Assembly: GCA_023485845.1 (NCBI GenBank) | Contig: JAMCZE010000007.1 | Coordinates: 11,391-75,390 of the forward strand | DNA: 64,000 nucleotides | Origin: Patescibacteria group bacterium | GTDB taxonomy: Bacteria > Patescibacteriota > Microgenomatia > JAMCZE01 | Direction of reading: 5' to 3' | Part shown: positions 1 to 64,000 of the stretch, piece after piece | Layout of the letters: the number at the start of each line of letters is the position of its first letter | How positions within the stretch are numbered: position 1 is the first letter of the stretch | Program-made: the position numbers and the translations under genes | Notes under the pieces: generated by a model | Told to the model about the DNA's origin: nothing | The model's database searches: none | What the model saw: only the letters and a program-made list of their open reading frames with translations

Positions 1-558
1 CAGAGGGATACCTTTGTCTTCTCCCAGTTCCGAATGGAAACTTTCTATCACCTGATCCAATAATCCGAGGATATCCGGATTCCCAATCTTTCTCTTGAGA
101 ATTTCCTTTAAAACTTTGTGGTCAATATTGGCAAAAAACTTTTTAACATCACACTTCAAAACCCAACAGGGTTGGGTATAATTTTTCGAGACCTTTCGCG
201 TAAATATTTCAAGGCGATCAACACCCTTATGGGTTCCCTTATTTAACCGACAAGAATAAGAATCAAAAATAAAAGTCGGGTCAAATAAATCATACAGATA
301 TTTATAAAGTAAATGGTGGACTATTCTGTCCGCCACGTCCGCTTTGTGAATATGGCGAACTTTGGGATCATAGACATAAAACTCTTCGTAGCCGCCATGC
401 TGATAAGTTTTGTTTTGCAAGCTTTCCTGTAAAACAAAGAGATTGTCTTCCAAGTGGCTCTCAAAAACTTGTAGGTTAACTCGCAGCTTCTTCCCTTTCC
501 TAAACCCTTTCCAAGCTTGAAAAAGATTTGATAGTGAAGTAAGCTCCGAATAATTCAT
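1..558 (-). CDS. DGR-type reverse transcriptase, N-terminal ~186 aa (gene continues beyond the window start)
   Basis: My own translation of the minus strand from the ATG at 556-558 gives MNYSELTSLSNLFQAWKGFRKGKKLR...YQHGGYEEFYVYDPKVRHIHKADVADRIVHHLLYKYL...FDSYSCRLNKGTH. The N-terminal and RT finger motifs (DPKxRxI..A..DRVVHHAL and SYxCRxGKGTH) are typical of DGR and retron-type RTs. It sits next to an Avd-like gene and a TR/VR pair. It is absent from the ORF track because it runs off the window edge. Confidence 0.8.
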   Translation of the reverse strand, partial: MNYSELTSLSNLFQAWKGFRKGKKLRVNLQVFESHLEDNLFVLQESLQNKTYQHGGYEEFYVYDPKVRHIHKADVADRIVHHLLYKYLYDLFDPTFIFDSYSCRLNKGTHKGVDRLEIFTRKVSKNYTQPCWVLKCDVKKFFANIDHKVLKEILKRKIGNPDILGLLDQVIESFHSELGEDKGIPL

Positions 559-936
559 ATGGACATATTTCCTGGCCTAGACATTCCCATCCTCACTAAA
601 ATTTATAGTTTTTACAGACTTTTATACCAATACCTTCGCTTTTTTCCGAAAAAAGATCGTTACACTTTGGGGCAAAAAATTGACAATCTAACTCTAGAAA
701 TTCTCGAGCTGGCGATTACCGCCGGGACCCAAGACCGAGATCAAAAACTCCCCTATTTAGAAAAGGCCGTTATTTCTGTTGATCTTCTTAAAATTCTTAT
801 CCGCTTAGCAAAAGACACCGGCGCTCTCGACGAAAAAAGATATTTAGAACTTCAAGGTCACCTCCAAGAAATGGGCAGGATGTTTGGGGGGTGGAAAAAA
901 CAAGCTACTATCTCAGAGCGACCGCCTATATTCTGA
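559..936 (+). CDS. avd: Avd-like four-helix-bundle protein (23S rRNA intervening-sequence protein family), DGR accessory variability determinant
   Basis: 125-aa ORF MDIFPGLDIPILTKIYSFYRLLYQYLRFFPKKDRYTLGQKIDNLTLEILELAITAG... shares the FPKxExY-L..QI......NIAEG-type signature with the other four-helix-bundle protein in this window (44649-45002). Its 3' end overlaps the start of the TR. Its ATG directly abuts the divergent RT start codon. Confidence 0.7.
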   Translation: MDIFPGLDIPILTKIYSFYRLLYQYLRFFPKKDRYTLGQKIDNLTLEILELAITAGTQDRDQKLPYLEKAVISVDLLKILIRLAKDTGALDEKRYLELQGHLQEMGRMFGGWKKQATISERPPIF

Positions 937-1010
937 TTGACATCCTCGGGCTTCAAATTCGAATTGACGTTCAAGTTACCATTCGAGTTGAAGTTGGCGT
1001 TGACAATTTG
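912..1010 (-). repeat. DGR template repeat (TR); the templating sense is the minus strand
   Basis: Gapless alignment of 914-1010 with 1228-1324 (offset 314) gives 79 identities in 97 positions. All 18 mismatches lie at plus-strand T, which is A on the minus strand. 18 of the 30 T positions are changed. The minus-strand translation is Asn-rich (NANFNSNGNLNVNSNL), i.e. AAC codons, the classic TR signature. Confidence 0.85.
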
Positions 1011-1213
1011 CCTTGTTTTGTCTTTAACACTATGATTCTCCAATTTTGTTGGATTGTCACTGAATTTTATTCGGGAGAAGCTCTAAAGCACCTCCACTAA
1101 AACTAAGGCAAGGAGTGTCTTGTTTTTCCAGTATACTTTCAATTTCGGTGTCCGAACTGCCAAATGACAGAAGGAATCATTGACCGAAAGAATAAAGGGA
1201 CAAAAACAAAAGT

Positions 1214-1921
1214 CTATCTCACTCCCTCAGAGCGACCGCCTATATCCTGAAGGACATCCCCGGGCTCCAAATACGAATGGACGTGCAAGCCACCATCCGA
1301 GCCGAAGCAGGCGTAGACAACCTGACCAACATGGCGAGACCCGAGATAACGAGACCAGGTAGGTCCCTCATCGAGATAATGATCTGTCAAGAGTTTACTT
1401 GCCTCGGATGCCAAAACACCAACTTTAAGTCTTGCCCCAACTCTTCCCTCATTGGCAAATCTCTCTTGCAATTGTCTTTCAGTAGTATTTCTGTAAGGAG
1501 CTTCTAACACTATCTCTATGTCGGTCCAACCAGCGGTTTCTCTTTCATCTTTTATAGTGCTGCCTTTAGCTACTGCCCAGCTACTCAAATGGGGGAACTT
1601 TTGCCCTAACTCTGGATAAGTAAAATTAGGTATATAGACTGGTCCTCGTTCCTTTTTAGCAAGACCTCTGAGCTCTGTCAAGCTGTAGGGACATTGAACA
1701 ATATCAGTAGCTGTCAAAAGAGATTGCCAGAAGTCGGTAACTACGTTAGGATTATAAGGCTCACTTTTAAGTGCTTTGACTACATTTTCATGCCGTCTTT
1801 CTGCAAGTGCCTGGGCAGACAATCTTACCGTTCCAAGGTGTGCCTCCATGAGAGTTCTTTCTTGGGCACTCAAATTGGAACGAGACAGTATCTTTTCTCC
1901 TTCTTTTACCCAGTCAATCAT
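1214..1921 (-). CDS. DGR variable (target) protein with the VR at its extreme C-terminus; probable C-type-lectin/FGE-like ligand-binding fold
   Basis: 235-aa ORF. The C-terminal ...VGQVVYACFGSDGGLHVHSYLEPGDVLQDIGGRSEGVR aligns to the TR translation QIVNANFNSNGNLNVNSNLKPEDVNQNIGGRSE. Asn codons of the TR correspond to Y, C, G, D, H, L etc. in this protein. Confidence 0.8.
   Translation of the reverse strand: MIDWVKEGEKILSRSNLSAQERTLMEAHLGTVRLSAQALAERRHENVVKALKSEPYNPNVVTDFWQSLLTATDIVQCPYSLTELRGLAKKERGPVYIPNFTYPELGQKFPHLSSWAVAKGSTIKDERETAGWTDIEIVLEAPYRNTTERQLQERFANEGRVGARLKVGVLASEASKLLTDHYLDEGPTWSRYLGSRHVGQVVYACFGSDGGLHVHSYLEPGDVLQDIGGRSEGVR
1226..1324 (-). repeat. DGR variable repeat (VR) inside the 3' end of the target gene
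   Basis: Counterpart of the TR at 912-1010. It differs only at adenine positions of the coding (minus) strand. The invariant GC-rich segment cagagcgaccgcc at the gene-3' side is identical in TR and VR, which makes it a candidate IMH. Confidence 0.85.
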
Positions 1922-1937
1922 AATAGTACTTATATTA

Positions 1938-2231
1938 CTATCCTATGAGATATTTGTCAAGATCAACGTGAGTTTCGTCCAAAAATTTTATTCCTTCATC
2001 ATTCAGCTTTAGATATTGTTCTCTGACTCCCCCGAAAGCGAAGTTCGGGGCCAATCGGCCGTGGCGATCCACCACCCGGTGGCAGGGAGTCTTGGGGTCT
2101 CGATTAGCATGCAGGGCAAAGCCCACCACCCGCGGCGTCGTCCCAACAATTTTAGCCACTCGGCCATAGGTGGAAACTTTCCCCGCCGGAATCTCTCTGG
2201 TTATTTCGTAGATTCGCGAAAAACAATTCAT
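1938..2231 (-). CDS. MGMT-family DNA-binding domain protein (methylated-DNA-protein-cysteine methyltransferase C-terminal domain, ~97 aa)
   Basis: Contains the PCHRVV active-site motif and the surrounding helix-turn-helix-like sequence of Ogt/Ada C-terminal domains. Confidence 0.7.
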   Translation of the reverse strand: MNCFSRIYEITREIPAGKVSTYGRVAKIVGTTPRVVGFALHANRDPKTPCHRVVDRHGRLAPNFAFGGVREQYLKLNDEGIKFLDETHVDLDKYLIG

Positions 2232-2243
2232 TGGGTTACTGAT

Positions 2244-2510
2244 TTATTGTTTTATTGCTTTTATTTGTGTGACTTTCCACATAAATAATCTTGCTTTGCT
2301 CCGGGCGTTGGCGTCAAGGACAAAAGACAGGGCCTGATCTAAAATTTTTCTGTCAATTTCTTTGGCCATCTTAATATAGAGGGGCTTGTGAACCATGTCC
2401 CCCAACCGCTCTGCGAGATAAATCCCATACTTTTGGAATTCACGAGACAAAAACTTGTCCTGGTCGTCTAAATTAATGCGGGAAAGAACGGTCTTTAGCG
2501 ATTGCATCAA
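2244..2510 (-). CDS. hypothetical protein
   Basis: 88-aa ORF between pth and the MGMT-like gene. No recognisable motif. Confidence 0.35.
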   Translation of the reverse strand: MMQSLKTVLSRINLDDQDKFLSREFQKYGIYLAERLGDMVHKPLYIKMAKEIDRKILDQALSFVLDANARSKARLFMWKVTQIKAIKQ

Positions 2511-2964
2511 ACACTCCTTTCAAAGTTTCTAACTCTTCACTGGTAAAATCCTCTAAAACAAACTGCTTTCCGGCTTTCCGGCTTTCGGGCTGACGACTGT
2601 CAACCCCGATTCTTATGCGCCAAAAATCCTTGGTACCCAACTCGTCCTCCACCGAGGCCACACCGTTGTGCACTTTTGGCCCCACCCCGAACTGAATTTT
2701 ATACTGCCCCAGAGGAAGATCCAGGTCATCATGGGCAATATAGAGATCATTTATTGCCCATTGCCCATTGCCCATTGCCCATTTCACGAAGGTCCCCGAG
2801 TCATTCATAAAAACATCTGTCTTAATAATTTTAAACTTTTGATTTAAATTTTGACTTTTGAGTTTTGACTTTTGAGTTGCGTCCACAAACATGTGCCCGA
2901 CATTGTGTCGGTTCCTGCTATATTTTGCACCGGGATTTCCTAAACCAATAATTAGTTTTGCCAT
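2473..2964 (-). CDS. pth: peptidyl-tRNA hydrolase
   Basis: N-terminus LIIGLGNPGAKYSRNRHNVGHMFVD matches the Pth signature LIVGLGNPG..Y..TRHN.G. It also carries in-frame tandem repeats, described in the findings. Confidence 0.85.
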   Translation of the reverse strand: MAKLIIGLGNPGAKYSRNRHNVGHMFVDATQKSKLKSQNLNQKFKIIKTDVFMNDSGTFVKWAMGNGQWAINDLYIAHDDLDLPLGQYKIQFGVGPKVHNGVASVEDELGTKDFWRIRIGVDSRQPESRKAGKQFVLEDFTSEELETLKGVFDAIAKDRSFPH

Positions 2965-3030
2965 TGGCTCATTTTACCACTAAAAGACGGTCCGACGTCA
3001 TGTCGGACCGCCGCTTAGATATAATAGGTC

Positions 3031-3372
3031 TTACTTTGCTGCGACTTTACCCAGCAATTTTTGTGCCCAGGGGCCGATCACCGGCAAAAGCACTTTCTGG
3101 CCCTGGTAGGCTTTAACTGCTAACACAATTTCCAAAATTATGCTGGCCAGCCAAATAACTGGGGTCAGGATCGCCAGAATGATGGTCACACCCATCAAAA
3201 ACATTACGATCCAGATACCAACCATCAGCACTAGACCTTGGGCCGCATTGAACCGAACATCAGCGTTCTTCTCAATGATTAAGAAAATGATCGCTGCAAT
3301 CCAGCCAATAAACGGCACATAGCACAAAGCGGATTCAACTTTCGGATCCAAATTTGATTTCATTATTCTCAC
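3031..3372 (-). CDS. small integral membrane protein (DUF4870-like)
   Basis: 113 aa with 3 hydrophobic helices. Only weak family resemblance. Confidence 0.5.
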   Translation of the reverse strand: MRIMKSNLDPKVESALCYVPFIGWIAAIIFLIIEKNADVRFNAAQGLVLMVGIWIVMFLMGVTIILAILTPVIWLASIILEIVLAVKAYQGQKVLLPVIGPWAQKLLGKVAAK

Positions 3373-3865
3373 CTCATTTCTTCCTCTTATTATTTTTATC
3401 AGTTCTTAAATAAAAAAGATAGAGCAACACAAAAACCGCCAATATCAACGCGAACGTTGTGTTACTGGCCAAAAAGTTCGTTAATGCGTTTGTCGTCATA
3501 ATTCACCACCTTCAGCCTGCAAAACTGATTCCGATAAAATGAGACAAACTAGCCCGGAGATTATCGACCGGGCCGTCACGGTCAACGTCTCTAAAATTGC
3601 CTGATTACTAAAGATAATCGGTGGCACAGCCGCCGTTAGAAAAAATCCTGCTGCTAGGTCAACCAGCAACCCCGAAACAATACTTGGTCGAATAAACACC
3701 ATAACCAGTGTTTCATTTAAGAAGCTTGTTGTCAACACAGTTGATCAATTGACAAGGGGCCAGAAGAGTTATATAAACAAGTCGTATGAAAATTGGTAAT
3801 CGGGAATTCGGGCGGGTTGCTGTTAGGGAAATCTCTTGTTGACTGCTTCGAAAAACTAAGCCGAT

Positions 3866-4123
3866 TTGAGACAGATAGTTCTTACTCCACAAGATAACGA
3901 CGTCACTGTCTTGGCAAATGAGCAACTTGTTGCTCTTCATCAAAAAGATTTTGAGGAAGCCGGTCTCACCTTTTTCCCTAATTGGCGCCAGAGTCCAGAA
4001 TACCGCCAACTGTTGCGCGAAGGCTTACGCCAAAAATTATTGACAGAGAAGACCGAATTGATATTCGCCCTAAAAATCCCCTCTTCAGAACCGCCATCCG
4101 CCCCTAACTTTTTTGCAGCTTAA
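3866..4123 (+). CDS. hypothetical protein
   Basis: 85-aa ORF with protein-like composition. It overlaps a less plausible minus-strand ORF. Confidence 0.3.
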   Translation: MRQIVLTPQDNDVTVLANEQLVALHQKDFEEAGLTFFPNWRQSPEYRQLLREGLRQKLLTEKTELIFALKIPSSEPPSAPNFFAA

Positions 4124-5825
4124 CCATCTCTAAAATTTCCTTCAAGCTAGTCGTGTCTTCTGGATTCTTCTCCCGCCAGCGTTCGAGGCGAGGAAAACGC
4201 AAAGCATAGCCGGCCGTGTGCATCGGTGATTTAGTCAGCTCATCGGCTCGAAACTCCCCCACGATTTGTGGCTCAAGCCACTCATCACAAACCATTAGTT
4301 TATTGACGTCATAATTATTTGGTTTACTTTTGACTTTTAATTTTTGACTTTTAATTTTCAGGTCCCGCCACTCTTTGTCGGTTAACCCCGTTCCTACCTT
4401 ACTAATTGTTTTATATGAGTCAGTTTTTTTGTCATAAACGCCAATTAAAAACGATCCGACGCCAAATTTATTTCTTTTCCCCTGGCCAAAGTCATAGCCC
4501 ATGACCACGGCGTCAATCGTGTCATTTAATTTCTTGGTGTAACTGCCTTTTAGTTTAATCCAGTTCCAGCCCCGGGCCCCGGCTTGGTAAACGCCGTCCA
4601 GTTTCTTCACCATAATTCCTTCTAAATTTTTATTCAGCGCCTGCTGAAAAAGGGCTTCCAGGCGCTCGGCCAACTGCACAACCTCCATTTCGGCGGGAAT
4701 GATAATGGTGTCATGCTGAAATCTTTTCAGCATCTCCTCCACAATTTTTCGGCGGAACCCGTATGGCTTGTTTATTAAACTTTCGCCGTTTAAATAAAGA
4801 CAATCAAACACCACCAGCCGCAGCGGCACGTTGCCGGCAAAAGCCGCCACGTCATATTTCCGTTTGCGCTGGACAGTTTCCTGGAAAGGCAAGTATTTGC
4901 CGGTTTTGGGATCAAAACCAATGGCTTCCCCATCTAAAATCACCTCGTTGGCGGCAATCTCTTTTTTGGCTGCCGCCACTAAGTCAGGGTACATTGCCGT
5001 CACATCCTCGAGCCCGCGACTGAATAACCTAACAAAATCCAAGTTTTTAATAAAGTGCAACTGAGTTCGCAGGCCATCGAGTTTTGGTTCCACCGCGCAT
5101 TTTCCCCCCATTTTTTCCAGAATCTCGGCGGTGGAGGCCAGCCGTTCCGCCCGCATCACTAAAATCGGCGTGCCGACTTTCGGCTCGATTTTAATATTGG
5201 CCCCCCGCTGTTTAACTTCTTGGGCAATCACTCCCAGATCGGGGCGCACATCATAGGCCGCTTCAATATTGTCCTTGTGCTTTTTTGTCCCGTCGATCAT
5301 CCAAGACAACCCTTCCAGCATCGTCATGTCAGAAAAGCCCAGCCGAAGTTTGTCCACCGGAATCCGGGCAATATACCGCGCTGATAGCCCATCACTTCCG
5401 GCCAACAGGTCGGCCAGCAGCCCGATCTTTTTCTCCACCGATCCCTCGCCGCTGGAATCAGCAATCACTGTTAATTTCTCAAAAACTTCGCCAACCTGGA
5501 GGGTTGCACCCTGTTTCAGGGTGCAACCCTTTCGGAGCTCTTGTGCCGTCTCCCCCAGGTCTCCGCTCTTTTTAAACATTTGTGTCACCTTTTCACCGGA
5601 GACGCCATAGGCCTTGGCCAGGGCTCGAATCACCATTCTGTCGGCCATTCCAAACTCGATTGGTTCAAACAGCGGCGCCACCCGGCCCTGAAGAAGATAG
5701 GCAATTTTGTCAATTTCATCCGTCCCTGCCTCGGCAAACAACTGCGCCAAAATCTCGACCATGTTATTTCTCGACGCCGTCGACTCCAATTTGGAAAAAT
5801 ATTCAGCTAGTTTAGAAAAAGTCAT
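4104..5825 (-). CDS. lig: ATP-dependent DNA ligase
   Basis: 573 aa. Adenylation motif I KLDGLR within AVEPKLDGLRTQLHF. Overall archaeal/eukaryal-type ligase architecture with DNA-binding, adenylation and OB domains. Confidence 0.85.
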   Translation of the reverse strand: MTFSKLAEYFSKLESTASRNNMVEILAQLFAEAGTDEIDKIAYLLQGRVAPLFEPIEFGMADRMVIRALAKAYGVSGEKVTQMFKKSGDLGETAQELRKGCTLKQGATLQVGEVFEKLTVIADSSGEGSVEKKIGLLADLLAGSDGLSARYIARIPVDKLRLGFSDMTMLEGLSWMIDGTKKHKDNIEAAYDVRPDLGVIAQEVKQRGANIKIEPKVGTPILVMRAERLASTAEILEKMGGKCAVEPKLDGLRTQLHFIKNLDFVRLFSRGLEDVTAMYPDLVAAAKKEIAANEVILDGEAIGFDPKTGKYLPFQETVQRKRKYDVAAFAGNVPLRLVVFDCLYLNGESLINKPYGFRRKIVEEMLKRFQHDTIIIPAEMEVVQLAERLEALFQQALNKNLEGIMVKKLDGVYQAGARGWNWIKLKGSYTKKLNDTIDAVVMGYDFGQGKRNKFGVGSFLIGVYDKKTDSYKTISKVGTGLTDKEWRDLKIKSQKLKVKSKPNNYDVNKLMVCDEWLEPQIVGEFRADELTKSPMHTAGYALRFPRLERWREKNPEDTTSLKEILEMVKLQKS

Positions 5826-5827
5826 GG

Positions 5828-6874
5828 CTACTTCATCATATACCTCGCCGCTTTGGTTTTGCCCTTTTTCTTAATTATTTTCTTCTCCATCAGATCTTTT
5901 AAGTCGCGAAGAACCGTGTCTTCGGAGACCATCGGTAGGACGTCTTTAAACTCTTGGTTGGAAAGGTAGCCAATTTTTTCAATGTGTTCCACAATTTTCA
6001 CCTGGCGTTGGTTAAGAAAAATTTGTTTGCCCGCCTGGGCTTTCAGTTTTAAATCTAGGGACAGATGTTGGACCTGCTCCCGGACCCGATTAAACTCAAT
6101 TGCTACTCCTTCGACAAAATATTCTAACCATTGGGTGACATCATGATCCGGGTTTTGGTCGGCGGTTTTAATCGCATAATAGTAGGCCCCGACGTTCTTG
6201 TCATAGTATTCTTCTAAGGAAAAGAGTTTTCGAATGTCATAACCCTCGTTTAGAAGAATTAAGGTCGCCATCGCCCGGGAAACCCGGCCATTGCCCTCGG
6301 TGAACGGGTGGATGTTGACAATCGCGTAGTGGGTCACGCCGGCCTTAATAATCGGGTGCAGATCCCGGGTGGAGGGATCATTAATCCAGTCAAAAAAGTC
6401 CTCCATTTGGTAGGACACTTCCACGGCCGGGGGCGGCCGATGGACGATTTCGCCCGTTAAAACATCGCGCAGCACCACCTGCACTTTGCGCCACTTCCCC
6501 ACTTCCTCTTCGGGAATGATCCCCGCCACTGTTAATTTATGAAGCTCTCTTAGGGTGTCCTGATTATAAATATTCTTCTCACCCGACAGCTTCTCTAAAT
6601 AATCCAACACCTTGCGATAATTAACTACTTCTTTAACGTCCCGATCGCGGGCCACAATCTCTTTTCCCTCCATCACTTTCTTCACCTCTTCCAAGTTAAG
6701 TTCGTTGCCCTCGACATGAGTGCCGTAGTGCACCGCCCGCAGTTGGGCATCTTCGACAAACTTTGCTTCCCAGGCCGGTAGGAGCGCCGCCCCCTCAATC
6801 ACTGCTTTGGCCCCTTCCACCAACCCGATATCCTTTAATAACTTTGAGGTGATAGTAAATTTTGGCTGATACAT
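5828..6874 (-). CDS. Fic/DOC family protein (AMPylation-type Fic domain with C-terminal winged helix)
   Basis: Canonical Fic motif HPFTEGNGRVSRA in a 348-aa protein. Confidence 0.8.
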   Translation of the reverse strand: MYQPKFTITSKLLKDIGLVEGAKAVIEGAALLPAWEAKFVEDAQLRAVHYGTHVEGNELNLEEVKKVMEGKEIVARDRDVKEVVNYRKVLDYLEKLSGEKNIYNQDTLRELHKLTVAGIIPEEEVGKWRKVQVVLRDVLTGEIVHRPPPAVEVSYQMEDFFDWINDPSTRDLHPIIKAGVTHYAIVNIHPFTEGNGRVSRAMATLILLNEGYDIRKLFSLEEYYDKNVGAYYYAIKTADQNPDHDVTQWLEYFVEGVAIEFNRVREQVQHLSLDLKLKAQAGKQIFLNQRQVKIVEHIEKIGYLSNQEFKDVLPMVSEDTVLRDLKDLMEKKIIKKKGKTKAARYMMK

Positions 6875-6991
6875 GCTACAATAATTATGCCCTAACGCCC
6901 GTGCGGCGGACGGGCTATCTTTTTGTCATGCTGAACTTGTTTCAGCATCTTGTTGTGAATATTTTACCGCTATTTTCCCGCAAAAGGAAGA

Positions 6992-7507
6992 TTACGATTT
7001 GAGGTTATTAATTATCTGTTCAGAAATTTCTTCGATCCTCTTCTTGGCACTATCGATCCGAAGACTATCGGGGTACGAATTAGCCGCTATCGTATTGATA
7101 AGTTTTTCTATTTCGCCTCTTCGATCAATGTTAATATCACCCCTCACTTCCTCCCTGCGAAGTGCCTCATTCAAGTCAACCGTTAATTCTACGACCAGAA
7201 CTTTTTGCGCCTCCTGCTCACCTATCTGCACCAACTTCGTAATAAATTCGTGCTCTGGGAACATCTCCTCAATAATCACATTATAACCTTGGTGCAACAA
7301 TAATTTAGCTAGGTTTCTAGCCATTTCGTGGCCCAGTGGTCTGACTTCAATCCAATCACTTACTGAATAAGCCTGGGGTAACAAGCAAGCAATCAGGCTA
7401 TCAACTCTAATTCTGGCTACCTTCGCGACTCTCTCAGATATCAAGTTAGAGATAGACGTTTTACCAGAAGATGGCCCGCCACGAAGAATGAGAAGGAACT
7501 GCTTCAT
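6992..7507 (-). CDS. P-loop NTPase / small-molecule kinase-like protein (AAA_33-like)
   Basis: Walker A GGPSSGKTS at the N-terminus. 171 aa, consistent with zeta-toxin or nucleotide-kinase-like folds. Confidence 0.5.
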   Translation of the reverse strand: MKQFLLILRGGPSSGKTSISNLISERVAKVARIRVDSLIACLLPQAYSVSDWIEVRPLGHEMARNLAKLLLHQGYNVIIEEMFPEHEFITKLVQIGEQEAQKVLVVELTVDLNEALRREEVRGDINIDRRGEIEKLINTIAANSYPDSLRIDSAKKRIEEISEQIINNLKS

Positions 7508-7561
7508 GTCATCATTCTACCTAATTTTCCCCGCAACCGCTACGACGTATAATCAAGCAGT

Positions 7562-9400
7562 ATGGCCAAAATTTCCAAACTAAAGCCGCCGCGGATTTCT
7601 TTTTCCGCTGTCGGGCAAATCATTTTTGTTTTCAAGGAGGCCTTTAAGATAATCTGGGCCGTGGAACCAGTGATCCTCCTTGGCGTCATGGTGCTGGGAA
7701 CCATTTGGGGTCTCACTACTCTGCCCACTCTCTATCTGGGCAAAGCCATCATTGACACCTCTTTAGGGGCAATCCCCAAATCCGACCCCGAACGGGTCCA
7801 GGCTGTCTACCAAGTGGCAGTGTTTATTATCCTCCTCACCCTGGTTAACATCATCCGCCAGGTGGCCTCCTCACTAACTAACACTTTCCGTTTTCGCCTC
7901 AATCTCTCAGCCGATGCTTACATGGACCGAACCTTAAGCCAAAAATTCGGCACCCTGGACATCGTCACTATCGAAAGTCCGGAGTTTCGGGATCGATTTG
8001 AAAAAATAAAAAAAGAGGGCTACCAAAGATTATGGGGATTAGTTTATGTTATGGCCCAAGTACCCCAAAACCTGTCCGGGGTTATCTCCTCTTTGGCACC
8101 AATCTTTTTGTTTAGCCCCCTGCTCCTTGTTGTCATCATTATCCTTCAGCTGCCGGTTTTAGCTTATGACCGGGTTATGACTAAAAAGGATTATGACCTC
8201 AACAGTCAGGCCGCCAACAAGAATCGGGTCTGGGGAATGATTCTTCACTTGTTAGTTAGTCCGCGTAACCCGATGGAGGCTAAACTGCTGGGCAACACTA
8301 AAAGTCTCGTTGACAAGATGCACACTCTCCAAGATGAAGTGGTGATGCCGCGAGCTAAGTTGCGAACCAACTGGGTTATTTTCGACAGTATTTTCAGCAT
8401 CCCACCCTGGATTTTTTCCGGGGGGCTGGACATTTGGCTATTTATCCAGGTTATTTTTGCCCGGATGACTTTGGGAACCGCCCAGCTTATTTTTAATGCC
8501 TACAATAATTTCAGTAACTATTTCGTCGATCTGATTGGCAATATCCTTCAGATCTACGAGCACTATCTTTATGTTATTGACTTTGTCTGGCTAATGAACC
8601 TGAAACCGCAAATGTCAAACGGCAAGAAAAAAGTTTCTCTGAAACCCCTGGCCGGGATTGAATTTAAAGATGTCTGGTTTCGCTATCCGGGAAACAACTC
8701 CTGGGTTCTTAAAGGAATAAACTTGAAAATCAGCCCAACCGATAACATCGCTATTGTCGGGGAAAACGGTGCCGGGAAAACCACTCTAATTAAATTGTTG
8801 GGGCGCTTCTATCAACCGACTAAGGGAGAAGTATTGTTTAACGGAGTCAACATCAACAATTATGACGAGGTCTCCTATTGGCGCAATATGGCGGTTTTAT
8901 TTCAGGACTTTGAAACCTATTCGTTTTCGGCTAAGGAAGCGGTGGGCTACGGCGATCCCGCCCGATTAAGTAATTTCTCGGAAATTGTCGATGCTGCCAA
9001 ACAGGCGGGTATCCACGACTACATTGAATCGTTAAAAGCCGGCTATGACACTCCCCTGCAGCGCGACTTGGAAGGTGGCATCACTCCTTCCGGCGGCCAA
9101 CTGCAGCGAATTGCCTTGGCCCGGACAATTTTTCGCCGGGCAAACATCGTCATCCTGGATGAGCCGACCAGCAATGTGGACCCCAAAGCGGAAGAGGAAA
9201 TTTTTGACAAAATTATGGCCTTAACCCGGAAGAAAATTCTTATTTTAATTTCCCACCGCTTCTCCACCGTTCGACTGGCAGATCAGATTATTGTTTTACA
9301 TAAAGGCGAGGTGGTGGAACAAGGCAGTCACGAAGAGTTAATGCGCCTCTCCGGCCACTATGCCAAACTTTATAATCTCCAGGCTAAGTGGTATAAGTAG
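7562..9400 (+). CDS. ABC transporter, fused permease/ATP-binding protein (type I exporter, MsbA-like)
   Basis: N-terminal TM domain. Walker A GENGAGKTTL, signature LSGGQLQRIALAR, Walker B ILDEPTS. Confidence 0.85.
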   Translation: MAKISKLKPPRISFSAVGQIIFVFKEAFKIIWAVEPVILLGVMVLGTIWGLTTLPTLYLGKAIIDTSLGAIPKSDPERVQAVYQVAVFIILLTLVNIIRQVASSLTNTFRFRLNLSADAYMDRTLSQKFGTLDIVTIESPEFRDRFEKIKKEGYQRLWGLVYVMAQVPQNLSGVISSLAPIFLFSPLLLVVIIILQLPVLAYDRVMTKKDYDLNSQAANKNRVWGMILHLLVSPRNPMEAKLLGNTKSLVDKMHTLQDEVVMPRAKLRTNWVIFDSIFSIPPWIFSGGLDIWLFIQVIFARMTLGTAQLIFNAYNNFSNYFVDLIGNILQIYEHYLYVIDFVWLMNLKPQMSNGKKKVSLKPLAGIEFKDVWFRYPGNNSWVLKGINLKISPTDNIAIVGENGAGKTTLIKLLGRFYQPTKGEVLFNGVNINNYDEVSYWRNMAVLFQDFETYSFSAKEAVGYGDPARLSNFSEIVDAAKQAGIHDYIESLKAGYDTPLQRDLEGGITPSGGQLQRIALARTIFRRANIVILDEPTSNVDPKAEEEIFDKIMALTRKKILILISHRFSTVRLADQIIVLHKGEVVEQGSHEELMRLSGHYAKLYNLQAKWYK

Positions 9401-9613
9401 ACCTATATCCTGTCGAACCAAAATTTTGGCGTAATTGGGGATATCTTTGTTCCAGCTGTAGGCGCTGCTGATCATGCATCCGCCGAGCAAAGTCCGGATT
9501 AAGAAATGAAAGAAGACGAATTCTGGCTGAAGAGCGAAATCGCAATTTTCTTTCTTGCCCCGATAACATTAAGATCAGTGTACACCAAGCAAGGTTTGGT
9601 GTAAATTGGCATC

Positions 9614-10321
9614 ATGAAAGTGCTGCTTTATGGCCGGCATGGAAGCTACCCCCAAGAAATAGAAAATCTGGTTAAGTCTTTCGGGCTGGAGATTGTCCGG
9701 AAGAATCCGGAGGTAGTTATCACTTTTGGCGGGGATGGGACATTTTTGGGGGCGGAGCGGGACTGGCCGGAGGTTCCCAAGCTCTATCTGCGCGACAGCG
9801 GCACCTGCTTTCATTGCAGTCCGTTGCCCAACGAAGAACTCTTAAAACTTTTCGTCAACCACAAATTGCCGACTCAAGAGTTTTTAAAACTAGAAGCCAC
9901 CGTCAACGGAAAAGCCGTCACAGCTCTCAACGATGTCGTTATCGCCCACCAAACCCCAAATGGTGCCATCAGATTTACTGTTGACAATGAGCCGGAGTTA
10001 ATCGGTGACGGTGTTGTTATTGCCACCCCCTTTGGCTCCACTGCCTATTTTTATTCCATCACCAAGACCACATTTACTAAAGGGATCGGCCTGGCTTTTA
10101 ATAATGTCCATAATTTGAAAATCCGGGAAAAAATTCTTGCTGAAAACGCCCAGATTTCTGTTGCCATCACCCGTGGCCCGGCCGTTTTATCCGCCGACAA
10201 CAATCCGCAGCTAATTAGTCTGGAAACAGGAGATAAAGTCACCGTTAAGAAGGCAGCCGACACAGCGAAAATCCTGACAAGTGCGACTTTTGCACCAAGT
10301 GAAGGTCAGTGGTTGTCATAA
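9614..10321 (+). CDS. nadK: NAD(+) kinase
   Basis: GGDGT motif and DGVVIATPFGSTAYFYS, matching the NadK DG...TPTGSTAYS motif. Confidence 0.8.
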   Translation: MKVLLYGRHGSYPQEIENLVKSFGLEIVRKNPEVVITFGGDGTFLGAERDWPEVPKLYLRDSGTCFHCSPLPNEELLKLFVNHKLPTQEFLKLEATVNGKAVTALNDVVIAHQTPNGAIRFTVDNEPELIGDGVVIATPFGSTAYFYSITKTTFTKGIGLAFNNVHNLKIREKILAENAQISVAITRGPAVLSADNNPQLISLETGDKVTVKKAADTAKILTSATFAPSEGQWLS

Positions 10322-11237
10322 TGGTTTGCTGTTTAGGAATCACTTCCAAAATGCGGTGGCGGTTAGTCGGGTCTAACTCGGAGAAAATGTCATCCAAAAG
10401 AAGCAATGGTTTTTCATTGGTCGCTTTTTCCACATAATCCAACTCCTTCAGTTTAATGTCAAAGATGGCCAGGCGCTGCTCTCCCCGGCTACCAAAACTC
10501 TTCATGTTCTTACCATTGATAATCACTTTAAAATCATCGCGGTGCGGGCCGACCAGTGTCATGGCTGCAGCCACTTCTTCTGCACGGTACTTTTCCAGCC
10601 GTTCGGCGGAAATGACACTGTGGTCATAAATCAATCCTAAAAAATCGAGAAATACTTTGCGTCTTTGGTGAATGATCCCGCCATTCTCAATAAGCAGCTT
10701 ATCCCAATAGTCAAATTGTGTCCTGGTCACTAGCCTCTGATCCCTAGCCACTCGTAAGAGCCGATTTCGCGCCCGCAGCGCCCGTTCATAGATAGAAGCC
10801 GCCAGGCGGTAGTCCTTGTGCGCTTGGGCCAAAACCAAGTCTAAATACTGGCGCCGGGTGGATGGGGAGTCCGCCACGATTTCAATGTCCTGCGGGGAAA
10901 AAGCCACCACCCGCAGCCAGCCGGCAAAATCCACCAGCCGCTTTCCCACCCCGTTAACCCGATATAGTTTCTGAAATCTCTCCCGTCCGTCCCAAATAAT
11001 TTCCAAAGTTGTGTCATCCAACTCTCCTACTATCCTACTTACTTTCTCTCCCACTCTTGTCTGCTCTCGCTCGTTTTCCGCCCGAAAACTTTTGCCGGTG
11101 GCTAATTCATAAATTGCCTCCAAAACATTGGTTTTGCCCACGGCATTATCTCCAACAATCAGCGTAGTCCCCGGGGAAAATCCAAATTCCCGCTTGGTGT
11201 AATTTCGGAAATTTTGCAACGACAGTTTTTTCAGCAC
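10245..11237 (-). CDS. recF: DNA replication and repair protein RecF
   Basis: N-terminus LKKLSLQNFRNYTKREFGFSPGTTLIVGDNAVGKTNVLEAI is canonical RecF with a Walker A motif. The convergent ORF track overlaps it with nadK by 77 nt. Confidence 0.85.
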   Translation of the reverse strand: MLKKLSLQNFRNYTKREFGFSPGTTLIVGDNAVGKTNVLEAIYELATGKSFRAENEREQTRVGEKVSRIVGELDDTTLEIIWDGRERFQKLYRVNGVGKRLVDFAGWLRVVAFSPQDIEIVADSPSTRRQYLDLVLAQAHKDYRLAASIYERALRARNRLLRVARDQRLVTRTQFDYWDKLLIENGGIIHQRRKVFLDFLGLIYDHSVISAERLEKYRAEEVAAAMTLVGPHRDDFKVIINGKNMKSFGSRGEQRLAIFDIKLKELDYVEKATNEKPLLLLDDIFSELDPTNRHRILEVIPKQQTIMTTTDLHLVQKSHLSGFSLCRLPS

Positions 11238-11500
11238 GTCCCCATTTTACCTGTCCCGGCTTGACAAATAAAGCAGAGAGAGAGAGAATAGGCCAAATGC
11301 ACGAAGGAGAGTTCTCTGACGAGCCAGCTATCTTTTACTGCTCTCATCATGAAGAAAGACCAGCAAGTCGTGACGGTGGCATACACGATTTAGAGGGTCG
11401 CCTTATTGTTATCCAAAATTGTAGGCCATGTTTGGAGGCTCTAGCACTACCCCTTCTTGAAAATATCACTAAGACAATCGCAAATATGAAGGGTGTCTAA

Positions 11501-12355
11501 CTACTTCTGACACTTAGGGCAGAAGAATGTTCCCCGGCCGCCGAGGCGGCTCACAGTAATAGTTTTTCCACAACGGGGACAAGGTTGGCCCTGTTTTTGA
11601 TAGACCACAAAGTGTTCCTGCATATGGCCCTTTTTGCCCTCCACATTCACGAATGCTTCGTCGGCGGCACTGCTGCCGCCATATTTTAGCCCCTTCTCTA
11701 GGACTTCTCTTACACACTTGTGCAACTCTCCCACTTTCCTGCTTTCCAGCTCTCTGGCTCTCTTCATCGGTGAAATTCCCGCGCACCAAAGGGCCTCGTT
11801 GGCATAAATGTTGCCAATCCCGGCGATCTTGCCCTGTTCCATCAAAAGCAGCTTGATCGGCCGGCCCCAATTGGCGCAGATCTTAGCTAAATATTCCGGA
11901 GTAAATTCTTTTCCTAACGCCTCCGGCCCAAATTTTTCATTGCTCATTGCCAATTGCTCATTGCTCATTACGCGGACCCAGCCAAATTGGCGCATATCGT
12001 TGAAAAATAATTTCGCATTGTTGTCCAGGCTGAAGATTACGTGGGTGGTTTTGCCCGGCAGTGTCATCCCGGCAAAGGGAATCCCCTGAGAGAAAGAAAT
12101 TGTTTCGGCGGTGCCATGGCCATAAACTAATTGTCCGGTCATCTTGAGATGAACCACGATATTTTTCCCGTTATCCAATCTCAAAACTATAATCTTAGCT
12201 CTCCTTTGGACATCAGTGATTCTAGAACCTAGAACCTGATCCCTAGAACCTTCCCACATCTTGGCCAGCCGGACGTCAACGTCCACGATCGTCCGGCCGA
12301 TCAATTTGTCGGCCAATTGTGTCCTAATGGTCTCAACTTCTGGTAACTCCGGCAT
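11501..12355 (-). CDS. fpg: formamidopyrimidine-DNA glycosylase (Fpg/Nei family)
   Basis: N-terminal MPELPEVE catalytic motif and C-terminal zinc finger CPRCGKTI...CPKCQ. Confidence 0.85.
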   Translation of the reverse strand: MPELPEVETIRTQLADKLIGRTIVDVDVRLAKMWEGSRDQVLGSRITDVQRRAKIIVLRLDNGKNIVVHLKMTGQLVYGHGTAETISFSQGIPFAGMTLPGKTTHVIFSLDNNAKLFFNDMRQFGWVRVMSNEQLAMSNEKFGPEALGKEFTPEYLAKICANWGRPIKLLLMEQGKIAGIGNIYANEALWCAGISPMKRARELESRKVGELHKCVREVLEKGLKYGGSSAADEAFVNVEGKKGHMQEHFVVYQKQGQPCPRCGKTITVSRLGGRGTFFCPKCQK

Positions 12356-13448
12356 AGACTAGCTCCTTCATCTTTTTAATAAATATTTCTTTTGAGAACT
12401 TAGCCGCCTGTTTTTGACAGTCTGCTTTTTTAATTTTCATCTTCTCCACTCGCTTAATTGCTTCCACCAGGCTTTCAACATTATAGTCGGAAAAGAATGT
12501 TCCCGTCTTGCCTTCCACCACCGTCTCTAGATAGCCCCCGGAGCCGTAGGCCACCACTGGCGTTCCTGCCGCCATCGCTTCCACCGGCGTGATCCCAAAA
12601 TCTTCATCCTTCGCCAAGGCCAGAAAAGCCGTGGCGTTTTTATATAAGCCCGCTAACTGTTCATCCGGCACCCGGCCGAGAAATTCAACATTCTTGTGAG
12701 CCAGCTTTTCAATGTTTTTTTGTTCAGTGAAGATGCCGGAATACTCGCCCACTACCTTGAGACTGGCTCCTAATTTTCCGGTGGCTTCAATTGCCAAATC
12801 GACCCCCTTAAAACTGGCAACGCGCCCGGCCACAAGAAAATAACCACTTTCATAAGACGTGGTCTTGCCTCGCAAGACCACGTCTTGCAAATCTACTGGG
12901 GGATAAATTACCACTGCATCCTTTCGATAGAATTTTTTAATCCTCCTGGCAACTTCATGAGAATTAGCTAAAAACGCATCAACTCGTTGTGCTCCAAACC
13001 AATCATAGAGCCGAAGGAAATGGCTAATTATGACTTTATAAACTTGGGCATACCAATACTTGCGGTAGTCCATCCCCGGATAGCCGTATAAAAACCGCGG
13101 CGGAGTGTGACAATAACAAATTACTCGCACATGTTTGGGAATGCGCACTGGTTTGGTCAGATAGCCGCTGCTGGAAAGAATCACCAAATCATACTTTGAA
13201 AAATCAAAACTCTCCCAGATCAGCGGGACCAGAAAGCGCAGGGAGCTATGAAGATTTTTGTAGCGGATCAACCAGTTGGCCCAAGACGGGATAAGTCGAG
13301 CTCCGGCAAAGGCACGGGCGGCGGTGGAACCCGGCGTCACAAAAGCGGTGTAGATTGGCGCGTCGGGAAATATCTCGTGCAGGGCCATTAAAACCCGCTC
13401 CGCCCCCCCGAACTCTTTAATATAGTCATGAACCAAGGCGATCTTCAT
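12333..13448 (-). CDS. glycosyltransferase family 4 (GT-B fold)
   Basis: C-terminal EDFGITPVEAMAAGTPVVA (E-x7-E region) and overall GT1/GT4 layout. Confidence 0.75.
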   Translation of the reverse strand: MKIALVHDYIKEFGGAERVLMALHEIFPDAPIYTAFVTPGSTAARAFAGARLIPSWANWLIRYKNLHSSLRFLVPLIWESFDFSKYDLVILSSSGYLTKPVRIPKHVRVICYCHTPPRFLYGYPGMDYRKYWYAQVYKVIISHFLRLYDWFGAQRVDAFLANSHEVARRIKKFYRKDAVVIYPPVDLQDVVLRGKTTSYESGYFLVAGRVASFKGVDLAIEATGKLGASLKVVGEYSGIFTEQKNIEKLAHKNVEFLGRVPDEQLAGLYKNATAFLALAKDEDFGITPVEAMAAGTPVVAYGSGGYLETVVEGKTGTFFSDYNVESLVEAIKRVEKMKIKKADCQKQAAKFSKEIFIKKMKELVYAGVTRS

Positions 13449-14338
13449 ATAAATTTCAATTGAGCATTATTTTTAATGTGTTCTTTCTCCACCCGCTCAA
13501 CGATAGTTTTGAAACCCAGTGTCTCCTTCATATATTTAACCCCATTTTGCCAGTTGATGTCTTGCACCTGGGCGCTGGTCAAATCAAGATGAACCGGAAC
13601 ATTAGTAACAATCCTCGCCAATTTTTGCGACAGCCCGGCCAGCTCGGCTCCCTCGGCCAGTTTTTTGGCAATTTTTGGCTCAACTTTATCCAGATTTTTA
13701 TACAAATTTTCTAATGTGCCAAGCTGGGCAATAAGCTTTTCGGCAGTCTTTGGCCCGATCCCTGCTACCCCGGGATAGTTATCAGAAGCATCGCCCTTAA
13801 GGGCTTTAACATCCACCCATTGATGGGGGAGAACTCCGAATTCGGCGCGTACGGCCACTTCATCATAAATTTTAGTTTCTGATAATCCCTTAACCGGCAC
13901 ACAGACTTTAACATGAGAGTTCACCAACTGAAGCATATCCCGATCCCCGGTGACAATAACTACCTCGCAGTTTGCCTGCTGCGCTAAAGTGCCAATGATG
14001 TCGTCCGCTTCAAAACCGGCCACTTCGAAAAAAGAAATTTTTAGAGCCTCCAGGAGTTTATGAACCAGGGGGATTTGGCTGGTCAGATTGCCTTCCATCT
14101 CCGGTCGTTTACCCTGATATTGCGTATAAAGCTGCTGGCGAAACGTGGGGGCGGGAAGGTCAAAAGCCACCGCCAAATAGTCCGGCTTTAAATCCGCCAA
14201 CACCCGCAGCAGCATGGTGACAAAGCCATAAACGGCATTAGTTTGCAGACCAGTCCGGCTCGTCAGCGGCGGCAGAGCATGATAGGCCCGGTGCAAAATC
14301 GCATGCCCGTCAATGAGAACTAACTTGACATTCTCCAT
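13445..14338 (-). CDS. 5'-3' exonuclease (Pol I N-terminal-domain-like flap nuclease)
   Basis: LVLIDGHAILHRAYHAL N-terminus and acidic metal-binding clusters typical of the 53EXO/FEN domain. Confidence 0.8.
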   Translation of the reverse strand: MENVKLVLIDGHAILHRAYHALPPLTSRTGLQTNAVYGFVTMLLRVLADLKPDYLAVAFDLPAPTFRQQLYTQYQGKRPEMEGNLTSQIPLVHKLLEALKISFFEVAGFEADDIIGTLAQQANCEVVIVTGDRDMLQLVNSHVKVCVPVKGLSETKIYDEVAVRAEFGVLPHQWVDVKALKGDASDNYPGVAGIGPKTAEKLIAQLGTLENLYKNLDKVEPKIAKKLAEGAELAGLSQKLARIVTNVPVHLDLTSAQVQDINWQNGVKYMKETLGFKTIVERVEKEHIKNNAQLKFI

Positions 14339-14619
14339 AATTTATTGTACTATCTTTTACAAAGACCGTAGCTTGGGGAACCAACCCAATAAGTTGCTTT
14401 GACCCAAGTCGATTCGCAAGAATCCTCGGTCTTATTTTTTATCCGTTAACCCCATCTCTAAAATAAAAAGGAAAATCCTTAGGGCGACTTGCTGATCGCC
14501 GATGAGCTTGTAAAATAAGTCGCTTTGCCTTGCCGGGGATTAAGATGCTAAAATTATCACCATTGGAGAAAGCGAACACGGTATTTTTTGTGTCCGCCAG
14601 TAATCCACTAACATCGACC

Positions 14620-16569
14620 TCAACTTGTTGTGATCCCTTTTTTCTCATGGCCCATGAGTCTTTCAAACTCCTCCCCTTCCAGAGTTTCTTTGGCAATCAG
14701 TTCTGCTGACACCTTATCCAGAAGCTTGCGGTTTTTCTTTAAAATGGAAACTGCCAGTTTGTAGCCGTCATCAATTAATTTGCGCACTGCCTCGTCAATC
14801 TTCCCCGCCATTTCCTCCGACAATTTTTGCGGTTCCAGATAGGTTTTTCCCATATAACTTTGCTCCTCTGCTCCGAAATTAATCGGACCTAAAGCGCTCA
14901 TTCCAAACTCCATCACCATCTCCCGGGCAATCCCGGTGGCTTGAGAAATGTCCGAGGCTGCCCCAGTGGTCATCTCGGAAAAAACCATTTCTTCGGCCGC
15001 CCGGCCACCCAACATGGCAGCAATTTGTTCGACTAAATGGGATTTGGTTTCGTGGAGCCGGTCGGCGGTGGGCGGAATTAAAGTGTGGCCCAGGCTCATC
15101 CCGCGGGACACAATGCTAATCCGGTGCACCGGGTCCATATGCGGCAGTTCATGGGTGACGATGGCGTGGCCGGCCTCGTGATAGGCGGTCATTTTTTTGT
15201 CCAAATCACTTTGGATTCGTTTCTTTTGGGGACCCAGTTTCACTTTAGTGGCGGCCTCTTCAATGTCCTCCATGGCAATTTTTGTCCGGTCATGGCGGGC
15301 CGCTTCAATGGCCGCCTCGTTAAGCATATTTTCCAAATCCGCTCCAGAAAAACCAACCGTTCGCTTGGCCACCTTGTCCCAGTCGATCTCCTCCTCAAAC
15401 GGCTTATTCTTCATATGCACCTTTAAAATCGCCAGGCGGCCTTCTTTATCGGGCAAATCTAAAACCACCCGGCGGTCAAAACGCCCCGGGCGAAGCAGTG
15501 CCGGATCCAAAAGATCGCCGCGATTAGTTGCCGCAATCACCACCACTTGTTCGTTGGGTTCAAATCCGTCCATTTCGATTAAAATCTGGTTTAGGGTCTG
15601 CTCCCGTTCATCATGGCCGCCGATTGCCCCTAGGGACCGGGTCCGACCAATGGCATCAATCTCGTCGATAAAGATAATTGCCGGCTTGTTCTTTTTGGCC
15701 GTCTGAAAGAGATCGCGGGCTCTGGAGGCCCCAACTCCGACTAACATTTCCATAAACTCCGAGCCGGCCATGGAGAAAAACGGCACCCCCGCCTCCCCGG
15801 CCACGGCCTTGGCCAAAAGCGTTTTCCCAGTTCCGCTTGGCCCCACCAACAAAACCCCTTTGGGCGTCCTTGCTCCTAAGGCCGCGTATTTCTTGGGGTT
15901 TTTCAAAAAATCGACCACTTCTTCCAATTCCCGTTTGGCCTCATCAACCCCAGCCACGTCTTTAAAAGTCACTTTGGGCATGGCTTTGTTATATAGTTTG
16001 GCCGGGCTCTGACCGAAGGAAAAAAGGGAGTTGGTCCCGGCCATTTGCCGCCGATAAAGCCAAAAGATTAGCACGAAAAAAAGGACTATTGGCCCAAATT
16101 GGAGAAAAGTATTTACCCAGAAATTCTTAGTAATGTCGTTCTGGTTGACTAAAGTAATATTGCTAGGATCGAGCGCCAGCTGGTCCTTAGAAAAAAGCGT
16201 TTGATTCAAATCCTGATTGGGATCCTTGCGGGAATCGACAATAGTTCCGTCTTTATACTTCACCGTCAGGTCGCTGTCGGAAACCTCAATTCGGGAAACC
16301 TTGCCGGCCTTGGCGTCGGCCAGCACCTGGGAAATCGGTTCCACTTTATTTTGTGGTTGGTTATCAATGAAACTGCTGATTGTGAGGATCACCAACAAGA
16401 TCACCAGGGCGTAGAGAATAAGGTTCTTTAGGTCAAACCGCATCTCCATTTTAAAAACGCGGGTGGCCTTTTTCCCGTTGCCATTGCCGTTTCGTTTACC
16501 TGATGATGGTGTTTGGGGAAACATCTTTGTCAAAGTTATATAAAATGGCTTCGTCGGTTCCGGCCGCAA
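14620..16569 (-). CDS. ftsH: ATP-dependent zinc metalloprotease FtsH
   Basis: AAA Walker [14 protein letters not shown], second region of homology, HEAGHA zinc motif. The true start is likely the internal Met near 16450 (MEMRFDLKN...), because the track start overlaps the upstream gene. Confidence 0.9.
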
Positions 16570-16834
16570 CTAACATCCCTTCACTGACCAGTTCCCGATC
16601 CCCTATCTTAAACCTTTTTGGCACCAAATTCACCACGAAAATTAATTTTTTCCCTTTTAACGATTCTGGGGTGTACCACTGTTTAATCCCGGCATAAATT
16701 ACTCGTTGAAATTCTCCAAAATTAACCTTCAATTCCACTAATCTCTCGCTTCCTTCCACTTCCCGCGCCTCTATTATCTCCCCCACCCTGAGATCAAGCT
16801 TGGAAAAATCGCTAAAATCAATCTGTGGTTTCAC
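16496..16834 (-). CDS. tRNA-binding domain protein (CsaA/Trbp111/EMAP-like OB fold)
   Basis: KLDLRVGEIIEA... signature of the Myf tRNA-binding domain. 112 aa. Confidence 0.75.
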   Translation of the reverse strand: MKPQIDFSDFSKLDLRVGEIIEAREVEGSERLVELKVNFGEFQRVIYAGIKQWYTPESLKGKKLIFVVNLVPKRFKIGDRELVSEGMLVAAGTDEAILYNFDKDVSPNTIIR

Positions 16835-16852
16835 AGGGGAATTTTACCACGT

Positions 16853-17101
16853 TTATTCTTCTGGTTTTTTAGAATTATCTAGTACACCTTTTGGACACCA
16901 AGCTTTTTCGTCTATTGAGTCAACATTAACTCGCCAGCCCAATTTAATCCCTGCCATTTGGGCCATGTTCGGGTTCGCCAATAGCAAGCAAACCCAACCA
17001 TCGACATTCCTTGATAAGGCGAAACAGGCGTTTTCTGTCCCCATCCCACAACCTGGATGCCTCACTTCTTTTTCAGTCAAAAGTCCCTCTTCTTTTCCCA
17101 T
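16853..17101 (-). CDS. hypothetical protein (Cys-containing)
   Basis: 82-aa ORF. It starts one codon after the TGA stop of the upstream ORF, in the same frame. Confidence 0.35.
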   Translation of the reverse strand: MGKEEGLLTEKEVRHPGCGMGTENACFALSRNVDGWVCLLLANPNMAQMAGIKLGWRVNVDSIDEKAWCPKGVLDNSKKPEE

Positions 17102-17104
17102 AAC

Positions 17105-17488
17105 TCACCTCCTCCACCAACCAGCCGGTCGATCAATGTGGGCAATATGAGCCTTGCATCGGGGATTTTCTTCAATCACGACATCCCGCTCTAAATTATG
17201 AGCAACCAGCCGCACTGCCGTACAGATTTGATCACCGGTTATTGTTGGCCCAAAGCGCCAAACGCAATGATCTGAATCACCATAGGGGCAGGTTGTAACC
17301 CGAACTGCCTTCTCCACTTCTCCAGTCTTTTTCTTAGTATCAGCGTTGTACCACTCAATATCCACAAAGACTTCTCCTTTAAAATCTTTCGTCGGGTCAA
17401 AATCTCCCCTTAAAGGATCGTTAGCAATACGATCCTCGTAGGTCCTAACTGTCATTTCCTTGTTTTTTTCAAAACTCAACTCTTCCAT
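17105..17488 (-). CDS. hypothetical protein
   Basis: 127-aa ORF with no recognisable domain. Confidence 0.4.
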   Translation of the reverse strand: MEELSFEKNKEMTVRTYEDRIANDPLRGDFDPTKDFKGEVFVDIEWYNADTKKKTGEVEKAVRVTTCPYGDSDHCVWRFGPTITGDQICTAVRLVAHNLERDVVIEENPRCKAHIAHIDRPAGWWRR

Positions 17489-17592
17489 AGCAATGTCAAT
17501 TTTGTCATTCTCTTAATTACACCGCTTGATAATGAACTTACAATTGTCTACCAACATGAATTCGCATTCATTCGGTGATATAATTGTGAGGT

Positions 17593-18477
17593 ATGAAACT
17601 ACTTAGGAACTTTCGCCAAAAGGATTGCATTCAATTGGCTAAAATTCTTAATTCCGGCCAGTCGGTCCTTCTTCTGGCCGATCCGGGGATGGGCAAAACC
17701 ACCCTTCTGGACCTAATTTTTGATGTCCCCGGCGTTCGCCAGCAATATTTTAGAGACGAAGTAAAGCTGCTGCGTTTCAATTTGGAAGAAGGCATCCTGC
17801 CCACCCTGTCCCCGTCCGAGCAAAAAACCATTATCTTTTTCGACCATACCGAGCGATTATCTGACCCGGATAAACAAAATTTTGTCTACCAAATTAAAGC
17901 ACTTCGCGATAAGATGCGACCCAATATTAGTTTCCTTTTTGTTACAAATATCCCTCTAGATCTTCCTCCCATTAACCATTTTCTCTTAGAGAATATCTAC
18001 CACCTGCCGCCACTATCGCCCACCGACGCAAAGGACTTCTTGGAAGAGATTCTTAAAATGCGTCAAGGGAAACTTTGCCCCATGCAAAAAAAGACGATTA
18101 TTAACCAGGCCGGCGGTGTTCCCCGGTTAATTAAAAAACTGACTAATTTAACCCTGGATGGGCGCGAGTGGAATAGTGATCCTTATGTCGCCAAGTTTCT
18201 GGGAAGTTCAGAAGACGATGGGGAAATTGTTGGACCAATTAAGTTTTCCCAAAAACTTAGCAAACAGGAGTTTCTCTTGGCCAAGTTTTTAATTGAGAAA
18301 GGTGACTTTGCTAGCCGGGAAGACATGATCGAAGCGGTCTGGAAGAACAAGCAGTATGAAGTCAACGATCATGCCCTGGACCAAATGCTCCATCGCCTGC
18401 GGCAAAAACTGGCAACCGCCACTCCCAAATCAGTTCTTCTCACTTTTCGCGGCCGAGGCTGTAAGTTAACATTCTAA
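17593..18477 (+). CDS. transcriptional regulator: N-terminal P-loop ATPase fused to a C-terminal OmpR/PhoB-type winged-helix DNA-binding domain
   Basis: Walker A LLADPGMGKTTLLDL. The C-terminus SQKLSKQEFLLAKFLIEKGDFASREDMIEAVWKNKQYEVNDHALDQMLHRLRQKL matches the trans_reg_C pattern. Confidence 0.65.
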   Translation: MKLLRNFRQKDCIQLAKILNSGQSVLLLADPGMGKTTLLDLIFDVPGVRQQYFRDEVKLLRFNLEEGILPTLSPSEQKTIIFFDHTERLSDPDKQNFVYQIKALRDKMRPNISFLFVTNIPLDLPPINHFLLENIYHLPPLSPTDAKDFLEEILKMRQGKLCPMQKKTIINQAGGVPRLIKKLTNLTLDGREWNSDPYVAKFLGSSEDDGEIVGPIKFSQKLSKQEFLLAKFLIEKGDFASREDMIEAVWKNKQYEVNDHALDQMLHRLRQKLATATPKSVLLTFRGRGCKLTF

Positions 18478-19051
18478 GCCAACAATTTCCTTAAATACAC
18501 CCACTTCCCTCTCTGATCCCAAAAATTCCTTGAGACAACCATCGCCAAGACGAATAACACTGATCAGGTGGTCGCGTAATTCACCCTGCTCTAAGCCTCT
18601 AGCTGTAACAGACATTTCATTTAGTCTTGTTGCTACCTCCACGGCACCAATAATTGGTTCCCTGTTCCTAGCTTCATTCGGCTCCAACAACTCCTGTTCA
18701 GAAACAACTAAGCCCCTTTTCAAAGTGTTGGTGAAACTTAATCTCGCACTCATCTTATTATCTACTAAGAAGACTCCAAATGTTAAAAGTATCTGTCCTA
18801 GGATAGCCATCATCAACATCCCTTACCGGAAGGTTCCTTCTTTCTAGTTCGTACTCTATAGCAAGGTCAAACAGGGTCTTCTCTCCTACATCCACATTTA
18901 ACGCTGAGGCTAAAACTAATAGTCCTGGTTTCTCCAATAGGGTTGCCTTCAAACAGATTTCGCAAGAAAAATCTGGAGAAATGGCTCGGAATGGTTCTAT
19001 TGCAGGAGGACAATCAGCTACTCCAGTCTTTTCAGGAAAAGCGCACTTCAT
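18466..19051 (-). CDS. hypothetical protein(s); two overlapping minus-strand ORFs (18466-18819, 18758-19051)
   Basis: Two overlapping ORFs with no recognisable domain. Possibly one gene with a frameshift. Confidence 0.3.
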
Positions 19052-20037
19052 AGCCCCATTTTACTACGAACCTCTCTCAATGTCTCGTCGGCAATGGTTT
19101 TGGCGTAGGTTTTTCCCTCTTCCAGAATGGTCTCCACTTCGGCCGGGTGGGCCTCAAAATATTTGCGCCGCTCCTGAATGGGCGCCAGTTCTTTATAAAT
19201 CGCTTCTGCCAATTCCGCTTTTAATTCTTGGTACTTGATTCCCGATTCTTTATATTCACTCCGGTATTGTTGTGCCCGATCATGGCCTTGGAAAAGCTCC
19301 ACAAAGGTAACGAGATTTGCCGCCGGACCGGCTTCGGGAAACCTCTCCCCTTTTCCGTCATCCGTCACTGCTTTGGCCAAAATGGCTTTAATTTCCTCAA
19401 GTGTATCGGTCAAAATAATTGTGCCGCCGTTAGTTTTACTCATTTTGCCTTCACCAAACAAGGAAGGCACATATTGTCCCGGCGTTTTATAACTTTGCGG
19501 CTCCGGAAAAGTTTGGCCAAACATAGAATTGAATTTCCTTGCCATTTCTCTCGCCACCTCCATATGGGGTTCCTGATCCTGGCCAATAGGAACTAGCGGT
19601 GCTTTATAAATCAGGATGTCCGCCGCCATAAGAACAGGATAATAAAGGAGCCCCATATTAACGTAATCCGGATGCTGGGCTTTTTTCTCCTTATAGGTAG
19701 GCAAATCTTCCAGACGGGAAACCTGATAAATGGTCCCTAAATAGTAGGCCAATTCTAGGTGCTCTGCCCGCAAATCAGACTGAATGATAATGTGGCACTT
19801 TTTTGGGTCCAGCCCTGATCCCAAATAATCTAAAACAATATCTTTCACCATGGGCCGGAGAGTTTTAGTATCGTAGGGAGTGGTGATTGTATGCAAATCA
19901 ACCACGGCAAAAATACAGTCAAACTTATCCTGCAATTCCAGCATTCCTTTAATGGCCCCCAAGTAGTTGCCAATATGCGGACGGGCATTAGCCCGAATTC
20001 CAGAAAACACCCGCTTTCTGCTGCTTGACATATTCAT
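19048..20037 (-). CDS. trpS: tryptophan--tRNA ligase
   Basis: HIGNYLGAIK (HIGH region) and KMSKTNG (KMSKS) motifs. 329 aa. Confidence 0.9.
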   Translation of the reverse strand: MNMSSSRKRVFSGIRANARPHIGNYLGAIKGMLELQDKFDCIFAVVDLHTITTPYDTKTLRPMVKDIVLDYLGSGLDPKKCHIIIQSDLRAEHLELAYYLGTIYQVSRLEDLPTYKEKKAQHPDYVNMGLLYYPVLMAADILIYKAPLVPIGQDQEPHMEVAREMARKFNSMFGQTFPEPQSYKTPGQYVPSLFGEGKMSKTNGGTIILTDTLEEIKAILAKAVTDDGKGERFPEAGPAANLVTFVELFQGHDRAQQYRSEYKESGIKYQELKAELAEAIYKELAPIQERRKYFEAHPAEVETILEEGKTYAKTIADETLREVRSKMGL

Positions 20038-20056
20038 ATTTTATGCTAATATTATC

Positions 20057-20770
20057 TCACTTACCCCGTGTGCTTGCATGCGGGGTCTTTTTTATTCCTC
20101 CAAGCTCTAGAATCTTTAACTTCTTTGGCATCTCCCGTTCGCTAAGTTTAAATTTTCCAAGATAATTTAGAACAGTAGCCTTGTCAGCCATATAAGAAAT
20201 TCCCAAGGCAAATCTCGTGGGAAGAAAAATTCCATGAGTTCTAGCCCCGAATTTCTTAGCAATTTCTAGGGAATAGACGAGGTCGGCATCCCCCGTTACT
20301 ATTACCACTTGGTTACATTTTTTAAGAAAAGCGTTATAAACAAGGTCTAACGCCAGATGAACATCCACCCCTTTCTCTTTACCTGATGTCGGCGAGCGAT
20401 GGCCTTTATAAAAATATAACCCACTGATTTCTTTCACTCCTTTGTAGAATAAAGCCTCGGTTTCTAGTAGCTCCTTTTCCTTCGCACTATTATTTCGGGG
20501 CAACATATATGAGGCATAAAAGAAAATCTTATCAACTTTTTGCACTCTGTTTATGTCTTTTAAAAGATCTCTGAATCTAGGTATATCTCTCACCCCAAAT
20601 AAATCATATAGACCCATGAATAAATTTGTCCCATCAACGAATAAAAATGTCTTCATTGTCCTTTCTATATTATCATCTTTCGTCAGAGCACCAAAAAATC
20701 CCCGCCATGGGAAACTAGTTTTTTTCTGGAAAACTCCGCCATCAAGGTCTGCGGCGTCCCAAAACCCCAA
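20057..20770 (-). CDS. NYN-domain (LabA-like, PIN-related) protein
   Basis: FVDGTNL...GVDVHLALD...VTGDADLV motif series of the NYN/LabA family. The likely true start is the internal MKTFLFVDG. Confidence 0.7.
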   Translation of the reverse strand: MGFWDAADLDGGVFQKKTSFPWRGFFGALTKDDNIERTMKTFLFVDGTNLFMGLYDLFGVRDIPRFRDLLKDINRVQKVDKIFFYASYMLPRNNSAKEKELLETEALFYKGVKEISGLYFYKGHRSPTSGKEKGVDVHLALDLVYNAFLKKCNQVVIVTGDADLVYSLEIAKKFGARTHGIFLPTRFALGISYMADKATVLNYLGKFKLSEREMPKKLKILELGGIKKTPHASTRGK

Positions 20771-21068
20771 AAATGCTTGCCGGTAACTTGCTTCTCCGTT
20801 CCTGTTGTCTCCGTTGCTCCTCTTTCAATTCCTTCTCGGTCAAGATATGAATCTCTTTGCCGGCCCTGCGCGCCGCGTCAATCTGCTCTTGAGAAACCAC
20901 TGACGAAATGTCAACCTCACCATTGGACTTTTTTGGGAGTCTCTTGATAGCTTCATCGCTGGCCTTCACAAGCGGCCGACCTGGTATTTTGCTAACTCTT
21001 TCGCCCATACTCTTATTTTCAATATATCTAACTCCAGTATTATACCATTTCAAGACTCCATAAGCCAC
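20742..21068 (-). CDS. hypothetical protein
   Basis: 108-aa basic protein with no recognisable domain. Confidence 0.35.
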   Translation of the reverse strand: MAYGVLKWYNTGVRYIENKSMGERVSKIPGRPLVKASDEAIKRLPKKSNGEVDISSVVSQEQIDAARRAGKEIHILTEKELKEEQRRQQERRSKLPASIFGVLGRRRP

Positions 21069-21298
21069 CCACCTTGCCTCATTAAGCCGAATCTGTTAAA
21101 ATATATCCACAACTTAACAACGCGGGGTAGTGTACAGTTGCATGTCAGGCTAGTAGAAGTGGGCCCGTCTCGCAGGAATGCGAGAATGAAAATCCGGCTA
21201 AATCGGTGGACACCCCTGATAATTAGGGACAATACCGAGGGTAATCCGTAGAGACTACAAACCGGAGATCCAGAACGGATCATGATATAGTCCAACCC

Positions 21299-23227
21299 CT
21301 ATCGTAAGATGGGTAGGTGCATAATCTGACGGTCCGGATGCGACCTCCGGCCCCGCAACAAAGTGGGAACGGCGACCAAAAAGTCACCGCTTTTCGTTAT
21401 ATCTAGGCTCCAATCGTTGGATGCGACCATTTTTCCAATCATCGGAGCCGACTTTTTCATCTCCACAATTTTTTCAAAATAGAACGGGGCGTCAAAATTG
21501 ACCGTTTTATCTAAAAGGGTCGGATGCGAACCACACAAGCCCACAAAAATGTCCCGCTTCACCTTCGGGTCGGTGGTATTATTGAACTTCTCCCTGGCTT
21601 CCGCAGCGAAAGTAATCGCCTCAACAGTTTTATTGTTAGCCCGGATCATCCGGTCGTCAATATTCGTCAGTTGACTCTCTATATTTCTTATCTCTTCTTC
21701 CAGGGGAACTTTCCGAGACTTAAACTCTTCATCGTTTAACAAACTGCCGTCACTATTGCCCGGAGATATCTTGAGGGCCACCAGATTATCCAACCGCTTT
21801 CTGGCGTCATCGTAAGCATTCTTAGTGGCTTCTATTGTGCTTTCCCGGAAGCCTTTCTCGTCTTCGTGCATCCGGCGGATCTGTTCAATCGCCCACTCCA
21901 GAAATTTAGGATTGAGTTCAACTTCGGCAAGTCTCCGGTCAATTTGTTTCTCCAGTTGCTTCTCACTAACGCTTAGTTCCTTGCAGGAAGTGTCAGTGTG
22001 CCGGTGGCAACGATGATAAATATAATGGGAAATTCTTGACTGGGGCATTTCGGCAATAAGTAGGCTGCACTGGGGACAGCGATCTGGGTTCTTGCGGGTG
22101 AGCTGGAATTTCTTCCGGCACCGGGAACAAATAACCTGCCATTTGCCATCAATAACTACTCCTGACCCACAATTCCCACATCGCAGGGTGTGGCCATAGG
22201 CATAGTTGTGGCTGGTTGTTTTCTGACTGACATTGCCAAGTTTGACCTGGACTTGATTAAAAACCTCCTCGCTGATGACCCTCTCCAGTCCGGGGTTGTT
22301 GTTGTGCCATTTGCCGCTGTCCACCGGATATTCAAACCGGCCGCAGTAGAACGGATTATTCAAAATCCGGTAAATCTCACTCTCTGAAAGCAAGTGCCCG
22401 CCGATTCGCTTATGCTGACGGGTCATCAAATGCCACTCCTTGCAAGCTGTCCGGTGGATTGCCCGGACGGAGTTGCCGGCCAGAAAAAGTTCAAAGATTT
22501 TTTTAACAAACGGCAGCCGTTCCTGGTCAACATAGATTTTGCGAAAGCCGCTCTCTGTCCTCTTATCATTCAGATAGCCAATTGGTGCCCAGCCCGGCCG
22601 CCAGCCATCCCGACATTTTTTCTCCAATCCCCGTGACACCACAATGCTTTTATCGTCACTGTCCTTTTTAGAGAGAGAAAATTCCAACCCCAGCATAAAT
22701 TTATCCTCCGGCGTGTTGTGGTAGGTTCGTGACGGCGTGACGATTTCCAGCAGTTTGCCGCTGTCCATTAAAAAGATGATGTAGCCGCCGTCCACCGGGT
22801 TGCGGGCCAGCCGGTTAGCGTGCCAGGTGACAATGGCGTTAGCCTCACCGGACTTAATAGCTTCCACCATGCCCTTAAAAGCATCCCGCTGTTCTGGGGT
22901 GTGGGCAGACTTACTTTCCTGAAGAACATCTTTAATCTTTAGGCCCAGTTTATCTTTGAGACCATCAATAATATAAAGCTGGTCAGGCAATGACGCCGCC
23001 TGCCGCTCTTTATTATCTTCGGAGCTTTTCCGGGCGTAACCTATGTATTTGAGAGCAACTTGTGTGTTCATAAATAATGCCCCCACTGGTGTGCTCAAGT
23101 CGGTGAAGACTTGTCCAATGAGGGCATTAAAAATCTCCACCACTTCACTTGAGCACGATTCCATTTTTCTCTCTTTTGCCGTTCTTGTCAATATCCGGGA
23201 GGTTATCGCCATAAACTGCCTTAACAA
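21299..23227 (-). CDS. large serine recombinase (resolvase/invertase catalytic domain + recombinase domain + zinc ribbon + coiled coil)
   Basis: YIGYARKSSEDN catalytic-serine region. Cys-rich zinc ribbon CGNCGSG...CSRCRKKF...CPQC. C-terminal coiled coil. The likely true start is the internal MNTQVALKYIGY. Confidence 0.8.
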   Translation of the reverse strand: MLRQFMAITSRILTRTAKERKMESCSSEVVEIFNALIGQVFTDLSTPVGALFMNTQVALKYIGYARKSSEDNKERQAASLPDQLYIIDGLKDKLGLKIKDVLQESKSAHTPEQRDAFKGMVEAIKSGEANAIVTWHANRLARNPVDGGYIIFLMDSGKLLEIVTPSRTYHNTPEDKFMLGLEFSLSKKDSDDKSIVVSRGLEKKCRDGWRPGWAPIGYLNDKRTESGFRKIYVDQERLPFVKKIFELFLAGNSVRAIHRTACKEWHLMTRQHKRIGGHLLSESEIYRILNNPFYCGRFEYPVDSGKWHNNNPGLERVISEEVFNQVQVKLGNVSQKTTSHNYAYGHTLRCGNCGSGVVIDGKWQVICSRCRKKFQLTRKNPDRCPQCSLLIAEMPQSRISHYIYHRCHRHTDTSCKELSVSEKQLEKQIDRRLAEVELNPKFLEWAIEQIRRMHEDEKGFRESTIEATKNAYDDARKRLDNLVALKISPGNSDGSLLNDEEFKSRKVPLEEEIRNIESQLTNIDDRMIRANNKTVEAITFAAEAREKFNNTTDPKVKRDIFVGLCGSHPTLLDKTVNFDAPFYFEKIVEMKKSAPMIGKMVASNDWSLDITKSGDFLVAVPTLLRGRRSHPDRQIMHLPILR

Positions 23228-23336
23228 GGGTCACCAGTTTATTCCCAAATTCTTCAGCTATTTGGTCGGTTAGATTCACGCCATACTCCTGCTTATAAAG
23301 CGTCTTAAACTGCTCCAGAGCTTCCTTGCTAAGCAT
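23145..23336 (-). CDS. hypothetical small protein
   Basis: 63-aa ORF directly upstream of the recombinase. Confidence 0.3.
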   Translation of the reverse strand: MLSKEALEQFKTLYKQEYGVNLTDQIAEEFGNKLVTLVKAVYGDNLPDIDKNGKREKNGIVLK

Positions 23337-23901
23337 GGGCCCCCTCTTTCTTGATTTTCGCCCGTCTTTGCCGTTTTTTCAGAAGAAAAGTGAAAAAGTC
23401 CGCTGGTGTTTGACCTGCCCATTTACCTAGTAGTAACGAGCGGTATATTTCCGCTATGGTACGAATTATCGGTCTAGGAGTATAATTTTGTGCACACCAA
23501 AGCCAGTGGCCTTCTTTCCTGGGATCACCAAAAGTCTTCTGTAAAATCTCGGCAATTTCATAGCGGGAAGATTTATAATCTAGCTTTACCAGTTGCTCAA
23601 TAGCTGAATGGAGACTGTCAGCTAGCTTGTCGTTTACTTTAAGATAACAAGCACTACTAGAACTGCTTCTAAGACTAGCTTCTCCTTCTGTGGCTGGAGG
23701 ATTCTTTGTTTCATTGTGTTCAATAACCGGCGCGCTTTCGGCAACAGCTTCACAAGCGAGGAGTTGGTCTTCCAATGAGAGTCCGGAATCTGAATTGTAT
23801 CTTGCACCGTAACTCTCAATTTTTCGAACTATTTCTATTGATTCTGCCTGATTGTAGTATTTGTTTGTCATAAAAACTCCCGTCTTGGGTGTTGAATCCA
23901 A
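23329..23901 (-). CDS. hypothetical protein
   Basis: ~180-aa ORF. The start is probably the Met at 23871, because the track start lies inside a hairpin. Confidence 0.4.
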   Translation of the reverse strand: MDSTPKTGVFMTNKYYNQAESIEIVRKIESYGARYNSDSGLSLEDQLLACEAVAESAPVIEHNETKNPPATEGEASLRSSSSSACYLKVNDKLADSLHSAIEQLVKLDYKSSRYEIAEILQKTFGDPRKEGHWLWCAQNYTPRPIIRTIAEIYRSLLLGKWAGQTPADFFTFLLKKRQRRAKIKKEGAHA

Positions 23902-23930
23902 CGGGAGTTTTTATCAACACCCAATTGTCC

Positions 23931-23966
23931 CAAAAAAAAAAGCCCCACTGTCTTCACAGCAGGGCT
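23931..23966 (-). terminator. rho-independent terminator-like hairpin followed by a U-run on the minus strand
   Basis: A10 run followed by the imperfect inverted repeat gccccactg...cagcagggc on the plus strand. On the minus strand this reads as a hairpin plus U10, downstream of the 24903-24121 gene pair. Confidence 0.4.
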
Positions 23967-24120
23967 CGTCTGCACGAGTTGTCCTAATGTCAGAATAGCA
24001 TTATAGAATTTAGCTTGTCAAGAGGCTCTTAACCTGTAATGGTTCATTACAGGTAATGCTGTGTAAATGAATTGAGTTTAGGCCGTCGTAATAATGTAAC
24101 AAGGGTATTTTCTCAGATCC

Positions 24121-24468
24121 TCATTTTTGAAGAACCCCTCTTGCTTCCTCTAAAATTTGCCCGGCGTTGTCGTTCACGCTAGTCAGTTTAGTTTGCAATT
24201 GAATTTTGTCATTATTGAGACCTTGAAGCTGGCTAGCTGCATTTTTAACATCGCACGCCTGGAAGTTGGTAACACATTTTGAGGTGATGTCATAGGCTGC
24301 CGAACAATTCTGGACTAATTCATTTGATGCCTGGAGCCCGGCGAAACAATTATCTGCCATTTTGGCTGCCACCGATTTTATAGCCCGTATTTGGCCCTGT
24401 TGGATGGCATACATGACCACCACACCGAGAAGGAAGAAAATTATCGCAACAATGGCGGATTTACGCAT
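24121..24468 (-). CDS. secreted/membrane-anchored hypothetical protein
   Basis: N-terminal hydrophobic anchor followed by a Cys-containing soluble region. 115 aa. Confidence 0.45.
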   Translation of the reverse strand: MRKSAIVAIIFFLLGVVVMYAIQQGQIRAIKSVAAKMADNCFAGLQASNELVQNCSAAYDITSKCVTNFQACDVKNAASQLQGLNNDKIQLQTKLTSVNDNAGQILEEARGVLQK

Positions 24469-24474
24469 ATCGAT

Positions 24475-24903
24475 TTAACCAGATCGTGCTAATAGCTGCT
24501 GGATAATAACGATAACAGAAATAATTCCTGCAGTTCCCCACATTACAATAGCGAGGTAAAGACCCTTTCTCTGTAGGCCCAGTCGTTTTCTCGAATTATC
24601 CATTTTTGCCGCCCAGGTTGAGCGAAACCACTTCGACTTTAACCAGTTCCATATAAGGAACAAGCCAATCATTAGCAGTATCCCCGATATTTGGATTCCA
24701 TGTTGCGGCAGCAAGGCCGACCCGACGATAAATATGGCAATTAAAATCATTAGTGGCACAACTACGAGGGAAACGATAGTGAGAAGAAGTAGGCCTGGTA
24801 GTTTTAGTTGCTGACCTGTTTCTTCCAGTTTTTCAGGGTGAGTTCCAAAATAGACCCCAATCCCCACTGCTATTGCGATCGTGATAAATAAATTAAACAT
24901 CAC
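24475..24903 (-). CDS. integral membrane protein (4 predicted TM helices)
   Basis: Hydrophobic 142-aa ORF immediately upstream of 24121-24468. Confidence 0.45.
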   Translation of the reverse strand: MMFNLFITIAIAVGIGVYFGTHPEKLEETGQQLKLPGLLLLTIVSLVVVPLMILIAIFIVGSALLPQHGIQISGILLMIGLFLIWNWLKSKWFRSTWAAKMDNSRKRLGLQRKGLYLAIVMWGTAGIISVIVIIQQLLARSG

Positions 24904-25021
24904 TTTTATCCCCTATTGAATTCCTCCTTACTAACATTTTCTATAAAGATATGCGTAACTCGTGCCTTATATTTGACTATAATCAATAATTTTTCCGGTT
25001 TCAAGTAGCCATAATTCGTTC

Positions 25022-25237
25022 ATGGCCACTATTACTCAGAAATTTGGGAAGAGGATCAAACAATTAAGGAAAAAATTAGGCCTATCACAGGAAAAATTAG
25101 CGGAATTGGCCCGGTTGGATTACAGCTACCTCAATATGATAGAGGCGGGGAAGAAAAACCCATCTCTCAAAAGAATCCACAAACTCGCTCGAACATTAAA
25201 AGTTTCACTTCAAGAGCTTTTCTCCTTCGATAAATAA
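25022..25237 (+). CDS. XRE-family helix-turn-helix transcriptional regulator (Cro/CI-like)
   Basis: IKQLRKKLGLSQEKLAELARLDYSYLNMIEAGKKNPSLKRIHKLARTLKVSLQELF is a textbook HTH_XRE domain. Confidence 0.8.
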   Translation: MATITQKFGKRIKQLRKKLGLSQEKLAELARLDYSYLNMIEAGKKNPSLKRIHKLARTLKVSLQELFSFDK

Positions 25238-25319
25238 GCCCGGAATATACATGGGGTCATCCCCTTTAGGCACACAAAAGGGTGAAATTGTCCTGGAACA
25301 CCCATAAAAACTATGATGG

Positions 25320-25655
25320 TTACAGGAGGCCAAGCATTTTTGATATCGACTTCAAGACAAATAGGTGATCTGCGTTGGTAGCGTTAGGCCCGCAACCATG
25401 CTCCAGGGCCTCGGCCCATTTATTGACAATTTTTTCCAGCGTGATACCAGAATCACTAAGTTGCTTCTGGATAGCCTTCTGCACTCGTGGATTGCTATTA
25501 AGAGCGTAAACGAATCCATCCGCTGCCTTCCTGGATTTAACATGGTAGCCAGCGTCGATGACTGCCTCCCTCTTATTCCCCAACCGCACTAGGGCAGCTA
25601 CATATTTCTGCTGTTTCATTGTAAGTTGTCTCATAGACTCATTGTACACCGCCAC
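25320..25655 (-). CDS. phage terminase small subunit (Terminase_2 family)
   Basis: LTMKQQKYVAALVRLGNKREAVIDAGY... matches the conserved N-terminal DNA-binding region of small terminase subunits. 111 aa. Confidence 0.6.
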   Translation of the reverse strand: MAVYNESMRQLTMKQQKYVAALVRLGNKREAVIDAGYHVKSRKAADGFVYALNSNPRVQKAIQKQLSDSGITLEKIVNKWAEALEHGCGPNATNADHLFVLKSISKMLGLL

Positions 25656-25898
25656 AGCTACTCTATTTTACCTATGTTCGCCAGGAGGAAGATTTCCTGA
25701 AAATTTTTGCCGTATTTACGAAGGGTAATATCTTTACTTTTCTGGCATTAATAGGGTGGTATGGGGGTAAGTCTGCAAAATCCTACAGCTCGCTAGTTAT
25801 CTGTCCTATGAAGATGTAAAATTTGACTATCATGGATGATAGTCACAACAAAGATCTACGGGTAGAAGTCAAAAAGGGCTACTCGGTTCCAACGATTC

Positions 25899-26543
25899 AT
25901 GAAAAACCAAGCAACGATCAACAGTCAAAAGTTACTCGTCGAGTATTGCTTCAAGAGACTCCAGTCAATCAAAAAAAAGATGACAGAAAAAGACGAAATA
26001 ACTAGACAACGCAATAAAGACTCTGCCCAGCGAGCTGCTCTGTTTTGGATAAAATTGACTAACGAGAGGGAGTCTGAAATTGTTCGACAGCTTCTTGCCC
26101 TTGCCGCAATAATTTTGCCACTTTCTGCTTCTATTCTTCTTGCCAATATTACACTGCTACAAATAGAAAAAGTCTTGCTGATGGCTTGCTGGATTCTTTT
26201 GTTTGTCTCAATTATTGCAGGGTTTATCCAAATTATTATCGACACGCGTTACTTCTTGAAGGTGTCTAGGGATTCAAGTATCAGGGAGAGACTTTGGTCG
26301 TCTACAAACAGGTCGATTAAAGACATTGACAACGATATTGTGAAGCTGGGGGAAATACCAGGAAGTTCTGGTGATTGGAGCCTAATTATACAAGGAGTGG
26401 CGTTTTTTCTGGCAATTCTACTCCTGTTAGCCGTAGGATTTTCAATTATCACCCAGCAACACCTATCCCCAAGCACTGTCTGCCTGGAGCCTGCCAAGGC
26501 TCCATTTTTTATCTTCTGCGACAGAAACTCCGAAGGGATATAA
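25899..26543 (+). CDS. integral membrane protein, hypothetical
   Basis: Four hydrophobic segments. The start is uncertain; internal Mets are present. Confidence 0.4.
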   Translation: MKNQATINSQKLLVEYCFKRLQSIKKKMTEKDEITRQRNKDSAQRAALFWIKLTNERESEIVRQLLALAAIILPLSASILLANITLLQIEKVLLMACWILLFVSIIAGFIQIIIDTRYFLKVSRDSSIRERLWSSTNRSIKDIDNDIVKLGEIPGSSGDWSLIIQGVAFFLAILLLLAVGFSIITQQHLSPSTVCLEPAKAPFFIFCDRNSEGI

Positions 26544-26550
26544 TCTGGAT

Positions 26551-27150
26551 ATGGTGAAACCAGTCGTTCCCGCGGATTCAAGATACATCCCCCTAACGCA
26601 GCAGCCAGCCTGTTGTGTCCCAACATGTATACAGATGATCATGTACCGTCATAATATCCCCCTTATACCGGCGGAAGAGCTTGGATATCATTTGGGACTT
26701 ATCGTTCACCCTGATCGTAAACGTCTCTTTCATAACGTCCGAACATCGACCAAAAAACCCGCCGGAGGATACGGTACGCGGATTTATAAATTGGCATTTG
26801 AACCAAATACAGCGTTTAAGAAACTCGGCATTCCCTTAACATTTGCTTTGAAACCAATTACTCAATTCCGTTCAAAGGATGAATTATATCGTTATCTACA
26901 AACCATGGAAGAACGGGATAAAGATGTGCTTCTTTGTTTCCATCATGGTGCATTGGTGGATGATCCATCGAAAGATTGGGGACATTTGTGCGTCTTTGAT
27001 AGATTGGTGGAGAACAAAATACGTTTGATCGATCCCGGTTATGAAGCTCCAAAATGGAGATTGGTTTCAATGCAGAAGATGTTTGAAGCGATGAGAAAAC
27101 ACGGTGTAAAACAAGCGGCTGGTTGTTGGGAAATTGAACTATCCCATTAA
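26551..27150 (+). CDS. putative papain-like cysteine peptidase (peptidase C39-like domain)
   Basis: LTQQPACCVPTCIQMIMYRHNI provides a Gln/Cys region, and the later GHLCVFDR...IDPGY provides a His. The spacing resembles the C39 catalytic dyad. This is a weak family call. Confidence 0.4.
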   Translation: MVKPVVPADSRYIPLTQQPACCVPTCIQMIMYRHNIPLIPAEELGYHLGLIVHPDRKRLFHNVRTSTKKPAGGYGTRIYKLAFEPNTAFKKLGIPLTFALKPITQFRSKDELYRYLQTMEERDKDVLLCFHHGALVDDPSKDWGHLCVFDRLVENKIRLIDPGYEAPKWRLVSMQKMFEAMRKHGVKQAAGCWEIELSH

Positions 27151-27250
27151 ATATTGTTCAGACATTTTCTACTGTCGGAAGTGGATAGGATCAGGAAATA
27201 ATTTCTGATTTCTTTGATTCCCCGCAACCCAGGACATTAAAGAAAAAGAG

Positions 27251-27275
27251 AGTCCGCCTAAGGCGGACTTTTTCG
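27251..27275 (+). terminator. rho-independent terminator
   Basis: agtccgcc-taa-ggcggact perfect 8-bp stem followed by ttttt, 100 nt downstream of the 26551-27150 gene. Confidence 0.6.
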
Positions 27276-27423
27276 TTCTCCTACGAAGCCTATCTGCTCA
27301 AATCCGATGCCGAAGCCCAAGAAAAATACCTTAAAACCAGTATGGGAAAACGAGTCATCAAAAAGCAATTAACTAATTTCCTAAAGTCATAACCTCGGAG
27401 CCTCCCAGGGCTACATTTTTGTT

Positions 27424-27636
27424 TTATCGAATAACCGTGTGGCGATGGTGACCCTTCTTTTTTGCTCCCTCTCTCTCACCGGAGACATGCGATTTGGCAT
27501 TACCCTGACCAGCTGTTAATTGGTGAAATATCCTCGCCTTTTTCTTCTTTGAAGCCTGACGATCGGGTAATACATCTAGAGTGACATCATCGGCAATATT
27601 GCCGATCTTATTAATAAGACTATCTAGTTGTTCCAT
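27424..27636 (-). CDS. hypothetical small basic protein
   Basis: 70-aa ORF. It starts one codon after the stop of the upstream ORF, in the same frame. Confidence 0.3.
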   Translation of the reverse strand: MEQLDSLINKIGNIADDVTLDVLPDRQASKKKKARIFHQLTAGQGNAKSHVSGEREGAKKKGHHRHTVIR

Positions 27637-27639
27637 AAT

Positions 27640-27915
27640 TTAATCCTTCTTTTTGTGCCGAGATGGTAATCTGACAGTGATTCTAATGTCCTCTTCCTTC
27701 CACATTGCCAGCCGAGCCATCGAGCTGAACCACCAAACAAGAGGACGGGCCAAACGGCTGCCGCTCTCCTGCATATCTCCGGCCATTTGCAAATAACCGT
27801 CAATCTTCACATTGGGGTTATTGGAGTTTGTCAGTCGATTATCGCCCCACACCGCCCGCTCTCTGGTTTCATAAAGCCGCTTTAAATCGTCACCTTCGTT
27901 TTGTTCTTGGTTCAT
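27640..27915 (-). CDS. hypothetical protein
   Basis: 91-aa ORF. Confidence 0.35.
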   Translation of the reverse strand: MNQEQNEGDDLKRLYETRERAVWGDNRLTNSNNPNVKIDGYLQMAGDMQESGSRLARPLVWWFSSMARLAMWKEEDIRITVRLPSRHKKKD

Positions 27916-28014
27916 AAAGTTAATAATTTTGCCGAGTTTATCATAATCCCGGCATTTTGGTCTACCATATATGACATTTTGATGTTCTACCTAATCCTGT
28001 AGTATAATCTATTA

Positions 28015-28698
28015 ATGACCACCGCGGAAAACAAAGACCTTGTTAAACTAGCAATTAATCTTAATAAGGAGCTGGGAAAGAAAACACCGGCATATAAACT
28101 GCTGCCGGAGATTCGAGCCTTTCCCAAACCAATTTTAGTGGACTATAATGAAACCCTTGTTGGTAACAGCGAGGCTCCGTTAGTGGCCAATCCTGAAGCA
28201 AGCTCTTTCCTTGATCGGGTTAGGGAAACAGGAACAGTTTTCGTTTTGACCTCAAATATGCATCCCGATCGCGTCCACACTACTCTGGAGCGCCTGGATT
28301 TATGGCGAAAAGGAATGATTGTTATGACACCGCCTAATTACGATTTTTTGATAGCCCTAGAAGAAGCCTACTGGGGGCAGTATCAAGGCCCAGCAGCAGT
28401 GCTGCAAGCCGCCGAGAAAATAACTGATGAGTTTATTGCCTTACACAAACTGCCGTCAGACCGGTTAGTCTTCGCCAAGCCGCCAGCATATAAAACCATT
28501 GCCCCAATTTTCGGAAAACCATTTGATATTCCCCTCGTGGACGACAGTGCTGCCGCCACTGTCAATAATCTGGGAATATTTGGGCTGACTGCGAAGATGT
28601 TCACCCCTAACTCTGAAGAGCTTTGGGAAGGAGACTACGACCGACTATCTTTAACCCAGGCAGCCGACCGGATAATTGATTACTACCGTAAATTTTAG
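28015..28698 (+). CDS. hypothetical protein, possibly a degenerate HAD-like hydrolase
   Basis: ILVDYNETLVG (a motif-I-like segment with Asn replacing the second Asp), VFVLTSN and VDDSAAATVNN segments in HAD-like order. Weak. Confidence 0.35.
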   Translation: MTTAENKDLVKLAINLNKELGKKTPAYKLLPEIRAFPKPILVDYNETLVGNSEAPLVANPEASSFLDRVRETGTVFVLTSNMHPDRVHTTLERLDLWRKGMIVMTPPNYDFLIALEEAYWGQYQGPAAVLQAAEKITDEFIALHKLPSDRLVFAKPPAYKTIAPIFGKPFDIPLVDDSAAATVNNLGIFGLTAKMFTPNSEELWEGDYDRLSLTQAADRIIDYYRKF

Positions 28699-28723
28699 CT
28701 GTGATGAAGTATAGTTAATTTAT

Positions 28724-29554
28724 ATGGGAGAGTTGACCAAGAGCCAAGATGAACAGGTAAGCGACCCTTTAGTCGAGGAACTTATCAAAAGTATCCCCGC
28801 TAAAGATAGGCAATCAGCTATCCAGCAAGCCTCCGCCAGAAGACAGGAACTCATTCTCAAAGTCTGGATTGAAGAGAGGACTAAACTCAATTCAAAAGAA
28901 ATAAACAAATTGGGATTAACTCAGGATTTAGCCGGGTGGGAAAAATATTTGCGATGGTGTTTCGAGCAAGAGGACAAATTCCGGAAGAAATACGGCTTTG
29001 ATGACTGGAGCCGGAAATACCTCGCCCAGATGCTTTCCGATCGCCAAGAGGATGTTCACAAAATTGAGAGAGAATCAAAATATATTCGATTTTTTGGCAA
29101 AACCAGCTTTCGGGAGTATTACTTCAATGGATCCGGGGTTAATCCGGAAATTTGGATGGGTCCGGCCGCTGTCGAGATTGACTCCAATAGCCTTCTGGTT
29201 CATTCCATTAATTCGTTCGCGCTGTCCAAGGTGGCTCACTCCGGCTTTGTCGGCCGTGGCGGCAACTCAATGGCTGCCATGTGTCAAGACCGGGTGGTCT
29301 ATGACCGAGGCTATATAATCATCTGGCAAACCAATGAACTGGAAGCGGCCGGCTATCCCCTAATGCGGATAAATGAAGACCCAAGAGATGCAAAAATCCT
29401 TAAAGAATGGCGGTCCCCGGTGCCGGTTGATGTCCACCTGGCCCGGCTGATTGTCCCCACCAGTGATATTCCCGATCGGGAAAACGCTTCGCGGGCCCAA
29501 ATTGCCACTTCATATTTTGGCGAAGAATATCTGCGACAAATCCCCAGGCTATAG
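28724..29554 (+). CDS. hypothetical protein
   Basis: 276-aa ORF with no recognisable domain. Confidence 0.4.
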   Translation: MGELTKSQDEQVSDPLVEELIKSIPAKDRQSAIQQASARRQELILKVWIEERTKLNSKEINKLGLTQDLAGWEKYLRWCFEQEDKFRKKYGFDDWSRKYLAQMLSDRQEDVHKIERESKYIRFFGKTSFREYYFNGSGVNPEIWMGPAAVEIDSNSLLVHSINSFALSKVAHSGFVGRGGNSMAAMCQDRVVYDRGYIIIWQTNELEAAGYPLMRINEDPRDAKILKEWRSPVPVDVHLARLIVPTSDIPDRENASRAQIATSYFGEEYLRQIPRL

Positions 29555-29688
29555 CCTTAATGCTAAGCCAAAAAGTAATTTCTTATTTCTTTTATTCCCC
29601 GCAGCTGAGGGCATTAAGAAAATGTTAGCCATTCACTACTTGACTTTGTCCAAATAAAAGAGTATTCTTTACATATCCAGACAATTCT

Positions 29689-30390
29689 ATGGCAAGGAGC
29701 TTATTTAAAAACAGGGCAATTGAACTACGCAGACATGGCCGAAGTGTTAAAGACATTGCCCAAGAACTAGGGGTCGCTAAGAGCACTGCCTCATTATGGG
29801 TTCGCGATGTTATCCTTACTATTGAGCAGCTCGAACAATTAAAGAAAAGCCAAATAAAAGGCCGCGAACGAGGAAGAATTATTGGAGCACTAGTGCAAAA
29901 GCAGGCACGACTAAAGCGTATTGAAGAGGCCAAAGTGGAGGGGCGACGAACCATCTCTTCAATTTCCAAAAGGGAGATGTTGCTTGTTGGACTGGCCCTC
30001 TATGCCGGAGAAGGAAATAAAACCAGAGAGGTTAGATTTTGTAATTCTGATCCAAAAATTATTAATTTTATGATCAATTGGTTGATTATCTGTTTTGGGA
30101 TTAACAGAAACCAAATCAGGCTCGCGGTGGGAATAAACGAAGCCCATCGGTCCAGAGAGCTATTAGTTAAAGACTACTGGTCAAAAACCACAAACCTACC
30201 ATTATCGTGCTTTGTAAAAACGAGCTTCAAAAAGACCTCAAGCCATAAAATCTACGAAAACTTTAATGAACACTTTGGCACTTTAGATGTAAGAATTTTG
30301 CAGTCGAAGGGACTTTACTATAAAATAGGCGGGTTAATTGAGGCACTTTTAGGCCAGGGTAGCTCAGTGGTAGTAGCACGTATTTCATAA
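29689..30390 (+). CDS. hypothetical protein with N-terminal helix-turn-helix
   Basis: RSVKDIAQELGVAKSTASLWVRD is HTH-like. The 3' end of the ORF overlaps the tRNA at 30353-30425, so the C-terminal residues are suspect. Confidence 0.4.
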   Translation: MARSLFKNRAIELRRHGRSVKDIAQELGVAKSTASLWVRDVILTIEQLEQLKKSQIKGRERGRIIGALVQKQARLKRIEEAKVEGRRTISSISKREMLLVGLALYAGEGNKTREVRFCNSDPKIINFMINWLIICFGINRNQIRLAVGINEAHRSRELLVKDYWSKTTNLPLSCFVKTSFKKTSSHKIYENFNEHFGTLDVRILQSKGLYYKIGGLIEALLGQGSSVVVARIS

Positions 30391-30425
30391 GTACGCTGTC
30401 GGGAGTTCGATTCTCCCCCCTGGCA
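30353..30425 (+). tRNA. tRNA-Met (anticodon CAT; elongator or Ile2-type)
   Basis: Acceptor GCCAGGG/CCCTGGC. Anticodon stem CGTAT/GTACG with loop TTCATAA. T-arm GGGAG-TTCGATT-CTCCC. Discriminator A. No encoded CCA. The D-arm is slightly irregular. Confidence 0.7.
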
Positions 30426-30797
30426 CTAGAAAATTAATTTGGCCCATTTTTGCCAATTCGGGGTGGCGTCGGGGGAAGCGGCCGGAGCAGCCACTCCCAA
30501 AAGACTTTGGTCAATCACCACCACCTGCTCCCCCGGTTTAGACAGGCCCAAATCATCCCGGGCGACTTTCTCCAAATAGTCCGGTGCCGCCACTTTATTT
30601 TTCTCCCGAAGCAGATCATCCCGTTCCTTATTAAGTTGCGCCAGCTCGGTTTGCCGGCTGGTGAGTTTGTCTTTAGCATGATAGAGGTCCACCATCGAAC
30701 CCAGGGTGGTCACGATTAAATAGACACAAATAATCACCGCTGCCCAGCGAATAACTCGGTATTGAAATTTGCCCCCGTAATTGTTATTATGGGTCAT
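30426..30797 (-). CDS. septum formation initiator family protein (FtsB/DivIC-like)
   Basis: N-terminal TM helix, coiled coil, and C-terminal PDYLEKVARDDLGLSKPGEQVV matching the FtsB/DivIC signature. Confidence 0.7.
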   Translation of the reverse strand: MTHNNNYGGKFQYRVIRWAAVIICVYLIVTTLGSMVDLYHAKDKLTSRQTELAQLNKERDDLLREKNKVAAPDYLEKVARDDLGLSKPGEQVVVIDQSLLGVAAPAASPDATPNWQKWAKLIF

Positions 30798-31649
30798 ATG
30801 GAGCTTTCTGACTATCTCGACAAGTTTGTGGCCTTCCTTCGCTCCTCGAAAAAAGCGTCGGCCACCACCATTGCCTACAAAAAAGACATCGATCAGTTGT
30901 TAGCATACCTCAAAAAGGCCGGGCGAACAAACATCAAGGCCGTGACCACCGACGATCTTAATGGCTTTTTGGCCCTGCTCTCCTCTCAAAACTACACCCC
31001 TAAGTCCGTTTCCCGTAAGATTAACTCGATTAAAACTTTCTACCGCTTTCTGGTGTTGAATAAAGACACGGACAATAACGTGGCCGCTGCTATCACCCAC
31101 CCGAAGTTTGATAATAAAGCGCCGCGGATTTTAACCCGGATGGAATATCGGGCGGTGCGCGACGCCTGCCGGGAAGACGCCCGGATTGCCGCCGTGGTGG
31201 AGCTGCTGCTTCAAACCGGGATGCGCATCGGGGAATTGGCCGCTTTAACCCTGGGCAGTATTAGCGACAATTTTGTTAAAATCCCCGCCATTGAAGGCCA
31301 CCCAGAGCGCGAAGTGCCGCTGAACAAAGCCGCCAAGACGGCCTTGGATCACTATCTAACCATCCGGCCAAAAGTGAAATCGGACGCCCTGTTCATCACC
31401 AAAACCGGCCGGCCGCTCTTGATTCGCAACATCAGAACCGCCATTGACCGCTATTTCAAGATTGCGGGCATTGCCGGCGCCAAAGTTAACGACCTGCGGC
31501 ACACCTTTATTGCCCACCACCTGGCCGCCGGCGCTTCCCCAATTTTGGTGTCCAAACTGGTCGGTCACAAACGCATCTCCACCACAGAAAAATATCTGGA
31601 GTTTATCAAAGACCTCCCGGCCCAAAAAGTTAAATTGGAAGAACTCTAA
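30762..31649 (+). CDS. tyrosine recombinase XerC/XerD family
   Basis: N-terminal SAM-like domain. C-terminal LRHTFIAHHLAAGASPILVSKLVGHKRISTTEKYL carries the catalytic R..H..R..Y arrangement. Confidence 0.8.
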   Translation: MKFAPVIVIMGHMELSDYLDKFVAFLRSSKKASATTIAYKKDIDQLLAYLKKAGRTNIKAVTTDDLNGFLALLSSQNYTPKSVSRKINSIKTFYRFLVLNKDTDNNVAAAITHPKFDNKAPRILTRMEYRAVRDACREDARIAAVVELLLQTGMRIGELAALTLGSISDNFVKIPAIEGHPEREVPLNKAAKTALDHYLTIRPKVKSDALFITKTGRPLLIRNIRTAIDRYFKIAGIAGAKVNDLRHTFIAHHLAAGASPILVSKLVGHKRISTTEKYLEFIKDLPAQKVKLEEL

Positions 31650-32590
31650 CGTCGTCCCACAATAAGATCAACCATTCCTCGGACCCAGATGCCATAAACT
31701 TCGGCCGCAGTGTCCAAATCGGTGTCCGCCGAAACCTCAACTGCCACACTGTCCTTCACTCCCAATAACCGAGTGAGATCGGTAACTGTTCCGTCATAAC
31801 GATCAGTGACATTACCACGGCCATCAGTCCAAGCCGGTGTTGCCAAGCCAGAAAGTATTTTCTTGTTTGTCCACAACGGAACAACCCCCGCGACGTTATC
31901 AAGTATTGAATTAAAGCGATTTGGGTCACCAAAAATATATTGGTAGCTGGCCGGACAATCAACATCCGTGTCCTCCTGGGTTCGCCTATCCACATGGCAG
32001 TCAACTACAGCTTTTATCCGACCACGAAAGTCACCCTCCCACCAGTTCTTTGTTAAAATATTGCTTAAAAGCCTTGTTTCTTCCGGCAATTTTTGCTCTG
32101 AATCGGCTGCCCACCACCATGATGCCACTTTATTTTCATCTTCACCACCAAGATCATCAACTATTCGACCATCAGTCAAAAAATAGCGAACAAAATCGTT
32201 GTTAGCTACTGGGTCTTCGACCGGAGTGTCAGCATTATACCTGGTTCCCTGTCGGGCTCCGGATTCGTTCACTAATAAGTAGGCCCTCACACCCACCCTA
32301 TTTTTGTGAGCATAATTAACAACTTCGTTAAGTTTCACCGCCGAACCCAGAAAAGCGTGGGGTTCATTCCCATGGAAACCAGCCGTCCAGACAAGGGCGG
32401 CCTTATAAAAGCCAAACTCTTTTGAGGTGATTTCTAACAACTGATGACGCCCGGAGTGATAATTTAGAGGATGAGAACATATGTCTAAGTCTTTCCTGTC
32501 TTCAACCTGTGTCAGGAGATACGCATGGTAATTTCTAAGATCAACCTTACCGTCACGCACAACGTCCTTGGCCAACTCCGATGCTTTCAT
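31646..32590 (-). CDS. M14-like zinc carboxypeptidase / succinylglutamate desuccinylase-aspartoacylase family protein
   Basis: HGNEPH motif (the HGNE zinc-binding signature of the AstE/AspA and MpaA-like subfamily). 314 aa. Confidence 0.5.
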   Translation of the reverse strand: MKASELAKDVVRDGKVDLRNYHAYLLTQVEDRKDLDICSHPLNYHSGRHQLLEITSKEFGFYKAALVWTAGFHGNEPHAFLGSAVKLNEVVNYAHKNRVGVRAYLLVNESGARQGTRYNADTPVEDPVANNDFVRYFLTDGRIVDDLGGEDENKVASWWWAADSEQKLPEETRLLSNILTKNWWEGDFRGRIKAVVDCHVDRRTQEDTDVDCPASYQYIFGDPNRFNSILDNVAGVVPLWTNKKILSGLATPAWTDGRGNVTDRYDGTVTDLTRLLGVKDSVAVEVSADTDLDTAAEVYGIWVRGMVDLIVGRR

Positions 32591-32604
32591 AACTGTGTAT
32601 CTTA

Positions 32605-32865
32605 CTACGCTGTTTCCACACTGTCGCCCTCTTTGACCGGCTGGTCAACTTTGATGGCCACATCGTCGCCCTTTTTGGCCTCCTGGACTTGCTCGTGTTC
32701 GATCTGCATTGAGGCCACCGTTTGAGTTAATTCCTTGCCGTGTCCGGTGATTTTCACCGTGTCTCCGACCGCCAGCGGGCCGGAGAGCTTCAGCGCCGCC
32801 ACCCCGATTTGGTCGAAATAATGGGCCACTTTGCCAATTACTTTTGCTTTTGCCATTCTCTTCAC
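32605..32865 (-). CDS. small beta-barrel protein, EF-Tu domain-2-like (hypothetical)
   Basis: 86 aa with alternating hydrophobic/charged strands reminiscent of the translation-factor domain 2 fold. Low certainty. Confidence 0.3.
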   Translation of the reverse strand: MKRMAKAKVIGKVAHYFDQIGVAALKLSGPLAVGDTVKITGHGKELTQTVASMQIEHEQVQEAKKGDDVAIKVDQPVKEGDSVETA

Positions 32866-32918
32866 CCCCGATCCAGTCTTATTCTACCACTAGCATTAAA
32901 ATTGGTATAATTAGAGAT

Positions 32919-32990
32919 GGAACCGTAGCTCAACGGTAGAGCAAATGTCTTATACACATTACGTTGGAGGTTCGAATCCTCCCGGTTCCA
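32919..32990 (+). tRNA. tRNA with anticodon TAT (tRNA-Ile, UAU)
   Basis: Acceptor GGAACCG/CGGTTCC. D-arm GCTC-AACGGTA-GAGC. Anticodon stem AATGT/ACATT with loop CTTATAC. T-arm GGAGG-TTCGAAT-CCTCC. Discriminator A. Confidence 0.75.
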
Positions 32991-33590
32991 CTAAACTTCC
33001 ACTTTTATATACCCTCCTTTTTGCAAATAGCCCTGGACGCCTTCACTGACAGCGTATATGTCTTTGCCTTCCAAGCTATATTTTAAAACCATAATCGGGT
33101 CGCCGTGGGAAACAGCAATGACATTGTGGTCTTTATGCTTTTGAGCAATTTCATCTAAAAATGATCTCATCCGCGCTGCCACCTCTTCTGGCTTCTCTCC
33201 TCTTTCCAACTGTTGGGGAAAACGATAAAGACTTTTCTCTCCGCGCATCTTTTCAAACTCGTCCTTATCCATTCCTTGAAATGGAGATTTTAGTTCAATT
33301 AAGCGGTCGTCAACGGTCACCGGCAAGTTTAGTTTCTCCCCGATAATCGCCGCCGACTCCCGACAGCGCTGAACAGGACTGGTGTAGATAGCCGCAATGT
33401 TTTTGGCAGAAAACTGGTCGGCCAGGGTCTCGATTTGCGCCCGACCCACGGCACTTAGGGCAAACCCGGGCAACCACAGGGGGACAATATTTTTGGGGTT
33501 CTCAATTTCTCCGTGGCGGACAAAATAAACAGTGGTCATTCTTAACCGGCTGCTAATTTGAGATCCTCGTTGGCCTTTTCCATCAGCCAC
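32991..33590 (-). CDS. histidine phosphatase family protein (phosphoglycerate mutase-like)
   Basis: VYFVRHGEIENP (RHG motif) and the downstream catalytic His in ...AVSHGD. Confidence 0.8.
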   Translation of the reverse strand: MADGKGQRGSQISSRLRMTTVYFVRHGEIENPKNIVPLWLPGFALSAVGRAQIETLADQFSAKNIAAIYTSPVQRCRESAAIIGEKLNLPVTVDDRLIELKSPFQGMDKDEFEKMRGEKSLYRFPQQLERGEKPEEVAARMRSFLDEIAQKHKDHNVIAVSHGDPIMVLKYSLEGKDIYAVSEGVQGYLQKGGYIKVEV

Positions 33591-33829
33591 ATCCGCGCCA
33601 GGGTGGACACATCCAATCCTTTACGTCGGGCAATTTGCTTGAGTCTATTTTTAAAAGCCATTTGCAGGCGCAACACCAAACTGGCCTCCCGCGGTCCGTC
33701 CAGTTCAAAAACTAAATCCACATCCTTCCATTTATCCCAATAATCCGCCAGGCTGTGAGTGTCCCAAAACTCCGCCTCCTCTTTATAATTCTTAAATTTA
33801 GGAATCGGGTCATTTTTTTTCTTTTTCAT
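33542..33829 (-). CDS. brnA: BrnA-family antitoxin (ribbon-helix-helix)
   Basis: EEAEFWDTHSLADYWDKWK and a C-terminal RHH region. Downstream of, and overlapping, the DUF497 toxin gene. Confidence 0.7.
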   Translation of the reverse strand: MKKKKNDPIPKFKNYKEEAEFWDTHSLADYWDKWKDVDLVFELDGPREASLVLRLQMAFKNRLKQIARRKGLDVSTLARMWLMEKANEDLKLAAG

Positions 33830-34118
33830 AAACTTTCATCCTTTCTTCCCTGCTCGCATCCCGAGCCGTGACTACAAAATAGTGACCGGTTTTCTCGCGA
33901 TTAACGATCACGGCGATTATCCTTGTCCCGCTTCGGCCCATCGCGATATACCTTCCGGCGTATCCCCGTTTATGAGCGATCAGGTTCTTCGCCGCTTCTT
34001 CCGCTTCCGCCACCGAAACACGGTGTTTCTTAATGTGCTCTTTGGTCCAGTTTCGCCAGGTTAATTTCTTAATCTTAATCCTCGTCATTATTGTATTACA
34101 CTGTGATACAAAAGTCAA
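33810..34118 (-). CDS. brnT: BrnT-family toxin (DUF497 ribonuclease toxin)
   Basis: LTWRNWTKEHIKKHRVSVAEAEEA...TARDASREER matches the BrnT pattern F.WD..K...N..KHGV.F.EA...SARKA. Confidence 0.7.
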   Translation of the reverse strand: MTFVSQCNTIMTRIKIKKLTWRNWTKEHIKKHRVSVAEAEEAAKNLIAHKRGYAGRYIAMGRSGTRIIAVIVNREKTGHYFVVTARDASREERMKVYEKEKK

Positions 34119-34121
34119 GAA

Positions 34122-36479
34122 TCAATATAAATGGCTGCGGGAGGCGATTTCCGCCTCCACTTCCCGAACATCCCGGCCATATTTTAGCGAAGAAAGTTCC
34201 TTGACCATTTCTGCCACTTTAGGATTTCGGGCGGCGTTAATTTTTTTGAAGTCGTGGTCAATTTCCATGGAAAAGGCCGGGGTCGGCTCGTTGTTCACCA
34301 GGGTTTTAACATAGCAATTGAAAGCCTCCACTTTGAGAAGATCCGATTCGCCAAACGTCGGGGCAAATTCATGGGCCAAAAACTGGGCGTCGGCCACCCC
34401 GCCGCGAAAAGCAATCTTGGTCCCAACGTTACCAAATATCGCGTTTTTAATGTCCTCTTCGACCTGGGCGATAAATTGATTGGCCACCGTTAAATTAAGG
34501 GCATATTTTCTTGCCTCGGACAAAATGGTGGCAAAATCCGGGGTGGCAAAGTTTTGAAACTCGTCAACATAAAGATAGAAGTCACGGCGTTGCTCGGCAG
34601 GAATGTTTTGCCGGGAGGTGGCGGCAGAGAGAATCTTTGGCACCAAAAGGCTGCCCATAAAACTGCTGTTTTCTTCCCCGATCAAGCCTTTGGCCAAATT
34701 AACGATAATAATTTTGCCCTCATCCATGGCTTGGCGAAAATCAAAAGACGAGGAAGACTGGCCGACAATGTTGCGCATTAACTTATTGGTCACGAACCGG
34801 CCGAATTTAGAAACGATGTAGTCCAAGGTTTCCGATTTGTGAAATTCACTGGTGGCGGCAATTTGCTCCGTCCAGAATTTTTTGACAATTTGGTCGTTAA
34901 CTTTGGGCAGCAGTTCCTGCAAATAGGGCCCACCGGGGTCCTGGAGAATGCGCATCACCTCAATGATTGTTCCCCGCGGCTCCGCCTCCATCACGGTTAA
35001 CATCGCGTTGCGGACCGAGTGTTCGAGGCGCGGGCCAACAATGCCTGTCTGGTGCGGGTCAAAAAGTTTATAGAGCAGCCCGATAAATCCGGCAACAGTG
35101 AGATGGCGCTCATACTCATCGTGGGATTCCATAATGTTCCAGCCAAACGGCCGGGCGGTGTTAGAAACGTCAAAATAAATCACGTCCTCGGCCCGCTCCG
35201 GCGGCAGGGATTCCATAATCTGCTCATAAGTGTCGTGGGGGTCAATAAAGCAAACGCCCCGGCCGGCCCGGATGTCTTGAAGGACCATCTGGGCCAAGAG
35301 AGTCGACTTGCCGGTGCCGGTGGCCCCGACAATGTAGACATGGCGGCGACGGTCTGGGTTAAGAAGGTACACCGGCCGGTCTTGGCCACGAAAGATAGAT
35401 TTTCCCAGATATAAATCGCCCTTATCCGGCACTTCCTGGGGAGCCGGCGCCCGTTTGGCATTAAGCCAGAAAATGTTGGGCGTTTCGATGCTTTTGTTGG
35501 GAAAATGAAAAACTGTCGCCAGTTCTTCGCACGTTAAGACCGACGGCTTTTTAAACAGCGGCTGGTAACGGTAGATGAAATCGGTCATGAAGTTTTGCTG
35601 GATGCGGATTTTGTCGCCAGTGAAAAAGTTCTGATCGGAGGAAAACTGGGCAAAAGCACTTTTAATGTTATCTAAAATTACTTTTGCTTGGTCGGCGGTT
35701 GGGGCGTTGGCCACGATCCGGATTGAGGTATTAAACCCGGGTTTGCCGGTTTTATTTTCAATGGCCTCCAAGGTTTTGGCGTCCACGTTAAACCGGGCCT
35801 TTTCTGGGTCGGCCTCGTTTTTCTTTGTCTTGCTGATGAATTTGCGGCCAAAACCACGCCATTTGGAATCGGCCGGGGCAACAATAAACTGAATGGCGGC
35901 CGCCTCGCCTTTGTCCAGTTTAGCCAGGGCGGAAGTCATCTGGGAAAGCGGGTCCACGGCCAAATCCCGGAAGGACTTAATGGGAAAGTAGTCGGAAAAT
36001 TTTAGTTTTAAACTGGCATAGGCCACCTCACCCTGTTCGGTGAACAGGTTAAAGTCCTCCACTTGGGTGATCACCGCCCCGGGATAAGTGCCGTTAATCT
36101 GTTTTTCCAGCAATTCCCGTTGTCTAGCGGAGACGGAAACATAAAAGCGGATGTCACCAGGCAGGCCGACAATTTCAAAAGCCACGTGTTCCTGAATCTT
36201 AAGAAATTCAAAATCAAACCAGCCGCTTTTCCCTCGATAAAGGGTATATAACGAGGAGAAAAGTTGTTCCATTGCGTCAATTTTCACTTCATTGTCGCGC
36301 GGCACCGCCACCTGTAAGGTCACAAAATCTAGGGCGTGTTCTTCTCTTCCCCGCCATTTATAAAATTGAATAAAAAGCCAACCGGCCACTCCGCCGACCG
36401 CCGCCAACAGCCCCAGTGAACCGAGAATAAAAATTAGCCCGATAATTATGGCCGGAAAATTAGAAATCAAATCGATCAT
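34122..36479 (-). CDS. membrane-anchored VirD4/TraG-like (type IV coupling protein-like) P-loop ATPase
   Basis: Two N-terminal TM helices. Walker A YIVGATGTGKST. Walker B/TraG-D_C-like FYLYVDEFQNFATPDFATILSEARKYALNLTVANQ. 785 aa. Confidence 0.65.
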   Translation of the reverse strand: MIDLISNFPAIIIGLIFILGSLGLLAAVGGVAGWLFIQFYKWRGREEHALDFVTLQVAVPRDNEVKIDAMEQLFSSLYTLYRGKSGWFDFEFLKIQEHVAFEIVGLPGDIRFYVSVSARQRELLEKQINGTYPGAVITQVEDFNLFTEQGEVAYASLKLKFSDYFPIKSFRDLAVDPLSQMTSALAKLDKGEAAAIQFIVAPADSKWRGFGRKFISKTKKNEADPEKARFNVDAKTLEAIENKTGKPGFNTSIRIVANAPTADQAKVILDNIKSAFAQFSSDQNFFTGDKIRIQQNFMTDFIYRYQPLFKKPSVLTCEELATVFHFPNKSIETPNIFWLNAKRAPAPQEVPDKGDLYLGKSIFRGQDRPVYLLNPDRRRHVYIVGATGTGKSTLLAQMVLQDIRAGRGVCFIDPHDTYEQIMESLPPERAEDVIYFDVSNTARPFGWNIMESHDEYERHLTVAGFIGLLYKLFDPHQTGIVGPRLEHSVRNAMLTVMEAEPRGTIIEVMRILQDPGGPYLQELLPKVNDQIVKKFWTEQIAATSEFHKSETLDYIVSKFGRFVTNKLMRNIVGQSSSSFDFRQAMDEGKIIIVNLAKGLIGEENSSFMGSLLVPKILSAATSRQNIPAEQRRDFYLYVDEFQNFATPDFATILSEARKYALNLTVANQFIAQVEEDIKNAIFGNVGTKIAFRGGVADAQFLAHEFAPTFGESDLLKVEAFNCYVKTLVNNEPTPAFSMEIDHDFKKINAARNPKVAEMVKELSSLKYGRDVREVEAEIASRSHLY

Positions 36480-36925
36480 GGTTTTTGCCGAAAAATCTTG
36501 CCCTTAATTCTTTTGACATGATAGTGGGCTTTTAGCAATTGATAGATAAACCACTCGACCAACCAACGAAAACCGGACGAAGTGGGCCTGTGCTGCCCCA
36601 AAGTTAATTGATCGTCGGACAAACTGGTTCCGCGCACACTAAAACCAGTGGCACTGGAGACAGCCGTTTGCTCGGTCACCGTTGGCTTAACGCCCATTTC
36701 TTTAGCTAATTTCTCCGGCACCGGCACTTCCCCGCTTTCCACTTTCTCCACGCCGCCTAACTGCTCGATTTCTTTTTCCAGCTCGATTTCCCGGGAATAG
36801 TTTTCCCAATACTCATCCCCCTCCGCCTTCGCCACCGCATCGGCACTAAGTGGTGCTTGTTCTTTTAACTTTGGAGCCAACGGCGTCTGGTTATTCGTCT
36901 TGTTCCCCGTCTGGTTATCTTGCAT
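36476..36925 (-). CDS. hypothetical protein with C-terminal hydrophobic helix
   Basis: 149-aa ORF translationally coupled to the ATPase gene. Confidence 0.4.
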   Translation of the reverse strand: MQDNQTGNKTNNQTPLAPKLKEQAPLSADAVAKAEGDEYWENYSREIELEKEIEQLGGVEKVESGEVPVPEKLAKEMGVKPTVTEQTAVSSATGFSVRGTSLSDDQLTLGQHRPTSSGFRWLVEWFIYQLLKAHYHVKRIKGKIFRQKP

Positions 36926-36943
36926 ATTTCCAGCATACCATTT

Positions 36944-38071
36944 TTAGACAAGTTCCACACTGTGGGCGCGACTTTCCAGAAGACCGGCGTGGGTGATTTG
37001 CAAAAACTGGGCCTTTTTCCATAACTGTCTAATATCGGCCGCCCCGCAATAGGAAAATCCGGAACGGATCCCGGCACACAGCTCATCTAAAACCGGCCCC
37101 ACCGGACCCTTGTAGCGCACCAAAGCCTCCACCCCTTCAATGTGCAATTTAAAATGCGGTTTCTGACCATTATGTTTTTTCAGCTGCCGCTCTTTTTCCA
37201 ACTTTGAAGTTGAACCATTATATTCTTTATAAACCACGCCGTCTTTTTTCACCACTGTGCCAGGAGCTTCATCGGTGCCCGCCAGTTGCGAGCCGACAAT
37301 CACGGCGCTGGCCCCCAGAGCCAGGGCCTTAACAATGTCCCCGGAACTTTTGGTTCCTCCGTCGGCAATAACAAATTTGTTTTTAAATTTCCTGGCCGCC
37401 GCCACCGCAGCCTCAATCGCCGTCACTTGGGGCACGCCGCAGCCGGTCATCACCCGCGTGACGCAAATCGTGCCCGCTCCCACCCCCACCCGCACTCCGT
37501 CGGCGCCATGGGCAAAAAGGTCCGCCGCCCCCTCCTGGGTGGCAATCACACCGGAAAGCAGCGGCAGTTTGGGAAATTTATTCTTCAGTTGGGCCGTTAT
37601 CTCCAAACAGTGAGTCATGTGCCCATGGGCCACGTCCACCGTCAACCCGTCAGCCCCGGCCGCCACGCAAAATCTTGCCCGGGTCATGACATCATCACGA
37701 AGACCCAGGGCCGCAAAGACCCGTTGGCCGGTTTTTTTAACCGCCGCTATGTTGGCCGCCTGACCTTGGGGCCCGTCAAACCGCGGCATTAAAGCCAGAC
37801 CGCCTTTTTGAGACATCACCGTAGCCATTGCCACGCCCGTGACCGTGTCCATGTTCACGGAAATAATGGGAATATCCAGAAAAAATCCGGGGGCGATTTC
37901 TGTTTTTAAATTAACATCGGCTCGGGAGACAATTTCCGACCGTTGCGGAACCAAAAGAATATCGTCAAAAGACAAACCAAACGGAATCTTCATCAGCCGG
38001 GGGCGAACTCTTCCCTTTTTAATAATATGCGATAACCAGACCGGGCTGTCAATAACCAGTTTTATTTCCAA
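36944..38071 (-). CDS. guaB: IMP dehydrogenase/GMP reductase family protein (no CBS insert)
   Basis: Catalytic loop [20 protein letters not shown] (IMPDH active-site Cys region) and a TIM-barrel phosphate-binding GGxGxxGD-like C-terminus. Confidence 0.8.
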
Positions 38072-38580
38072 ACCGTTTCTTTGGCCCCTTTTTTAAAATT
38101 CACCCACCGGGCCAGGCAGAAAAGATAATCGGAGAGTCGATTTAAATATTTAAGAATAGGTTCTAGTGACTGGTGACTAGTGGCTAGCTGCACAACGCTG
38201 CGTTCGGCCCGCCGGGCCACAGCTCTAGCCAAGAACAGTTCGTTATTGGGCAAAATGAAATTTGCCAGTTCCGGCATCTGGCCCCACATGTCATCAATTT
38301 CTTCCTCCATTACCAGCACTTTTTCTTCCAGTTTTAGATCTTTTCCGGTATAGCCGGCAATCACACTGCCGATCGCAAACAAGTCTTTTTGAATTTCCAC
38401 CAACTTGCTTTCCTGCTTACTTGCTTTCCTGCTTTGGATAATTACTCCCAGGTGTGAATTTAATTCGTCAAGCGTGCCCACCGCTTCGATGCGCGGATCA
38501 GTTTTTGAAAGTCTCACCCCACCCAGCATCCCCGTCTCCCCGGCATCCCCTTTTCTGGTATAAATGCTTGCCTTTGTCAT
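38062..38580 (-). CDS. cob(I)yrinic acid a,c-diamide / cob(I)alamin adenosyltransferase, PduO-type
   Basis: N-terminus IYTRKGDAGETGMLGG matches the PduO/MMAB motif IYTRTGDKGETSL. Confidence 0.8.
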   Translation of the reverse strand: MTKASIYTRKGDAGETGMLGGVRLSKTDPRIEAVGTLDELNSHLGVIIQSRKASKQESKLVEIQKDLFAIGSVIAGYTGKDLKLEEKVLVMEEEIDDMWGQMPELANFILPNNELFLARAVARRAERSVVQLATSHQSLEPILKYLNRLSDYLFCLARWVNFKKGAKETVWK

Positions 38581-38966
38581 TTTTTAATCTTTTGACAATG
38601 CTTCTTAAACCATGAGGCGATTTCGGCAATTTCAGGTCTGGTTCGCTCCACGAACAACGGGAAATTGGCCGCTTCGTCATTGGTGGCAGAAAACTTATAG
38701 CCATTCAAAAATAATAATCGGTCGGCGCTAAATAGGGCTGCCCGTTTATTGCCGTCCACAAATGGATGATCAAAGATTATCCCATGAAGCAAAGCCGCCG
38801 CCTTCTCAAAAATGGTCACATAAAGGTCTTCCCCACCAAAACTCGCTTGGCAACGAAAAACAGCAGAATCTAGCAAATTATCGTCGCGAATTCCCAATGT
38901 GCCGCCGAACATCTCCACATATCGGTCATGCAATTCCACCACATCGCTCACCGAGAGGTGTTTCAT
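38577..38966 (-). CDS. doc: Doc (death-on-curing) toxin, Fic-fold
   Basis: HPFVDGNKRAALFSA Doc/Fic motif. 129 aa. Confidence 0.8.
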   Translation of the reverse strand: MKHLSVSDVVELHDRYVEMFGGTLGIRDDNLLDSAVFRCQASFGGEDLYVTIFEKAAALLHGIIFDHPFVDGNKRAALFSADRLLFLNGYKFSATNDEAANFPLFVERTRPEIAEIASWFKKHCQKIKK

Positions 38967-39202
38967 CCTGTTGCTAGCTTCTTAAGGGCCGGAGCATACT
39001 TCTTCGCTGTTTGATTTAACCAATGATCGAACTCCGAAGAGATTTCCCTCTTACTGGCTTTTGTCGGACGATAGGCAAAACTATGGTCAACCAAATATGG
39101 CTCCACCTTATCGCCCGGTCGGAGAGTGACACTCCTCGCAGCAAGCTGCGAGGCATCTGCATTGCTAAAATAGCCTGAGTTGGTCTTTTGATATTTGGAC
39201 AT
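38963..39202 (-). pseudogene. probable remnant of the Doc-partner antitoxin, N-terminally disrupted by IS200 insertion (chimeric ORF)
   Basis: The first ~27 codons (MSKYQKTNSGYFSNADASQLAARSVT) lie inside the IS copy and are identical to the start of ORF 48221-48475. Only the downstream ~52 codons are unique and directly precede doc. Confidence 0.5.
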
Positions 39203-39670
39203 AGTCTTTTGGTCTTCCTTGGTTTCTGATGTACTTTTGGATGACTGTCTCAGAATTGCTTCGTCCTACTGAATTTACGAAATACCCGTCAGTCCAAAAC
39301 TGGGCTCCCCAAAGGCTTTCCCTCAACCCGGCAACTCGTTTGAGAAGTTCCCGGGCCAGGATACTTTTGACCGTTCTGGCAATTTTGGTAGGAGAATATG
39401 TAGGCACTGACTGGATCAAAAAATGGACATGATCACCGTCGGCCCCAATCTCCACAAAATGCATCTCGTACCTTTGGGAAATTTCCTGACAGATCTGTTT
39501 TAGTTGGGCATCCACCTCTGTCGAGATCACGAGTTGCCTTCCCTTGGCCACACAAACCAGATGGTACAAAAGCACCGAGACATTGTGCGCTTTGTGTATG
39601 TAGATACTCACGCATACAATTTTACCCTCTCGCGGCAAAGCCGCGGGGAATGAACCCTAAAAGAGATTCA
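39125..39670 (-). mobile_element. IS200/IS605-family insertion sequence, copy A (~546 bp, tnpA only); ends +/-2 bp
   Basis: Identical to 48398-48943. Subterminal hairpins cctcgcagc-aa-gctgcgagg and ctcgcggc-aaa-gccgcgggg. Encodes a Y1/HUH transposase. Confidence 0.85.
39165..39638 (-). CDS. tnpA: IS200/IS605 family transposase TnpA (HUH Y1)
   Basis: DGDHVHFLI (HuH motif) and the catalytic Tyr region WTDGYFVNSVG. 157 aa. TTG start. Confidence 0.85.
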   Translation of the reverse strand: MPREGKIVCVSIYIHKAHNVSVLLYHLVCVAKGRQLVISTEVDAQLKQICQEISQRYEMHFVEIGADGDHVHFLIQSVPTYSPTKIARTVKSILARELLKRVAGLRESLWGAQFWTDGYFVNSVGRSNSETVIQKYIRNQGRPKDYVQISKDQLRLF

Positions 39671-39795
39671 GTTTTGTTGCCACCTCTCGGGGCACCGAAA
39701 CGGCCCAAGTGTTCCCTGCCTTGAAAATTGTTAAAGTCATGTTAGAACAGATGTTATAACATCCATTATTTTCTGTCAAGTGCTAAAATATATTC

Positions 39796-40188
39796 ATGTT
39801 CAAAGTCCCGAAGAAAACATCAGTTTGGAAAACGCCGTTTAATTCGCCGGTGGGGCACATGACCTTTGCGCCGGAATTAATTAAATTCATTAAGCAAAAA
39901 AATAAGTATCGTACTTATCGTTTCGCTGATGAAAAATATTCCGCAATTAAAGTCGGTGACATTGTGGCCATCAAACAAAATTTTATTGAGGAGCCGATCA
40001 GTCAAGCAAGAATCACCCAAGTAGCAAAAGTCAAGTTCATTGGTCTGCCGTATAAAACAGAAGGTGCCCACGAAAGCTGCGACAGCAAGGAACACCAGCG
40101 GAAAGTTTTAAGTGGCTACTATGCCTACCTTGGCCGGCCAATTCAGGACGACGACCCCTTCGTCGTCATTGATTTTGAGTTAATTTAG
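39796..40188 (+). CDS. ASCH-domain (PUA-like) protein
   Basis: 130 aa with the beta-barrel ASCH pattern ...YRFADEKYSAIKVGDIVAIK... Moderate. Confidence 0.45.
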   Translation: MFKVPKKTSVWKTPFNSPVGHMTFAPELIKFIKQKNKYRTYRFADEKYSAIKVGDIVAIKQNFIEEPISQARITQVAKVKFIGLPYKTEGAHESCDSKEHQRKVLSGYYAYLGRPIQDDDPFVVIDFELI

Positions 40189-40837
40189 CTGGTAGCTGAG
40201 TGAGATTTTCTAAAATTAGATTTGGGTCAAGCCCGGCGTGCAAAAATTCTTCCCGTGGGGTAAAGCCAGTTAAGGTGGCTACAAAGAGCAGTCCAACACT
40301 CTTAGCCGCCTCTAAATCATTTATCGCGTCACCAACATATATTGTCTCATCGCGGTTGATTCCTAGAACTGCCAGTTTCACCAAAGCCTCATCAAAAACC
40401 CGTGGGTCTGGTTTATGATAGGAACAATCTTCACCAGTTTGAAAATGAACATAACTAATTGCTGCCAGGCGGGGAAACTTTTTCATAGTTCTTTCCAGCC
40501 CTTTTTTGGCAGTAGAGCTGACCACTCCGATAACATAGTTTTTTGCTAATTGTTCCAGTGTTTGCTCAACGCCGGGAAACGGCTTGACCGCATGATCGGC
40601 CGGAACGGAAGCAATAAAACCCTGTTCCAAGAAATCAATATCTTTGTCCGGCCAAAGACCATTAAGCATGCCCCGCAACGGATGGCCCCAAAGTTTCTTA
40701 ATATCCTCATGGAGAGGAACTCTTAAGCCTGCTCTTTTTGCAAACGACTGATATATTCCAAAAATCTCTAGGTGGGTTTCAACCGCGTTATCATCCCAAT
40801 CAATAAGAATCGCCCGAGTCCTTTCTAGTAAGTTCAT
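40166..40837 (-). CDS. HAD-superfamily hydrolase, subfamily IA
   Basis: Motif I ILIDWDDNAVET (DxDxT) and motif IV VGDAINDLEAA. Confidence 0.75.
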   Translation of the reverse strand: MNLLERTRAILIDWDDNAVETHLEIFGIYQSFAKRAGLRVPLHEDIKKLWGHPLRGMLNGLWPDKDIDFLEQGFIASVPADHAVKPFPGVEQTLEQLAKNYVIGVVSSTAKKGLERTMKKFPRLAAISYVHFQTGEDCSYHKPDPRVFDEALVKLAVLGINRDETIYVGDAINDLEAAKSVGLLFVATLTGFTPREEFLHAGLDPNLILENLTQLPAKLTQNQ

Positions 40838-40973
40838 GTGACTGATTATAGCAAAATGAGGCCCTAATTATTCACAGCAGGGGTCTTTGAAACCACAGTT
40901 AGGGCAGATGGCCTCTTTTGATCCCGCCACCACCCCGATCGGCGTCCCGCACACCGGACACGGCCGGGTTGGC

Positions 40974-43427
40974 CTAGCACTTGGAGTATCCGCAGGCGAG
41001 GCATTTGGCGCAGCCTTCTTCATAAACAAACGCCGCCGCGCCGCAAGACGGACAAAGATCGCGCTTAACACTTTGGGTCAAGTATTTTGAATCATGAATT
41101 ATGGTCTGTTGGTTCTCTGCTTTATCCTCTATTCTTGATACTTGATTCAAGTTAAAATGTAGGGAAATCGCCTTGGCCACCGCGTCCGGGAGGGAGCGGA
41201 CCCGGTTTGGCCCGAAGCCCACCGCCGAGCCGCCACCAATGCCGGCAAGCTGATCGACAATTTCCCGGGCCCGTTCCCGCGCCGGCAGATGATTGCCAAA
41301 GCGCAGGGTGGTGGAAATCAATCTCCCCAAAGCTTCCGCCATAGCAGCCACTTCACTGCCCGCCTTGCCGACACTCATAAACACTTCGAATGGATTACCC
41401 TCTTCATCCTGGTTCACGGTGATAAACGCCGTTCCCAGTGGGGTTTCAATCCGATAGGTGGCCCCTTCCACTTTCACCGGCCGCGGTTTTAGCTTCATCT
41501 CGGCAACTGCCGCATGGCCGTTAGCGTGCCCGTTGACATGACCGTTGGGCTTATCATTGGTCCCCAAATTCAGAACCTGAATTTCTTTGCTGCCATCACG
41601 ATAGACAGTGATTCCCCGGCAACCGGTTTCATAAGCCATCACATAAGCATTCCTAATGTCCTCTTGGGTCGCAGAGTTGGCCATGTTAATGGTTTTGGAA
41701 ACCGCATTATCGGTGTATTTTTGAAACGCTGCTTGCATCTTCACATGCCAGGAATAGTCCAGGTCATGGGCAGTCACAAAAAGTTTCCTGATCTCCTGGG
41801 GAATTTCCTCAATGTGGGCAATTGTTCCCTGGTCGGCAATTTTATCCTTAACTCCTTGGGTGAACCAAGGCTGGTCTTTGGCAAGATCTTCGAATAATGT
41901 GTTGAAATAATAAAGCGAGCGCTCCAGGGCATTGGTTTTGACGTAATGTTTGAAAGCAATGGCAAAAATAGGCTCAATTCCCTGGGAAGTGCCGGCCAAA
42001 TGGCCGATGGTTCCCGTCGGGGCAATCGTTGTCACCGTGCAGTTTCTGATTGGCTTGTCATTTTTATAGATACTCTCCGACCATAGCGGAAAAGCCCCTC
42101 GCACTGTTGCCAGCTCTTGGGAAGCCTCGTGACCTTTATCATTAATAAATTTCATCACTTTCTGTGCCAATTGAATTGCCTCATCACTATCATAGGCAAT
42201 CCCCAGTTCCACCAACATATCCGCCCAGCCGCCCACCCCTAGCCCAATGCGCCGGATTAAAGAAACTGTCTCTTTAATCTGGGGAAGGGGGATGGGGTTT
42301 CGTTCAATCACGTCGTCGAGAAATTGGACGGACAATTTTGTCACCCGTTCCAGTTTGTCCCAATCAACGCTTTTGGCTCCGTCATCGGTCGTTTTAACAA
42401 AATATGTTAGGAAAATGCTGCCAAGGTTGCAGGCATCAAAAGGATAAAGCGGCTGCTCGCCACAAGGGTTGGTCGTCTCAATCGGACCCAAACTGGGCAC
42501 CGGATTAGCCGGACCGTCATTGATCCGGTCAATAAAGATCATTCCCGGGTCGCCGGTTTTCCAGGCCGCCTCTGTGATTTCATCCATCACCACCCGTGCA
42601 TCCAGCTGCCCGGTCACCTTTTTTGTCTTTGGATCGACCAGATCATACTTTGTTCCTTCATAATAGGCCTTCATAAAGGCATCGGTGGTGGCCAGGGAAA
42701 TGTTAAAATTGGTTATTCCCCCGCTTTCCTTACAATGGATAAACTCCTGAACATTGGGGTGATCAATGCGCAACACGCCCATATTGGCTCCCCGGCGCGA
42801 GCCGCCTTGTTTAATCTGCTCTGTAGCTGCGTCATAAACTTTCAAAAAAGACACCGGCCCGGAGGCCACCCCTTTAGTGGAACCGACCCGGGAACCGTTC
42901 CCCCGCAGCCGGCTGAAAGCAAAACCGGTTCCGCCACCGCTTTTGTGAATTATCGCTGCCCATTTAATGCCGTTGAAAATTCCTTCAATGGAATCATCCA
43001 CAGGAATAACAAAACAGCCATTATATTGCAGGCCGTTCCCCTTGCCGGCGTTCATCAGGGTTGGCGAGTTCGGAAGAAATTCATGCGAAGCCAGAATTCG
43101 ATAATAATCTTTAGCAATACTTTGAATCTCGTCATATTTTTTGCCAAAATTGGCATTAGCGCTGGCGATGTCCCAAGCCACCCGCCAGCACATTTGGTCC
43201 GGGCTTTCAATCACCTCTCCATTGTCATTTTTTAAAAGATAGCGTTCATTGAGAACTTTAAGGGCTTGCTCTGTCCAGAAACTCTTCGGCAAATCGGCGG
43301 GCATCGGGGGGACAACACTGCCGATATTATTTACCAGACTGTCATGGCCATCCTTTGGGGGTCGTCCGGCCCGGACGATTCTGGGAATGGCTTCGATAAT
43401 TCTGGTTGTCGGTTCAACTTGGGCCAT
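40974..43427 (-). CDS. nrdJ: ribonucleoside-diphosphate/triphosphate reductase, class II (adenosylcobalamin-dependent)
   Basis: Active-site TTNPCGEQPLYPFDACNLGS and a C-terminal Cys-rich zinc ribbon. 817 aa. Confidence 0.85.
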   Translation of the reverse strand: MAQVEPTTRIIEAIPRIVRAGRPPKDGHDSLVNNIGSVVPPMPADLPKSFWTEQALKVLNERYLLKNDNGEVIESPDQMCWRVAWDIASANANFGKKYDEIQSIAKDYYRILASHEFLPNSPTLMNAGKGNGLQYNGCFVIPVDDSIEGIFNGIKWAAIIHKSGGGTGFAFSRLRGNGSRVGSTKGVASGPVSFLKVYDAATEQIKQGGSRRGANMGVLRIDHPNVQEFIHCKESGGITNFNISLATTDAFMKAYYEGTKYDLVDPKTKKVTGQLDARVVMDEITEAAWKTGDPGMIFIDRINDGPANPVPSLGPIETTNPCGEQPLYPFDACNLGSIFLTYFVKTTDDGAKSVDWDKLERVTKLSVQFLDDVIERNPIPLPQIKETVSLIRRIGLGVGGWADMLVELGIAYDSDEAIQLAQKVMKFINDKGHEASQELATVRGAFPLWSESIYKNDKPIRNCTVTTIAPTGTIGHLAGTSQGIEPIFAIAFKHYVKTNALERSLYYFNTLFEDLAKDQPWFTQGVKDKIADQGTIAHIEEIPQEIRKLFVTAHDLDYSWHVKMQAAFQKYTDNAVSKTINMANSATQEDIRNAYVMAYETGCRGITVYRDGSKEIQVLNLGTNDKPNGHVNGHANGHAAVAEMKLKPRPVKVEGATYRIETPLGTAFITVNQDEEGNPFEVFMSVGKAGSEVAAMAEALGRLISTTLRFGNHLPARERAREIVDQLAGIGGGSAVGFGPNRVRSLPDAVAKAISLHFNLNQVSRIEDKAENQQTIIHDSKYLTQSVKRDLCPSCGAAAFVYEEGCAKCLACGYSKC

Positions 43428-43430
43428 AGT

Positions 43431-43871
43431 TTAAGTTAATTTTTCAATAATTTTTTCAAAATCCGCCAGGTCACCAAAATCTAAATAGACACTGGCAAAG
43501 CGGATGTAGGCCACCTTATCAATTTTTTTTAGCTTTTTTAAAACCAGGTTGCCAATTGTTTTGCTGCTCACTTCCGTTGTGTCCTTGCCTCGCAGCTCCT
43601 GCTCAATTTCATCAACTATCGACTCAATCAGTTCGGTGGCCACCGGCCGTTTTTCGGTGGCCCGGACAATGCCTTTGTGCAACTTGTCCCGGTCAAACTT
43701 TTCCCGTCGCCCGTCTTTTTTAATAACAATCAATTCCACATTTTCCACCCGTTCATAGGTGGTGAACCGCTTGCCACATTTCTGGCACTGTCGGCGCCGG
43801 CGGGTGGCAGCCTCCCCGTCTCGTGTCTCGACCACTTCTGTTTCGTTTGCACCGCAGTATGGACACTTCAT
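43431..43871 (-). CDS. nrdR: transcriptional repressor NrdR
   Basis: MKCPYCGANETEVVETR...CQKCGKRFTTYE zinc ribbon plus an ATP-cone. Confidence 0.9.
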   Translation of the reverse strand: MKCPYCGANETEVVETRDGEAATRRRRQCQKCGKRFTTYERVENVELIVIKKDGRREKFDRDKLHKGIVRATEKRPVATELIESIVDEIEQELRGKDTTEVSSKTIGNLVLKKLKKIDKVAYIRFASVYLDFGDLADFEKIIEKLT

Positions 43872-43966
43872 ATAGTGACTCTGATAAATTAGAGCACTAT
43901 CGGTGGGGTGTCAATAGCAACTTCTATATCAAAGAGAGGCAAAATTTAGTTCCGTCCCTGGGGCAA

Positions 43967-44485
43967 TTATTTTGCGGGAATTGCTAAACGAAGAAAAATT
44001 TCTTTTACTCGATTACTGCTGTTTCGGTTTTCCCGATCAGCTACGGCCAAGACATCGGAGTCTTTCCCGGAAACTTTCAGGGTTAAAGCGGCAATCACTT
44101 CTGAATGTTTTGATGTCGCGATTGTCAGTTTAGACCACAAGTCTTGGGCATCTTTTGTTTGAGGTGCTGCATCCACTGCCGCAGAAAAATAATCCTGCGC
44201 CTGGACCACTGTCTGTGCTCCCAGAGTCTTTTCTCCTTTGTCAATCAGCATCTCCCCCGCCGCCAGCCTTTTGTCCGACAGCATCAATTCATAAAAAGCC
44301 TTTTCTTTGGGGTCGTGGACAAGAAACAGCGTCACCTGGTCACGAAAAACTTTGAGGAAATAAACCGGGCTGTCCGGTAACATCCCGGGATATGGCAGCG
44401 CGTAGTCCACCGCCACCGCCGGCCGGGCGGCCAACAGTCCGCCAAGATAAAGAACCAAGATTGCAACTAGAAATTTCTTAACCAC
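43967..44485 (-). CDS. secreted hypothetical protein (signal peptide; DUF5667-like N-terminal region)
   Basis: N-terminal signal sequence MVKKFLVAILVLYLGGLLAARPAVA, followed by LPYPGMLPDSPVYFLK. Confidence 0.45.
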   Translation of the reverse strand: MVKKFLVAILVLYLGGLLAARPAVAVDYALPYPGMLPDSPVYFLKVFRDQVTLFLVHDPKEKAFYELMLSDKRLAAGEMLIDKGEKTLGAQTVVQAQDYFSAAVDAAPQTKDAQDLWSKLTIATSKHSEVIAALTLKVSGKDSDVLAVADRENRNSSNRVKEIFLRLAIPAK

Positions 44486-44648
44486 TTAGTTATTATATAC
44501 CCATGATCACAATTCTTGATGCCATCCCGATCAATATCTTTATTATCGGGGTAACACTGTTGGTGGGAGTAGTCCTATTTCTTATTCTTGTTCAACTTCC
44601 TGATGAGCAGAATCGCAAGAAAGCAGGAAAGTAGGTAAGTAGGAAAGC

Positions 44649-45002
44649 TTAGGTTTTTACCTTCACAATCAAGCTTCCAAGCATTTTTAAAACTTCATTA
44701 AGGAGCGAGTTTATTCTTGAGAAATCCTCCAAATTTAAATAATTTAACTCCTTACTTAAAAGTAGTTGTGTTTCTAACTCCGCTGCTGACCCATAGGCAA
44801 CATGAAGAAACTGAAGAAATTCGGCTTTTCGTCGACGACTATAACCTTCAGCAATATTGCTTGGGATGGAAACCGCGCTGCGGCGAATCTGGGAGGTCAA
44901 ACCATACAGTTCGTCTTTCGGAAATGTGCTTGTGGCCCGATACACTTGGAGTGATAAATCAAAGCTCTTCTGCCAAACAATCAGTTCTTTATATGTGTTC
45001 AT
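44649..45002 (-). CDS. four-helix-bundle protein (23S rRNA intervening-sequence protein family; Avd-like), orphan
   Basis: LIVWQKSFDLSLQVYRATSTFPKDELYGLTSQIRRSAVSIPSNIAEGYSRRRKAEF is the canonical signature of this family. Confidence 0.8.
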   Translation of the reverse strand: MNTYKELIVWQKSFDLSLQVYRATSTFPKDELYGLTSQIRRSAVSIPSNIAEGYSRRRKAEFLQFLHVAYGSAAELETQLLLSKELNYLNLEDFSRINSLLNEVLKMLGSLIVKVKT

Positions 45003-45025
45003 CTCTCGCTTTCTTACTTACTTTC

Positions 45026-46051
45026 TTACTCTCCTGCTCTCTCACTTCCTACAATTGCCACTTCTTCCACCAGCCGGTTGGCGTAGCCCCACTCGTTGTC
45101 ATACCAGGCAATCACTTTCGCCAAATTGCCGCCGACCACCTGTGTGAGAGATAAATCGACAATGGCCGAATGCGGGTTGCCCTTAATGTCCGAGGACACG
45201 ATTGGATCGCTGGTCACTTCCAAAATATTTTTATAGCGATCCGAAGCGGCCGCCTCTTCAAAAGCTTTATTTATTTCTTCCTTAGTCGTTGCCCTTTTTA
45301 ATAGAAAGGTGAAGTCTGACAGACTCCCAACAATAGTGGGCACCCTAATTGCCAGTCCGGTGAAAAGATCTTTTAATTCCGGCACCGCCTCAGTGGCGGC
45401 AATAGTTGCCCCGGTGGAAGTGGGAATAATATTTTGCGCTGCCGCCCTGGCCCGGCGAAAGTCTTTGTGGCCCCCATCCTGAAGCTCCTGGTCGGACGTG
45501 TAGGAATGGACGGTGGTCAGCATCGCTTTTTCCACCCCGAATTTTTCTGCCATAATCTGGGCCACTGGGGCCACCGAGTTAGTCGTGCAGGAAGCGTTGG
45601 AAATGGTGGCATCGCCCGGCGCTTGATTAACGCCGAGAACGAAAGTTTTAATTGAATGATCTTTAGCTGGAGCCGATAAGATCACTTTCTTCGCCCCCGC
45701 TATCAGATGATCCTTAATTTTTTCTTCGGTAGTGAAGTGGCCAGTAGCTTCAATAACCACGTCCACTCCCAGCATTTTCCAGGGCAAGGCCGTGGGATCC
45801 TTCTCGGTGAAAAAAGGAATTTTTTTGCCGTCAACAATTAAATTCCCTTCCTCGCCACTGACCTGATGGCCCTTTAAAATTCCATAGGCCGTGTCATATT
45901 TCAGAAGATAGGCCCAGCCGGCAATATCCGTGGAGGTGCCGCCGTTAATGGCCACCAGTTCTAACTTATCGGTAAACCGCTCCAGCATCACTCGGTGGGC
46001 CACCCGCCCAATTCGACCATAACCATTAATTGCAACTTTAATCATAGACAT
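45026..46051 (-). CDS. gap: glyceraldehyde-3-phosphate dehydrogenase
   Basis: KVAINGYGRIGR NAD-binding N-terminus and the active-site SCTTNSVAP. Confidence 0.9.
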   Translation of the reverse strand: MSMIKVAINGYGRIGRVAHRVMLERFTDKLELVAINGGTSTDIAGWAYLLKYDTAYGILKGHQVSGEEGNLIVDGKKIPFFTEKDPTALPWKMLGVDVVIEATGHFTTEEKIKDHLIAGAKKVILSAPAKDHSIKTFVLGVNQAPGDATISNASCTTNSVAPVAQIMAEKFGVEKAMLTTVHSYTSDQELQDGGHKDFRRARAAAQNIIPTSTGATIAATEAVPELKDLFTGLAIRVPTIVGSLSDFTFLLKRATTKEEINKAFEEAAASDRYKNILEVTSDPIVSSDIKGNPHSAIVDLSLTQVVGGNLAKVIAWYDNEWGYANRLVEEVAIVGSERAGE

Positions 46052-46139
46052 TTTGCAGTAAGCAACGAGTAAATTTTAAGAGCGCAACCTAGGTGGCCGC
46101 AGGCCGGTGCCTGTGAGCACTTAAAATTTCGCGAGCTGA

Positions 46140-47147
46140 TTACTGCATTAGCGCTTCAATACCGGGTAATTCTTCTCCGGCCAAAAATTTCAACATGCTT
46201 CCTCCCCCGCTGCTGACCCAATCAAACTTATCGGTCAATCCTAACTTATCCAAAAATGCCACCGTGTCTCCGCCGCCGGTGATTTTCACCGCCGGGCTGG
46301 CCACAATTAGTTCCGCCAGTTTCCTTGTTCCCACCTGGTAAGTAATGTCCTCCACCTTCCCGATCGGTCCATTCCAAACGATGGTGCCAGCATTGGAAAT
46401 TGATAATTGTAAACTGTAAACTGCATCTAGTGTAACGTCATTGCCGCCGGCGGTCAACTCCAAATCCCGGCTGACCACCACTTCATCGGCAAAAGCTTTC
46501 ATTTTTTCGGCCAGCGGGGCTTTGGTTTCCCACTTGACCCCGCCAATAATTATTAAAAGCGGCCGGTGGGGGTTCTTCTGAACTATTGAAAGCTGTTCCA
46601 CTTCCTGGGCCAGCCAGAAACCGGCAAAATGGGGCAGGAGTTTGGGAACACCGACAATACTGGCGTGGGCCCGCTCGCTGTCGGCAAAGGCTTCGTTAAC
46701 ATAAATGTCGGCCATGGCTGCCAGTTGTCCTGCCAAACTCTCATCATTGGCTTCCTCTCTTGGGTCAAACCGCAGATTTTCTAAGACTCTCACTTGCTTT
46801 CCTACTTTCCTGCTCACCCATTCCTGGATCGGTTTTGTTGACAGCTCCGAAACGACTTTTCCCCCGGGCCGGCCAATGTGCCCGGCTAAGATTACTTGAC
46901 AGTTTTGGTCCAGTAGAAAATCAATCGTCGGCTTAATATTTTTAAGCCGGCTGTCATCAAATGGCGACAGCGGGACGTCGATATCTCCTCTCACCAACAC
47001 TCTTTTTCCCGCGACACTTTTATCAACGATCGGTAGATTCATAGATTTAGTGTAGCATGATATAATCGAGTTGAGGGGGTGATAATTATGCCAGTTCCCG
47101 AAAAAAAAGGAGCCTCTGGAACCGGGAAAGGTGTTGACATTCTTCAA
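46140..47147 (-). CDS. pgk: phosphoglycerate kinase
   Basis: KRVLVRGDIDVPL N-terminal motif, GGGDTVAFL, and the hinge WNGPIGKVE. The true start is probably an internal Met (MNLPIVDKS). Confidence 0.85.
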   Translation of the reverse strand: MKNVNTFPGSRGSFFFGNWHNYHPLNSIISCYTKSMNLPIVDKSVAGKRVLVRGDIDVPLSPFDDSRLKNIKPTIDFLLDQNCQVILAGHIGRPGGKVVSELSTKPIQEWVSRKVGKQVRVLENLRFDPREEANDESLAGQLAAMADIYVNEAFADSERAHASIVGVPKLLPHFAGFWLAQEVEQLSIVQKNPHRPLLIIIGGVKWETKAPLAEKMKAFADEVVVSRDLELTAGGNDVTLDAVYSLQLSISNAGTIVWNGPIGKVEDITYQVGTRKLAELIVASPAVKITGGGDTVAFLDKLGLTDKFDWVSSGGGSMLKFLAGEELPGIEALMQ

Positions 47148-47270
47148 AGATCAACAGAAGGGAAAATCAGAAATTATTTCAGAGAGCATATCCCTGGCTA
47201 CGCCGAGGCGGAGAGAAAAGTGATGGAGGAACAAAAACGCCTTTTGGAAATCCTAGCATCAAGAGGTTAA
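47079..47270 (+). CDS. hypothetical small protein
   Basis: 63-aa ORF in the pgk/dehydrogenase intergenic region on the opposite strand. Confidence 0.25.
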   Translation: MIIMPVPEKKGASGTGKGVDILQRSTEGKIRNYFREHIPGYAEAERKVMEEQKRLLEILASRG

Positions 47271-48224
47271 TCATTTTGCTAGATTTGGTGGGGGTTCTCC
47301 GGAGAGGGCGGCGATGATGTTTTGGGCGGCCAGACGGGACATTTCCGCCCGGGCTTCAGCCGTTGCCGAGCCGATATGCGGCGTTAACACCACATTAGGC
47401 AGACCAAAAAGCTTTTGATTAACCATTTTCTCCGATGAGGTCAGATCAATGTTGGCTTCTTCTTCAAAAACATCCAGGCCTGCTCCGGCAATCCATTTTT
47501 CCGAAAGGGCGGTGATCAAGGCCGCTTCATCAATGACTGCCCCCCGAGCGGTGTTAATGATAATGGCTGTTTTTTTCATCGCCGACAACTGCGGTTTGGA
47601 AATCAAGTGTTTTGTTTCCGCGGTCAAAGGCACGTGGAGCGTCACCACATCGGCCGTTTTTAATAGTTCATCCAGACTGTCGCAAAAAACCGCCCCCATT
47701 TCTGCCTCTGTTTGCATGTCCGGTTTATGGGAGTGATAAAGCACCTGCATGGAAAAGCCATAATGGGCAATCTTGGCCACATAGGAACCGATCCGCCCCA
47801 TCCCCACAACCCCAATGGATTTTCCGTAAAGCTGCTCCCCAATAAACAACTCCGGCTGCCAGCATTTATATTGGCAATCCCGGACAAACCGGTCGGCGTC
47901 CACAATCCGGCGCGCCACTGCCAAGATTAACGCAAAGGTATGCTCCGCCACCGCCTCAGTGAAACCGCCGGGGGTGTTGGTGACATAAACGTGGCGCGCC
48001 TTGGCGGCCTCCAGATCAATGTTGTCAAAACCAACGGCATAGTTGGCAACAATTTTCAATTGCTTTCCAGCCGCGTCCATCATCGCCCCATCAACCTTGT
48101 CCGTCAACAACGATAAAATCGCGTCCGCCCCGGAAAAATCCGTCCCGACAACCACGTCATGACCAGCCTTTTTTAACATCTCCTCTGCCGGTCCGGGAAT
48201 TTTTTGTGTTATAACGACTTTCAT
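47271..48224 (-). CDS. D-isomer-specific 2-hydroxyacid dehydrogenase (phosphoglycerate/glycerate dehydrogenase-like)
   Basis: NAD-binding VGMGRIGSYVA (GxGxxG) and the catalytic R/E/H arrangement. 317 aa. Confidence 0.8.
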   Translation of the reverse strand: MKVVITQKIPGPAEEMLKKAGHDVVVGTDFSGADAILSLLTDKVDGAMMDAAGKQLKIVANYAVGFDNIDLEAAKARHVYVTNTPGGFTEAVAEHTFALILAVARRIVDADRFVRDCQYKCWQPELFIGEQLYGKSIGVVGMGRIGSYVAKIAHYGFSMQVLYHSHKPDMQTEAEMGAVFCDSLDELLKTADVVTLHVPLTAETKHLISKPQLSAMKKTAIIINTARGAVIDEAALITALSEKWIAGAGLDVFEEEANIDLTSSEKMVNQKLFGLPNVVLTPHIGSATAEARAEMSRLAAQNIIAALSGEPPPNLAK

Positions 48225-48397
48225 AGAAAAGCGTAAACAAATAAAATATCCAATAATAAAAACGAACCTAGTGCTATATACTCCGAAAATCGATAGGCAT
48301 CTTCCCTATTCATTTTGAATATTCCTACCGTCCTTAGTTCTCGATCTTTAAGCATAAAATTATGACTCATGTGCCAGACTGCCATCAAGAAAACTGT

Positions 48398-48943
48398 AGT
48401 GACACTCCTCGCAGCAAGCTGCGAGGCATCTGCATTGCTAAAATAGCCTGAGTTGGTCTTTTGATATTTGGACATAGTCTTTTGGTCTTCCTTGGTTTCT
48501 GATGTACTTTTGGATGACTGTCTCAGAATTGCTTCGTCCTACTGAATTTACGAAATACCCGTCAGTCCAAAACTGGGCTCCCCAAAGGCTTTCCCTCAAC
48601 CCGGCAACTCGTTTGAGAAGTTCCCGGGCCAGGATACTTTTGACCGTTCTGGCAATTTTGGTAGGAGAATATGTAGGCACTGACTGGATCAAAAAATGGA
48701 CATGATCACCGTCGGCCCCAATCTCCACAAAATGCATCTCGTACCTTTGGGAAATTTCCTGACAGATCTGTTTTAGTTGGGCATCCACCTCTGTCGAGAT
48801 CACGAGTTGCCTTCCCTTGGCCACACAAACCAGATGGTACAAAAGCACCGAGACATTGTGCGCTTTGTGTATGTAGATACTCACGCATACAATTTTACCC
48901 TCTCGCGGCAAAGCCGCGGGGAATGAACCCTAAAAGAGATTCA
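48398..48943 (-). mobile_element. IS200/IS605-family insertion sequence, copy B (identical to copy A); ends +/-2 bp
   Basis: 100% identical over ~546 bp to 39125-39670. The tnpA ORF 48438-48911 is identical to 39165-39638. Confidence 0.85.
48438..48911 (-). CDS. tnpA: IS200/IS605 family transposase TnpA (HUH Y1), second copy
   Basis: Protein identical to 39165-39638. Confidence 0.85.
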   Translation of the reverse strand: MPREGKIVCVSIYIHKAHNVSVLLYHLVCVAKGRQLVISTEVDAQLKQICQEISQRYEMHFVEIGADGDHVHFLIQSVPTYSPTKIARTVKSILARELLKRVAGLRESLWGAQFWTDGYFVNSVGRSNSETVIQKYIRNQGRPKDYVQISKDQLRLF

Positions 48944-48982
48944 AACAGATTAAGAACACTAAAGCTATTTTCTTCTCAAAGA

Positions 48983-49870
48983 TCATATTTTATTTGCTGA
49001 ACCGAATAATTTGATTTTTTCTTCAACGACGGCCTGCATGGCGGCGATGGCCGCGGGCATGATTTTATAGATGGCGACTTCTCCGCCAGCTGGCGGACCC
49101 GGTGCATCTAATGTCTCTTTTAGCTTATCACGAAAAGCGAGGCGCAACTGCGTATTAACATTAATTTTTTGGACCCCAATGCCGATGGCCGCCGTGATTT
49201 CGTTGGCGGGAATCCCGGAACCGCCATGAAGAGAAAGGTACGTTTGGCCGAGCCTAGCTTTAATTTCCCGGAGCAAATCAAGGTTAATATTCTTAGTTTG
49301 TGCATACATTCCATGTACGTTTCCAATAAAAGAAGCGAGGGTATCAATCTGCGTTTTCTCGACAAAATCAGCGGCTTTGGCCGGGTCGGTGTAATATTTA
49401 GGGTCCCGGACAACATCAATGTTTTTTCCCCGGTGGTCGGCGCTGCCCGCCCCCAAAACGTTAATGTTGTCAATCTCGCCTTCGACTAAAACCCCCTTCT
49501 TATGTGCTTCGTCTGCCAATCGTCTGGTTTGTCTGATGTTCTCTTCGATGTCCAACTTCGAGCCGTCAAGATGAAGGTAATCAAACCCTGCTTCCAGGGC
49601 CACCCGGCAGTGGTCATAGTCCGGGGCGTGGTCTAAATTTAAAATGATCGGCACACCATTGCTTTGTTCCATCACCCGAGTGGCCCCGACCAGCTCCTTG
49701 ATGCCAAAATATTCGGCCTCACCCGGCGAGGCTTCAATGATCACCGGGGATCGCAAATTTTTTGCCGCCCCAACGATGGCCTTGAGAGTTTCAATGGAAG
49801 CAGCGTTGAAAGCCCCGATCGCAAAATGCTCGTTTTTTGCCCGCTCAAACCAATATTTGGCCTTGCTCAT
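48983..49870 (-). CDS. fba: fructose-bisphosphate aldolase, class II
   Basis: HFAIGAFNAASIE...NLDHAPDYD...HLDGS...HGGSG zinc-aldolase motif series. Confidence 0.85.
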   Translation of the reverse strand: MSKAKYWFERAKNEHFAIGAFNAASIETLKAIVGAAKNLRSPVIIEASPGEAEYFGIKELVGATRVMEQSNGVPIILNLDHAPDYDHCRVALEAGFDYLHLDGSKLDIEENIRQTRRLADEAHKKGVLVEGEIDNINVLGAGSADHRGKNIDVVRDPKYYTDPAKAADFVEKTQIDTLASFIGNVHGMYAQTKNINLDLLREIKARLGQTYLSLHGGSGIPANEITAAIGIGVQKINVNTQLRLAFRDKLKETLDAPGPPAGGEVAIYKIMPAAIAAMQAVVEEKIKLFGSANKI

Positions 49871-49888
49871 AACAATTCAATTTTTAAA

Positions 49889-50740
49889 TTAATTAACAAC
49901 TTGTTCCCGTGTTAACAGCCCCGCGGTTGCCCCGGTTTTTTGAATTACCGATTGGGAGTTGCGCAGCCCCCACGTCAGCGCGGTTTCCAAATCTTTTCCC
50001 AAAAATGTTGCCGCTAAAAAACCGCTGGAAAAAGCGTCGCCGGCTCCGGTCGGTTCCACCACTTTTGCCGGCAGCGCCGGCTGTGCAATTGTTTTCTCAC
50101 CCTGGTAAACGGCCGCGCCGGCTGGTCCATCGGTAATCACTGTAACTTGCGGCCCATGCTCCCCCAACACGGCGGCCTCCTCTTTATTCATAATTAACAC
50201 CTCAGTGGCTTCCAGAATTGGCCGAAGAAAATCTCGACCTTTCTTTAGATCGGTCATCGCCGGATTAAAAGCCAATTTAAAGTTATTGTGGTTTTGGGCC
50301 ACCAAATCAAACAGTGCCCCGGAATCCCGGCCCGGCGCACCGGTTAGATAGACCCACCGGCACGGGGGAAAATTCTCGATTTGTTTTGCCCCGGACGAGT
50401 GATAGGAAAAAATGGTCCGATTGCCAGCGAAAACCGTCACCGTTGACAAATTCGACTGCCGGCCCGGTTCGGTGGCGCTGTTGCCCAAGTCAACATTGTT
50501 CTTCAATAATTCTTTTTTAATCCAGGCCCCCCGGTCATCATCGCCAAAAATGGTCACCAGGGCAGTGTTTAGGCCCAGGCGGGTCAGACCAACGGAAACA
50601 TTGGCCGCGTTGCCCCCCAGCGACCAGGCAATATCATCCACTGGATGCTTTTGACCATCAAACTTCGGCGCTTCTTTTAGAAAAAGAAAAAGGTCTCTGG
50701 TCGCGTCCCCAATGCAAACAAAATCAAACATATTAAACAA
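49889..50740 (-). CDS. PfkB-family carbohydrate/nucleoside kinase (ribokinase-like)
   Basis: C-terminal TGAGDAFSSGFL (PfkB signature 2) and an N-terminal GG motif. Confidence 0.8.
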   Translation of the reverse strand: MFNMFDFVCIGDATRDLFLFLKEAPKFDGQKHPVDDIAWSLGGNAANVSVGLTRLGLNTALVTIFGDDDRGAWIKKELLKNNVDLGNSATEPGRQSNLSTVTVFAGNRTIFSYHSSGAKQIENFPPCRWVYLTGAPGRDSGALFDLVAQNHNNFKLAFNPAMTDLKKGRDFLRPILEATEVLIMNKEEAAVLGEHGPQVTVITDGPAGAAVYQGEKTIAQPALPAKVVEPTGAGDAFSSGFLAATFLGKDLETALTWGLRNSQSVIQKTGATAGLLTREQVVN

Positions 50741-51002
50741 ACCTGACTTCTAATTTCATTCCCACCGCGGAGGCCAGGCGGGAAAGAAAAGAAATTGTCG
50801 GAGAATAATCACCGTGCTCAAACCGGGCAATGCTTGACTGGTGGGTTCCCGCCCGCGTCGCGATTTCTTGCTGGCTAAGTTTTTTCTTCATCCGAAGCTC
50901 AATTAACCTGTGCTTTAAGGCATATTCCGGCTCTAAAGCATCATAAGCCTTTTTAAATTCGGGGTCTTTTAATGATTTTTTAACATAATTATCTAATGTC
51001 AT
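50733..51002 (-). CDS. higA: HigA-like antitoxin (XRE-family HTH)
   Basis: LSQQEIATRAGTHQSSIARFEHGDYSPTISFLSRLASAVG is an HTH_XRE. Directly downstream of, and overlapping, a RelE/HigB-like toxin gene. Confidence 0.7.
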   Translation of the reverse strand: MTLDNYVKKSLKDPEFKKAYDALEPEYALKHRLIELRMKKKLSQQEIATRAGTHQSSIARFEHGDYSPTISFLSRLASAVGMKLEVRFV

Positions 51003-51322
51003 TTTGCGCCCCCAAAATACTTTGCCCTATTTTTAATTAACTCAATAACTTCTAACGGTGTTTTGTTGCTTTTCTTAATTGTCATGTGCAAAATTTGTAT
51101 TGTTTCACCGCCAGTGGCGACTAGAAAAATCCGGCACTGGCCAGTTTTCAGTTCCCAAATATTTGGCAACCCGACCATCTTCTTCAGACTATCGTTATGC
51201 TCCGAGAAACCTGTCAATTGCAGCTCCTGCAATTCCCGGATAACTTTTCCTTTGGTCAGCTTATCAAGTTTATCAAGAAACTTTTCGCTCTCTTTCGGAT
51301 AAAGATTTACTGTCCAACTCAT
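50999..51322 (-). CDS. higB: RelE/ParE-superfamily toxin, HigB-like (Gp49-like)
   Basis: NIWELKTGQCRIFLVATGGETIQILHMTIKKSNKTP matches the phage Gp49/HigB core. Confidence 0.65.
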   Translation of the reverse strand: MSWTVNLYPKESEKFLDKLDKLTKGKVIRELQELQLTGFSEHNDSLKKMVGLPNIWELKTGQCRIFLVATGGETIQILHMTIKKSNKTPLEVIELIKNRAKYFGGAK

Positions 51323-51345
51323 CGTATAACAAATTTGTTATATTG

Positions 51346-52011
51346 TCAATGCCCGGTTATTATCTCCACCGCGTGGGATGTTCCGATGCGGTCGGCGCCG
51401 GCATTGATAAAGGCCATTGCCTGCTCGGCCGTTTCCACCCCACCGGCCACTTTAATTTTAATCTTTTCCCCCACCGCTTCCCGGACTAATTTGACATCTT
51501 CCACCATGGCTCCACGCGGCCCCGTCCCCGAACAGGTTTTGAAAAAATCTGCCCCGGCTTCCACCATTAACTGCGCTGTTTTTTTAATCTGGTCAGATGA
51601 CAGATAACCACATTCGGGAATAAACTTAACGATTATTTTTGAATTAACCTCCCGGGCGGCGGCAATAACCGCCTTCATTTCCACCAAACTCTGTGTCCAT
51701 TTTCCACTGACCAAATAGCCAACGTTGAGAGACACATCCAGTTCGTCGGCCCCCAAGGCGGCATAAGCTTGGGCACTGCCGGTTTTCATCGCGAGTGTTT
51801 CTTGCCCCAAGGGAAAAGAAACCACTGTTCCCACCCGCACTCCTAAACTTTTGACCAGCTGAATATAGCAAGGATTAACAAAAGCGCTGTTAAAACCGTG
51901 CTCTTTAACCGCCGCGGCGATCTTTTCCACGTCCGCCGGAGTCGCGTTGGCGTGGTGGTTAGCAAGATCAAGATGGGCAGCCAAATTATTCATTGGATCC
52001 AAGTGATTCAA
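51346..52011 (-). CDS. deoC: deoxyribose-phosphate aldolase
   Basis: IKIKVAGGVETAEQAMAFINAGADRIGTS and the Schiff-base Lys region. Confidence 0.85.
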   Translation of the reverse strand: MNHLDPMNNLAAHLDLANHHANATPADVEKIAAAVKEHGFNSAFVNPCYIQLVKSLGVRVGTVVSFPLGQETLAMKTGSAQAYAALGADELDVSLNVGYLVSGKWTQSLVEMKAVIAAAREVNSKIIVKFIPECGYLSSDQIKKTAQLMVEAGADFFKTCSGTGPRGAMVEDVKLVREAVGEKIKIKVAGGVETAEQAMAFINAGADRIGTSHAVEIITGH

Positions 52012-52627
52012 TTTTAATTAACACCTCTTGTGGGCTGGTGACAATGTGATAAACCTTCAATTCTTCTGGGCGCAAATGCATGTTTCGGCCGAAAACCTCA
52101 ATCACGTCATGCCACCAGGGACCATAAAGCAACAGGGGTTTGTGGTGGCCAAAGTGCAGCCGCGCCAGCCCCCAGGCCATCCCAAATTCGGAAATCGTTC
52201 CCGTCCCGCCGTTAAACACCACGTAAACGTCGGCCACCTCCATGATCTTTAGAGTCCGTTCGACATAGGTGTTGGTTTTAATTTCCTCGTCAAACTTATT
52301 GGCCGCATCCCGCCCTTCAAAAAAATCTGGCTTCTCTTTGGCGGTGGGGTAAAAAGTGATCCCAATGGCCCGGCCGCTGCCGGCATGAGCCCCCTCGGTG
52401 GCCGCTCGCATCACTCCTGGCCCGCCACCGTTAACCACCACGTAGCCGTTTCGCGCCAGCAGTTTTGCCGTCTCAAAAGAAGCCAAATAGTCCTTGTCCC
52501 CTTCCTTGGCATCAGCCCATCCTAAAAAGGCCACTTTTTTTATTTCCATGCCAATAGAGTAGCACACCGGCGGTAAACAGCACCAGACAGTTGCCGGCGG
52601 AAACCAGGCAATATTGGCATAAGGCAT
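51986..52627 (-). CDS. LOG-family protein (TIGR00730; cytokinin riboside 5'-monophosphate phosphoribohydrolase-like)
   Basis: VVNGGGPGVMRAATEGA and FNGGTGTISEF motifs. The likely true start is MEIKKVAFLG. Confidence 0.8.
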   Translation of the reverse strand: MPYANIAWFPPATVWCCLPPVCYSIGMEIKKVAFLGWADAKEGDKDYLASFETAKLLARNGYVVVNGGGPGVMRAATEGAHAGSGRAIGITFYPTAKEKPDFFEGRDAANKFDEEIKTNTYVERTLKIMEVADVYVVFNGGTGTISEFGMAWGLARLHFGHHKPLLLYGPWWHDVIEVFGRNMHLRPEELKVYHIVTSPQEVLIKIESLGSNE

Positions 52628-52931
52628 GGATCACAAATAACTGGAGATAAACCAAATAGGCGCTAAAGACGACCCCGACTACCATTAAGCCAAGCAATAA
52701 TTTCGTTTGTTTTTTCAGGGCCAGCCAAAAAATTGTTAAATAATAAACTAGGCCGAAGGCTGCCAGCGGCACCGGGCCAACGGCTGCATATTTGCTGCGC
52801 AGCACCAACTCGCAACCGCCGCCCACCGGACAAGGTAAATTGAGAGTCACCAAATGCTGGGCCGTCAACACCCCGGCATCAAAAACCCCCACCAGCGCCA
52901 AAACTAAAATTAGTATTCTTAGTTTGTTCAC
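52512..52931 (-). CDS. vitamin K epoxide reductase (VKOR) family membrane protein
   Basis: CPVGGGC and CQYC redox motifs flanking TM helices. Confidence 0.7.
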   Translation of the reverse strand: MNKLRILILVLALVGVFDAGVLTAQHLVTLNLPCPVGGGCELVLRSKYAAVGPVPLAAFGLVYYLTIFWLALKKQTKLLLGLMVVGVVFSAYLVYLQLFVIHALCQYCLVSAGNCLVLFTAGVLLYWHGNKKSGLFRMG

Positions 52932-53225
52932 TGGTTTATTATAACCTACCGGAGGTTAGTCACTCCCGGGATTGCGAAAGGCGGTGGCGTTAGTCACTAC
53001 GTTGTTCTTCGTATTGATGCGACAGATCCAACTGAATTCATCCGACGGATTAAAGAACTTTCACACACCGGGTGTGTGATTATTAGGAGTATTATCTTTT
53101 CGGCCAGAAACCTGTGCGAAGAAATTCTCTTACGTCGGTCTCGGTGTGCCCTTGTTCGACAAAGGCCACTATGATCTTATTTTCTAGATTAGCCTCGCAG
53201 GGTCTCTCCCTGCGAGCGTGTGTCT

Positions 53226-53521
53226 AGGCCGTAGCCTGGAGCTTTTCCATAACCCACATTCGAATCAGTGTCGTCGGACCCACACCAGCACTATGACAGG
53301 TCTTTTGCTACTTCAACCTTCACCTTCTTCCACTTATTCCAGTATGGCACCACACTGTGTGTGTCCCAAAACTCCGCCTCTTCCTCCCGATTTTTGAAAT
53401 CGGGAATAGGATCGACTTTCACTTTTTTGATCGTAGACTTTTTCTTCATATCTTTACTTATTCTAGTATAATTTACATCATGGCGAGAGGGGAGAAATGG
53501 AAAGAAGAATTGCAGCAACAT
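53226..53521 (-). pseudogene. brnA-family antitoxin gene, frameshifted
   Basis: ORF 53521-53291 encodes the N-terminal ...EEAEFWDTHSVVPYWNKWK. The C-terminal ...GVGPTTLIRMWVMEKLQATA* is readable in another frame down to ~53228. The two pieces are homologous to intact brnA 59414-59722 and 33542-33829. Confidence 0.55.
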
Positions 53522-55711
53522 TGGCGGGTATTTATGGCCCGGCCGGTGGTCTATCTGCCCGCGATCATCATTGTCGCCCTCATTCTTTGTTTGTTATCTT
53601 TGGTTTGGATCTTAAAAGACCTCCCCTCGCCGGCAGATCTGACTAACCGACCTTTGGCGCAAACCACCAAAATCCTCGACCGCAACGGCAAACTGCTTTA
53701 TGACGTTTTTGTTTCCGAAAATCGGACCGTGGTTCCGCTCTCCGACATTCCTAAAAGCATGCAGCAGGCCACCATTGCCGTTGAGGACAAGAATTTTTAC
53801 ACTAACGTCGGCTTTGATTTTTTCGGCGGCTTTTTGCGGGCGGTCAAAGATATGATCGTCTATCATCAGTTGGAAGGCGGCTCGACCATCACCCAGCAGC
53901 TGATTAAAAACTCCCTGCTCACCCCGGAGCAAACCATCAGCCGAAAAATCCGAGAGTTAATTCTGGCTTTCTGGACGGACCGGATTTATTCCAAGGATCA
54001 GATTCTGGCCATGTATCTTAACCGCATTCCTTACGGCGGCACCGCCTATGGCGTCGAGGAGGCCGCCCAAATTTATTTTAATAAACACGCTAAGGATTTG
54101 GACCTAGCGCAGGCCGCCCTTTTGGCGGGGCTTCCCCAGGCGCCCACCTACTATTCTCCCTTTGGCACCGATCCCAGCCGAGCCGTTGACCGCCAGCACG
54201 AAGTCCTCCAACGCATGGCGGACGACGGCTTTATCACCCAAAGCCAGCTGCAAGCCGCCGAAAGCGAAACCCTAACGTTTGCTTCTCCGTCCGCCGGCAT
54301 TAAGGCGCCGCATTTTGTGGCCTATATCCAGGAACAACTGGTCAATAAATATGGCGAGGCCACCGTGGAACAAGGGGGGCTGAAAGTGACAACCACCCTG
54401 GATTTGGATTTGCAGGAAGCCGTCCAAGCCACTCTTTCTGCTGCCGTGGCCAAACAGGCTGCCCTCAAAGTGGGCAACGGGGCAGCGTTGGTGACCAATC
54501 CTTCCACCGGCGAAATTCTGGCGATGGTCGGCTCGAAAGATTATTTTGCCACCGATGGGGGCAAGGTGAACGTCACTCTGGCCAATCGTTCGCCCGGTTC
54601 CTCCATTAAGCCCCTAAACTACGCCTTGGGTTTTCTCAAAGGTACGACCACCCCGGCCACCCCCTGGATTGACGGGCCGTTTTGTTTCCCACCATCCGGC
54701 GGCAAGCCCTATTGTCCGACGGATTATGATAATAAATGGCACGGGGTGGCCCAAACCCGTTTTGCCCTGGGCAACTCGTTTAACGTCCCGGCTGTTAAGG
54801 AGCTAGCCGTCAACACCGTGTCCGATTTTATTGCCACCGCCAGTGCCATGGGAATCACCACTTTCACCGACCCCTCCCGTTATGGCTATTCTCTCACCCT
54901 GGGCGGGGGCGAAGTGAAAATGGTCGACATGGCCACCGCCTACAGTGTTTTTGCCAACGCCGGCCGAAAAGCGGACTTAGTTTCCATTCTTAAGGTTGAA
55001 GACGCCAACGGCAAAGTGTTGGAAGACAACACCGCTAAACTAGCCGCCTTAACCAAAGAACAGAATATTCCCTGGGACGGCTCCCGGCCTTGGATCCCCC
55101 ATGGTAACTGGATCCTACCTTCAGAGGTGACCTATTTAATCTCCCATATTCTGCTGGATGACAGCGCCCGGTCGGAAACCTTTGGCGCCGGGTCGATTTT
55201 AAATGTTCATGGGCTGCCCGTGTCCGTGAAAACCGGCACCACCGAGGACAAGCGGGACAACTGGACCATTGGCTACACCAGCGGGCAAAATAATCGGCTG
55301 GTGGCGGTTTGGGTAGGCAATAACGACAACTCGCCGATGTCCCCCTATTTGGAATCCGGCAACACCGGGGCGGCGCCCATCTGGCATGACATTATGGACT
55401 ACACTTTGCGGGCCTTAACAGTCCAGTGGCCCGCCATGCCCAGTGGTGTTGTTTTCACCCAGGTCTGCTCGCTTTCTGGACTGCTGCCCGACCACGACTG
55501 CCCCCAACGGGGGGAATATTTCATTAAGGCCTTTGCCCCGACACAAAAAGATGATGTTTGGAACCAGAAAAAAAGCATTACTGTCTTTAAGGACACCCAC
55601 AAACAGCCGGGACCAAATGACCATCCCGACCCGTCCCAGCTGACCCAAGAAGACCACATCGTTATCTCCGATCTCCTCCAAAAAGACTTCTGCGTCGACT
55701 GCCCACTATAG
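53357..55711 (+). CDS. class A penicillin-binding protein (bifunctional glycosyltransferase GT51 / transpeptidase), copy 1
   Basis: GT51 motif EDKNFYTNVGFDF. Transpeptidase SSIKP (SxxK), SFN, and KTGTT. The likely true start is MARGEKW at 53480. Confidence 0.85.
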   Translation: MCVPKLRLFLPIFEIGNRIDFHFFDRRLFLHIFTYSSIIYIMARGEKWKEELQQHWRVFMARPVVYLPAIIIVALILCLLSLVWILKDLPSPADLTNRPLAQTTKILDRNGKLLYDVFVSENRTVVPLSDIPKSMQQATIAVEDKNFYTNVGFDFFGGFLRAVKDMIVYHQLEGGSTITQQLIKNSLLTPEQTISRKIRELILAFWTDRIYSKDQILAMYLNRIPYGGTAYGVEEAAQIYFNKHAKDLDLAQAALLAGLPQAPTYYSPFGTDPSRAVDRQHEVLQRMADDGFITQSQLQAAESETLTFASPSAGIKAPHFVAYIQEQLVNKYGEATVEQGGLKVTTTLDLDLQEAVQATLSAAVAKQAALKVGNGAALVTNPSTGEILAMVGSKDYFATDGGKVNVTLANRSPGSSIKPLNYALGFLKGTTTPATPWIDGPFCFPPSGGKPYCPTDYDNKWHGVAQTRFALGNSFNVPAVKELAVNTVSDFIATASAMGITTFTDPSRYGYSLTLGGGEVKMVDMATAYSVFANAGRKADLVSILKVEDANGKVLEDNTAKLAALTKEQNIPWDGSRPWIPHGNWILPSEVTYLISHILLDDSARSETFGAGSILNVHGLPVSVKTGTTEDKRDNWTIGYTSGQNNRLVAVWVGNNDNSPMSPYLESGNTGAAPIWHDIMDYTLRALTVQWPAMPSGVVFTQVCSLSGLLPDHDCPQRGEYFIKAFAPTQKDDVWNQKKSITVFKDTHKQPGPNDHPDPSQLTQEDHIVISDLLQKDFCVDCPL

Positions 55712-55753
55712 TTTGGTCATTGACAAATAATATCCTTTGTCATAAAATAACTT

Positions 55754-56029
55754 GTGAAATATTACGACTGGAACGAAGAGAAAAATCAAAAACTAAAAAC
55801 AGAGCGTGATATTTCATTAGAGGAAATTATAAACGCGATAGAAAGCAACGGATTGCTTGATGAAATCGAGAATCCGCACAAAGAAAAGTACAAAAGTCAA
55901 AAAATGTACGTGGTAGAAATCGATAATTATATTTATCTTGTTCCGTTTGTCGAGTATGAAGAAAAGATTTTTCTAAAAACAATTTTCCCAAGCAGAAAGG
56001 CAACGAAAAAATATTTAATAGAAAAATGA
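55754..56029 (+). CDS. BrnT-like toxin (DUF497)
   Basis: YDWNEEKNQKLKTERDISLEEI ... IFPSRKATKKY matches the BrnT core pattern. Confidence 0.6.
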   Translation: MKYYDWNEEKNQKLKTERDISLEEIINAIESNGLLDEIENPHKEKYKSQKMYVVEIDNYIYLVPFVEYEEKIFLKTIFPSRKATKKYLIEK

Positions 56030-56292
56030 AATATTACGATTTAGATGAAGAGGAAAAAGAGCTCCTTGAAGCCTATGACAAGGGAGAATTCCAGTCTGTC
56101 AAGAACCTTGCGGTTGAGAAGAAACGCCTGCAGAAAATTGCCCGAGACACATTGGCCAAAATTAAAAATGTTAATTTGAGATTGTCCCAAAAGACTCTCA
56201 TTAAACTTAGGGCAAGAGCGGCTGAGGAAGGCCTGCCCTATCAAACCCTTGCCGCCTCCGTTCTCCACCGCTACGCGATGGGAAGTCTTTAA
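56026..56292 (+). CDS. BrnA-like antitoxin (CopG/RHH family)
   Basis: Overlaps the toxin stop. The C-terminal NLRLSQKTLIKLRARAAEEGLPYQTLAASVLHRYAMG is typical of BrnA-type antitoxins. Confidence 0.6.
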   Translation: MKYYDLDEEEKELLEAYDKGEFQSVKNLAVEKKRLQKIARDTLAKIKNVNLRLSQKTLIKLRARAAEEGLPYQTLAASVLHRYAMGSL

Positions 56293-56365
56293 AAGATTTT
56301 TGCGTCGACTGCCGTTGCAACATACATCACTTGACAAAATAGATGACATATGCTAGCATTGGTTA

Positions 56366-56641
56366 ATGTTAAAGATTCCGAAACAAATTTATTTTGACGA
56401 GCCGACACTAATGCTCTACAGCCAATACGCCAGGCAGCAGAATATTTCCTTTGCCGCAGCCGTCAGAAACACTCTCGCCGCCCATCCACCGAAATTAAGC
56501 CAAGTTAAGAAAACATCAATTCTGAATTTTTATGGGGCGGGAAAAAGTCCTTATAAAAGAAAGTTTTCCGCCAGGGAAGAACGGGAAATAGCTGCGAAAA
56601 TCATAGGCGAAAATGCGGCTAGAGAAGGGCTGTATGACTAA
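56366..56641 (+). CDS. VapB-like antitoxin (putative)
   Basis: 91-aa ORF overlapping the start of the downstream PIN-domain gene. Confidence 0.45.
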   Translation: MLKIPKQIYFDEPTLMLYSQYARQQNISFAAAVRNTLAAHPPKLSQVKKTSILNFYGAGKSPYKRKFSAREEREIAAKIIGENAAREGLYD

Positions 56642-57044
56642 ATATTTCGCGGACACTAATATTTTTGTCCGATACTACCTTAAAGATGACGAAAAATTAA
56701 GCCCGTTGGCACAGAAAATTATCCAAAACTGCCTTAACGGAAAATATTCCTTAGTAATTTGTGCCGTCACCCTTCTGGAAACTGTTTGGATTTTGGGGTC
56801 CTTTTATAAACAACCTAAAGATAAGCTCGTCAATTTTCTGGAAAATATTCTCGAGATCAAAAATTTAACCGTTGCTGACCAAGACCTTACGAAAACTATG
56901 TTTCTAACTTATAGGTCAACAAACGTTGATATTACCGACTCCTATTTTAGTGCCCTCATGGACCAAGAGAAAATCAAAGAAATTTTTTCTTTTGACCGAG
57001 ATTTTGACAAAATCCCCTCCATAAAGCGCCTCGAAAAACTCTAA
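56613..57044 (+). CDS. vapC: PIN-domain toxin VapC
   Basis: YFADTNIFVRYY ... SFDRDFD carries the acidic quartet positions of PIN domains. Confidence 0.7.
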   Translation: MRLEKGCMTKYFADTNIFVRYYLKDDEKLSPLAQKIIQNCLNGKYSLVICAVTLLETVWILGSFYKQPKDKLVNFLENILEIKNLTVADQDLTKTMFLTYRSTNVDITDSYFSALMDQEKIKEIFSFDRDFDKIPSIKRLEKL

Positions 57045-57143
57045 TCTTATCCTCTCATTTTGACCTCTTGCTTCCGGGAAAGTTAATTTGTAATATCCGG
57101 TTAAGCCTTGGGAAGCATTTCCTCAATTATTTTGATTTGAGAA

Positions 57144-59417
57144 ATGCCAAAGAAAAAGTATGCCAAAACATCGCGGCTAAATCCCTTGCTGTTTGCCGGC
57201 AAAATCCTCATTGCCATCGGCACACCCCCTCTGTTTGCCATTAAAATCTTAATTTGGACTGTCATTTGGCTGGCAAAAACCGGCACCGGGCTGGTCCGGG
57301 AATCATTTGATCTTTTCATTTCCGTCGGAAACTTTTTTTTCTGGCTAGCCAAAACCGTCATCACTGCGGGCAAAGATTTTTCCAAAATCACTTTTAAAAA
57401 ATCTCGGAAAATTAAAGCTCCCAAAATTAAGCTTCCGGTTCTTCCCGCCCTTCCCCATATTCCAATTCCAAATATCCGCCGCGATTATCTGTTAATTTTT
57501 CTTGGCTTCTTGTTAGCCATCCCCCTATTAGTCGTTCCTGTCTGGGCCAAAACCGAGCTGGACCAACTGCCCGACCCGACGCTTTTGTCTAACCGGGACA
57601 TTCCCGTGTCCACAAAAATCTACGACCGCAATGGGATTTTGCTTTACCAAATTTATTCCGGGGAAAACCGGACGTTAGTTGATTTAAATCAACTGCCAAA
57701 ATATGTCGCCGAGGCGACGATTGCGATTGAGGACAAAAATTTTTATCACCATCTTGGTTTTGACCCGCAGGGAATTGTCCGGGCTGCGTTTGCCAATGCC
57801 GCCGGCGCCCCCACTCAGGGTGGTTCCACTCTCACCCAACAATTAGTCAAAGATGTGCTGCTAACGCCCACAAAAACCATCTCCCGGAAAATTAAGGAAG
57901 TGATTTTGGCTTTTTGGGCAGAACGGATTTATTCCAAAGACCAAATTCTCACGATGTATTTAAATCAAGTCCCTTACGGTGGAGCGGCCTATGGCATTGA
58001 TGCCGCCGCCCAAACCTACTTTGGGAAATCGGCGAAAGATTTGGATTTGGCGCAGACCGCCCTTTTGGCTGGACTGCCGTCGGCTCCCTCGGTTTATTCC
58101 CCGTTTGGCACCCATCCGGAATTGGCCAAAGAGCGCCAACAGCAAGTTCTGGAGGCAATGGTCAACCAAAACTACATCACCCCGGCCCAAGCCGACGCGG
58201 CCGCCAACGAAGAGTTGAAATTTAACAGCCAGGAAATCAGCATTAAAGCGCCGCACTTTGTCATGTTTGTTAAGGACTATCTCGCCCAAAAATATGGTCT
58301 GTCGGCCGTGGAACGGGGCGGGCTGGAAGTGACCACTTCGTTGGACTATCCCACTTATGAAGCGGTGGCCAAAATGGTGGCCGACGGAGTGGCCGCCCAG
58401 GCTGGTCTTAATGTCCACAATGGAGCGGCCTTAGTGACTGACCCCGCCACCGGAGAAATTTTGGCCATGGTTGGTTCCACCGATTTTTTTAATCTAAAAA
58501 ACGACGGCAACGTTAATGTCACTTTGGCCAACCGCAGCCCTGGTTCCTCAATTAAGCCGTTAAATTATGCTTTGGCTTTTGAGCGGGGACTAATCACCCC
58601 GGCCACGGTGATTGATGACACCCGGACGACTTTTGCCGCTCCCGGCACCACCCCCTACACGCCGCAAAACTACGATAACCGTTTCCATGGCCCGGTGTCC
58701 GCCCGAGTGGCCCTGGCCTCTTCCTATAATGTCCCTGCGGTGAAAGTGCTCCAAAAAAACGGCGTAGATAATTTCATTGACTTCGCCCAAAAACTGGGGA
58801 TCACCACCTGGACGGACCGCAGCCGCTTTGGCCTTTCTTTGACTTTGGGCGGCGGAGAGGTGAAAATGACGGATATGGCCACCGCCTACAGTGCTTTTGC
58901 TAACGGCGGCAATCGGGTGGATTTAAAACCAGTGCTGGAAGTTAAAGACTTTCGGAGCAATGTTTTGGAAGATAACCGCGGCAATTCTAATCGAACCGCG
59001 GTTTTGTCACCGCAGACCGCCTTTTTAATTAGCAGCATTCTTTCCGACAACAGCGCTCGGACGCCAACCTTTGGACCAGCCAGCCCCTTGATTATTCCCG
59101 GCCACAGTGTCGCGGTCAAAACCGGCACCACCGAGGACAAACGGGACAACTGGACCATTGGCTACACGCCAGATTTGTTAGCCGCCGTCTGGGTAGGCAA
59201 TAACGATAATTCGCCGATGTCCCCTTATTTGGAATCCGGTAACACCGGGGCAGCAGCGATTTGGAATCCGATTATGAGTTATCTTTTAGCCAACAAGCCG
59301 GATGTTGGTTTTGCCGTCCCTGAGGGAATTGTCAGCCAACAAATCTGTGTGGCTTCGGAAAGCGCCCGGGTGGAGTACTTTCGCTCCGGCACCCAACCTG
59401 CGCCATGCAATCACTAA
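57144..59417 (+). CDS. class A penicillin-binding protein (GT51 / transpeptidase), copy 2
   Basis: EDKNFYHHLGFD, SSIKP, KTGTT. A paralog of 53357-55711 with conserved blocks (e.g. RDNWTIGYT, VWVGNNDNSPMSPYLESGNTGAA). Confidence 0.85.
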   Translation: MPKKKYAKTSRLNPLLFAGKILIAIGTPPLFAIKILIWTVIWLAKTGTGLVRESFDLFISVGNFFFWLAKTVITAGKDFSKITFKKSRKIKAPKIKLPVLPALPHIPIPNIRRDYLLIFLGFLLAIPLLVVPVWAKTELDQLPDPTLLSNRDIPVSTKIYDRNGILLYQIYSGENRTLVDLNQLPKYVAEATIAIEDKNFYHHLGFDPQGIVRAAFANAAGAPTQGGSTLTQQLVKDVLLTPTKTISRKIKEVILAFWAERIYSKDQILTMYLNQVPYGGAAYGIDAAAQTYFGKSAKDLDLAQTALLAGLPSAPSVYSPFGTHPELAKERQQQVLEAMVNQNYITPAQADAAANEELKFNSQEISIKAPHFVMFVKDYLAQKYGLSAVERGGLEVTTSLDYPTYEAVAKMVADGVAAQAGLNVHNGAALVTDPATGEILAMVGSTDFFNLKNDGNVNVTLANRSPGSSIKPLNYALAFERGLITPATVIDDTRTTFAAPGTTPYTPQNYDNRFHGPVSARVALASSYNVPAVKVLQKNGVDNFIDFAQKLGITTWTDRSRFGLSLTLGGGEVKMTDMATAYSAFANGGNRVDLKPVLEVKDFRSNVLEDNRGNSNRTAVLSPQTAFLISSILSDNSARTPTFGPASPLIIPGHSVAVKTGTTEDKRDNWTIGYTPDLLAAVWVGNNDNSPMSPYLESGNTGAAAIWNPIMSYLLANKPDVGFAVPEGIVSQQICVASESARVEYFRSGTQPAPCNH

Positions 59418-59722
59418 GCTCCCGCGGACTGAAAATTGTTATTCTCCGGCATTTTTTCCATAATCCACATTCTGATCAGTTGTGTCGGTCCTAAGCCTTT
59501 TTTTGAGGCTTGCGACCTAACGTTGTGAAGAGTCTGCGGATCCAAACGAATATTAAGGGTCGCTGATAAGTTTTTAGCAAACTTCACTTTAATCGGCTTA
59601 GCAGTAGCTCTTACTTGCTTAATATTTTTCTCCCAAAAAGCCGCTTCTTTTTCTCTATCTCTAAAAATAGACTCGTCTGGTTCTAATATCTTAAAATTGG
59701 ACATCTTGCACCTCGCTTTCAA
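59414..59722 (-). CDS. brnA: BrnA-family antitoxin
   Basis: KEAAFWEKN...GLGPTQLIRMWIMEK. Downstream of, and overlapping, the DUF497 toxin gene. Confidence 0.65.
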   Translation of the reverse strand: MKARCKMSNFKILEPDESIFRDREKEAAFWEKNIKQVRATAKPIKVKFAKNLSATLNIRLDPQTLHNVRSQASKKGLGPTQLIRMWIMEKMPENNNFQSAGA

Positions 59723-59987
59723 ATGCGGTAATTACGTAATAAATTCCTTCTTCATACGGCTGTGAATCTCTATCTTCAGATGACAATATTACAGTAACCA
59801 TTTTCCCTGATTTTGTTTTGCCATCAAGAACGATCCTTTTTCGGAAACTTTCCCCGGTTTTATATTTACCATGGCAAACTTCTTCAACTTCCTCGATGGT
59901 AATTCTATGTTTATCTAGATGCTCTCGATTCCAATCATCCCAAATGAGACCATTCACAACTACCATCTTCCGATAAGTGTAGCACAT
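59691..59987 (-). CDS. brnT: BrnT-family toxin (DUF497)
   Basis: LIWDDWNREHLDKHRITIEEVEEV matches BrnT. Confidence 0.65.
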   Translation of the reverse strand: MCYTYRKMVVVNGLIWDDWNREHLDKHRITIEEVEEVCHGKYKTGESFRKRIVLDGKTKSGKMVTVILSSEDRDSQPYEEGIYYVITAFESEVQDVQF

Positions 59988-60066
59988 TGTGACACAATGT
60001 CAAGGGGGAAATTTTAAGCGTGACGGTCGGCCACGTTAGAAGCGGCGAAGGAATCAGGCTTATTGC

Positions 60067-60984
60067 TTATTTACCATGTCTTATCTCCACTCCCAATGGC
60101 CCTTTCTTTCCCGTCTTGTCCTCCCAAATAATCCCATACTTTAATCCCATATTTATTAACACTTTTTCTTTCCAGGAAGGTTCAGCGGTCCAACCATATG
60201 CCTCTTCATCAAATATCTTTAGTATGCCATCGGGCTTGAGGACTCTGAGCGCCTCTTCAAGATAATCTCTGAAGATTGGTTCTTCCTCTTCTCCGGCGTG
60301 AGACTCGTGCCTGCCGGTATATCTGCTTACGGCCGTTATATCTAGAACCAAATCGAAAGAGCCATTCGCAAATGGCAGTGCGTGGGCAAAAGCCGCTAAC
60401 GCCCTTTGGTCATGATAGTCACCTGCTTCTTCCAATGGATATTCTTGGGGAATACCTTTAAGACGATCAACCAAACTGGCCAACACTGATTTTTTAGGAG
60501 GCTGGTATTCCTTAAGAAATTCTTTTGATAAGCCGGAAATATTTTCTTTGTAGCCAGTCAAGGATAACTTCGGTTCCAAAGAAATAATCGAGCAATCAAT
60601 GTGACGAAGATAGGCTTCCCTGGCTAAAATGCCCCTTCCTGAACCAAGATCAAGAATTTTTTTCCCTTTTAATTCATTGATTAAATCCTCCGTATTGGAA
60701 TAACCTAAACAATCGGCATAGTGATCAATACCCCCAGAGGCATCCGAAAGCCAATAAACCTGTAACTCTTTATAAATTCTTTGGAAGTCAATATCAAAGG
60801 ACTTGGCATCAGAATAACCAAAAAGCAATGGCAATTGGTCTTCGGGAACCTCCTTCCTGTCCACAAAATACTGAACTAGAGGTGGTCCCCCATGAGAATC
60901 ATATGCCACCGCCTGAGAAAATCCGTGCCTGCTTAGAACTGATCTTAAATCTAAAATTTCCGTTTCGGAATGAGTTTGCTCCAT
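60067..60984 (-). CDS. class I SAM-dependent methyltransferase
   Basis: Motif I KKILDLGSGRGILAREA. 305 aa. Confidence 0.65.
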   Translation of the reverse strand: MEQTHSETEILDLRSVLSRHGFSQAVAYDSHGGPPLVQYFVDRKEVPEDQLPLLFGYSDAKSFDIDFQRIYKELQVYWLSDASGGIDHYADCLGYSNTEDLINELKGKKILDLGSGRGILAREAYLRHIDCSIISLEPKLSLTGYKENISGLSKEFLKEYQPPKKSVLASLVDRLKGIPQEYPLEEAGDYHDQRALAAFAHALPFANGSFDLVLDITAVSRYTGRHESHAGEEEEPIFRDYLEEALRVLKPDGILKIFDEEAYGWTAEPSWKEKVLINMGLKYGIIWEDKTGKKGPLGVEIRHGK

Positions 60985-61023
60985 AATTTAATTATAGAAC
61001 TGGGCAAGCTAAAAATCCTGATT

Positions 61024-61518
61024 TTAGGTGTGCCGGTCGGCCACGTTGGAGGCGGCGAAGGAATCAGGTTTGGTTTTACAGATAAAGCCACTACCCTTAA
61101 TCATCCCGACGATCTCGTTAATCATCATCCTGGTCTCTCCACCCATGCCCACATCGACATGAATTTCCAAAAATTTTTCCAGCGGCAAGTCACGCTTTTT
61201 AAACTCCTCCAACAAACGCTGGGCTAAGGATAAGGAATAGGTAGCTTCTTCATACATCCGCTGACGCAAATCCTTAATGCCATCCTTGGTCTGCTGGCCC
61301 CAAAAATAGACGCCGCCGTGGCCGACATGATGAACAACAACGGCCGACACGAAATGAGCGGAATTTTTACCCACCAGTTCCGAATCCGTGCCAACAACAA
61401 CCCGGAAGTGTGAGTTATTCTCATTTTTGATAAATTCCAGCGTCCTTTCCGCCACGCCCGCCGAATCCATGTTGCCATGGGTCGGAGACCGAAAGCTATC
61501 AATATGGTGATCCGTCAT
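61024..61518 (-). CDS. hypothetical protein (possibly DUF458/YkuK-like)
   Basis: 164-aa ORF. Only a vague resemblance. Confidence 0.35.
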   Translation of the reverse strand: MTDHHIDSFRSPTHGNMDSAGVAERTLEFIKNENNSHFRVVVGTDSELVGKNSAHFVSAVVVHHVGHGGVYFWGQQTKDGIKDLRQRMYEEATYSLSLAQRLLEEFKKRDLPLEKFLEIHVDVGMGGETRMMINEIVGMIKGSGFICKTKPDSFAASNVADRHT

Positions 61519-61614
61519 AGACTTGCTTGGAGTATTGTTAGCCTATCACCCGCGAAGCAACAATAGTATACAATAAGCCATTAATGGTGAGCAAGTTTTT
61601 GCAGAGCGCAGCCT

Positions 61615-62181
61615 ATGCATAAATTTACGACTGATGAGTTGGTGGCGCAAAAACCGAAGGATATTCTGACCCAACCCAGAAATCCGATTATTTTTATTCT
61701 TCACAATCTGCGTTCTTTGGAAAATGTCGGTCTATTTTTTCGTCTGGCCGACGCCATCCGGGCCGAAAAAATCTATTTAACTGGCTACACCGGCTATCCA
61801 AGATTGCCCAATGACTCGCGAGAAGAAAGAATCATTGCCCACGCCGAGAGGGAAATCAATAAAACGGCAATTAAGCTAGTCCCCGCCGTTGCCTGGGAAA
61901 GCCGGGAGGATATTAGCGGATTAATAACAGATTTACGCGGATTGAAAACTCAAGTTGTTGCCGTGGAACAAACGGATTCCAGTGTTGAGTTCACTAAGGC
62001 AACCTACCATTTTCCGGTCGCTTTAATCTTCGGCCACGAACGCACCGGTATAGAAGAGGATATTCTGGAAAAATCAGACTTGATTGTGAACATTCCCATG
62101 CTGGGCCTAGGTAATTCTCACAACGTGGCCATGTCCGCCGCCATCATCAGCTACCATTTGCTTCAAAAACTCCCTGTTTGA
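61615..62181 (+). CDS. SpoU/TrmH-family RNA 2'-O-methyltransferase (SPOUT)
   Basis: NLRSLENVGLFFRLADA, IFGHERTGI and NIPMLGLGNSHNVAMSAAI are the three SpoU motifs. Confidence 0.8.
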   Translation: MHKFTTDELVAQKPKDILTQPRNPIIFILHNLRSLENVGLFFRLADAIRAEKIYLTGYTGYPRLPNDSREERIIAHAEREINKTAIKLVPAVAWESREDISGLITDLRGLKTQVVAVEQTDSSVEFTKATYHFPVALIFGHERTGIEEDILEKSDLIVNIPMLGLGNSHNVAMSAAIISYHLLQKLPV

Positions 62182-62197
62182 CAAAGTGTATATTTAA

Positions 62198-62476
62198 ATG
62201 TACACTTCAACCATGCAATATATCACCACCACCCAACTTCGCACGATGACGACGGATTTGATTGCCAGCCTGGCGGCCGGAGAAAGTGTGGAGCTGGTCC
62301 ACCGCTCGAAAATCGTCGGGGAAATAAAACCCAAAAAATTGGATCCCCGACCATTTGACCCGAATGAATTTTTTCGGATAATGAAGGGGTCAAAACTTAA
62401 AAAGTACACCACGGCCCAGATGGAGAGGAACTATCGTGAGCATATTATGAAAAAGTATGGCCAGGGTTTTTCTTGA
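62198..62476 (+). CDS. putative antitoxin (Phd/YefM- or VapB-like)
   Basis: 92-aa ORF overlapping the start of the downstream PIN gene. Confidence 0.4.
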   Translation: MYTSTMQYITTTQLRTMTTDLIASLAAGESVELVHRSKIVGEIKPKKLDPRPFDPNEFFRIMKGSKLKKYTTAQMERNYREHIMKKYGQGFS

Positions 62477-62834
62477 CACTAACTGGTATTTTGACATTGC
62501 CAAACGGGACAAAGAGAAAGTTGGGCTTTTAAAAGGACACCTGGTTTTTATTTCGACCCTTTCCACCTATATTCTCTTTTACGCGTTTAAACTTAAGGTC
62601 CCCAACGTAGAGGCCAATCAAACCCAGGAACTGCTTTTCCCCGTCGCTCTATCAAAGGAAATTCTTGATCGGGCTTTGGACGGACCGACGACTGACTTGG
62701 AAGATAATATCCAACTCCAGTCTACGACGGAATCCAGCTGTGATTATTTTTTAACTAACGACAAGAATCTTTTGAAAATGAAATTCTTCGGCAAGGCACA
62801 AATTCTCCCCGCCCTTCCCGCGGCCGGCAATTAG
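62457..62834 (+). CDS. PIN-domain protein (VapC-like toxin)
   Basis: VFLDTNWYFD ... FLTNDKNL carries the conserved Asp positions of a PIN domain. Confidence 0.55.
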   Translation: MARVFLDTNWYFDIAKRDKEKVGLLKGHLVFISTLSTYILFYAFKLKVPNVEANQTQELLFPVALSKEILDRALDGPTTDLEDNIQLQSTTESSCDYFLTNDKNLLKMKFFGKAQILPALPAAGN

Positions 62835-63067
62835 GCTAGGATCACCGCCAAAAAGAAGAGAAAGGCAGCAGCAAGGATTTGAGACAGGGCAATTAGTTTC
62901 ACAATCGGGGAAATCTTGCTATCCAGCACCTGGGTCATTAAGGAGATTTGCCGATAGACCACCAGGGCAAACACCAGGTAGAAAAGCCCGACCACACTAA
63001 AGAACAATTTGGTTAACAGCCCAAATTGCAGGACGCCCAAAATGTCGCCGACTTCACTGGGTCCCAT
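62831..63067 (-). CDS. small membrane protein
   Basis: 78 aa with two hydrophobic helices. Coupled to the upstream bPH_2 gene. Confidence 0.4.
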   Translation of the reverse strand: MGPSEVGDILGVLQFGLLTKLFFSVVGLFYLVFALVVYRQISLMTQVLDSKISPIVKLIALSQILAAAFLFFLAVILA

Positions 63068-63740
63068 GGCCCTCCCATTCTAATTCCTCCTTTTGCATCA
63101 ACTCCTGAATCTGCTTGGCCACCAATTGCGGGTGGGGCACATTTTCAAATTCAAAGTTTTCTTCCTCCCCGGCCGTCTGAATTTCCACGTTGCCAAAATC
63201 AAACAATCCCGCCAGCGCTCCCACTTGGGTGGAGCTGACATCCTGGATCTTGGAAATTTGGCAGGAGCTGACTTTGCGCACCACCACCGAATACCAATCG
63301 GTGTCAATCACCCGCTCGTCGGTGACCATATAAACATTGAAATACCAATAAAGGAAATTCAAAAAGGCATAGGTGAAAGTGACGGCGTACCAAAAAAGAA
63401 TAAACACAAAACCGGTGCCCGCCCCCAGTCCAAGGCCGCCAAGGGCAGAAAACAGCGGCAGTAAAATTATCGGCAGAATTAAGGAAAATAGAGAAATAAT
63501 AATCCAGGGGACATTGGTCACAATGTGAGCTCGCAGCAGGAGAAGAATCTGTTCGCCCTCTTCCGCCTCGTTAAAACTGACTGCCGGCTGAACACTGAAA
63601 GCAGAAAATATCCCTGAGTTTGATTTTTGCATCAGCTCTGGATCAAGTTGTGATTTGGCTGGTGGTGGTGTCACCGACACCGGAGTGGGAGCCGGTGGTG
63701 GGGCAGTGGGCTGTTGATCGTCAACTTTAATCCTGGGCAT
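63054..63740 (-). CDS. bacterial PH-domain (bPH_2/YdbT-like) membrane protein
   Basis: Pro-rich N-terminus, two TM helices, then VYMVTDERVIDTDWYSVVVRKVSSCQISKIQDV, which is typical of bPH_2. Confidence 0.55.
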   Translation of the reverse strand: MPRIKVDDQQPTAPPPAPTPVSVTPPPAKSQLDPELMQKSNSGIFSAFSVQPAVSFNEAEEGEQILLLLRAHIVTNVPWIIISLFSLILPIILLPLFSALGGLGLGAGTGFVFILFWYAVTFTYAFLNFLYWYFNVYMVTDERVIDTDWYSVVVRKVSSCQISKIQDVSSTQVGALAGLFDFGNVEIQTAGEEENFEFENVPHPQLVAKQIQELMQKEELEWEGHGTQ

Positions 63741-64000
63741 AAGAGGATTATATCCTATCTTTTTTCCACATTAAACAGCGGGCCGACGATAGCGATGTTG
63801 GCCGGGGCACGGATATCGAAATAATTTTTAAACTCCGTCCCATCAAAAGAAATTCCGTTAATTTTAATCTCGGTCGTCCGCCCTGACCCAAAATCGACGC
63901 CACTTATCTCCACCGAGGTAGCCGCTGAAAGTGCTGCCGATCCAAGTTCCTGTCGGACTCTATCCGGGCTCCAATTATCAGTCTGCGGACAGTCCTTGTC

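Follow-up and report, generated by a model that had tools for sequence, protein, structure and literature searches.

The window, meaning the whole stretch of 64,000 nt that was analysed, opens on its minus strand within a reverse transcriptase (RT) gene; beside it lie a small accessory gene on the plus strand, a template repeat (TR) and a variable repeat (VR), and a 235-codon open reading frame that contains the VR, which together have the makeup of a diversity-generating retroelement (DGR). A group of predicted RNA elements surrounds the TR. The features are as follows.

1-558, minus strand: 5' part of the DGR RT gene (codons 1-186, start codon 558-556), with a partial Pfam RVT_1 match; the gene crosses the window edge.
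559-936, plus strand: avd, 125 aa, matching Pfam PF22296 (bAvd) and NCBIfam NF033474 (DivGenRetAVD).
892-909, minus strand: 3' strand of the predicted flank duplex, AGUAGCUUGUUUUUUCCA, just 3' of the TR; pairs with 1114-1130.
912-1010, minus strand: TR, a gapless match to the VR; secure homology 912-1006.
1008-1111, minus strand: predicted three-way-junction RNA with covariation, abutting the 5' end of the TR.
1099-1111 paired with 1008-1019, minus strand: P0, closing helix of the junction.
1074-1095, minus strand: P1 hairpin of the junction.
1061-1073, minus strand: conserved single strand of the junction, CGAAUAAAAUUCA.
1032-1060, minus strand: P2 hairpin of the junction.
1020-1031, minus strand: joining strand of the junction, AGUGUUAAAGAC.
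1114-1130, minus strand: 5' strand of the predicted flank duplex, UGGAAAAACAAGACACU, ending 2 nt before P0.
1214-1921, minus strand: target gene, 235 aa, with three long N-terminal helices followed by a C-type-lectin/FGE-like domain in the predicted structure.
1226-1324, minus strand: VR, codons 200-232 of the 235-codon target ORF.

The missing part of the RT gene was recovered from contigs identical to the window, one of which (L001) matches it at 100% over 6950 nt; the gene is undisrupted there and on L090. The full-length protein has 337 aa, matches Pfam RVT_1 with 79.5 bits, and carries the motifs IPLGNLTSQ and RYADDF, corresponding to the (I/L)GxxxSQ motif and YxDD box that characterize the DGR clade of RTs; the YxDD box, whose lack beyond the window edge would have refuted the earlier note by its own terms, is present as YADD. 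The description of the element as complete is correct in that every defining component exists, but not within the window, where the RT is cut off at position 1. In the PDB, the RT sequence matches 8ub7_A best (E 8e-40, residues 4-314), the chain of a reverse transcriptase with 328 aa; a retron-type RT (E 3e-16) and then group II intron RTs follow. Entries 8ub7-8ube are here taken, on the 328-aa chain length, to be the bRT-Avd:RNA cryo-EM structures of the Bordetella DGR, and the homologous chain 8ub7_A to be the Bordetella bRT. An assignment of the RT to a different prokaryotic RT system, be it a group II intron, a retron or a defence-associated RT, with the repeat unrelated to it, is so improbable that it was rejected. 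The scores against the NCBIfam models for group II introns, Drt and retrons that would speak for it are all far below cut-off (best 136 bits, cut-off 300). The 328-aa RT of 8ub7-8ube surpasses every other solved relative by 24 orders of magnitude in E-value, the protein bears LGNLTSQ as a DGR signature, the DGR-specific partner Avd adjoins it, and Rfam detected neither group II intron nor retron RNA in window positions 500-1400.

The predicted Avd protein exceeds the curated cut-offs of Pfam PF22296 bAvd (69.7 bits; cut-off 40) and of NCBIfam NF033474 DivGenRetAVD (83.8 bits; cut-off 80), which bears out its previous designation as Avd-like; an identical protein is named "diversity-generating retroelement protein Avd" at NCBI. 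The avd and RT genes diverge from directly adjoining start codons (CAT followed immediately by ATG), and the last 25 nt of avd lie antisense to the TR; that avd runs against both RT and TR had been missed in the earlier note. Among 84 RT-related loci, with RT identities of 46-64%, avd lies upstream of the RT in opposite orientation in 75 of 75, an adenine-biased repeat pattern accompanies the homologous RT and avd in 48 of 84, and in 45 of 48 the TR precedes avd and shares the strand of the RT. With the TR at 1010-912 (minus), avd at 559-936 (plus) and the RT running from 558 past position 1 (minus), the locus has architecture B3, TR-(avd)-RT, as defined by Wu et al. [quoted passage not shown] (2018, NAR; PMC5758913), who cite a CPR DGR survey as their reference 23. 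A prophage location was considered and set aside; the flanking genes are cellular housekeeping genes, encoding Pth, DNA ligase and a thioredoxin system.

With an offset of 314 nt, the TR and VR form a gapless alignment of 99 positions, of which 81 are identical and 18 are mismatches. All 18 mismatches fall on a plus-strand T of the TR, equivalent to A on the minus, functional strand; the TR contains 31 such adenines, of which 18 are changed in the VR, and the chance that all 18 mismatches would hit the 31 T positions is P = 8.2e-12 (hypergeometric). The 68 non-adenine positions of the TR show zero mismatches. The strictly adenine-specific substitutions of the earlier note are thereby upheld; its counts of 79/97 and 18/30 were off by two, which is inconsequential, and become 81/99 and 18/31. 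Read on the coding strand, the changes from TR to VR comprise 11 A>G, four A>T and three A>C, and they cluster at codon positions 1 and 2 of asparagine codons: all ten Asn codons of the TR are altered in the VR, and AAG>GAG and GAG>GGG changes occur besides. The mutagenized codons are thus Asn, as had been stated, but five are AAC and five AAT rather than AAC throughout; the VR, in which these AAY codons are recoded, is read in frame and makes up the 3'-terminal part of the target gene. The notion that the two 99-nt copies are a plain duplication diverged by point mutation, with RT and Avd nearby by coincidence, has nothing in its favour beyond the existence of the direct repeat, and hardly merits belief in view of differences restricted to one base of one copy, their concentration in Asn codons, and the recurrence of the pattern in other RT-related loci. 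No second VR or target was found in an adenine-tolerant scan of both strands of the 64-kb window.

The boundaries of the TR require some qualification. Its 5' boundary was redrawn from an alignment with the four closest relatives (L003, L005, L013, L017), judged from which the window copy has lost about 30 nt of the 5' end of the TR. Mismatches 1007 and 1008 are doubtful; the "CAAA" at 1010-1007 represents upstream flank abutting the deletion, and the VR retains the ancestral "CAGG". Because 1007 and 1008 are flank sequence next to the deletion, secure TR homology extends over 912-1006, with 16 of 29 adenines changed; once the two junction positions are discounted, 16 of 16 mismatches remain at TR adenines. 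At the opposite end, the final 20 nt of TR and VR are identical despite containing adenines (TR 912-931, GC-rich and including GGCGGTCGCTCTGAG, the same as VR 1226-1245), and the sequences diverge directly beyond (AUAGU after the TR, GGAGU after the VR), as would be expected of a putative IMH/IMH*-like 3' boundary. An identical end followed by divergence also occurs in L003 and L005, which possess adenine-biased TR/VR pairs of their own, with the TR conserved and the VRs different.

A second segment, of about 26 nt relative to the same four loci, is missing downstream of the TR; its deletion took the usual avd stop and added an 11-aa tail (QATISERPPIF) to the protein. Since all four closest relatives keep both segments, both deletions are derived. 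The downstream deletion accounts for the absence here of a hairpin that 41 of 48 relatives carry 1-20 nt after the TR, at -10 kcal/mol or lower; the best hairpin of the window copy in the 85 nt beyond the TR reaches -5.1 kcal/mol, compared to a median of -15.5. In L003 and L005 the hairpin is weak.

The target protein was modeled with AF2; four close homologues alone gave a pLDDT of 36, and a confident model (pLDDT 96) required a 100-sequence alignment. This model predicts a helical N-terminal region and a C-type-lectin/FGE-like domain, in agreement with the C-type-lectin fold previously proposed, and the VR would encode the last beta-strands of that domain, so that the predicted fold bears the variable residues. 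Sequence comparisons, with single sequence and profiles, yielded no match in Pfam (FGE-sulfatase and DUF1566 included), NCBIfam or PDB, and a Foldseek search of the model against PDB and viral models gave no significant E-values. Sequence identity to Mtd (1yu0) and TvpA (2y3c) is 9-14%, and the three long helices of the N-terminal region are unlike either protein. The target family has at least 326 representatives at 50% identity and no Pfam model, and is common to just 2 of 49 related loci; among family members P0001-P0004, the variable positions coincide with the adenine-templated codons. The C-terminal motif of the target is LGGRSxGV(K/R); the usual C-terminal motif of DGR variable proteins is GFR. 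The 235-aa target contains no hydrophobic segment, which is consistent with the intracellular location suggested for it. The theoretical VR repertoire amounts to approximately 1e13 or more.

Comparative analysis of the region between the repeats and around the TR revealed conserved RNA elements. An RNAalifold consensus of 17 loci predicts a three-way junction of 29 base pairs, 25 of them with compensatory changes; 93.8% of the alignment cells are paired, compared to 67% in shuffled and 42-50% in slid alignments. The covariance model derived for this structure (R1) matches the window at 1002-1122 on the minus strand with 99.2 bits (E 3e-24), and gives one match per locus in 62 of 87 sources; in the loci compared, the match ends at or near the start of the TR. 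With the alignment expanded to 62 sequences, 94.9% of cells are paired and 28 of 29 pairs show compensatory changes. The closing helix P0, itself with compensatory changes, joins the 12 nt that directly precede the TR to 1111-1099, and the single strand between P1 and P2 has the consensus GAAUAAAAUWCAG. A second predicted pairing, the flank duplex of 1130-1114 with 909-892, brackets junction and TR; its energy of -14.6 kcal/mol (RNAduplex) is reached by none of 200 shuffles, and across 42 loci cognate flank pairs average -14.0 kcal/mol versus -9.5 for non-cognate pairs (p 3e-9). These short-flank, cognate-versus-non-cognate tests replaced RNAduplex runs with long flanks (160 x 80 nt), which produced meaningless extended duplexes. 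The comparative data show that these RNA elements are conserved and covary across loci; the RNA model rests wholly on such data, since single-sequence folding of the TR region in the window gives no excess stability (z -0.55).

Structured RNAs beside DGR RT genes are also known in the form of RT-10 and further RT-associated motifs (Weinberg et al., 2017; PMC5737381; Rfam); unlike them, the junction lies 5' of the TR, and comparison of window positions 500-1400 with Rfam, including its RT motifs, gave no family at E<=1. No published description of a conserved RNA scaffold beside the TR was found, and the published survey of DGR RNA elements would have missed the junction, because it covered just 40 nt upstream of the TR.

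Taken together, the locus is very probably a chromosomal CPR (Patescibacteria)-type DGR of VR-TR-(avd)-RT ("B3") architecture in an ultra-small bacterium, and the proposed mechanism is as follows. A minus-strand RNA would comprise the 5' flank (1130-1114), the junction (1111-1008), the TR (1010/1006-912) and the 3' flank (909-892), elements that are presumably joined in one transcript; promoter and terminator scans gave consensus-level matches only and are not relied on. By analogy with the Bordetella DGR RNA, the role of the flank duplex would be to place a primer-like strand at the 3' end of the TR, and P0, ending at the 5' boundary of the TR, would act as the stop for cDNA synthesis; P1, the conserved single strand and P2 may be protein-binding modules. 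The RT-Avd complex would reverse-transcribe the TR and misincorporate opposite template adenines, as suggested by the adenine-only TR/VR differences and by the established Bordetella mechanism. The cDNA would take the place of the VR (1324-1226) in the 3'-terminal part of the target gene, with GGCGGTCGCTCTGAG as the IMH-like boundary and the template left unaltered; at least 12 residues, ten Asn codons included, would be recoded on the last beta-strands of the C-type-lectin-fold domain.

Among known systems, the CPR/DPANN B3 DGRs (PMC5758913) likewise have Patescibacteria hosts, a chromosomal location, and a small unannotated target, situated some hundreds of nucleotides upstream of the TR, whose 3' end holds the VR; the window copy departs from its B3 relatives in its truncated TR, its missing post-TR hairpin, and its rarely shared target family. 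With the DGR of Bordetella phage BPP-1 (mtd-avd-TR-brt) it has in common the adenine-specific flow from TR to VR, the combination of RT and Avd, the GC-rich IMH-like end and, according to the model of the window target, a C-type-lectin-fold target. In BPP-1, however, avd is upstream of the TR, the element is phage-borne and the target is a tail-fibre tip, whereas here avd is inverted and downstream of the TR, the element is chromosomal and the target is a 235-aa soluble protein. The RNAs also differ in order; the structured RNA is located 3' of the TR in Bordetella, as described from the bRT-Avd:RNA cryo-EM work (bioRxiv 10.1101/2023.10.23.563531), and 5' of the TR in the permuted order found here. 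Modules resembling those of Bordetella can nevertheless be recognized: a strand pairing at the 3' end of the TR, after 0-2 nt a strand pairing just upstream of the TR, and next in order a first stem-loop, a single strand that is conserved, and a second, long stem-loop. Pairing of TR-flanking sequences of the Bordetella type (cPRT-Stop-like or template:primer-like) is predicted at this locus; a stem-loop of the Avd-binding Bordetella type (Handa et al.) was not found immediately 3' of the TR in the window copy.

These correspondences raise the possibility, to which we give somewhat less than even chances, that the B3-type DGRs predominant in the CPR rely on a circularly permuted form of the Bordetella DGR RNA. 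The 5' flank would then be equivalent to the primer-like strand and the 5' strand of P0 to the stop strand, followed by P1, GAAUAAAAUWCAG and P2; the modules would sit 5' of the TR inside a junction that closes at the TR boundary, and only the Avd-type hairpin would stay 3'.

The earlier note considered the element active or recently active, a view that goes beyond what the present evidence shows. The VR is base-for-base identical to the window in L001 and L002, the exact target protein occurs on five contigs from at least three samples or assemblies, and its 90%-identity cluster contains no variant sequence; yet these are consensus assemblies and may represent one clonal population. A genuine DGR that has now fallen silent, its cDNA synthesis or homing lost through the two lineage-specific deletions next to the TR and its VR frozen, is a serious contender, if one that we hold to be rather less probable than its negation. 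Both deletions are derived relative to the four closest relatives, and the downstream one removed, together with the avd stop, a hairpin that most relatives keep; the stem-loop that occupies the corresponding position in Bordetella is bound by Avd, and cDNA synthesis is reduced when it is deleted (bioRxiv 10.1101/2023.10.23.563531). Decay does occur in this lineage, since L003 is clearly dead by an avd/RT fusion deletion. On the other hand, the absence of mismatches at non-adenine positions implies that the last homing was recent relative to the point-mutation rate; the RT, the Avd core, the target ORF, the three-way junction (99 bits) and the flank duplex are intact, and the downstream deletion leaves the flank duplex continuous instead of destroying it. 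The weakness of the hairpin in the closest relatives L003 and L005 indicates that it may be dispensable in this subclade.

As a DGR, the locus is an unremarkable case of a familiar class; it adds one example to thousands, and its Avd had already been named by the NCBI pipeline. The RNA scaffold is the added result: junction and flank duplex provide a concrete model of how cDNA synthesis might be primed and stopped in DGRs with an inverted avd. If the permutation holds, it would explain how an inverted avd can come right behind the TR, a new and widespread family of structured RNAs absent from Rfam would be defined, and the window copy would be a natural variant without the 3' hairpin. The target family, so far without a Pfam model, gains a confident C-type-lectin-fold model, and genome-reduced Patescibacteria are seen once more to keep a hypermutation system that is aimed at small, soluble proteins of predicted lectin fold.

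On the plus strand, positions 912-1010 and 1226-1324, 314 nt apart, form a gap-free alignment with 81 identities and 18 mismatches in 99 positions. All 18 mismatches fall on a T of the first copy, the template repeat (TR), which is A on the minus strand; the template copy has 31 such positions, and the probability that all 18 differences land on them is P = 8.2e-12. The earlier note had claimed adenine-only differences, and this is borne out; its counts (79/97 and 18/30) were off by two, inconsequentially. The minus strand of the second copy, the variable repeat (VR), forms codons 200-232 of the 235-codon target ORF (1921-1214). All ten template Asn codons (five AAC, five AAT) are recoded in the VR, to Y, C, G, D, G, H, H, Y, L and D, with AAG>GAG and GAG>GGG as further codon changes; the substitutions comprise 11 A>G, four A>T and three A>C, and the theoretical VR repertoire is ~1e13 or more. 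An adenine-tolerant scan of both strands of the 64-kb window found no second VR. The genes next to the repeats, and two of those flanking them, are as follows:

From 558 off the window edge, minus strand: N-terminus of the reverse transcriptase (RT)
559-936, plus strand: avd, accessory variability determinant (Pfam bAvd 69.7 bits, cut-off 40; NCBIfam DivGenRetAVD 83.8 bits, cut-off 80)
4104-5825, minus strand: ATP-dependent DNA ligase, 573 aa (Pfam DNA_ligase_A_N/M/C), in a co-directional array shared with the DGR target
5828-6874: Fic-domain gene, adjoining the ligase

In two Patescibacteria MAG records, NCBI gives an identical protein the name "diversity-generating retroelement protein Avd". 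When Avd and the target protein were looked up by exact match, window-identical contigs were recovered, one of which (L001) matches the window over the 6950 nt compared with zero mismatches; their full-length RT has 337 aa with the motifs IPLGNLTSQ and RYADDF, so that the YxDD box on which the earlier note had made its claim depend is present. The best solved-structure relative of the RT is the 328-aa reverse transcriptase 8ub7_A (E 8e-40), from the series 8ub7-8ube that we take to be Bordetella bRT-Avd:RNA structures; a retron-type RT and group II intron RTs follow at ~1e-16. The flanking genes are cellular (peptidyl-tRNA hydrolase, the DNA ligase, Fic, a thioredoxin system), and the DGR is therefore chromosomal.

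The avd gene runs on the strand opposite to TR, VR, target and RT; its start codon stands back to back with that of the RT (CAT, ATG at 556-561), and at its 3' end the gene extends into the TR. The inverted avd is no oddity, since architecture B3, TR-(avd)-RT, accounts for 90% of the Candidate Phyla Radiation (CPR) set of Wu et al. (PMC5758913). Among 84 related loci (four from GTDB genomes, 80 metagenomic; RT 46-64% identical), all 75 with a detected avd carry it on the opposite strand upstream of the RT, and the TR lies on the RT strand upstream of avd in 45 of 48. The close relatives L003 and L005 have adenine-biased TR/VR pairs of their own, with conserved TR and differing VRs. The target family recurs in only 2 of 49 related loci, in keeping with the known diversity of CPR targets. 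The earlier note identified the DGR correctly; it is a typical CPR-type element. L003 carries, at 1644-2430, a head-to-head fusion of avd (from residue ~37) and RT (from ~156), produced by a deletion that took away both 5' ends; unless this is an assembly artefact, that copy is dead, though its TR/VR pair is still adenine-biased.

The target protein has no sequence matches in Pfam, NCBIfam or PDB, and only three close homologues among 5.8 billion clusters; a profile search of 1.84 billion representatives yielded 326 relatives (E<=1e-10 for 199). The residues that vary across the four close family members coincide with adenine-templated codons. Three long helices make up the first ~70 residues. 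The modelled fold resembles the FGE paralogue SUMF2 (8.4), TvpA (7.1) and Mtd (6.9), EgtB-type, PvdO and CarF FGE-like domains, and dozens of C-type lectin domains (~6), with Foldseek E-values that fall short of significance. Since it has no hydrophobic 19-residue window (found in 1 of 100 family members), the target is soluble and, as the earlier note had stated, lacks a classical signal peptide; judged from its sequence, an intracellular location is plausible.

A comparison that goes beyond the finding of the earlier note shows conservation of the ~125 nt that separate the target stop codon from the TR. Of 46 loci, 21 carry the 10-mer TAAAAT[TA]CAG at 57-124 nt upstream of the TR, with one exception as the sole copy per locus. 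Aligned, 17 loci share a three-way-junction fold with these parts:

P0: closing helix, 12 bp, its 3' strand ending 0-15 nt from the TR
P1: hairpin
GAAUAAAAUWCAG: conserved single strand
P2: hairpin of variable length
NGUGR: conserved joining strand

Across the 17 loci, 25 of 29 pairs show compensatory changes, and the paired fraction of cells is 93.8%, versus 67% after column shuffling and 42-50% with partners slid. A covariance model built from this alignment matches 62 of 87 sources, once in each locus, and 45 of the 62 lie outside the model-building set; all matches share the strand of the TR and, in the loci compared, end at or near the TR start. The window's match (1002-1122, minus strand) scores 99.2 bits. 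Over all 62, in an alignment fitted to the model, 94.9% of cells are paired and 28 of 29 pairs are compensatory. In three of the 48 loci (L022, 2255-2491; L023, 169-405; L041, 1593-1806), TR and junction RNA are jointly inverted with respect to the RT, with the VR downstream of the RT; the junction element moves together with the TR rather than the RT. Rfam has no family matching the junction region, and a literature search found no published account of a three-way junction 5' of the TR; the survey of Handa et al. looked at only 40 nt upstream of the TR, so that the junction falls outside it (bioRxiv 10.1101/2023.10.23.563531).

Approximately 20 nt directly 5' of P0 pair with ~20 nt directly 3' of the TR. 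In the window this flank duplex (1130-1114 with 909-892) reaches -14.6 kcal/mol, a value attained by 0 of 200 shuffles; across 42 loci with differing flank sequences, cognate flanks average -14.0 kcal/mol versus -9.5 for non-cognate ones (p 3e-9); in 11 loci the cognate partner comes out first among the 42. In most loci the upstream strand stops 0-2 nt short of P0 and the downstream strand begins -9 to +3 from the TR end. Of 48 relatives, 41 have a hairpin of -10 kcal/mol or stronger in the 85 nt after the TR end (median -15.5 kcal/mol), mostly compact, near-perfect and starting 1-20 nt past the TR. Many of these hairpins (L006-L089) carry a 5' A-run and a 3' U-run, as in L064 (AAAAACGUCC...GGACGUUUUU); beside any Avd-binding role, they might also act as intrinsic terminators in both directions, where TR RNA and avd mRNA converge. 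The window's stretch from the target stop to the flank duplex (1131-1213, minus strand) is conserved in L003 and L005 and has a small hairpin, UUCGG-ACA-CCGAA; no GC-rich cruciform-type repeat follows the IMH-like end.

It is quite possible, if not the reading we favor, that the window's element is currently silent. Compared with L003, L005, L013 and L017, its lineage has lost ~30 nt of the TR 5' end, so that the "CAAA" at 1010-1007 is flank and two A>G changes there probably do not stem from mutagenesis; ~26 nt 3' of the TR are also gone, including the hairpin region and the avd stop codon, which gives Avd an 11-aa tail. The VR is identical in all assemblies carrying it (five contigs), with zero variants in the 90% cluster. 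Against silence, the 68 non-adenine positions show no TR/VR mismatch, and RT, Avd core, target ORF, junction and flank duplex are all intact.

Elsewhere in the window, further features were annotated:

21142-21314, plus strand: group I intron match (Rfam 52.2 bits, cut-off 50), outside all rRNA and tRNA genes found in the window
21299-23227, minus strand: 642-aa ORF, its 3' end abutting the intron match; read by eye as a candidate large serine recombinase
32919-32991, plus strand: tRNA-Ile with UAU anticodon (ARAGORN; Rfam 73.5 bits), versus the usual CAU/lysidine tRNA-Ile2

The intron match may belong to an integrated mobile element or represent a free-standing intron-like RNA.

In Bordetella, the DGR RNA runs from a strand A upstream of the TR through TR, Avd stem-loop, a primer strand pairing with the TR 3' end, 2 nt, a strand B pairing with A, a stem-loop and a single strand to a long bRT-binding stem-loop (bioRxiv 10.1101/2023.10.23.563531). 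The RNA here begins with the strand that pairs just 3' of the TR and continues, after 0-2 nt, with P0 5', P1, the single strand, P2, P0 3' just upstream of the TR, the TR, the partner of the first strand and the hairpin: identical modules in the same cyclic order, with a different cut point. Because modules and cyclic order match, we propose as a hypothesis that the DGR RNA here is a circular permutation of the Bordetella type. On the Bordetella paradigm (bioRxiv 10.1101/2023.10.23.563531), the demonstrated features of this system – intact DGR components, adenine-only information asymmetry, conserved RNA structure – would work as follows: RT-Avd would bind the structured RNA and prime in cis, the TR would be copied with misincorporation opposite A, a structured roadblock at the 5' end of the TR would halt copying, and the VR would be replaced by the cDNA. 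The DGR locus is one more case of a known type and modest in itself; the more interesting, comparative result is the strongly covarying and apparently undescribed RNA scaffold that lies 5' of the TR in this DGR clade, and the permutation model to which it points.

Follow-up and report, generated by a model that had tools for sequence, protein, structure and literature searches.

The 64-kb window, by which we mean the whole stretch of DNA analysed, carries 13 tandem arrays and two perfect hairpins in or beside pth, the ligase gene, recF, fpg, a GT4 glycosyltransferase gene, a cobalamin adenosyltransferase gene and two small ORFs. In order of position they are as follows.

2243..2265, minus strand: weak array of period 8/9 (sense AGCAATAAA-like) in the small conserved ORF 2244-2510, at its C-terminal end; TRF
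2561..2596 (2565-2591), minus strand: octamer array of pth slot C, sense CGGAAAGC, ~3.4 copies, encoding QPESRKAGK; TRF and autocorrelation
2753..2783, minus strand: perfect heptamer array of pth slot A, sense AATGGGC x4.4, encoding KWAMGNGQWAI; TRF (ATTGCCC), 100% matches
2849..2878, minus strand: heptamer array of pth slot B, sense GTCAAAA/CTCAAAA, encoding QKSKLKSQN; TRF (TTTTGAC/TTTTGAG)
4323..4358, minus strand: ligase heptamer array, sense AAAGTCA alternating with AAAATTA, encoding KIKSQKLKVKSK; TRF (TTTTGAC/TTTTAAT)
5500..5530, minus strand: perfect hairpin in the variable linker of the ligase, 14-bp stem and 3-nt loop, encoding KGCTLKQGATL
11016..11039, minus strand: recF octamer array, sense AGTAGGAT x3; TRF
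11734..11763, minus strand: degenerate fpg octamer array of the GGAAAGC family; autocorrelation
11937..11969, minus strand: fpg heptamer array, sense [AATGAGC]x2-[AATTGGC]-[AATGAGC]-AATGA, encoding VMSNEQLAMSNE; TRF (TCATTGC) x4.7
12222..12251, minus strand: fpg heptamer array, sense GTTCTAG, 4.3 copies, encoding GSRDQVLGSR; TRF (CTAGAAC)
12854..12886, minus strand: perfect hairpin in the GT4 glycosyltransferase gene, 15-bp stem, 3-nt loop and palindromic arms, encoding QDVVLRGKTTSY
38163..38187, minus strand: heptamer array in the PduO-type cobalamin adenosyltransferase gene, sense TCACTAG x3.6, encoding LATSHQSLE; TRF
38403..38435, minus strand: octamer array in the same adenosyltransferase gene, sense GGAAAGCA/AGTAAGCA, encoding QSRKASKQESKL; TRF
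44614..44648, plus strand: intergenic octamer array GGAAAGYA, directly 3′ of the stop codon of a 23S_rRNA_IVP-family gene; TRF and autocorrelation
45013..45041, minus strand: purine-rich array of the same family as 44614..44648, inverted, just upstream of the same IVP gene; autocorrelation

Every repeat in the window is a tandem array with a period of 7 or 8 nt, about four copies and a length of 24-36 nt. Eleven of the 13 arrays fall inside an ORF or at its end, the exceptions being the two flanks of the small IVP gene, which are complementary to each other. The original prediction had listed six sequence features in this region, and all were found at their sites with peptides that agree with the ORF translations. 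The “6-14 nt” units that it described turn out to have periods of 7, or of 8 in arrays that it missed, and 14 is a doubled 7; the array of pth slot B has a period of 7 with a perfect 14-nt super-period. The GT4 hairpin is present and perfect as described, but its 15-bp stem at 12854-12886 exceeds the 12 bp first given. Overlooked at that stage were the octamer arrays in pth (2565-2591), recF, fpg (11734-11763) and at 38403-38435, the heptamer array at 38163-38187, the arrays at 44614-44648 and 45013-45041, and the second perfect hairpin (5500-5530), both arms of which are themselves small palindromes. The 13 ORF-internal elements (11 arrays and two hairpins) fall in 7 of 80 ORFs (P = 4e-4), a clustering that uneven protein constraint may have caused. 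The window also contains a DGR (TR at ~907-1006, VR at ~1221-1320) and an IS200-like Y1 transposase gene (39165-39638) with hairpins at its ends.

When the window was compared with 40 dinucleotide shuffles of itself, TRF returned seven rows at period 7 (shuffle mean 1.2), seven at period 8 (mean 1.65) and four at period 14 (mean 0.22), and no enrichment at periods 3, 6 or 9. Model-free autocorrelation gave signal only at lags 7, 8 and 14 (5, 5 and 4 hits), against ~0 in 30 Markov simulations. Perfect hairpins with a stem of ≥11 bp accounted for six rows from two loci, compared with a mean of 0.35 in shuffles. Outside the arrays, the units showed no over-representation as single copies.

A 7-nt unit breaks the frame with each copy, and so the claim that the repeats themselves keep the reading frame did not hold; the frame is retained only because local length is unchanged. 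We aligned the encoded proteins with solved structures and with 5-26 Microgenomates orthologues. No homologue lacks the columns that the array-encoded residues occupy; the net difference is 0 to +2 aa, and the window protein is often shorter than its homologues in these alignments, which runs counter to the in-frame insertion originally proposed. Pth of the window aligns without gaps to M. tuberculosis Pth over residues 41 to 124, array included, and slot C is of unchanged length relative to 26 orthologues (+2 aa relative to M. tuberculosis Pth) and retains the nearly invariant R129 and the invariant G132. Slot A corresponds to the C-terminal half of helix 53-67 and the next loop, and slot B to the end of helix 19-36 and a loop of variable length; the arrays occupy helix ends and loops of a confident Pth model (pLDDT 90.6). 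The ligase array at 4323-4358 is gap-free in 12 orthologues. The two hairpins have left length roughly the same (0 to +2 aa), and the orthologous slots, where a quasipalindrome origin would predict an imperfect inverted repeat, are strongly diverged or array-filled. The arrays have overwritten structurally permissive segments of 10-13 codons in ordinary proteins, without insertion. A genuine +10-aa expansion is found in the ligase linker of the relative L033 (relatives are designated here by L numbers).

The coding arrays depart from perfect periodicity at telling positions. In four of 10, two in fpg and one each in the adenosyltransferase and recF genes, the perfect version would carry an in-frame stop, and a deviating copy lies exactly there in all four. 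The third copy of the recF array departs where a perfect array would give TAG TAG, a variant copy in the fpg array at 11937..11969 evades an in-frame TGA, one copy at 12222..12251 diverges where TAG would arise, and in the adenosyltransferase array at 38163..38187 TAG is evaded by a change to CAG. Other deviations coincide with hydrophobic residues, for example Leu and Ile in the arrays of the ligase and of pth slot B. Copy numbers inside ORFs form one class of 2.6-5.7 and, after a gap, another of 7.1-7.9, about three units apart. Selection for in-frame outcomes, as the original prediction had suggested, is visible both in these classes and in the deviating copies. The sole near-identical contig pair, L002 and L003 (99.886% identity over 5.3 kb), differs by six SNPs, all outside arrays, and by no indel; in this one pair compared, array copy number does not differ.

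Heptamer arrays occur at the same protein slots in many other Microgenomates with units that differ by genome, and the arrays are common to a subset of Microgenomates genomes. Arrays of other units fill pth slot A in at least 15 of 27 orthologues, with no difference in length among them, and slots B and C are likewise occupied by differing units in other genomes; the relatives L010, L013 and L014 are without arrays. At the ligase array columns, L001, L004 and L077 carry arrays of other units, and the ORF orthologous to 2244-2510 in L002 ends in an AATGGGC/AATAAAC array. The columns of the fpg array at 11937..11969 are filled in L021 by [AATGGAC]x2-[AATTGGC]-[AATGGAC]. Both window hairpins sit in slots that hold arrays in other genomes: the ligase hairpin slot contains an AATGGAC array in L021 and (GAAGTAC) x7.6 in L033, and the GT4 slot an AATTGCG heptamer array in L021. 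Palindromes of 29-33 nt with palindromic arms are also present at other Microgenomates loci, and L076 has one such hairpin in three copies.

The units themselves are shared within genomes. The window has the families AATGRGC, AAAGTCA and GGAAAGC, the last of which extends the recurrence of motifs across unrelated genes, noticed at the outset for two families, to a third. From genome to genome, paired slots switch units jointly: AAAGTCA is used in both pth slot B and the ligase slot of the window, as AAAGTGC is in L077; L004 has ATAGCAG in both pth slot A and the ligase slot, and L021 has AATGGAC in pth slot A, fpg and the ligase linker. A single-base change common to all copies separates AATGGGC of the window from GATGGGC of L001. 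Within genomes, 72 of 242 unit pairs (30%) differ by at most one mismatch, compared with 5.4% between genomes, a mean of 14.8 (maximum 31) under label permutation and 6.3 ± 2.6 pairs expected for random heptamers at the same loci. This excess supports in part the earlier suggestion of a sequence-specific process rather than random slippage. Of the 96 period-7 arrays at related loci, 65 are contained entirely within ORFs, although per base intergenic DNA is ~2.5-fold enriched. Third-position identity between genomes is 0.83-0.92 inside arrays and 0.32-0.46 in flanking sequence. Arrays of (AATGGGC)n are also found in a Scytonema-like cyanobacterial contig and in contigs of 29-72% GC. With the nearest Pth relative at only 68% identity, no comparison of close relatives captured the birth of an array.

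We propose, with a probability of roughly 50%, that these are STRR-like heptanucleotide arrays whose uniformity is maintained by unit-by-unit copying without change of length and by exchange from one array to another, and which selection on the encoded proteins keeps within bounds. DNA-level copying, blind to the reading frame, would convert neighbouring sequence to the same unit at constant length, likely through transient slipped misalignment of the nascent strand or template switching by one unit, followed by realignment. Similar arrays elsewhere in the genome may occasionally act as template, in which case the unit family would evolve in concert across loci. Purifying selection would restrict arrays to helix ends and loops and would reject changes of ±1 and ±2 units. 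The two perfect hairpins can be read as the inverted-repeat outcome of the same template switching, since they occupy slots with arrays in other genomes. Such a process would need no benefit to the host.

Several other explanations have to be weighed against this one. The ~30-nt arrays and hairpins might be tiny mobile repeats, like Nostoc SDRs, that overwrite equal-length targets from master copies, and a dedicated enzyme or template might serve them, e.g., a reverse transcriptase with an Avd-like partner or a Y1 transposase; both a DGR and an IS200-like Y1 transposase lie in the window. The spread of genome-specific unit families over unrelated genes, the uniform size of the elements (median 31 nt for heptamer arrays, 31 and 33 nt for the two window hairpins), inter-genome conservation of arrays above neutral expectation, the occurrence of one unit in distant phyla and the three-copy hairpin of L076 would all suit such elements, as would 23S_rRNA_IVP (Avd-like) genes bracketed by inverted arrays of families also found in CDS slots. 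We nevertheless consider them doubtful. Members of an array family have units in common but differ in their ends and flanks, the two window hairpins are unrelated in sequence and do not resemble those at the ends of the Y1 transposase gene, IVP genes are missing beside nearly all of 120 (AATGGGC)n loci, and no template repeat for arrays was found near the DGR. Deviations placed exactly at would-be stops are, moreover, hard to obtain from a ready-made element pasted into an essential gene, and favour unit-by-unit conversion filtered by selection over whole-element replacement. Selection at the DNA or RNA level, whether through a heptamer-reading protein (cold-shock-type or IVP-type), regulatory or RNA-structure elements, or self-recognition tags, is likewise unlikely. 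The third-position identity of arrays and the recurrence of particular units speak for a functional motif, and intergenic arrays are often inverted pairs that would fold as long hairpins, including those that bracket IVP genes; contiguous heptamers of Nostoc and Beggiatoaceae have been suggested to act in regulation (bioRxiv 10.1101/2022.06.06.494920; PMC4679880). However, single copies of the units are not in excess outside arrays, several unrelated families exist within one genome, orthologous slots hold quite different units or, in L010, L013 and L014, no array, and it is difficult to imagine a role that requires four copies within Pth, Fpg and ligase helices.

Slippage that adds three units (21 nt, 7 aa), with selection retaining in-frame outcomes, could account for ~4.4 copies as 1.4 + 3, for the ORF-internal arrays of 7.1-7.9 copies and for the +10-aa case in the L033 ligase linker. 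It is very unlikely for the window, where all alignable arrays differ by only 0 to +2 aa from distant solved structures and array-free orthologues. Units inside ORFs that are not multiples of three also recall phase-variable contingency loci, in which slippage by ±1 unit switches genes on and off. This reading is highly improbable: the hosts are housekeeping or essential genes (pth, ligase, fpg, recF), the tracts are short (~4 copies) and all in frame, and copy number is equal in every array between the one pair of contigs that are 99.89% identical. Single short arrays near the TRF threshold can arise randomly, yet the excess is period-specific and absent from shuffles, and independent assemblies (NCBI, ENA, JGI and Logan) have arrays at identical protein columns, with ORFs intact; chance, compositional bias or assembly artefact is scarcely credible as an explanation.

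Three known classes of element differ from the window elements in location or sequence. Phase-variable SSRs lie in dispensable surface, restriction-modification or virulence genes, and the hosts here are instead pth, ATP-dependent DNA ligase, fpg, recF, cobalamin adenosyltransferase and GT4 genes. REP/REPIN elements with RAYT were set aside, as the window hairpins are intragenic, have unique sequences and are unlike the hairpins flanking the Y1 gene at 39165-39638. The window has a true DGR, yet no array has the template copy, differing at adenines and adjoining a reverse transcriptase and Avd, that a DGR variable region would have.

The proposed unit-by-unit copying does not explain every observation. 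Neutral concerted evolution predicts that units drift at the neutral rate, and the arrays are far more conserved than that, which counts against a simple copying model. Such excess conservation indicates that the nucleotide sequence itself is under selection, that conversion is biased or that a template is conserved, and the simple model includes no such element. AATGGGC arrays in a Scytonema-like cyanobacterium and in contigs whose GC content ranges over 29-72% would not be expected from a purely local origin, and the copying model does not account for the preference for 7 nt. A possible, though tentative, extension is a trans-acting, length-neutral “overwrite” in some Microgenomates, and perhaps in heterocystous cyanobacteria. 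Through templated micro-conversion, or through a copy-and-replace element of ~30 nt, a genome-specific heptamer family would be written into the permissive slots of many genes, and the process may be connected with the array-bracketed Avd-like IVP cassettes. If true, this would be selfish DNA that replaces sequence rather than inserting into it, and would explain the origin of STRRs.

The closest known counterparts are the STRR sequences of cyanobacteria, reportedly described by Mazel in 1990. The window arrays likewise consist of tandem head-to-tail 7-nt units, with several lineage-specific unit families per genome dispersed over many loci and inverted pairs in intergenic DNA. The unit ATTGCCC/AATGGGC itself forms arrays in the Scytonema-like contig, and TTTTGAA, reported for Nostoc, resembles TTTTGAC of the window. 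In Calothrix and Nostoc, STRR or contiguous heptamer repeats are described as mostly intergenic or upstream of genes (PMC4692102; bioRxiv 10.1101/2022.06.06.494920). In contrast, the window arrays are mostly inside housekeeping ORFs (11 of 13), are short (~4 copies) and length-neutral, and lie in conserved protein slots, and their host is a member of the Patescibacteria/Microgenomates (a “Patescibacteria group bacterium” MAG has a protein 100% identical to the window Pth, the relatives of which are Microgenomates) rather than a heterocyst-forming cyanobacterium.

A survey of long simple-sequence repeats in prokaryotes found an excess of heptanucleotides, for which polymerase slippage was proposed (Mrazek et al., 2007, as summarised in PMC4679880 and PMC4692102), and reported that coding regions tolerate units with a length that is a multiple of three (as summarised in PMC4679880). 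Seven is the favoured unit length in the window as well, but here coding DNA carries periods 7 and 8, and periods 3, 6 and 9 show no enrichment. The SDRs of Nostoc punctiforme, the report of which by Elhai et al. in 2008 is cited in PMC3116915, are said to be dispersed elements of ~21-27 nt, some of them inverted repeats, associated with heptamers and tolerated in genes. Compared by description only, SDRs differ in having a conserved family sequence, whereas the window arrays are without fixed ends and the two hairpins have unique sequences.

The DUS and USS of Neisseria and Haemophilus are lineage-specific short motifs that accumulate at permissive protein positions with length unchanged, and the window arrays share this length-neutral placement inside genes. 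DUS and USS are abundant as single copies, unlike the window units, which are not over-represented outside arrays, and the window genome differs further in that several unrelated unit families coexist. Quasipalindrome and misaligned-repeat template-switch mutagenesis (Ripley; the Lovett laboratory) alters several bases at once from a template, leaves length unchanged and makes an inverted or direct repeat perfect. In E. coli and phage T4 it is a rare mutation of single loci, and it is not known to act genome-wide on many genes across a lineage. The arrays of the window present the same kind of outcome, and its hairpins may do so.

The window derives from a metagenome-assembled genome of the Patescibacteria (Microgenomates group). 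Its Pth matches an NCBI protein labelled "Patescibacteria group bacterium" at 100% identity, the next relatives (Microgenomates, Gottesmanbacteria, Roizmanbacteria) share at most 68% identity, and the only other contig with the window's genes, L087, is 100% identical to the window. Fic, P-loop kinase, ABC transporter and NAD kinase genes lie in the same region as the genes listed below, as does one for a stand-alone 5′-3′ exonuclease. Arrays, tandem runs of about 30 nt with a 7- or 8-nt unit, were listed from TRF and autocorrelation; we call the protein columns that carry one a slot.

Genes, arrays and hairpins in the window (units on the top strand)
2473-2964, minus strand, pth gene
2565-2591, third pth array (slot C), GCTTTCCG x3.4
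2753-2783, pth array (slot A), ATTGCCC x4.4, perfect
2849-2878, pth array (slot B), TTTTGAC/TTTTGAG
4104-5825, archaeal-type ATP-dependent DNA ligase gene
4323-4358, ligase array, TTTTGAC/TTTTAAT
5500-5530, ligase hairpin, perfect 14-bp stem, 3-nt loop
10245-11237, recF gene
11016-11039, recF array, octamer
11501-12355, fpg gene
11734-11763, third fpg array, octamer
11937-11969, first fpg array, TCATTGC x4.7
12222-12251, second fpg array, CTAGAAC x4.3
12333-13448, GT4 glycosyltransferase gene
12854-12886, GT4 hairpin, perfect 15-bp stem, 3-nt loop
38163-38187, cobalamin adenosyltransferase array, CTAGTGA x3.6
38403-38435, cobalamin adenosyltransferase array, octamer
44614-44648 and 45013-45041, octamer arrays flanking a small gene

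A strict repeat scan of the window detects the perfect array alone, and TRF with shuffles and autocorrelation were used instead. TRF reported seven rows at period 7, seven at period 8 and four at period 14, compared with 1.2, 1.65 and 0.22 in 40 dinucleotide-preserving shuffles, and the usual in-frame periods of 3, 6 and 9 showed no enrichment in the same comparison. The model-free autocorrelation test, which counts a region at ≥17/21 matches for a given lag, found 5, 5 and 4 regions in the window at lags 7, 8 and 14, none at lags 4-6, 9-13 and 15, and essentially none in 30 Markov simulations. A count of perfect hairpins whose stem is ≥11 bp gave six rows from two loci (shuffle mean 0.35). 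The 13 elements located in ORFs are concentrated in 7 of about 80 (P = 4e-4). All repeats listed in the original prediction are present and significant; their period had been misdescribed as 6-14 nt and several arrays had been missed, as the common period is 7 and the "14-nt" repeats are two heptamers in alternation.

The residues encoded by the arrays are not extra relative to solved structures or orthologues. In Pth slot A, FVKWAMGNGQWAINDLYIAHDDLDL matches M. tuberculosis Pth and 24-26 Microgenomates orthologues residue for residue, and the octamer-encoded QPESRKAGK of slot C aligns with orthologues without a gap, retaining the nearly invariant R129 and the invariant G132. Slot B lies in a loop of variable length in which the window protein is among the shorter ones, and an AlphaFold model of Pth (pLDDT 90.6) places all three arrays at helix ends and loops. 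Compared with solved Fpg/MutM structures, the window protein lacks 1-6 residues at each of the two alignable Fpg arrays, and there it is as long as, or shorter than, its orthologues. The ligase array adds two residues relative to the ligase of PDB entry 2hiv and no gap relative to 12 orthologues, and both adenosyltransferase arrays are gapless against PDB entry 36zl. Hence the arrays took the place of existing sequence of equal length. Insertion, as originally proposed, is rejected by these alignments, the test that the proposal itself had named; its other part, a sequence-specific process filtered by reading frame, is what the data indicate.

We compared the window with pth neighbourhoods fetched from relatives (contigs or loci of other genomes carry L numbers). 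Period-7 arrays are frequent in many Microgenomates loci (12 in L021; 6-7 each in L005, L011, L024, L033 and L068), and none were found among the fetched loci in L010, L013, L014 or most non-CPR loci. Their length is narrowly distributed, with a median of 31 nt and an interquartile range of 27-34 (124-127 arrays). Pth slot A holds a tandem array, in identical columns and at constant protein length, in at least 15 of 27 orthologues, but the units differ: AATGGGC in the window, GATGGGC in L001, CAATGGG in L002, ACAATGG in L021, ATAGCAG in L004, ACTAGTC in L008 and L012, AATTTCA in L011, AATTGAA in L016, ATCTATC in L017, CTTACTA in L020 and L077; L025 has an octamer and L005 a nonamer. The ligase slot holds AAAGTCA/AAAATTA in the window, AAGTYAA in L001, ATAGCAG in L004 and AAAGTGC in L077. 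Despite only 42% identity between the Fpg proteins, the layout of the first fpg slot, [AATGAGC]x2-[AATTGGC]-[AATGAGC] in the window, recurs in L021 as [AATGGAC]x2-[AATTGGC]-[AATGGAC].

In other genomes, arrays occupy the two slots that hold hairpins in the window: the ligase-linker slot holds an AATGGAC array in L021 and (GAAGTAC) x7.6, with 10 additional residues, in L033, and the GT4 slot holds an AATTGCG array in L021. Perfect 29-33-nt palindromes with palindromic arms were also found in other Microgenomates loci. In L007 (1924-2978), the GT4 orthologue aligns in two pieces in different frames, and the break is exactly the slot of the window hairpin; a frameshift, a pseudogene or a misassembly may explain it. 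In 16 kb of a WWE3 genome, L076, a perfect palindrome of 29-30 nt whose arms are palindromic too, CGGGATACTCCCG-AAT-CGGGAGTATCCCG, has three copies (2715-2744, 8469-8497 and 8688-8716) and so makes up a family of small dispersed repeats.

Each genome has its own units, and unrelated genes within it share them. Counting a match as at most one mismatch in any rotation on either strand, 72 of 242 same-genome pairs of heptamer arrays match, compared with 5.4% of pairs between genomes; permuting locus labels gives a mean of 14.8 matching within-genome pairs (maximum 31), and random heptamers from the same loci give 6.3 ± 2.6. In the window, AATGRGC is found in pth and fpg, AAAGTCA in pth and ligase, and GGAAAGC in pth, fpg, adenosyltransferase and both flanks of a small 23S_rRNA_IVP-family (IVP) gene, with a variant in recF. 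Pth slot B and the ligase slot switch unit jointly, both being AAAGTCA in the window and AAAGTGC in L077; likewise, L004 carries ATAGCAG in pth slot A and the ligase slot, and L021 carries AATGGAC in pth slot A, the fpg slot and the ligase linker. Single copies of the units outside arrays are not over-represented, with k-mer counts at or near expectation, and a drive resembling that of uptake sequences was rejected on this ground. Comparison of the L021 and window families gave no convincing shared flanks or fixed array ends within a genome. When arrays of one family lie far apart, they mostly share an orientation (44 pairs do, nine are inverted). Where two intergenic heptamer arrays lie less than 30 nt from each other, they are usually mutual reverse complements and form long hairpins between genes (L005 3039-3114; L011 10523-10592 and 14894-14983; L009 9903-9991; L033 8823-8889; L084 1786-1858).

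Of five clear IVP genes that were checked and do not belong to a DGR, four have inverted heptamer or octamer arrays close by on both sides (window 44614-45041; L005 3393-3846 and 5458-5943; L133 2321-2768). The IVP family is of the Avd-like four-helix-bundle type, and base pairing between the flanking arrays could enclose the ORF in a long stem, as in an rRNA intervening sequence. In the window, L005 and L133, the flank units belong to a family also found inside ORFs. An HMM built from five IVPs detected such genes beside just 1 of the 120 metagenome loci with (AATGGGC)n, and IVP genes were rejected as general array neighbours. A diversity-generating retroelement (DGR) lies at 559-1320 (L087 5631-7406), with a bAvd gene at 559-936 (+), a reverse transcriptase gene that extends past the window start and is seen in L087, a template repeat at ~907-1006 and a variable repeat at ~1221-1320, the 3′ end of ORF 1214-1921 (-); the repeats are 82% identical and, by eye, differ at template-repeat adenines. 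An IS200-like Y1 transposase gene (39165-39638, -; PF01797, E = 5e-34) has small GC-rich hairpins just beyond both ends (~39134-39153 and ~39628-39648), which differ from the intragenic hairpins in the ligase and GT4 genes, and a link between these and the transposase was rejected on that ground. None of the RNA genes detected by Rfam and tRNA scans carries an array. Rfam gave a group I intron match at 21142-21314 (+; 52.2 bits, gathering score 50), which overlaps the beginning of a large serine recombinase gene (642 aa) on the opposite strand (21299-23227, -), and ARAGORN predicts a tRNA-Ile with anticodon TAT, an uncommon bacterial solution for reading AUA, at 32919-32991 (+). There are two Fic/DOC-family genes in the 64 kb (5828-6874 and 38577-38966), the latter directly abutting the adenosyltransferase gene with its two arrays.

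The arrays are as periodic as reading frame and protein permit. Swapping each coding array for its perfect version (n = 10) creates in-frame stops in four, and the deviating copies are exactly those sites: in place of the perfect version's TGA the first fpg array has TTG, in place of TTC-TAG the second has GAT-CAG, in place of TAG adenosyltransferase has CAG, and in place of TAG-TAG recF has GAG-TTG. Other deviations are found at hydrophobic residues, among them Leu and Ile in the ligase array and in that of pth slot B. Inside ORFs of related loci, heptamer copy number runs from 2.6 to 5.7 and, after a gap, from 7.1 to 7.9, so that the two classes differ by about three units (21 nt). The slots are also more conserved than the rest of their genes in three gene pairs.

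Identity of array slot and rest of gene
pth, window and L001: nucleotide 0.89 in slot, 0.66 in rest; third position 0.83 and 0.45
ligase, window and L001: nucleotide 0.87 in slot, 0.68 in rest; third position 0.85 and 0.46
fpg, window and L021: nucleotide 0.75 in slot, 0.51 in rest; third position 0.92 and 0.32

At the DNA level, the process behind the arrays is either active or under constraint. The pth arrays of the window and L001 differ by one base (A or G) in all copies, hence concerted evolution. Over short times the arrays are stable: the 99.886% identical contigs L002 and L003 differ by six SNPs, none in an array, with no change in copy number.

As the most likely origin of the arrays we infer a DNA copying process, blind to reading frame, by which adjoining sequence takes on the same 7- or 8-nt unit at constant length. 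Transient slipped misalignment or template switching is the simplest candidate: the nascent strand would slip by one unit, copy and realign. A similar array elsewhere may occasionally serve as template, yielding genome-specific families common to several loci, and switching across an inverted quasi-repeat would leave perfect hairpins in the same slots, with protein selection setting where arrays persist and which copies can be converted. Three points lie outside this model: units are conserved to excess between genomes, a length of 7 nt is preferred, and (AATGGGC)n is present in at least 120 stretches of metagenome sequence (29-72% GC), among them a Scytonema-like cyanobacterial contig. Two alternatives therefore stay alive. 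A copy-and-replace micro-element or a conserved template may be involved, although pasting of whole elements is disfavoured, and unit-by-unit conversion favoured, by the copies that deviate exactly where stops would arise. Selection may also act on the nucleotide sequence itself.

Because the arrays lie inside conserved housekeeping proteins, orthologue alignments reveal what each one replaced. The lineage also reveals which changes selection rejects (stops, changes to conserved residues, and copy-number changes other than three units) and how units co-vary between unlinked slots of one genome. As array-rich and array-free genomes occur in the same group, comparative genomics could find the responsible gene or repair defect. 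Annotation and alignment of proteins of the Candidate Phyla Radiation (CPR) are affected as well: segments like WAMGNGQWA resemble lineage-specific motifs but arise as by-products of repeats in the DNA.

Knowledge of heptanucleotide repeats in cyanobacteria goes back decades, to 1990. The closest known systems are the cyanobacterial short tandemly repeated repetitive (STRR) sequences or contiguous heptamers, and the general prokaryotic excess of heptanucleotide repeats. A survey summarised in two papers reported heptanucleotides as the commonest class of long simple-sequence repeat in most prokaryotic genomes covered (PMC4679880; PMC4692102). Such repeats are described as mostly intergenic and of unknown function and origin, with polymerase slippage invoked, and units of triplet-multiple length as those tolerated in genes (PMC4692102; PMC4679880; bioRxiv 10.1101/2022.06.06.494920). 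Our literature search returned no account of such arrays in CPR bacteria, which does not prove that none exists, and nothing relevant tying heptamer repeats to CPR bacteria or IVP proteins. The likeness extends to the 7-nt unit, to dispersed genome-specific families and even to specific units: a Scytonema-like cyanobacterial contig, L109, carries (ATTGCCC) x19, the unit of the window pth array, inside a 771-aa ORF. This contig also has mixed CCAATTC/CCCATTG arrays with a 21-nt super-period (repeats at 2275-2407 and 10440-10560). Small dispersed repeats of Nostoc may be related to the window arrays as well. Unlike the STRR and heptamer repeats, the window arrays belong to another host phylum, lie mainly within housekeeping genes, and are short, length-neutral and bound to slots.

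Follow-up and report, generated by a model that had tools for sequence, protein, structure and literature searches.

A 541-bp IS200-group element splits the antitoxin gene of a composite AbrB/MazE–Doc module in a Patescibacteria genome and may leave a neutralizing fusion

The DNA analyzed here is a 64-kb stretch (the window) from the MAG of an uncultured Patescibacteria bacterium, in which the antitoxin gene of a doc module is interrupted by a 541-bp IS200-group element. The toxin gene doc (38577–38966, minus strand) is intact and encodes 129 residues, including the Doc-type Fic motif HPFVDGNKRAAL (HPFVDGNKR). Doc belongs to Pfam family PF02661 (E = 3e-16), and its PDB matches are 9vzc_A (E = 2e-12) and the Doc of phage P1 (3k33), to which it is 30% identical. 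In alignments, the counterparts of this motif are HIFNDANKR in P1 Doc and HCFYNANKR in 9vzc_A, and it fits the consensus HxFx(D/N)(A/G)NKR. Furthermore, Doc is 78–79% identical to and colinear with the Doc proteins of two uninterrupted loci on related contigs, L004 and L005. For Doc as a Fic-fold kinase, whose toxicity would act by phosphorylation of EF-Tu, comparison with these orthologs revealed no sign of inactivation in sequence conservation, since the motif and the full length are both kept; the inactivating substitutions in the Fic motif that the original prediction had considered are absent. As in L004 and L005, the upstream ORF ends in an ATGA overlap with the doc start, and no separate initiation region is recognizable for doc. 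At the 3′ end, the doc stop and the start of a downstream gene of the cobalamin adenosyltransferase family (38062–38580, minus strand) overlap; this gene belongs to the same transcription unit. The module stands first in a chromosomal housekeeping operon.

The antitoxin gene upstream of doc lies in two parts. The 5′ part (39666–39740, minus strand; residues 1–25, MTLTIFKAGNTWAVSVPREVATKLN) encodes β1, β2, and α1 of an AbrB/MazE DNA-binding domain and now terminates at a TAG codon (39657–39659) after two IS-encoded codons. The 3′ part (38963–39124, minus strand; residues 26–78 plus the stop) encodes strands β3–β4 of the AbrB-like domain and a conserved C-terminal helix, which, by analogy with related modules, is probably the Doc-binding module. 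In-silico removal of the IS restored a 78-aa AbrB/MazE-type antitoxin, the reconstructed empty site reading GCAACAAAACTGAAT followed directly by CTCCGACCGGGC. The restored ORF passes PF04014 (30.7 bits vs. a cut-off of 24.7), whereas the 5′ fragment by itself scores 17.1 bits against the same cut-off and the chimeric ORF described below has no PF04014 match in Pfam. By these profile scores, the AbrB/MazE DNA-binding domain is broken as presently encoded and complete only in the reconstructed gene. Because the first 25 codons persist directly upstream of the IS, the gene is split rather than N-terminally deleted, contrary to the original prediction that the N-terminus of the antitoxin had been replaced.

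Aligned from end to end, the reconstructed antitoxin shares 79% identity with P0001 and P0002, two uninterrupted homologs that precede doc, and it is colinear without gaps with the uninterrupted 78-aa antitoxins located ahead of doc in L004 and L005. The remnant is therefore homologous to antitoxins, and the uninterrupted gene does occur on related contigs. Neither antitoxin half shows decay when compared with the uninterrupted loci. The family alignment contains a conserved C-terminal motif, EF..WL...KKY..AL..LA (also given as EF..WL...KKYG.AL.ELA). In the AlphaFold model of P0002, β-strands span residues 5–8, 11–14, 32–37, and 40–45, an α-helix spans residues 18–23, and the C-terminal helix spans residues 55–77 with a pLDDT of ~90. 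Since the model places this helix at 55–77, the IS cut after residue 25, within the N-terminal DNA-binding domain, spares it, and the helix is wholly kept. The whole length of the antitoxin family profile can be aligned to 9vzc_B (E ~3e-6). Searches of Pfam and PDB sequences found no Phd/YefM match to the antitoxin; the matches were MazE, PemI, and AbrB. Of the two antitoxin types first proposed, AbrB was thus retained and the Phd/YefM assignment was dropped. The exact intact allele was not found among 5.8 billion proteins.

As originally predicted, the interruption within the antitoxin gene is an IS200-type element. This copy, hereafter copy A (39125–39665, minus strand), is 541 bp long and carries only tnpA, with the left end CTCTTTTAGGG... 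and the right end ...GAGTGTCACT. The tnpA gene (39165–39611, minus strand) starts with GTG and encodes a 148-aa Y1 (HUH) transposase, identical to NCBI protein P0006 and matching PF01797 (E = 4.7e-34; 117.6 bits vs. a cut-off of 23). As read off the translation, the HUH motif is HVH and the catalytic Tyr lies within QKYIRNQ. P0006 is on record on seven contigs; exact-protein look-ups of a 157-aa version of TnpA and of the ASCH-domain neighbor returned no record. Subterminal hairpins are present at both ends. The right-end hairpin, CCTCGCAG-CTTG-CTGCGAGG (39134–39153, minus strand), ends 9 nt short of the IS tip and is kept in related elements, and the left-end hairpin, CGCGGC-TTT-GCCGCG (39631–39645, minus strand), is kept in the related elements at L008 and L011. 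Copy A has neither terminal inverted repeats, which were searched for in the window, nor a target duplication. The target pentanucleotide TGAAT (39666–39670, minus strand) lies directly 5′ of the left end, and it flanks the left end at copies A and B, L007, L008, and L011. When 541 bp are removed, the reading frames of both the antitoxin gene and a serine recombinase gene are restored without any additional base. An alternative boundary, giving 538 bp and the target TGAATCTC, was rejected: it would add a Leu found in no homolog, and L008 diverges right after TGAAT. The orientation of the IS matches the lagging-strand template.

Judged by its Y1 TnpA, subterminal hairpins, fixed target, and lack of tnpB, the element is a member of the IS200 group of the IS200/IS605 family. 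At 541 bp and with tnpA alone, it is shorter than IS200, which is roughly 700 bp. Known IS200/IS608 elements (PMC5027513, PMC3201880) likewise have a Y1 HUH transposase, hairpins at both ends, and a fixed short target, and likewise lack inverted repeats and target duplication.

Copy B (48398–48938, minus strand) is 100% identical to copy A and splits a 74-aa small ORF (5′ part, 48939–48986; 3′ part, 48221–48397) between aldolase and 2-hydroxyacid dehydrogenase genes. The stretches that are 100% identical are 39125–39670 and 48398–48943, of which the terminal 5 nt (TGAAT) are the shared target and lie outside the IS. A third identical copy (L007) lies on a different contig from a Patescibacteria MAG. 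Because these three copies at different sites are 100% identical, the IS appears to have been recently active. Its nearest TnpA relatives are 84–86% identical, and the exact 24-nt IS right end is absent from genome and JGI metagenome contig collections, which accordingly yielded neither additional copies nor empty sites. The junction between the IS right end and the antitoxin gene is present in identical form in three other (Logan) assemblies, whose samples may share a study with the source MAG; their contigs open within the IS, 27 nt from its right end, and then run into the 3′ part of the antitoxin gene. Given the third identical copy and this recurring junction, the insertion is not a chance observation.

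The insertion creates a chimeric ORF of 79 aa (38963–39202, minus strand), which consists of 26 IS-derived codons from an ATG at 39202 followed by antitoxin codons 26–78. The leader, MSKYQKTNSGYFSNADASQLAARSVT (39125–39202), comprises exactly 26 codons and also opens the ORF at 48221–48475 at copy B. The original prediction had recognized both the IS-borne N-terminus and its recurrence at copy B; its estimate of ~27 leader codons is borne out as 26, whereas the locus-specific part contains 53 codons and not 52. The frame from ATG 39202 is open and in phase with the 3′ part of the antitoxin gene, and the stop of the chimeric ORF still overlaps the doc start (ATGA). NCBI annotates the product as hypothetical protein M1484_02370 (P0003), for which an exact-protein look-up returned no record, and a search for other proteins with the IS-derived leader returned the chimera alone. 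Initiation at the IS-borne ATG is putative. Shine-Dalgarno-like motifs are no guide to it, since they precede only 6 of 43 long ORFs, which equals the background level in this genome.

A single sigma-70-like site, TTGACA-17 nt-TAACAT (39751–39779, minus strand), was found in the region 38400–40000 and represents the module promoter. Its −10 box is overlapped by a perfect palindrome, ATGTTATAACAT (39751–39762, minus strand), and the antitoxin start codon lies just 10 nt past this box. The palindrome and the −35 box are kept in L004, L005, and L006, although these loci are only ~70% identical overall, which makes the palindrome a probable operator for autorepression. A scan for strong terminators within the IS found none.

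Among systems of known structure, the best PDB match for both proteins is the 'Phd'-Doc module of Enterococcus faecalis (9VZC, 9VYB, 9VX7; PMC13034048), albeit at low similarity (profile E ~3e-6). Its antitoxin of ~79 aa has an N-terminal AbrB-like β-sheet domain and a C-terminal helix that inserts in Doc; this antitoxin recognizes a single palindromic operator, and its partner Doc carries the motif HxFx(D/N)(A/G)NKR. Residues 1–55 of this antitoxin form the DNA-binding domain, and in 9VZC only residues 52–79 are ordered, forming a bent helix in the Doc groove (PMC13034048). Unlike that module, the antitoxin gene described here is split by an IS after residue 25, and its host is known from a Patescibacteria MAG. 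The TasA-TasB pair of the composite mazE-doc family (Fico and Mahillon 2006, PMC1626090) likewise combines a MazE/AbrB-type antitoxin with a Doc-type toxin and shares the modular N-terminal DNA-binding domain, a likeness that is drawn from its description. However, TasAB is a plasmid-borne Bacillus system, whereas the present locus is chromosomal, at the head of an operon, and interrupted. The Phd-Doc modules of phage P1 and Salmonella (3K33, 3DD7; PMC9207808) possess a homologous Doc with the same catalytic motif. The C-terminal segment of the present antitoxin starts with E-F followed by hydrophobic residues, as does Phd 52–73, which suffices to inhibit Doc. This peptide alone binds Doc (Kd, 73 pM), inhibits the kinase activity of Doc, and restores growth, although in Salmonella growth rescue is slower with the C-terminal peptide alone than with full-length Phd (PMC9207808). 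Yet, the N-terminal fold is that of AbrB/MazE and not of Phd/YefM, and there is no significant sequence match to Phd. The locus is a further case of known kinds, namely an IS200/IS605 element and a composite mazE-doc module.

The reading that we consider somewhat probable is that the fusion still neutralizes Doc, that autoregulation has been lost, and that the insertion is tolerated through the coupling of doc. A recently active IS200-group element would have inserted 3′ of TGAAT in the antitoxin gene of the composite AbrB/MazE–Doc module; since IS200/IS605 elements use single-strand 'peel and paste' transposition, the insertion would join the host DNA seamlessly and could, in principle, be excised precisely. 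The cut midway through the N-terminal DNA-binding/dimerization domain would destroy the repressor function. Transcription would most likely start at the native promoter (39751–39779), now de-repressed, and proceed through the co-oriented IS, and the 3′ part of the antitoxin gene would be read from the ATG inside the IS right end as the 79-aa fusion; an internal TTG at 39094, which would give a 43-aa product, is another possible start. Because doc lacks a separate initiation region and is coupled to the chimeric ORF, Doc would be made only together with the neutralizing C-terminal module, i.e., both proteins or neither, so that the insertion would be tolerated. The presumed toxin-binding part of the antitoxin is still encoded directly before doc; for this reason, Doc is not orphaned as had been proposed, and the state need not be lethal, as the insertion costs no more than the initial half of the DNA-binding domain at the N-terminus. 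Some considerations weigh against a functional fusion. The 26 foreign residues and half a β-domain could render it unstable or lead to its degradation, and the dimerizing N-terminal domain is lost, whereas in the analogous E. faecalis module neutralization is tied to antitoxin-mediated dimerization of Doc.

A different outcome, unlikely but deserving serious weight, is that the module has been silenced: the 3′ part of the antitoxin gene would be poorly translated, the coupled Doc would not be made, and a dead toxin–antitoxin module would be heading to decay. The dependence of doc on the overlapping upstream ORF fits this as well. Moreover, the IS-borne ATG arises in a TAT-GTC (Tyr-Val) codon pair at the C-terminus of TnpA and the corresponding position is also ATG at L008 and L011; this start codon may thus have arisen incidentally from the tnpA coding sequence. 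More distant IS relatives seldom start outward ORFs. However, the frame from ATG 39202 is open and in phase, and the adenosyltransferase and IMPDH-like genes, which overlap or closely follow doc, presumably need transcription through the region. Both gene halves and doc are without decay, although a young insertion might not yet have left such traces. We regard it as improbable that Doc is neutralized in trans by a paralogous antitoxin encoded elsewhere, or is harmless in this host, so that the antitoxin gene is dispensable. Several toxin–antitoxin paralogs are common in genomes, the MAG is incomplete, and the DNA inspected amounts to 64 kb and one other contig. Nevertheless, in agreement with the original prediction, tblastn detected no second antitoxin homolog in the window, and the only other Fic-domain gene there (5828–6874) encodes a different, GNGR-type protein. 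In addition, a database search with the reconstructed antitoxin returned the chimera as the sole protein attributed to the source MAG, and the full length and catalytic motif of Doc are conserved.

The precise excision of IS200/IS605 elements (PMC5027513) and the recent activity indicated by the three identical copies would also suit a transient or deleterious population variant, for instance one arrested in growth by free Doc or one able to revert, which the assembly would have caught in place of the fixed state. This appears very improbable, since a growth-arresting allele should not dominate assemblies; three further read sets yielded the junction on assembly, and searches gave no empty-site contig or protein. 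Repeats are a classical cause of misassembly, yet a repeat misplaced into the antitoxin gene is scarcely credible: the two junctions are exact, a conserved gene is regained in frame when the flanks are joined, the target TGAAT is the same as at the other copies, and the independent Logan contigs span the IS right end into the 3′ part of the antitoxin gene.

In-frame fusions were observed at all four known insertions of the close IS subgroup, in which the interrupted genes are the antitoxin gene, the 74-aa small ORF, a gene for a 559-aa serine recombinase, and, for a related element, a Ham1-like gene. Among more distant IS relatives, in contrast, in-frame fusions occurred in only ~4 of 57, and in-frame fusion was rejected as a general feature of the IS. 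As an in-frame TGA is a stop, TGAAT within a sense gene is limited to two codon phases, and the null expectation for in-frame fusion is therefore 0.53 per sense site, or 0.29–0.43 per site on that strand. The resulting probability for four of four, 0.007–0.08, is post hoc and was not accepted as significant. It is doubtful that the right end of this IS200 subgroup acts as a portable translation restart. If it did, the ATG located 78 nt from the tip would open a frame that crosses the right-end hairpin and leaves the IS, and a phase-0 insertion after xTG-AAT would restart translation of the 3′ part of the disrupted gene, keeping downstream coupled genes translated. Were such a feature, or an insertion bias, under selection, it would explain how an IS could land in an antitoxin gene without host death.

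The locus leaves current concepts unchanged. It provides a record, from a Patescibacteria genome, of a very small and apparently recently active IS200-group element with the target TGAAT, whose transposase gene now lies under a presumably de-repressed toxin–antitoxin promoter. It amounts to a natural domain dissection of a type II antitoxin, in which the repressor half is cut off from the presumed toxin-binding half while the toxin remains intact. A 'broken antitoxin plus intact toxin' encountered in genome scans need not be paradoxical; decisive would be the position of the break relative to the neutralizing module, together with the translational coupling of toxin synthesis.

On the minus strand, the locus runs 5' to 3' through a sigma-70-like promoter (TTGACA-17 nt-TAACAT, 39779–39751, the sole such site in 38400–40000), a short ORF representing the 5' part of the antitoxin gene (ATG at 39740, beginning MTLTIFKAGNTWAVSVPREVATKLN), a repeat element (IS copy A, 39125–39665), a 79-aa chimeric ORF (38963–39202), doc (38577–38966), and a cobalamin adenosyltransferase-family gene (38062–38580) whose start overlaps the doc stop. 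The coordinates and the shared N-terminal peptide of the original prediction are correct, and the IS-derived start of the chimeric ORF is confirmed; the approximate codon counts become precisely 26 IS-derived and 53 locus-specific codons. In-silico removal of the 541-bp element fuses 39666–39740 to 38963–39124 in frame, yielding a 78-aa protein with a MazE/SpoVT-AbrB domain (PF04014, 30.7 bits vs. the Pfam threshold of 24.7), a threshold that neither fragment reaches singly. Over its whole length, the reconstructed protein shows 79% identity to two 78-aa homologs whose genes are uninterrupted (P0001 and P0002), which supports the proposed antitoxin ancestry of the remnant and provides the uninterrupted gene sought in related genomes. 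Each of these genes overlaps a downstream doc, on the related contigs L004 and L005, and the junction-spanning DNA alignment with the uninterrupted loci has no gaps. L005 also shares the gene overlapping the doc stop and has a divergent 130-aa upstream gene, length-matched to the ASCH-domain gene of the window.

Copy A is 100% identical to copy B (48398–48938), 9273 bp away, and to a third copy on another contig, from a Patescibacteria MAG (L007, GCA_023378825.1). Comparison of these three copies with two related elements (on contigs L008, TnpA 84% identical, and L011) set the element length at 541 bp, with left end CTCTTTTAGGG and right end GAGTGTCACT; in every case, TGAAT lies directly 5' of the left end. 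The sole encoded protein is a 148-aa Y1 transposase (PF01797, E = 5e-34) with the HVH motif and the catalytic Tyr, identical to an NCBI protein (P0006) annotated 'IS200/IS605 family transposase'. GC-rich subterminal hairpins are present at both ends, while a repeat search of the window found no inverted repeats, and no target duplication accompanies the IS. Elements of the IS200/IS605 family excise precisely, and their left end always goes in on the 3' side of a target of four or five nucleotides (PMC5027513). The features seen here are those defining the family, and the element is a small member of the IS200 group. Both window copies lie on the minus strand, which carries 30 of the 43 long ORFs; plus-strand GC skew is uniformly negative across the window (about −0.10). 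The window also contains diverged direct repeats, 70–96% identical (54849–55396 vs. 58795–59276, 907–1006 vs. 1221–1320, and 60011–60061 vs. 61021–61071); the first pair resembles a pair of paralogs, its segments translating to VKTGTTEDKRDNWTIGY.

The insertion point falls after residue 25 of the antitoxin. An AlphaFold model of P0002, built from a 20-member family alignment (mean pLDDT 79), shows β-strands at residues 5–8, 11–14, 32–37, and 40–45, an α-helix at 18–23, and a long helix at 55–77 (pLDDT about 90). On this model, the insertion cuts off β1, β2, and α1 of the AbrB-like domain, and the chimeric ORF keeps β3, β4, and the whole C-terminal helix. The family has two conserved blocks, N-terminal GNS..V.IP and C-terminal EF..WL...KKYG.AL.ELA, and its profile aligns over the full length with the Enterococcus faecalis antitoxin bound to Doc (PDB 9VZC, chain B; E about 3e-6). 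In that complex, the antitoxin is ordered at residues 52–79 only, where it forms a bent helix lodged in Doc's concave side, and its DNA-binding domain comprises residues 1–55 (PMC13034048). A 22-residue C-terminal peptide of Salmonella Phd alone binds Doc with a Kd of 73 pM, blocks its kinase activity, and restores growth, more slowly than full-length Phd (PMC9207808).

The −10 box of the module promoter lies within a perfect 12-bp palindrome, ATGTTATAACAT, and only 10 nt separate this box from the ATG (39741–39779), making the mRNA nearly leaderless. Since promoter, palindrome, and very short leader are kept in four loci (the window, L004, L005, and the further related locus L006) that are elsewhere about 70% identical, the sequence points to the palindrome as a putative operator for the antitoxin. 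This promoter would drive read-through transcription of the co-oriented IS, in which a scan found no strong terminator, and would be de-repressed owing to the break in the DNA-binding domain. An ATG in the right end of the IS remains in frame with the coding sequence of the Doc-binding module, whose stop codon still overlaps the doc start. Doc would be neutralised by the 79-aa fusion or by a truncated form initiated at TTG 39094, with GGAG 6 nt upstream of this codon; Shine-Dalgarno-like 4-mers precede 6 of the 43 long ORFs of the window, i.e., the background frequency (15%). With no initiation region of its own, doc would be coupled to the chimeric ORF, so that both proteins or neither would be made, and neither outcome would be lethal. 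The paradox of an intact toxin beside a broken antitoxin is thereby removed.

Neutralisation by the fusion is, on this analysis, somewhat better than an even bet. Simple silencing of both genes, the 'neither made' outcome, is a distinctly less probable explanation. The remaining, smaller share falls to a Doc that is neutralised in trans or harmless, a transient allele, or an artefact. Doc is full-length and 78–79% identical to its counterparts in L004 and L005, retains HPFVDGNKR and every residue invariant with P1 Doc, and has 9VZC chain A as its top PDB match (E = 2e-12); comparison with these proteins revealed no sign of the inactivation that had been considered. Nor does the 64-kb window hold a further antitoxin homolog, such as the intact copy envisaged near doc. 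Its sole other Fic-domain gene (5828–6874, minus strand) encodes a 348-aa GNGR-type Fic protein that has no relation to the doc module; it carries the canonical HPFTEGNGRVSR motif and, at its C terminus, a DeoR-like HTH. As for the allele itself, three Logan assemblies (SRR10267473, SRR10252151, and SRR10278331), from samples that may be related to the source of the MAG, have 100% identical DNA at the junction. Each contig starts within the IS, 27 nt from its right end, as is characteristic of assemblies that break at a repeat, and from there runs on through the 3' part of the antitoxin gene into doc. A collection of 5.8 billion proteins contained no exact copy of the intact 78-aa allele.

The four insertions known for this IS subgroup all lie within a gene, in the sense direction and codon phase 0, after the AAT of xTG-AAT, and in each an IS-borne ATG joins the 3' gene part in frame. 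Besides the antitoxin gene (ATG 39202, 79-aa fusion), the targets are a 74-aa ORF at copy B (48221–48986; ATG 48475, 84-aa fusion), a 559-aa large serine recombinase (IS copy at 2447–2987 of L007, JAMCSA010000010.1; ATG 2910), and a Ham1-like gene hit by the related L008 element (ATG 599, 158-aa fusion). The break in the recombinase follows ...FNELN; its N-terminal part remains as an ORF of 393 aa, and the rest is carried by a 194-aa fusion to the IS leader. The 74-aa ORF overlaps the aldolase stop with its ATG and the 2-hydroxyacid dehydrogenase start with its stop, each time as ATGA. It matches no Pfam family, and its sequence reads like a pair of hydrophobic segments, possibly transmembrane (MIFEKKIALVFLICLN and TVFLMAVWH...). 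Because TGAAT can occupy only two phases of a sense ORF, the null is high (0.29–0.53 per site), and the post hoc probability of four in-frame fusions out of four is 0.007–0.08 (n = 4); the pattern is therefore taken as an unproven hint. More distant relatives lack the pattern, with outward ORFs starting in only about 4 of 57. The ATG, which L008 and L011 also have, falls inside two adjacent tnpA codons, TAT-GTC (Tyr-Val), and may thus be incidental. The L008/L012 element (CAZRUW010000096.1), the closest relative with a usable contig, likewise has the TGAAT target and leader ORF; its 2.9-kb contig is binned in an 'uncultured Gammaproteobacteria' MAG, which suggests horizontal spread or mis-binning.

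The module is of the composite mazE-doc type, of which TasA-TasB was the first example described (PMC1626090) and E. faecalis 9VZC is now the structural representative. Both the module type and the IS type are already known; the novelty lies in the present case, where an IS has inserted seamlessly so as to part the repressor half of an antitoxin from its neutralising half.
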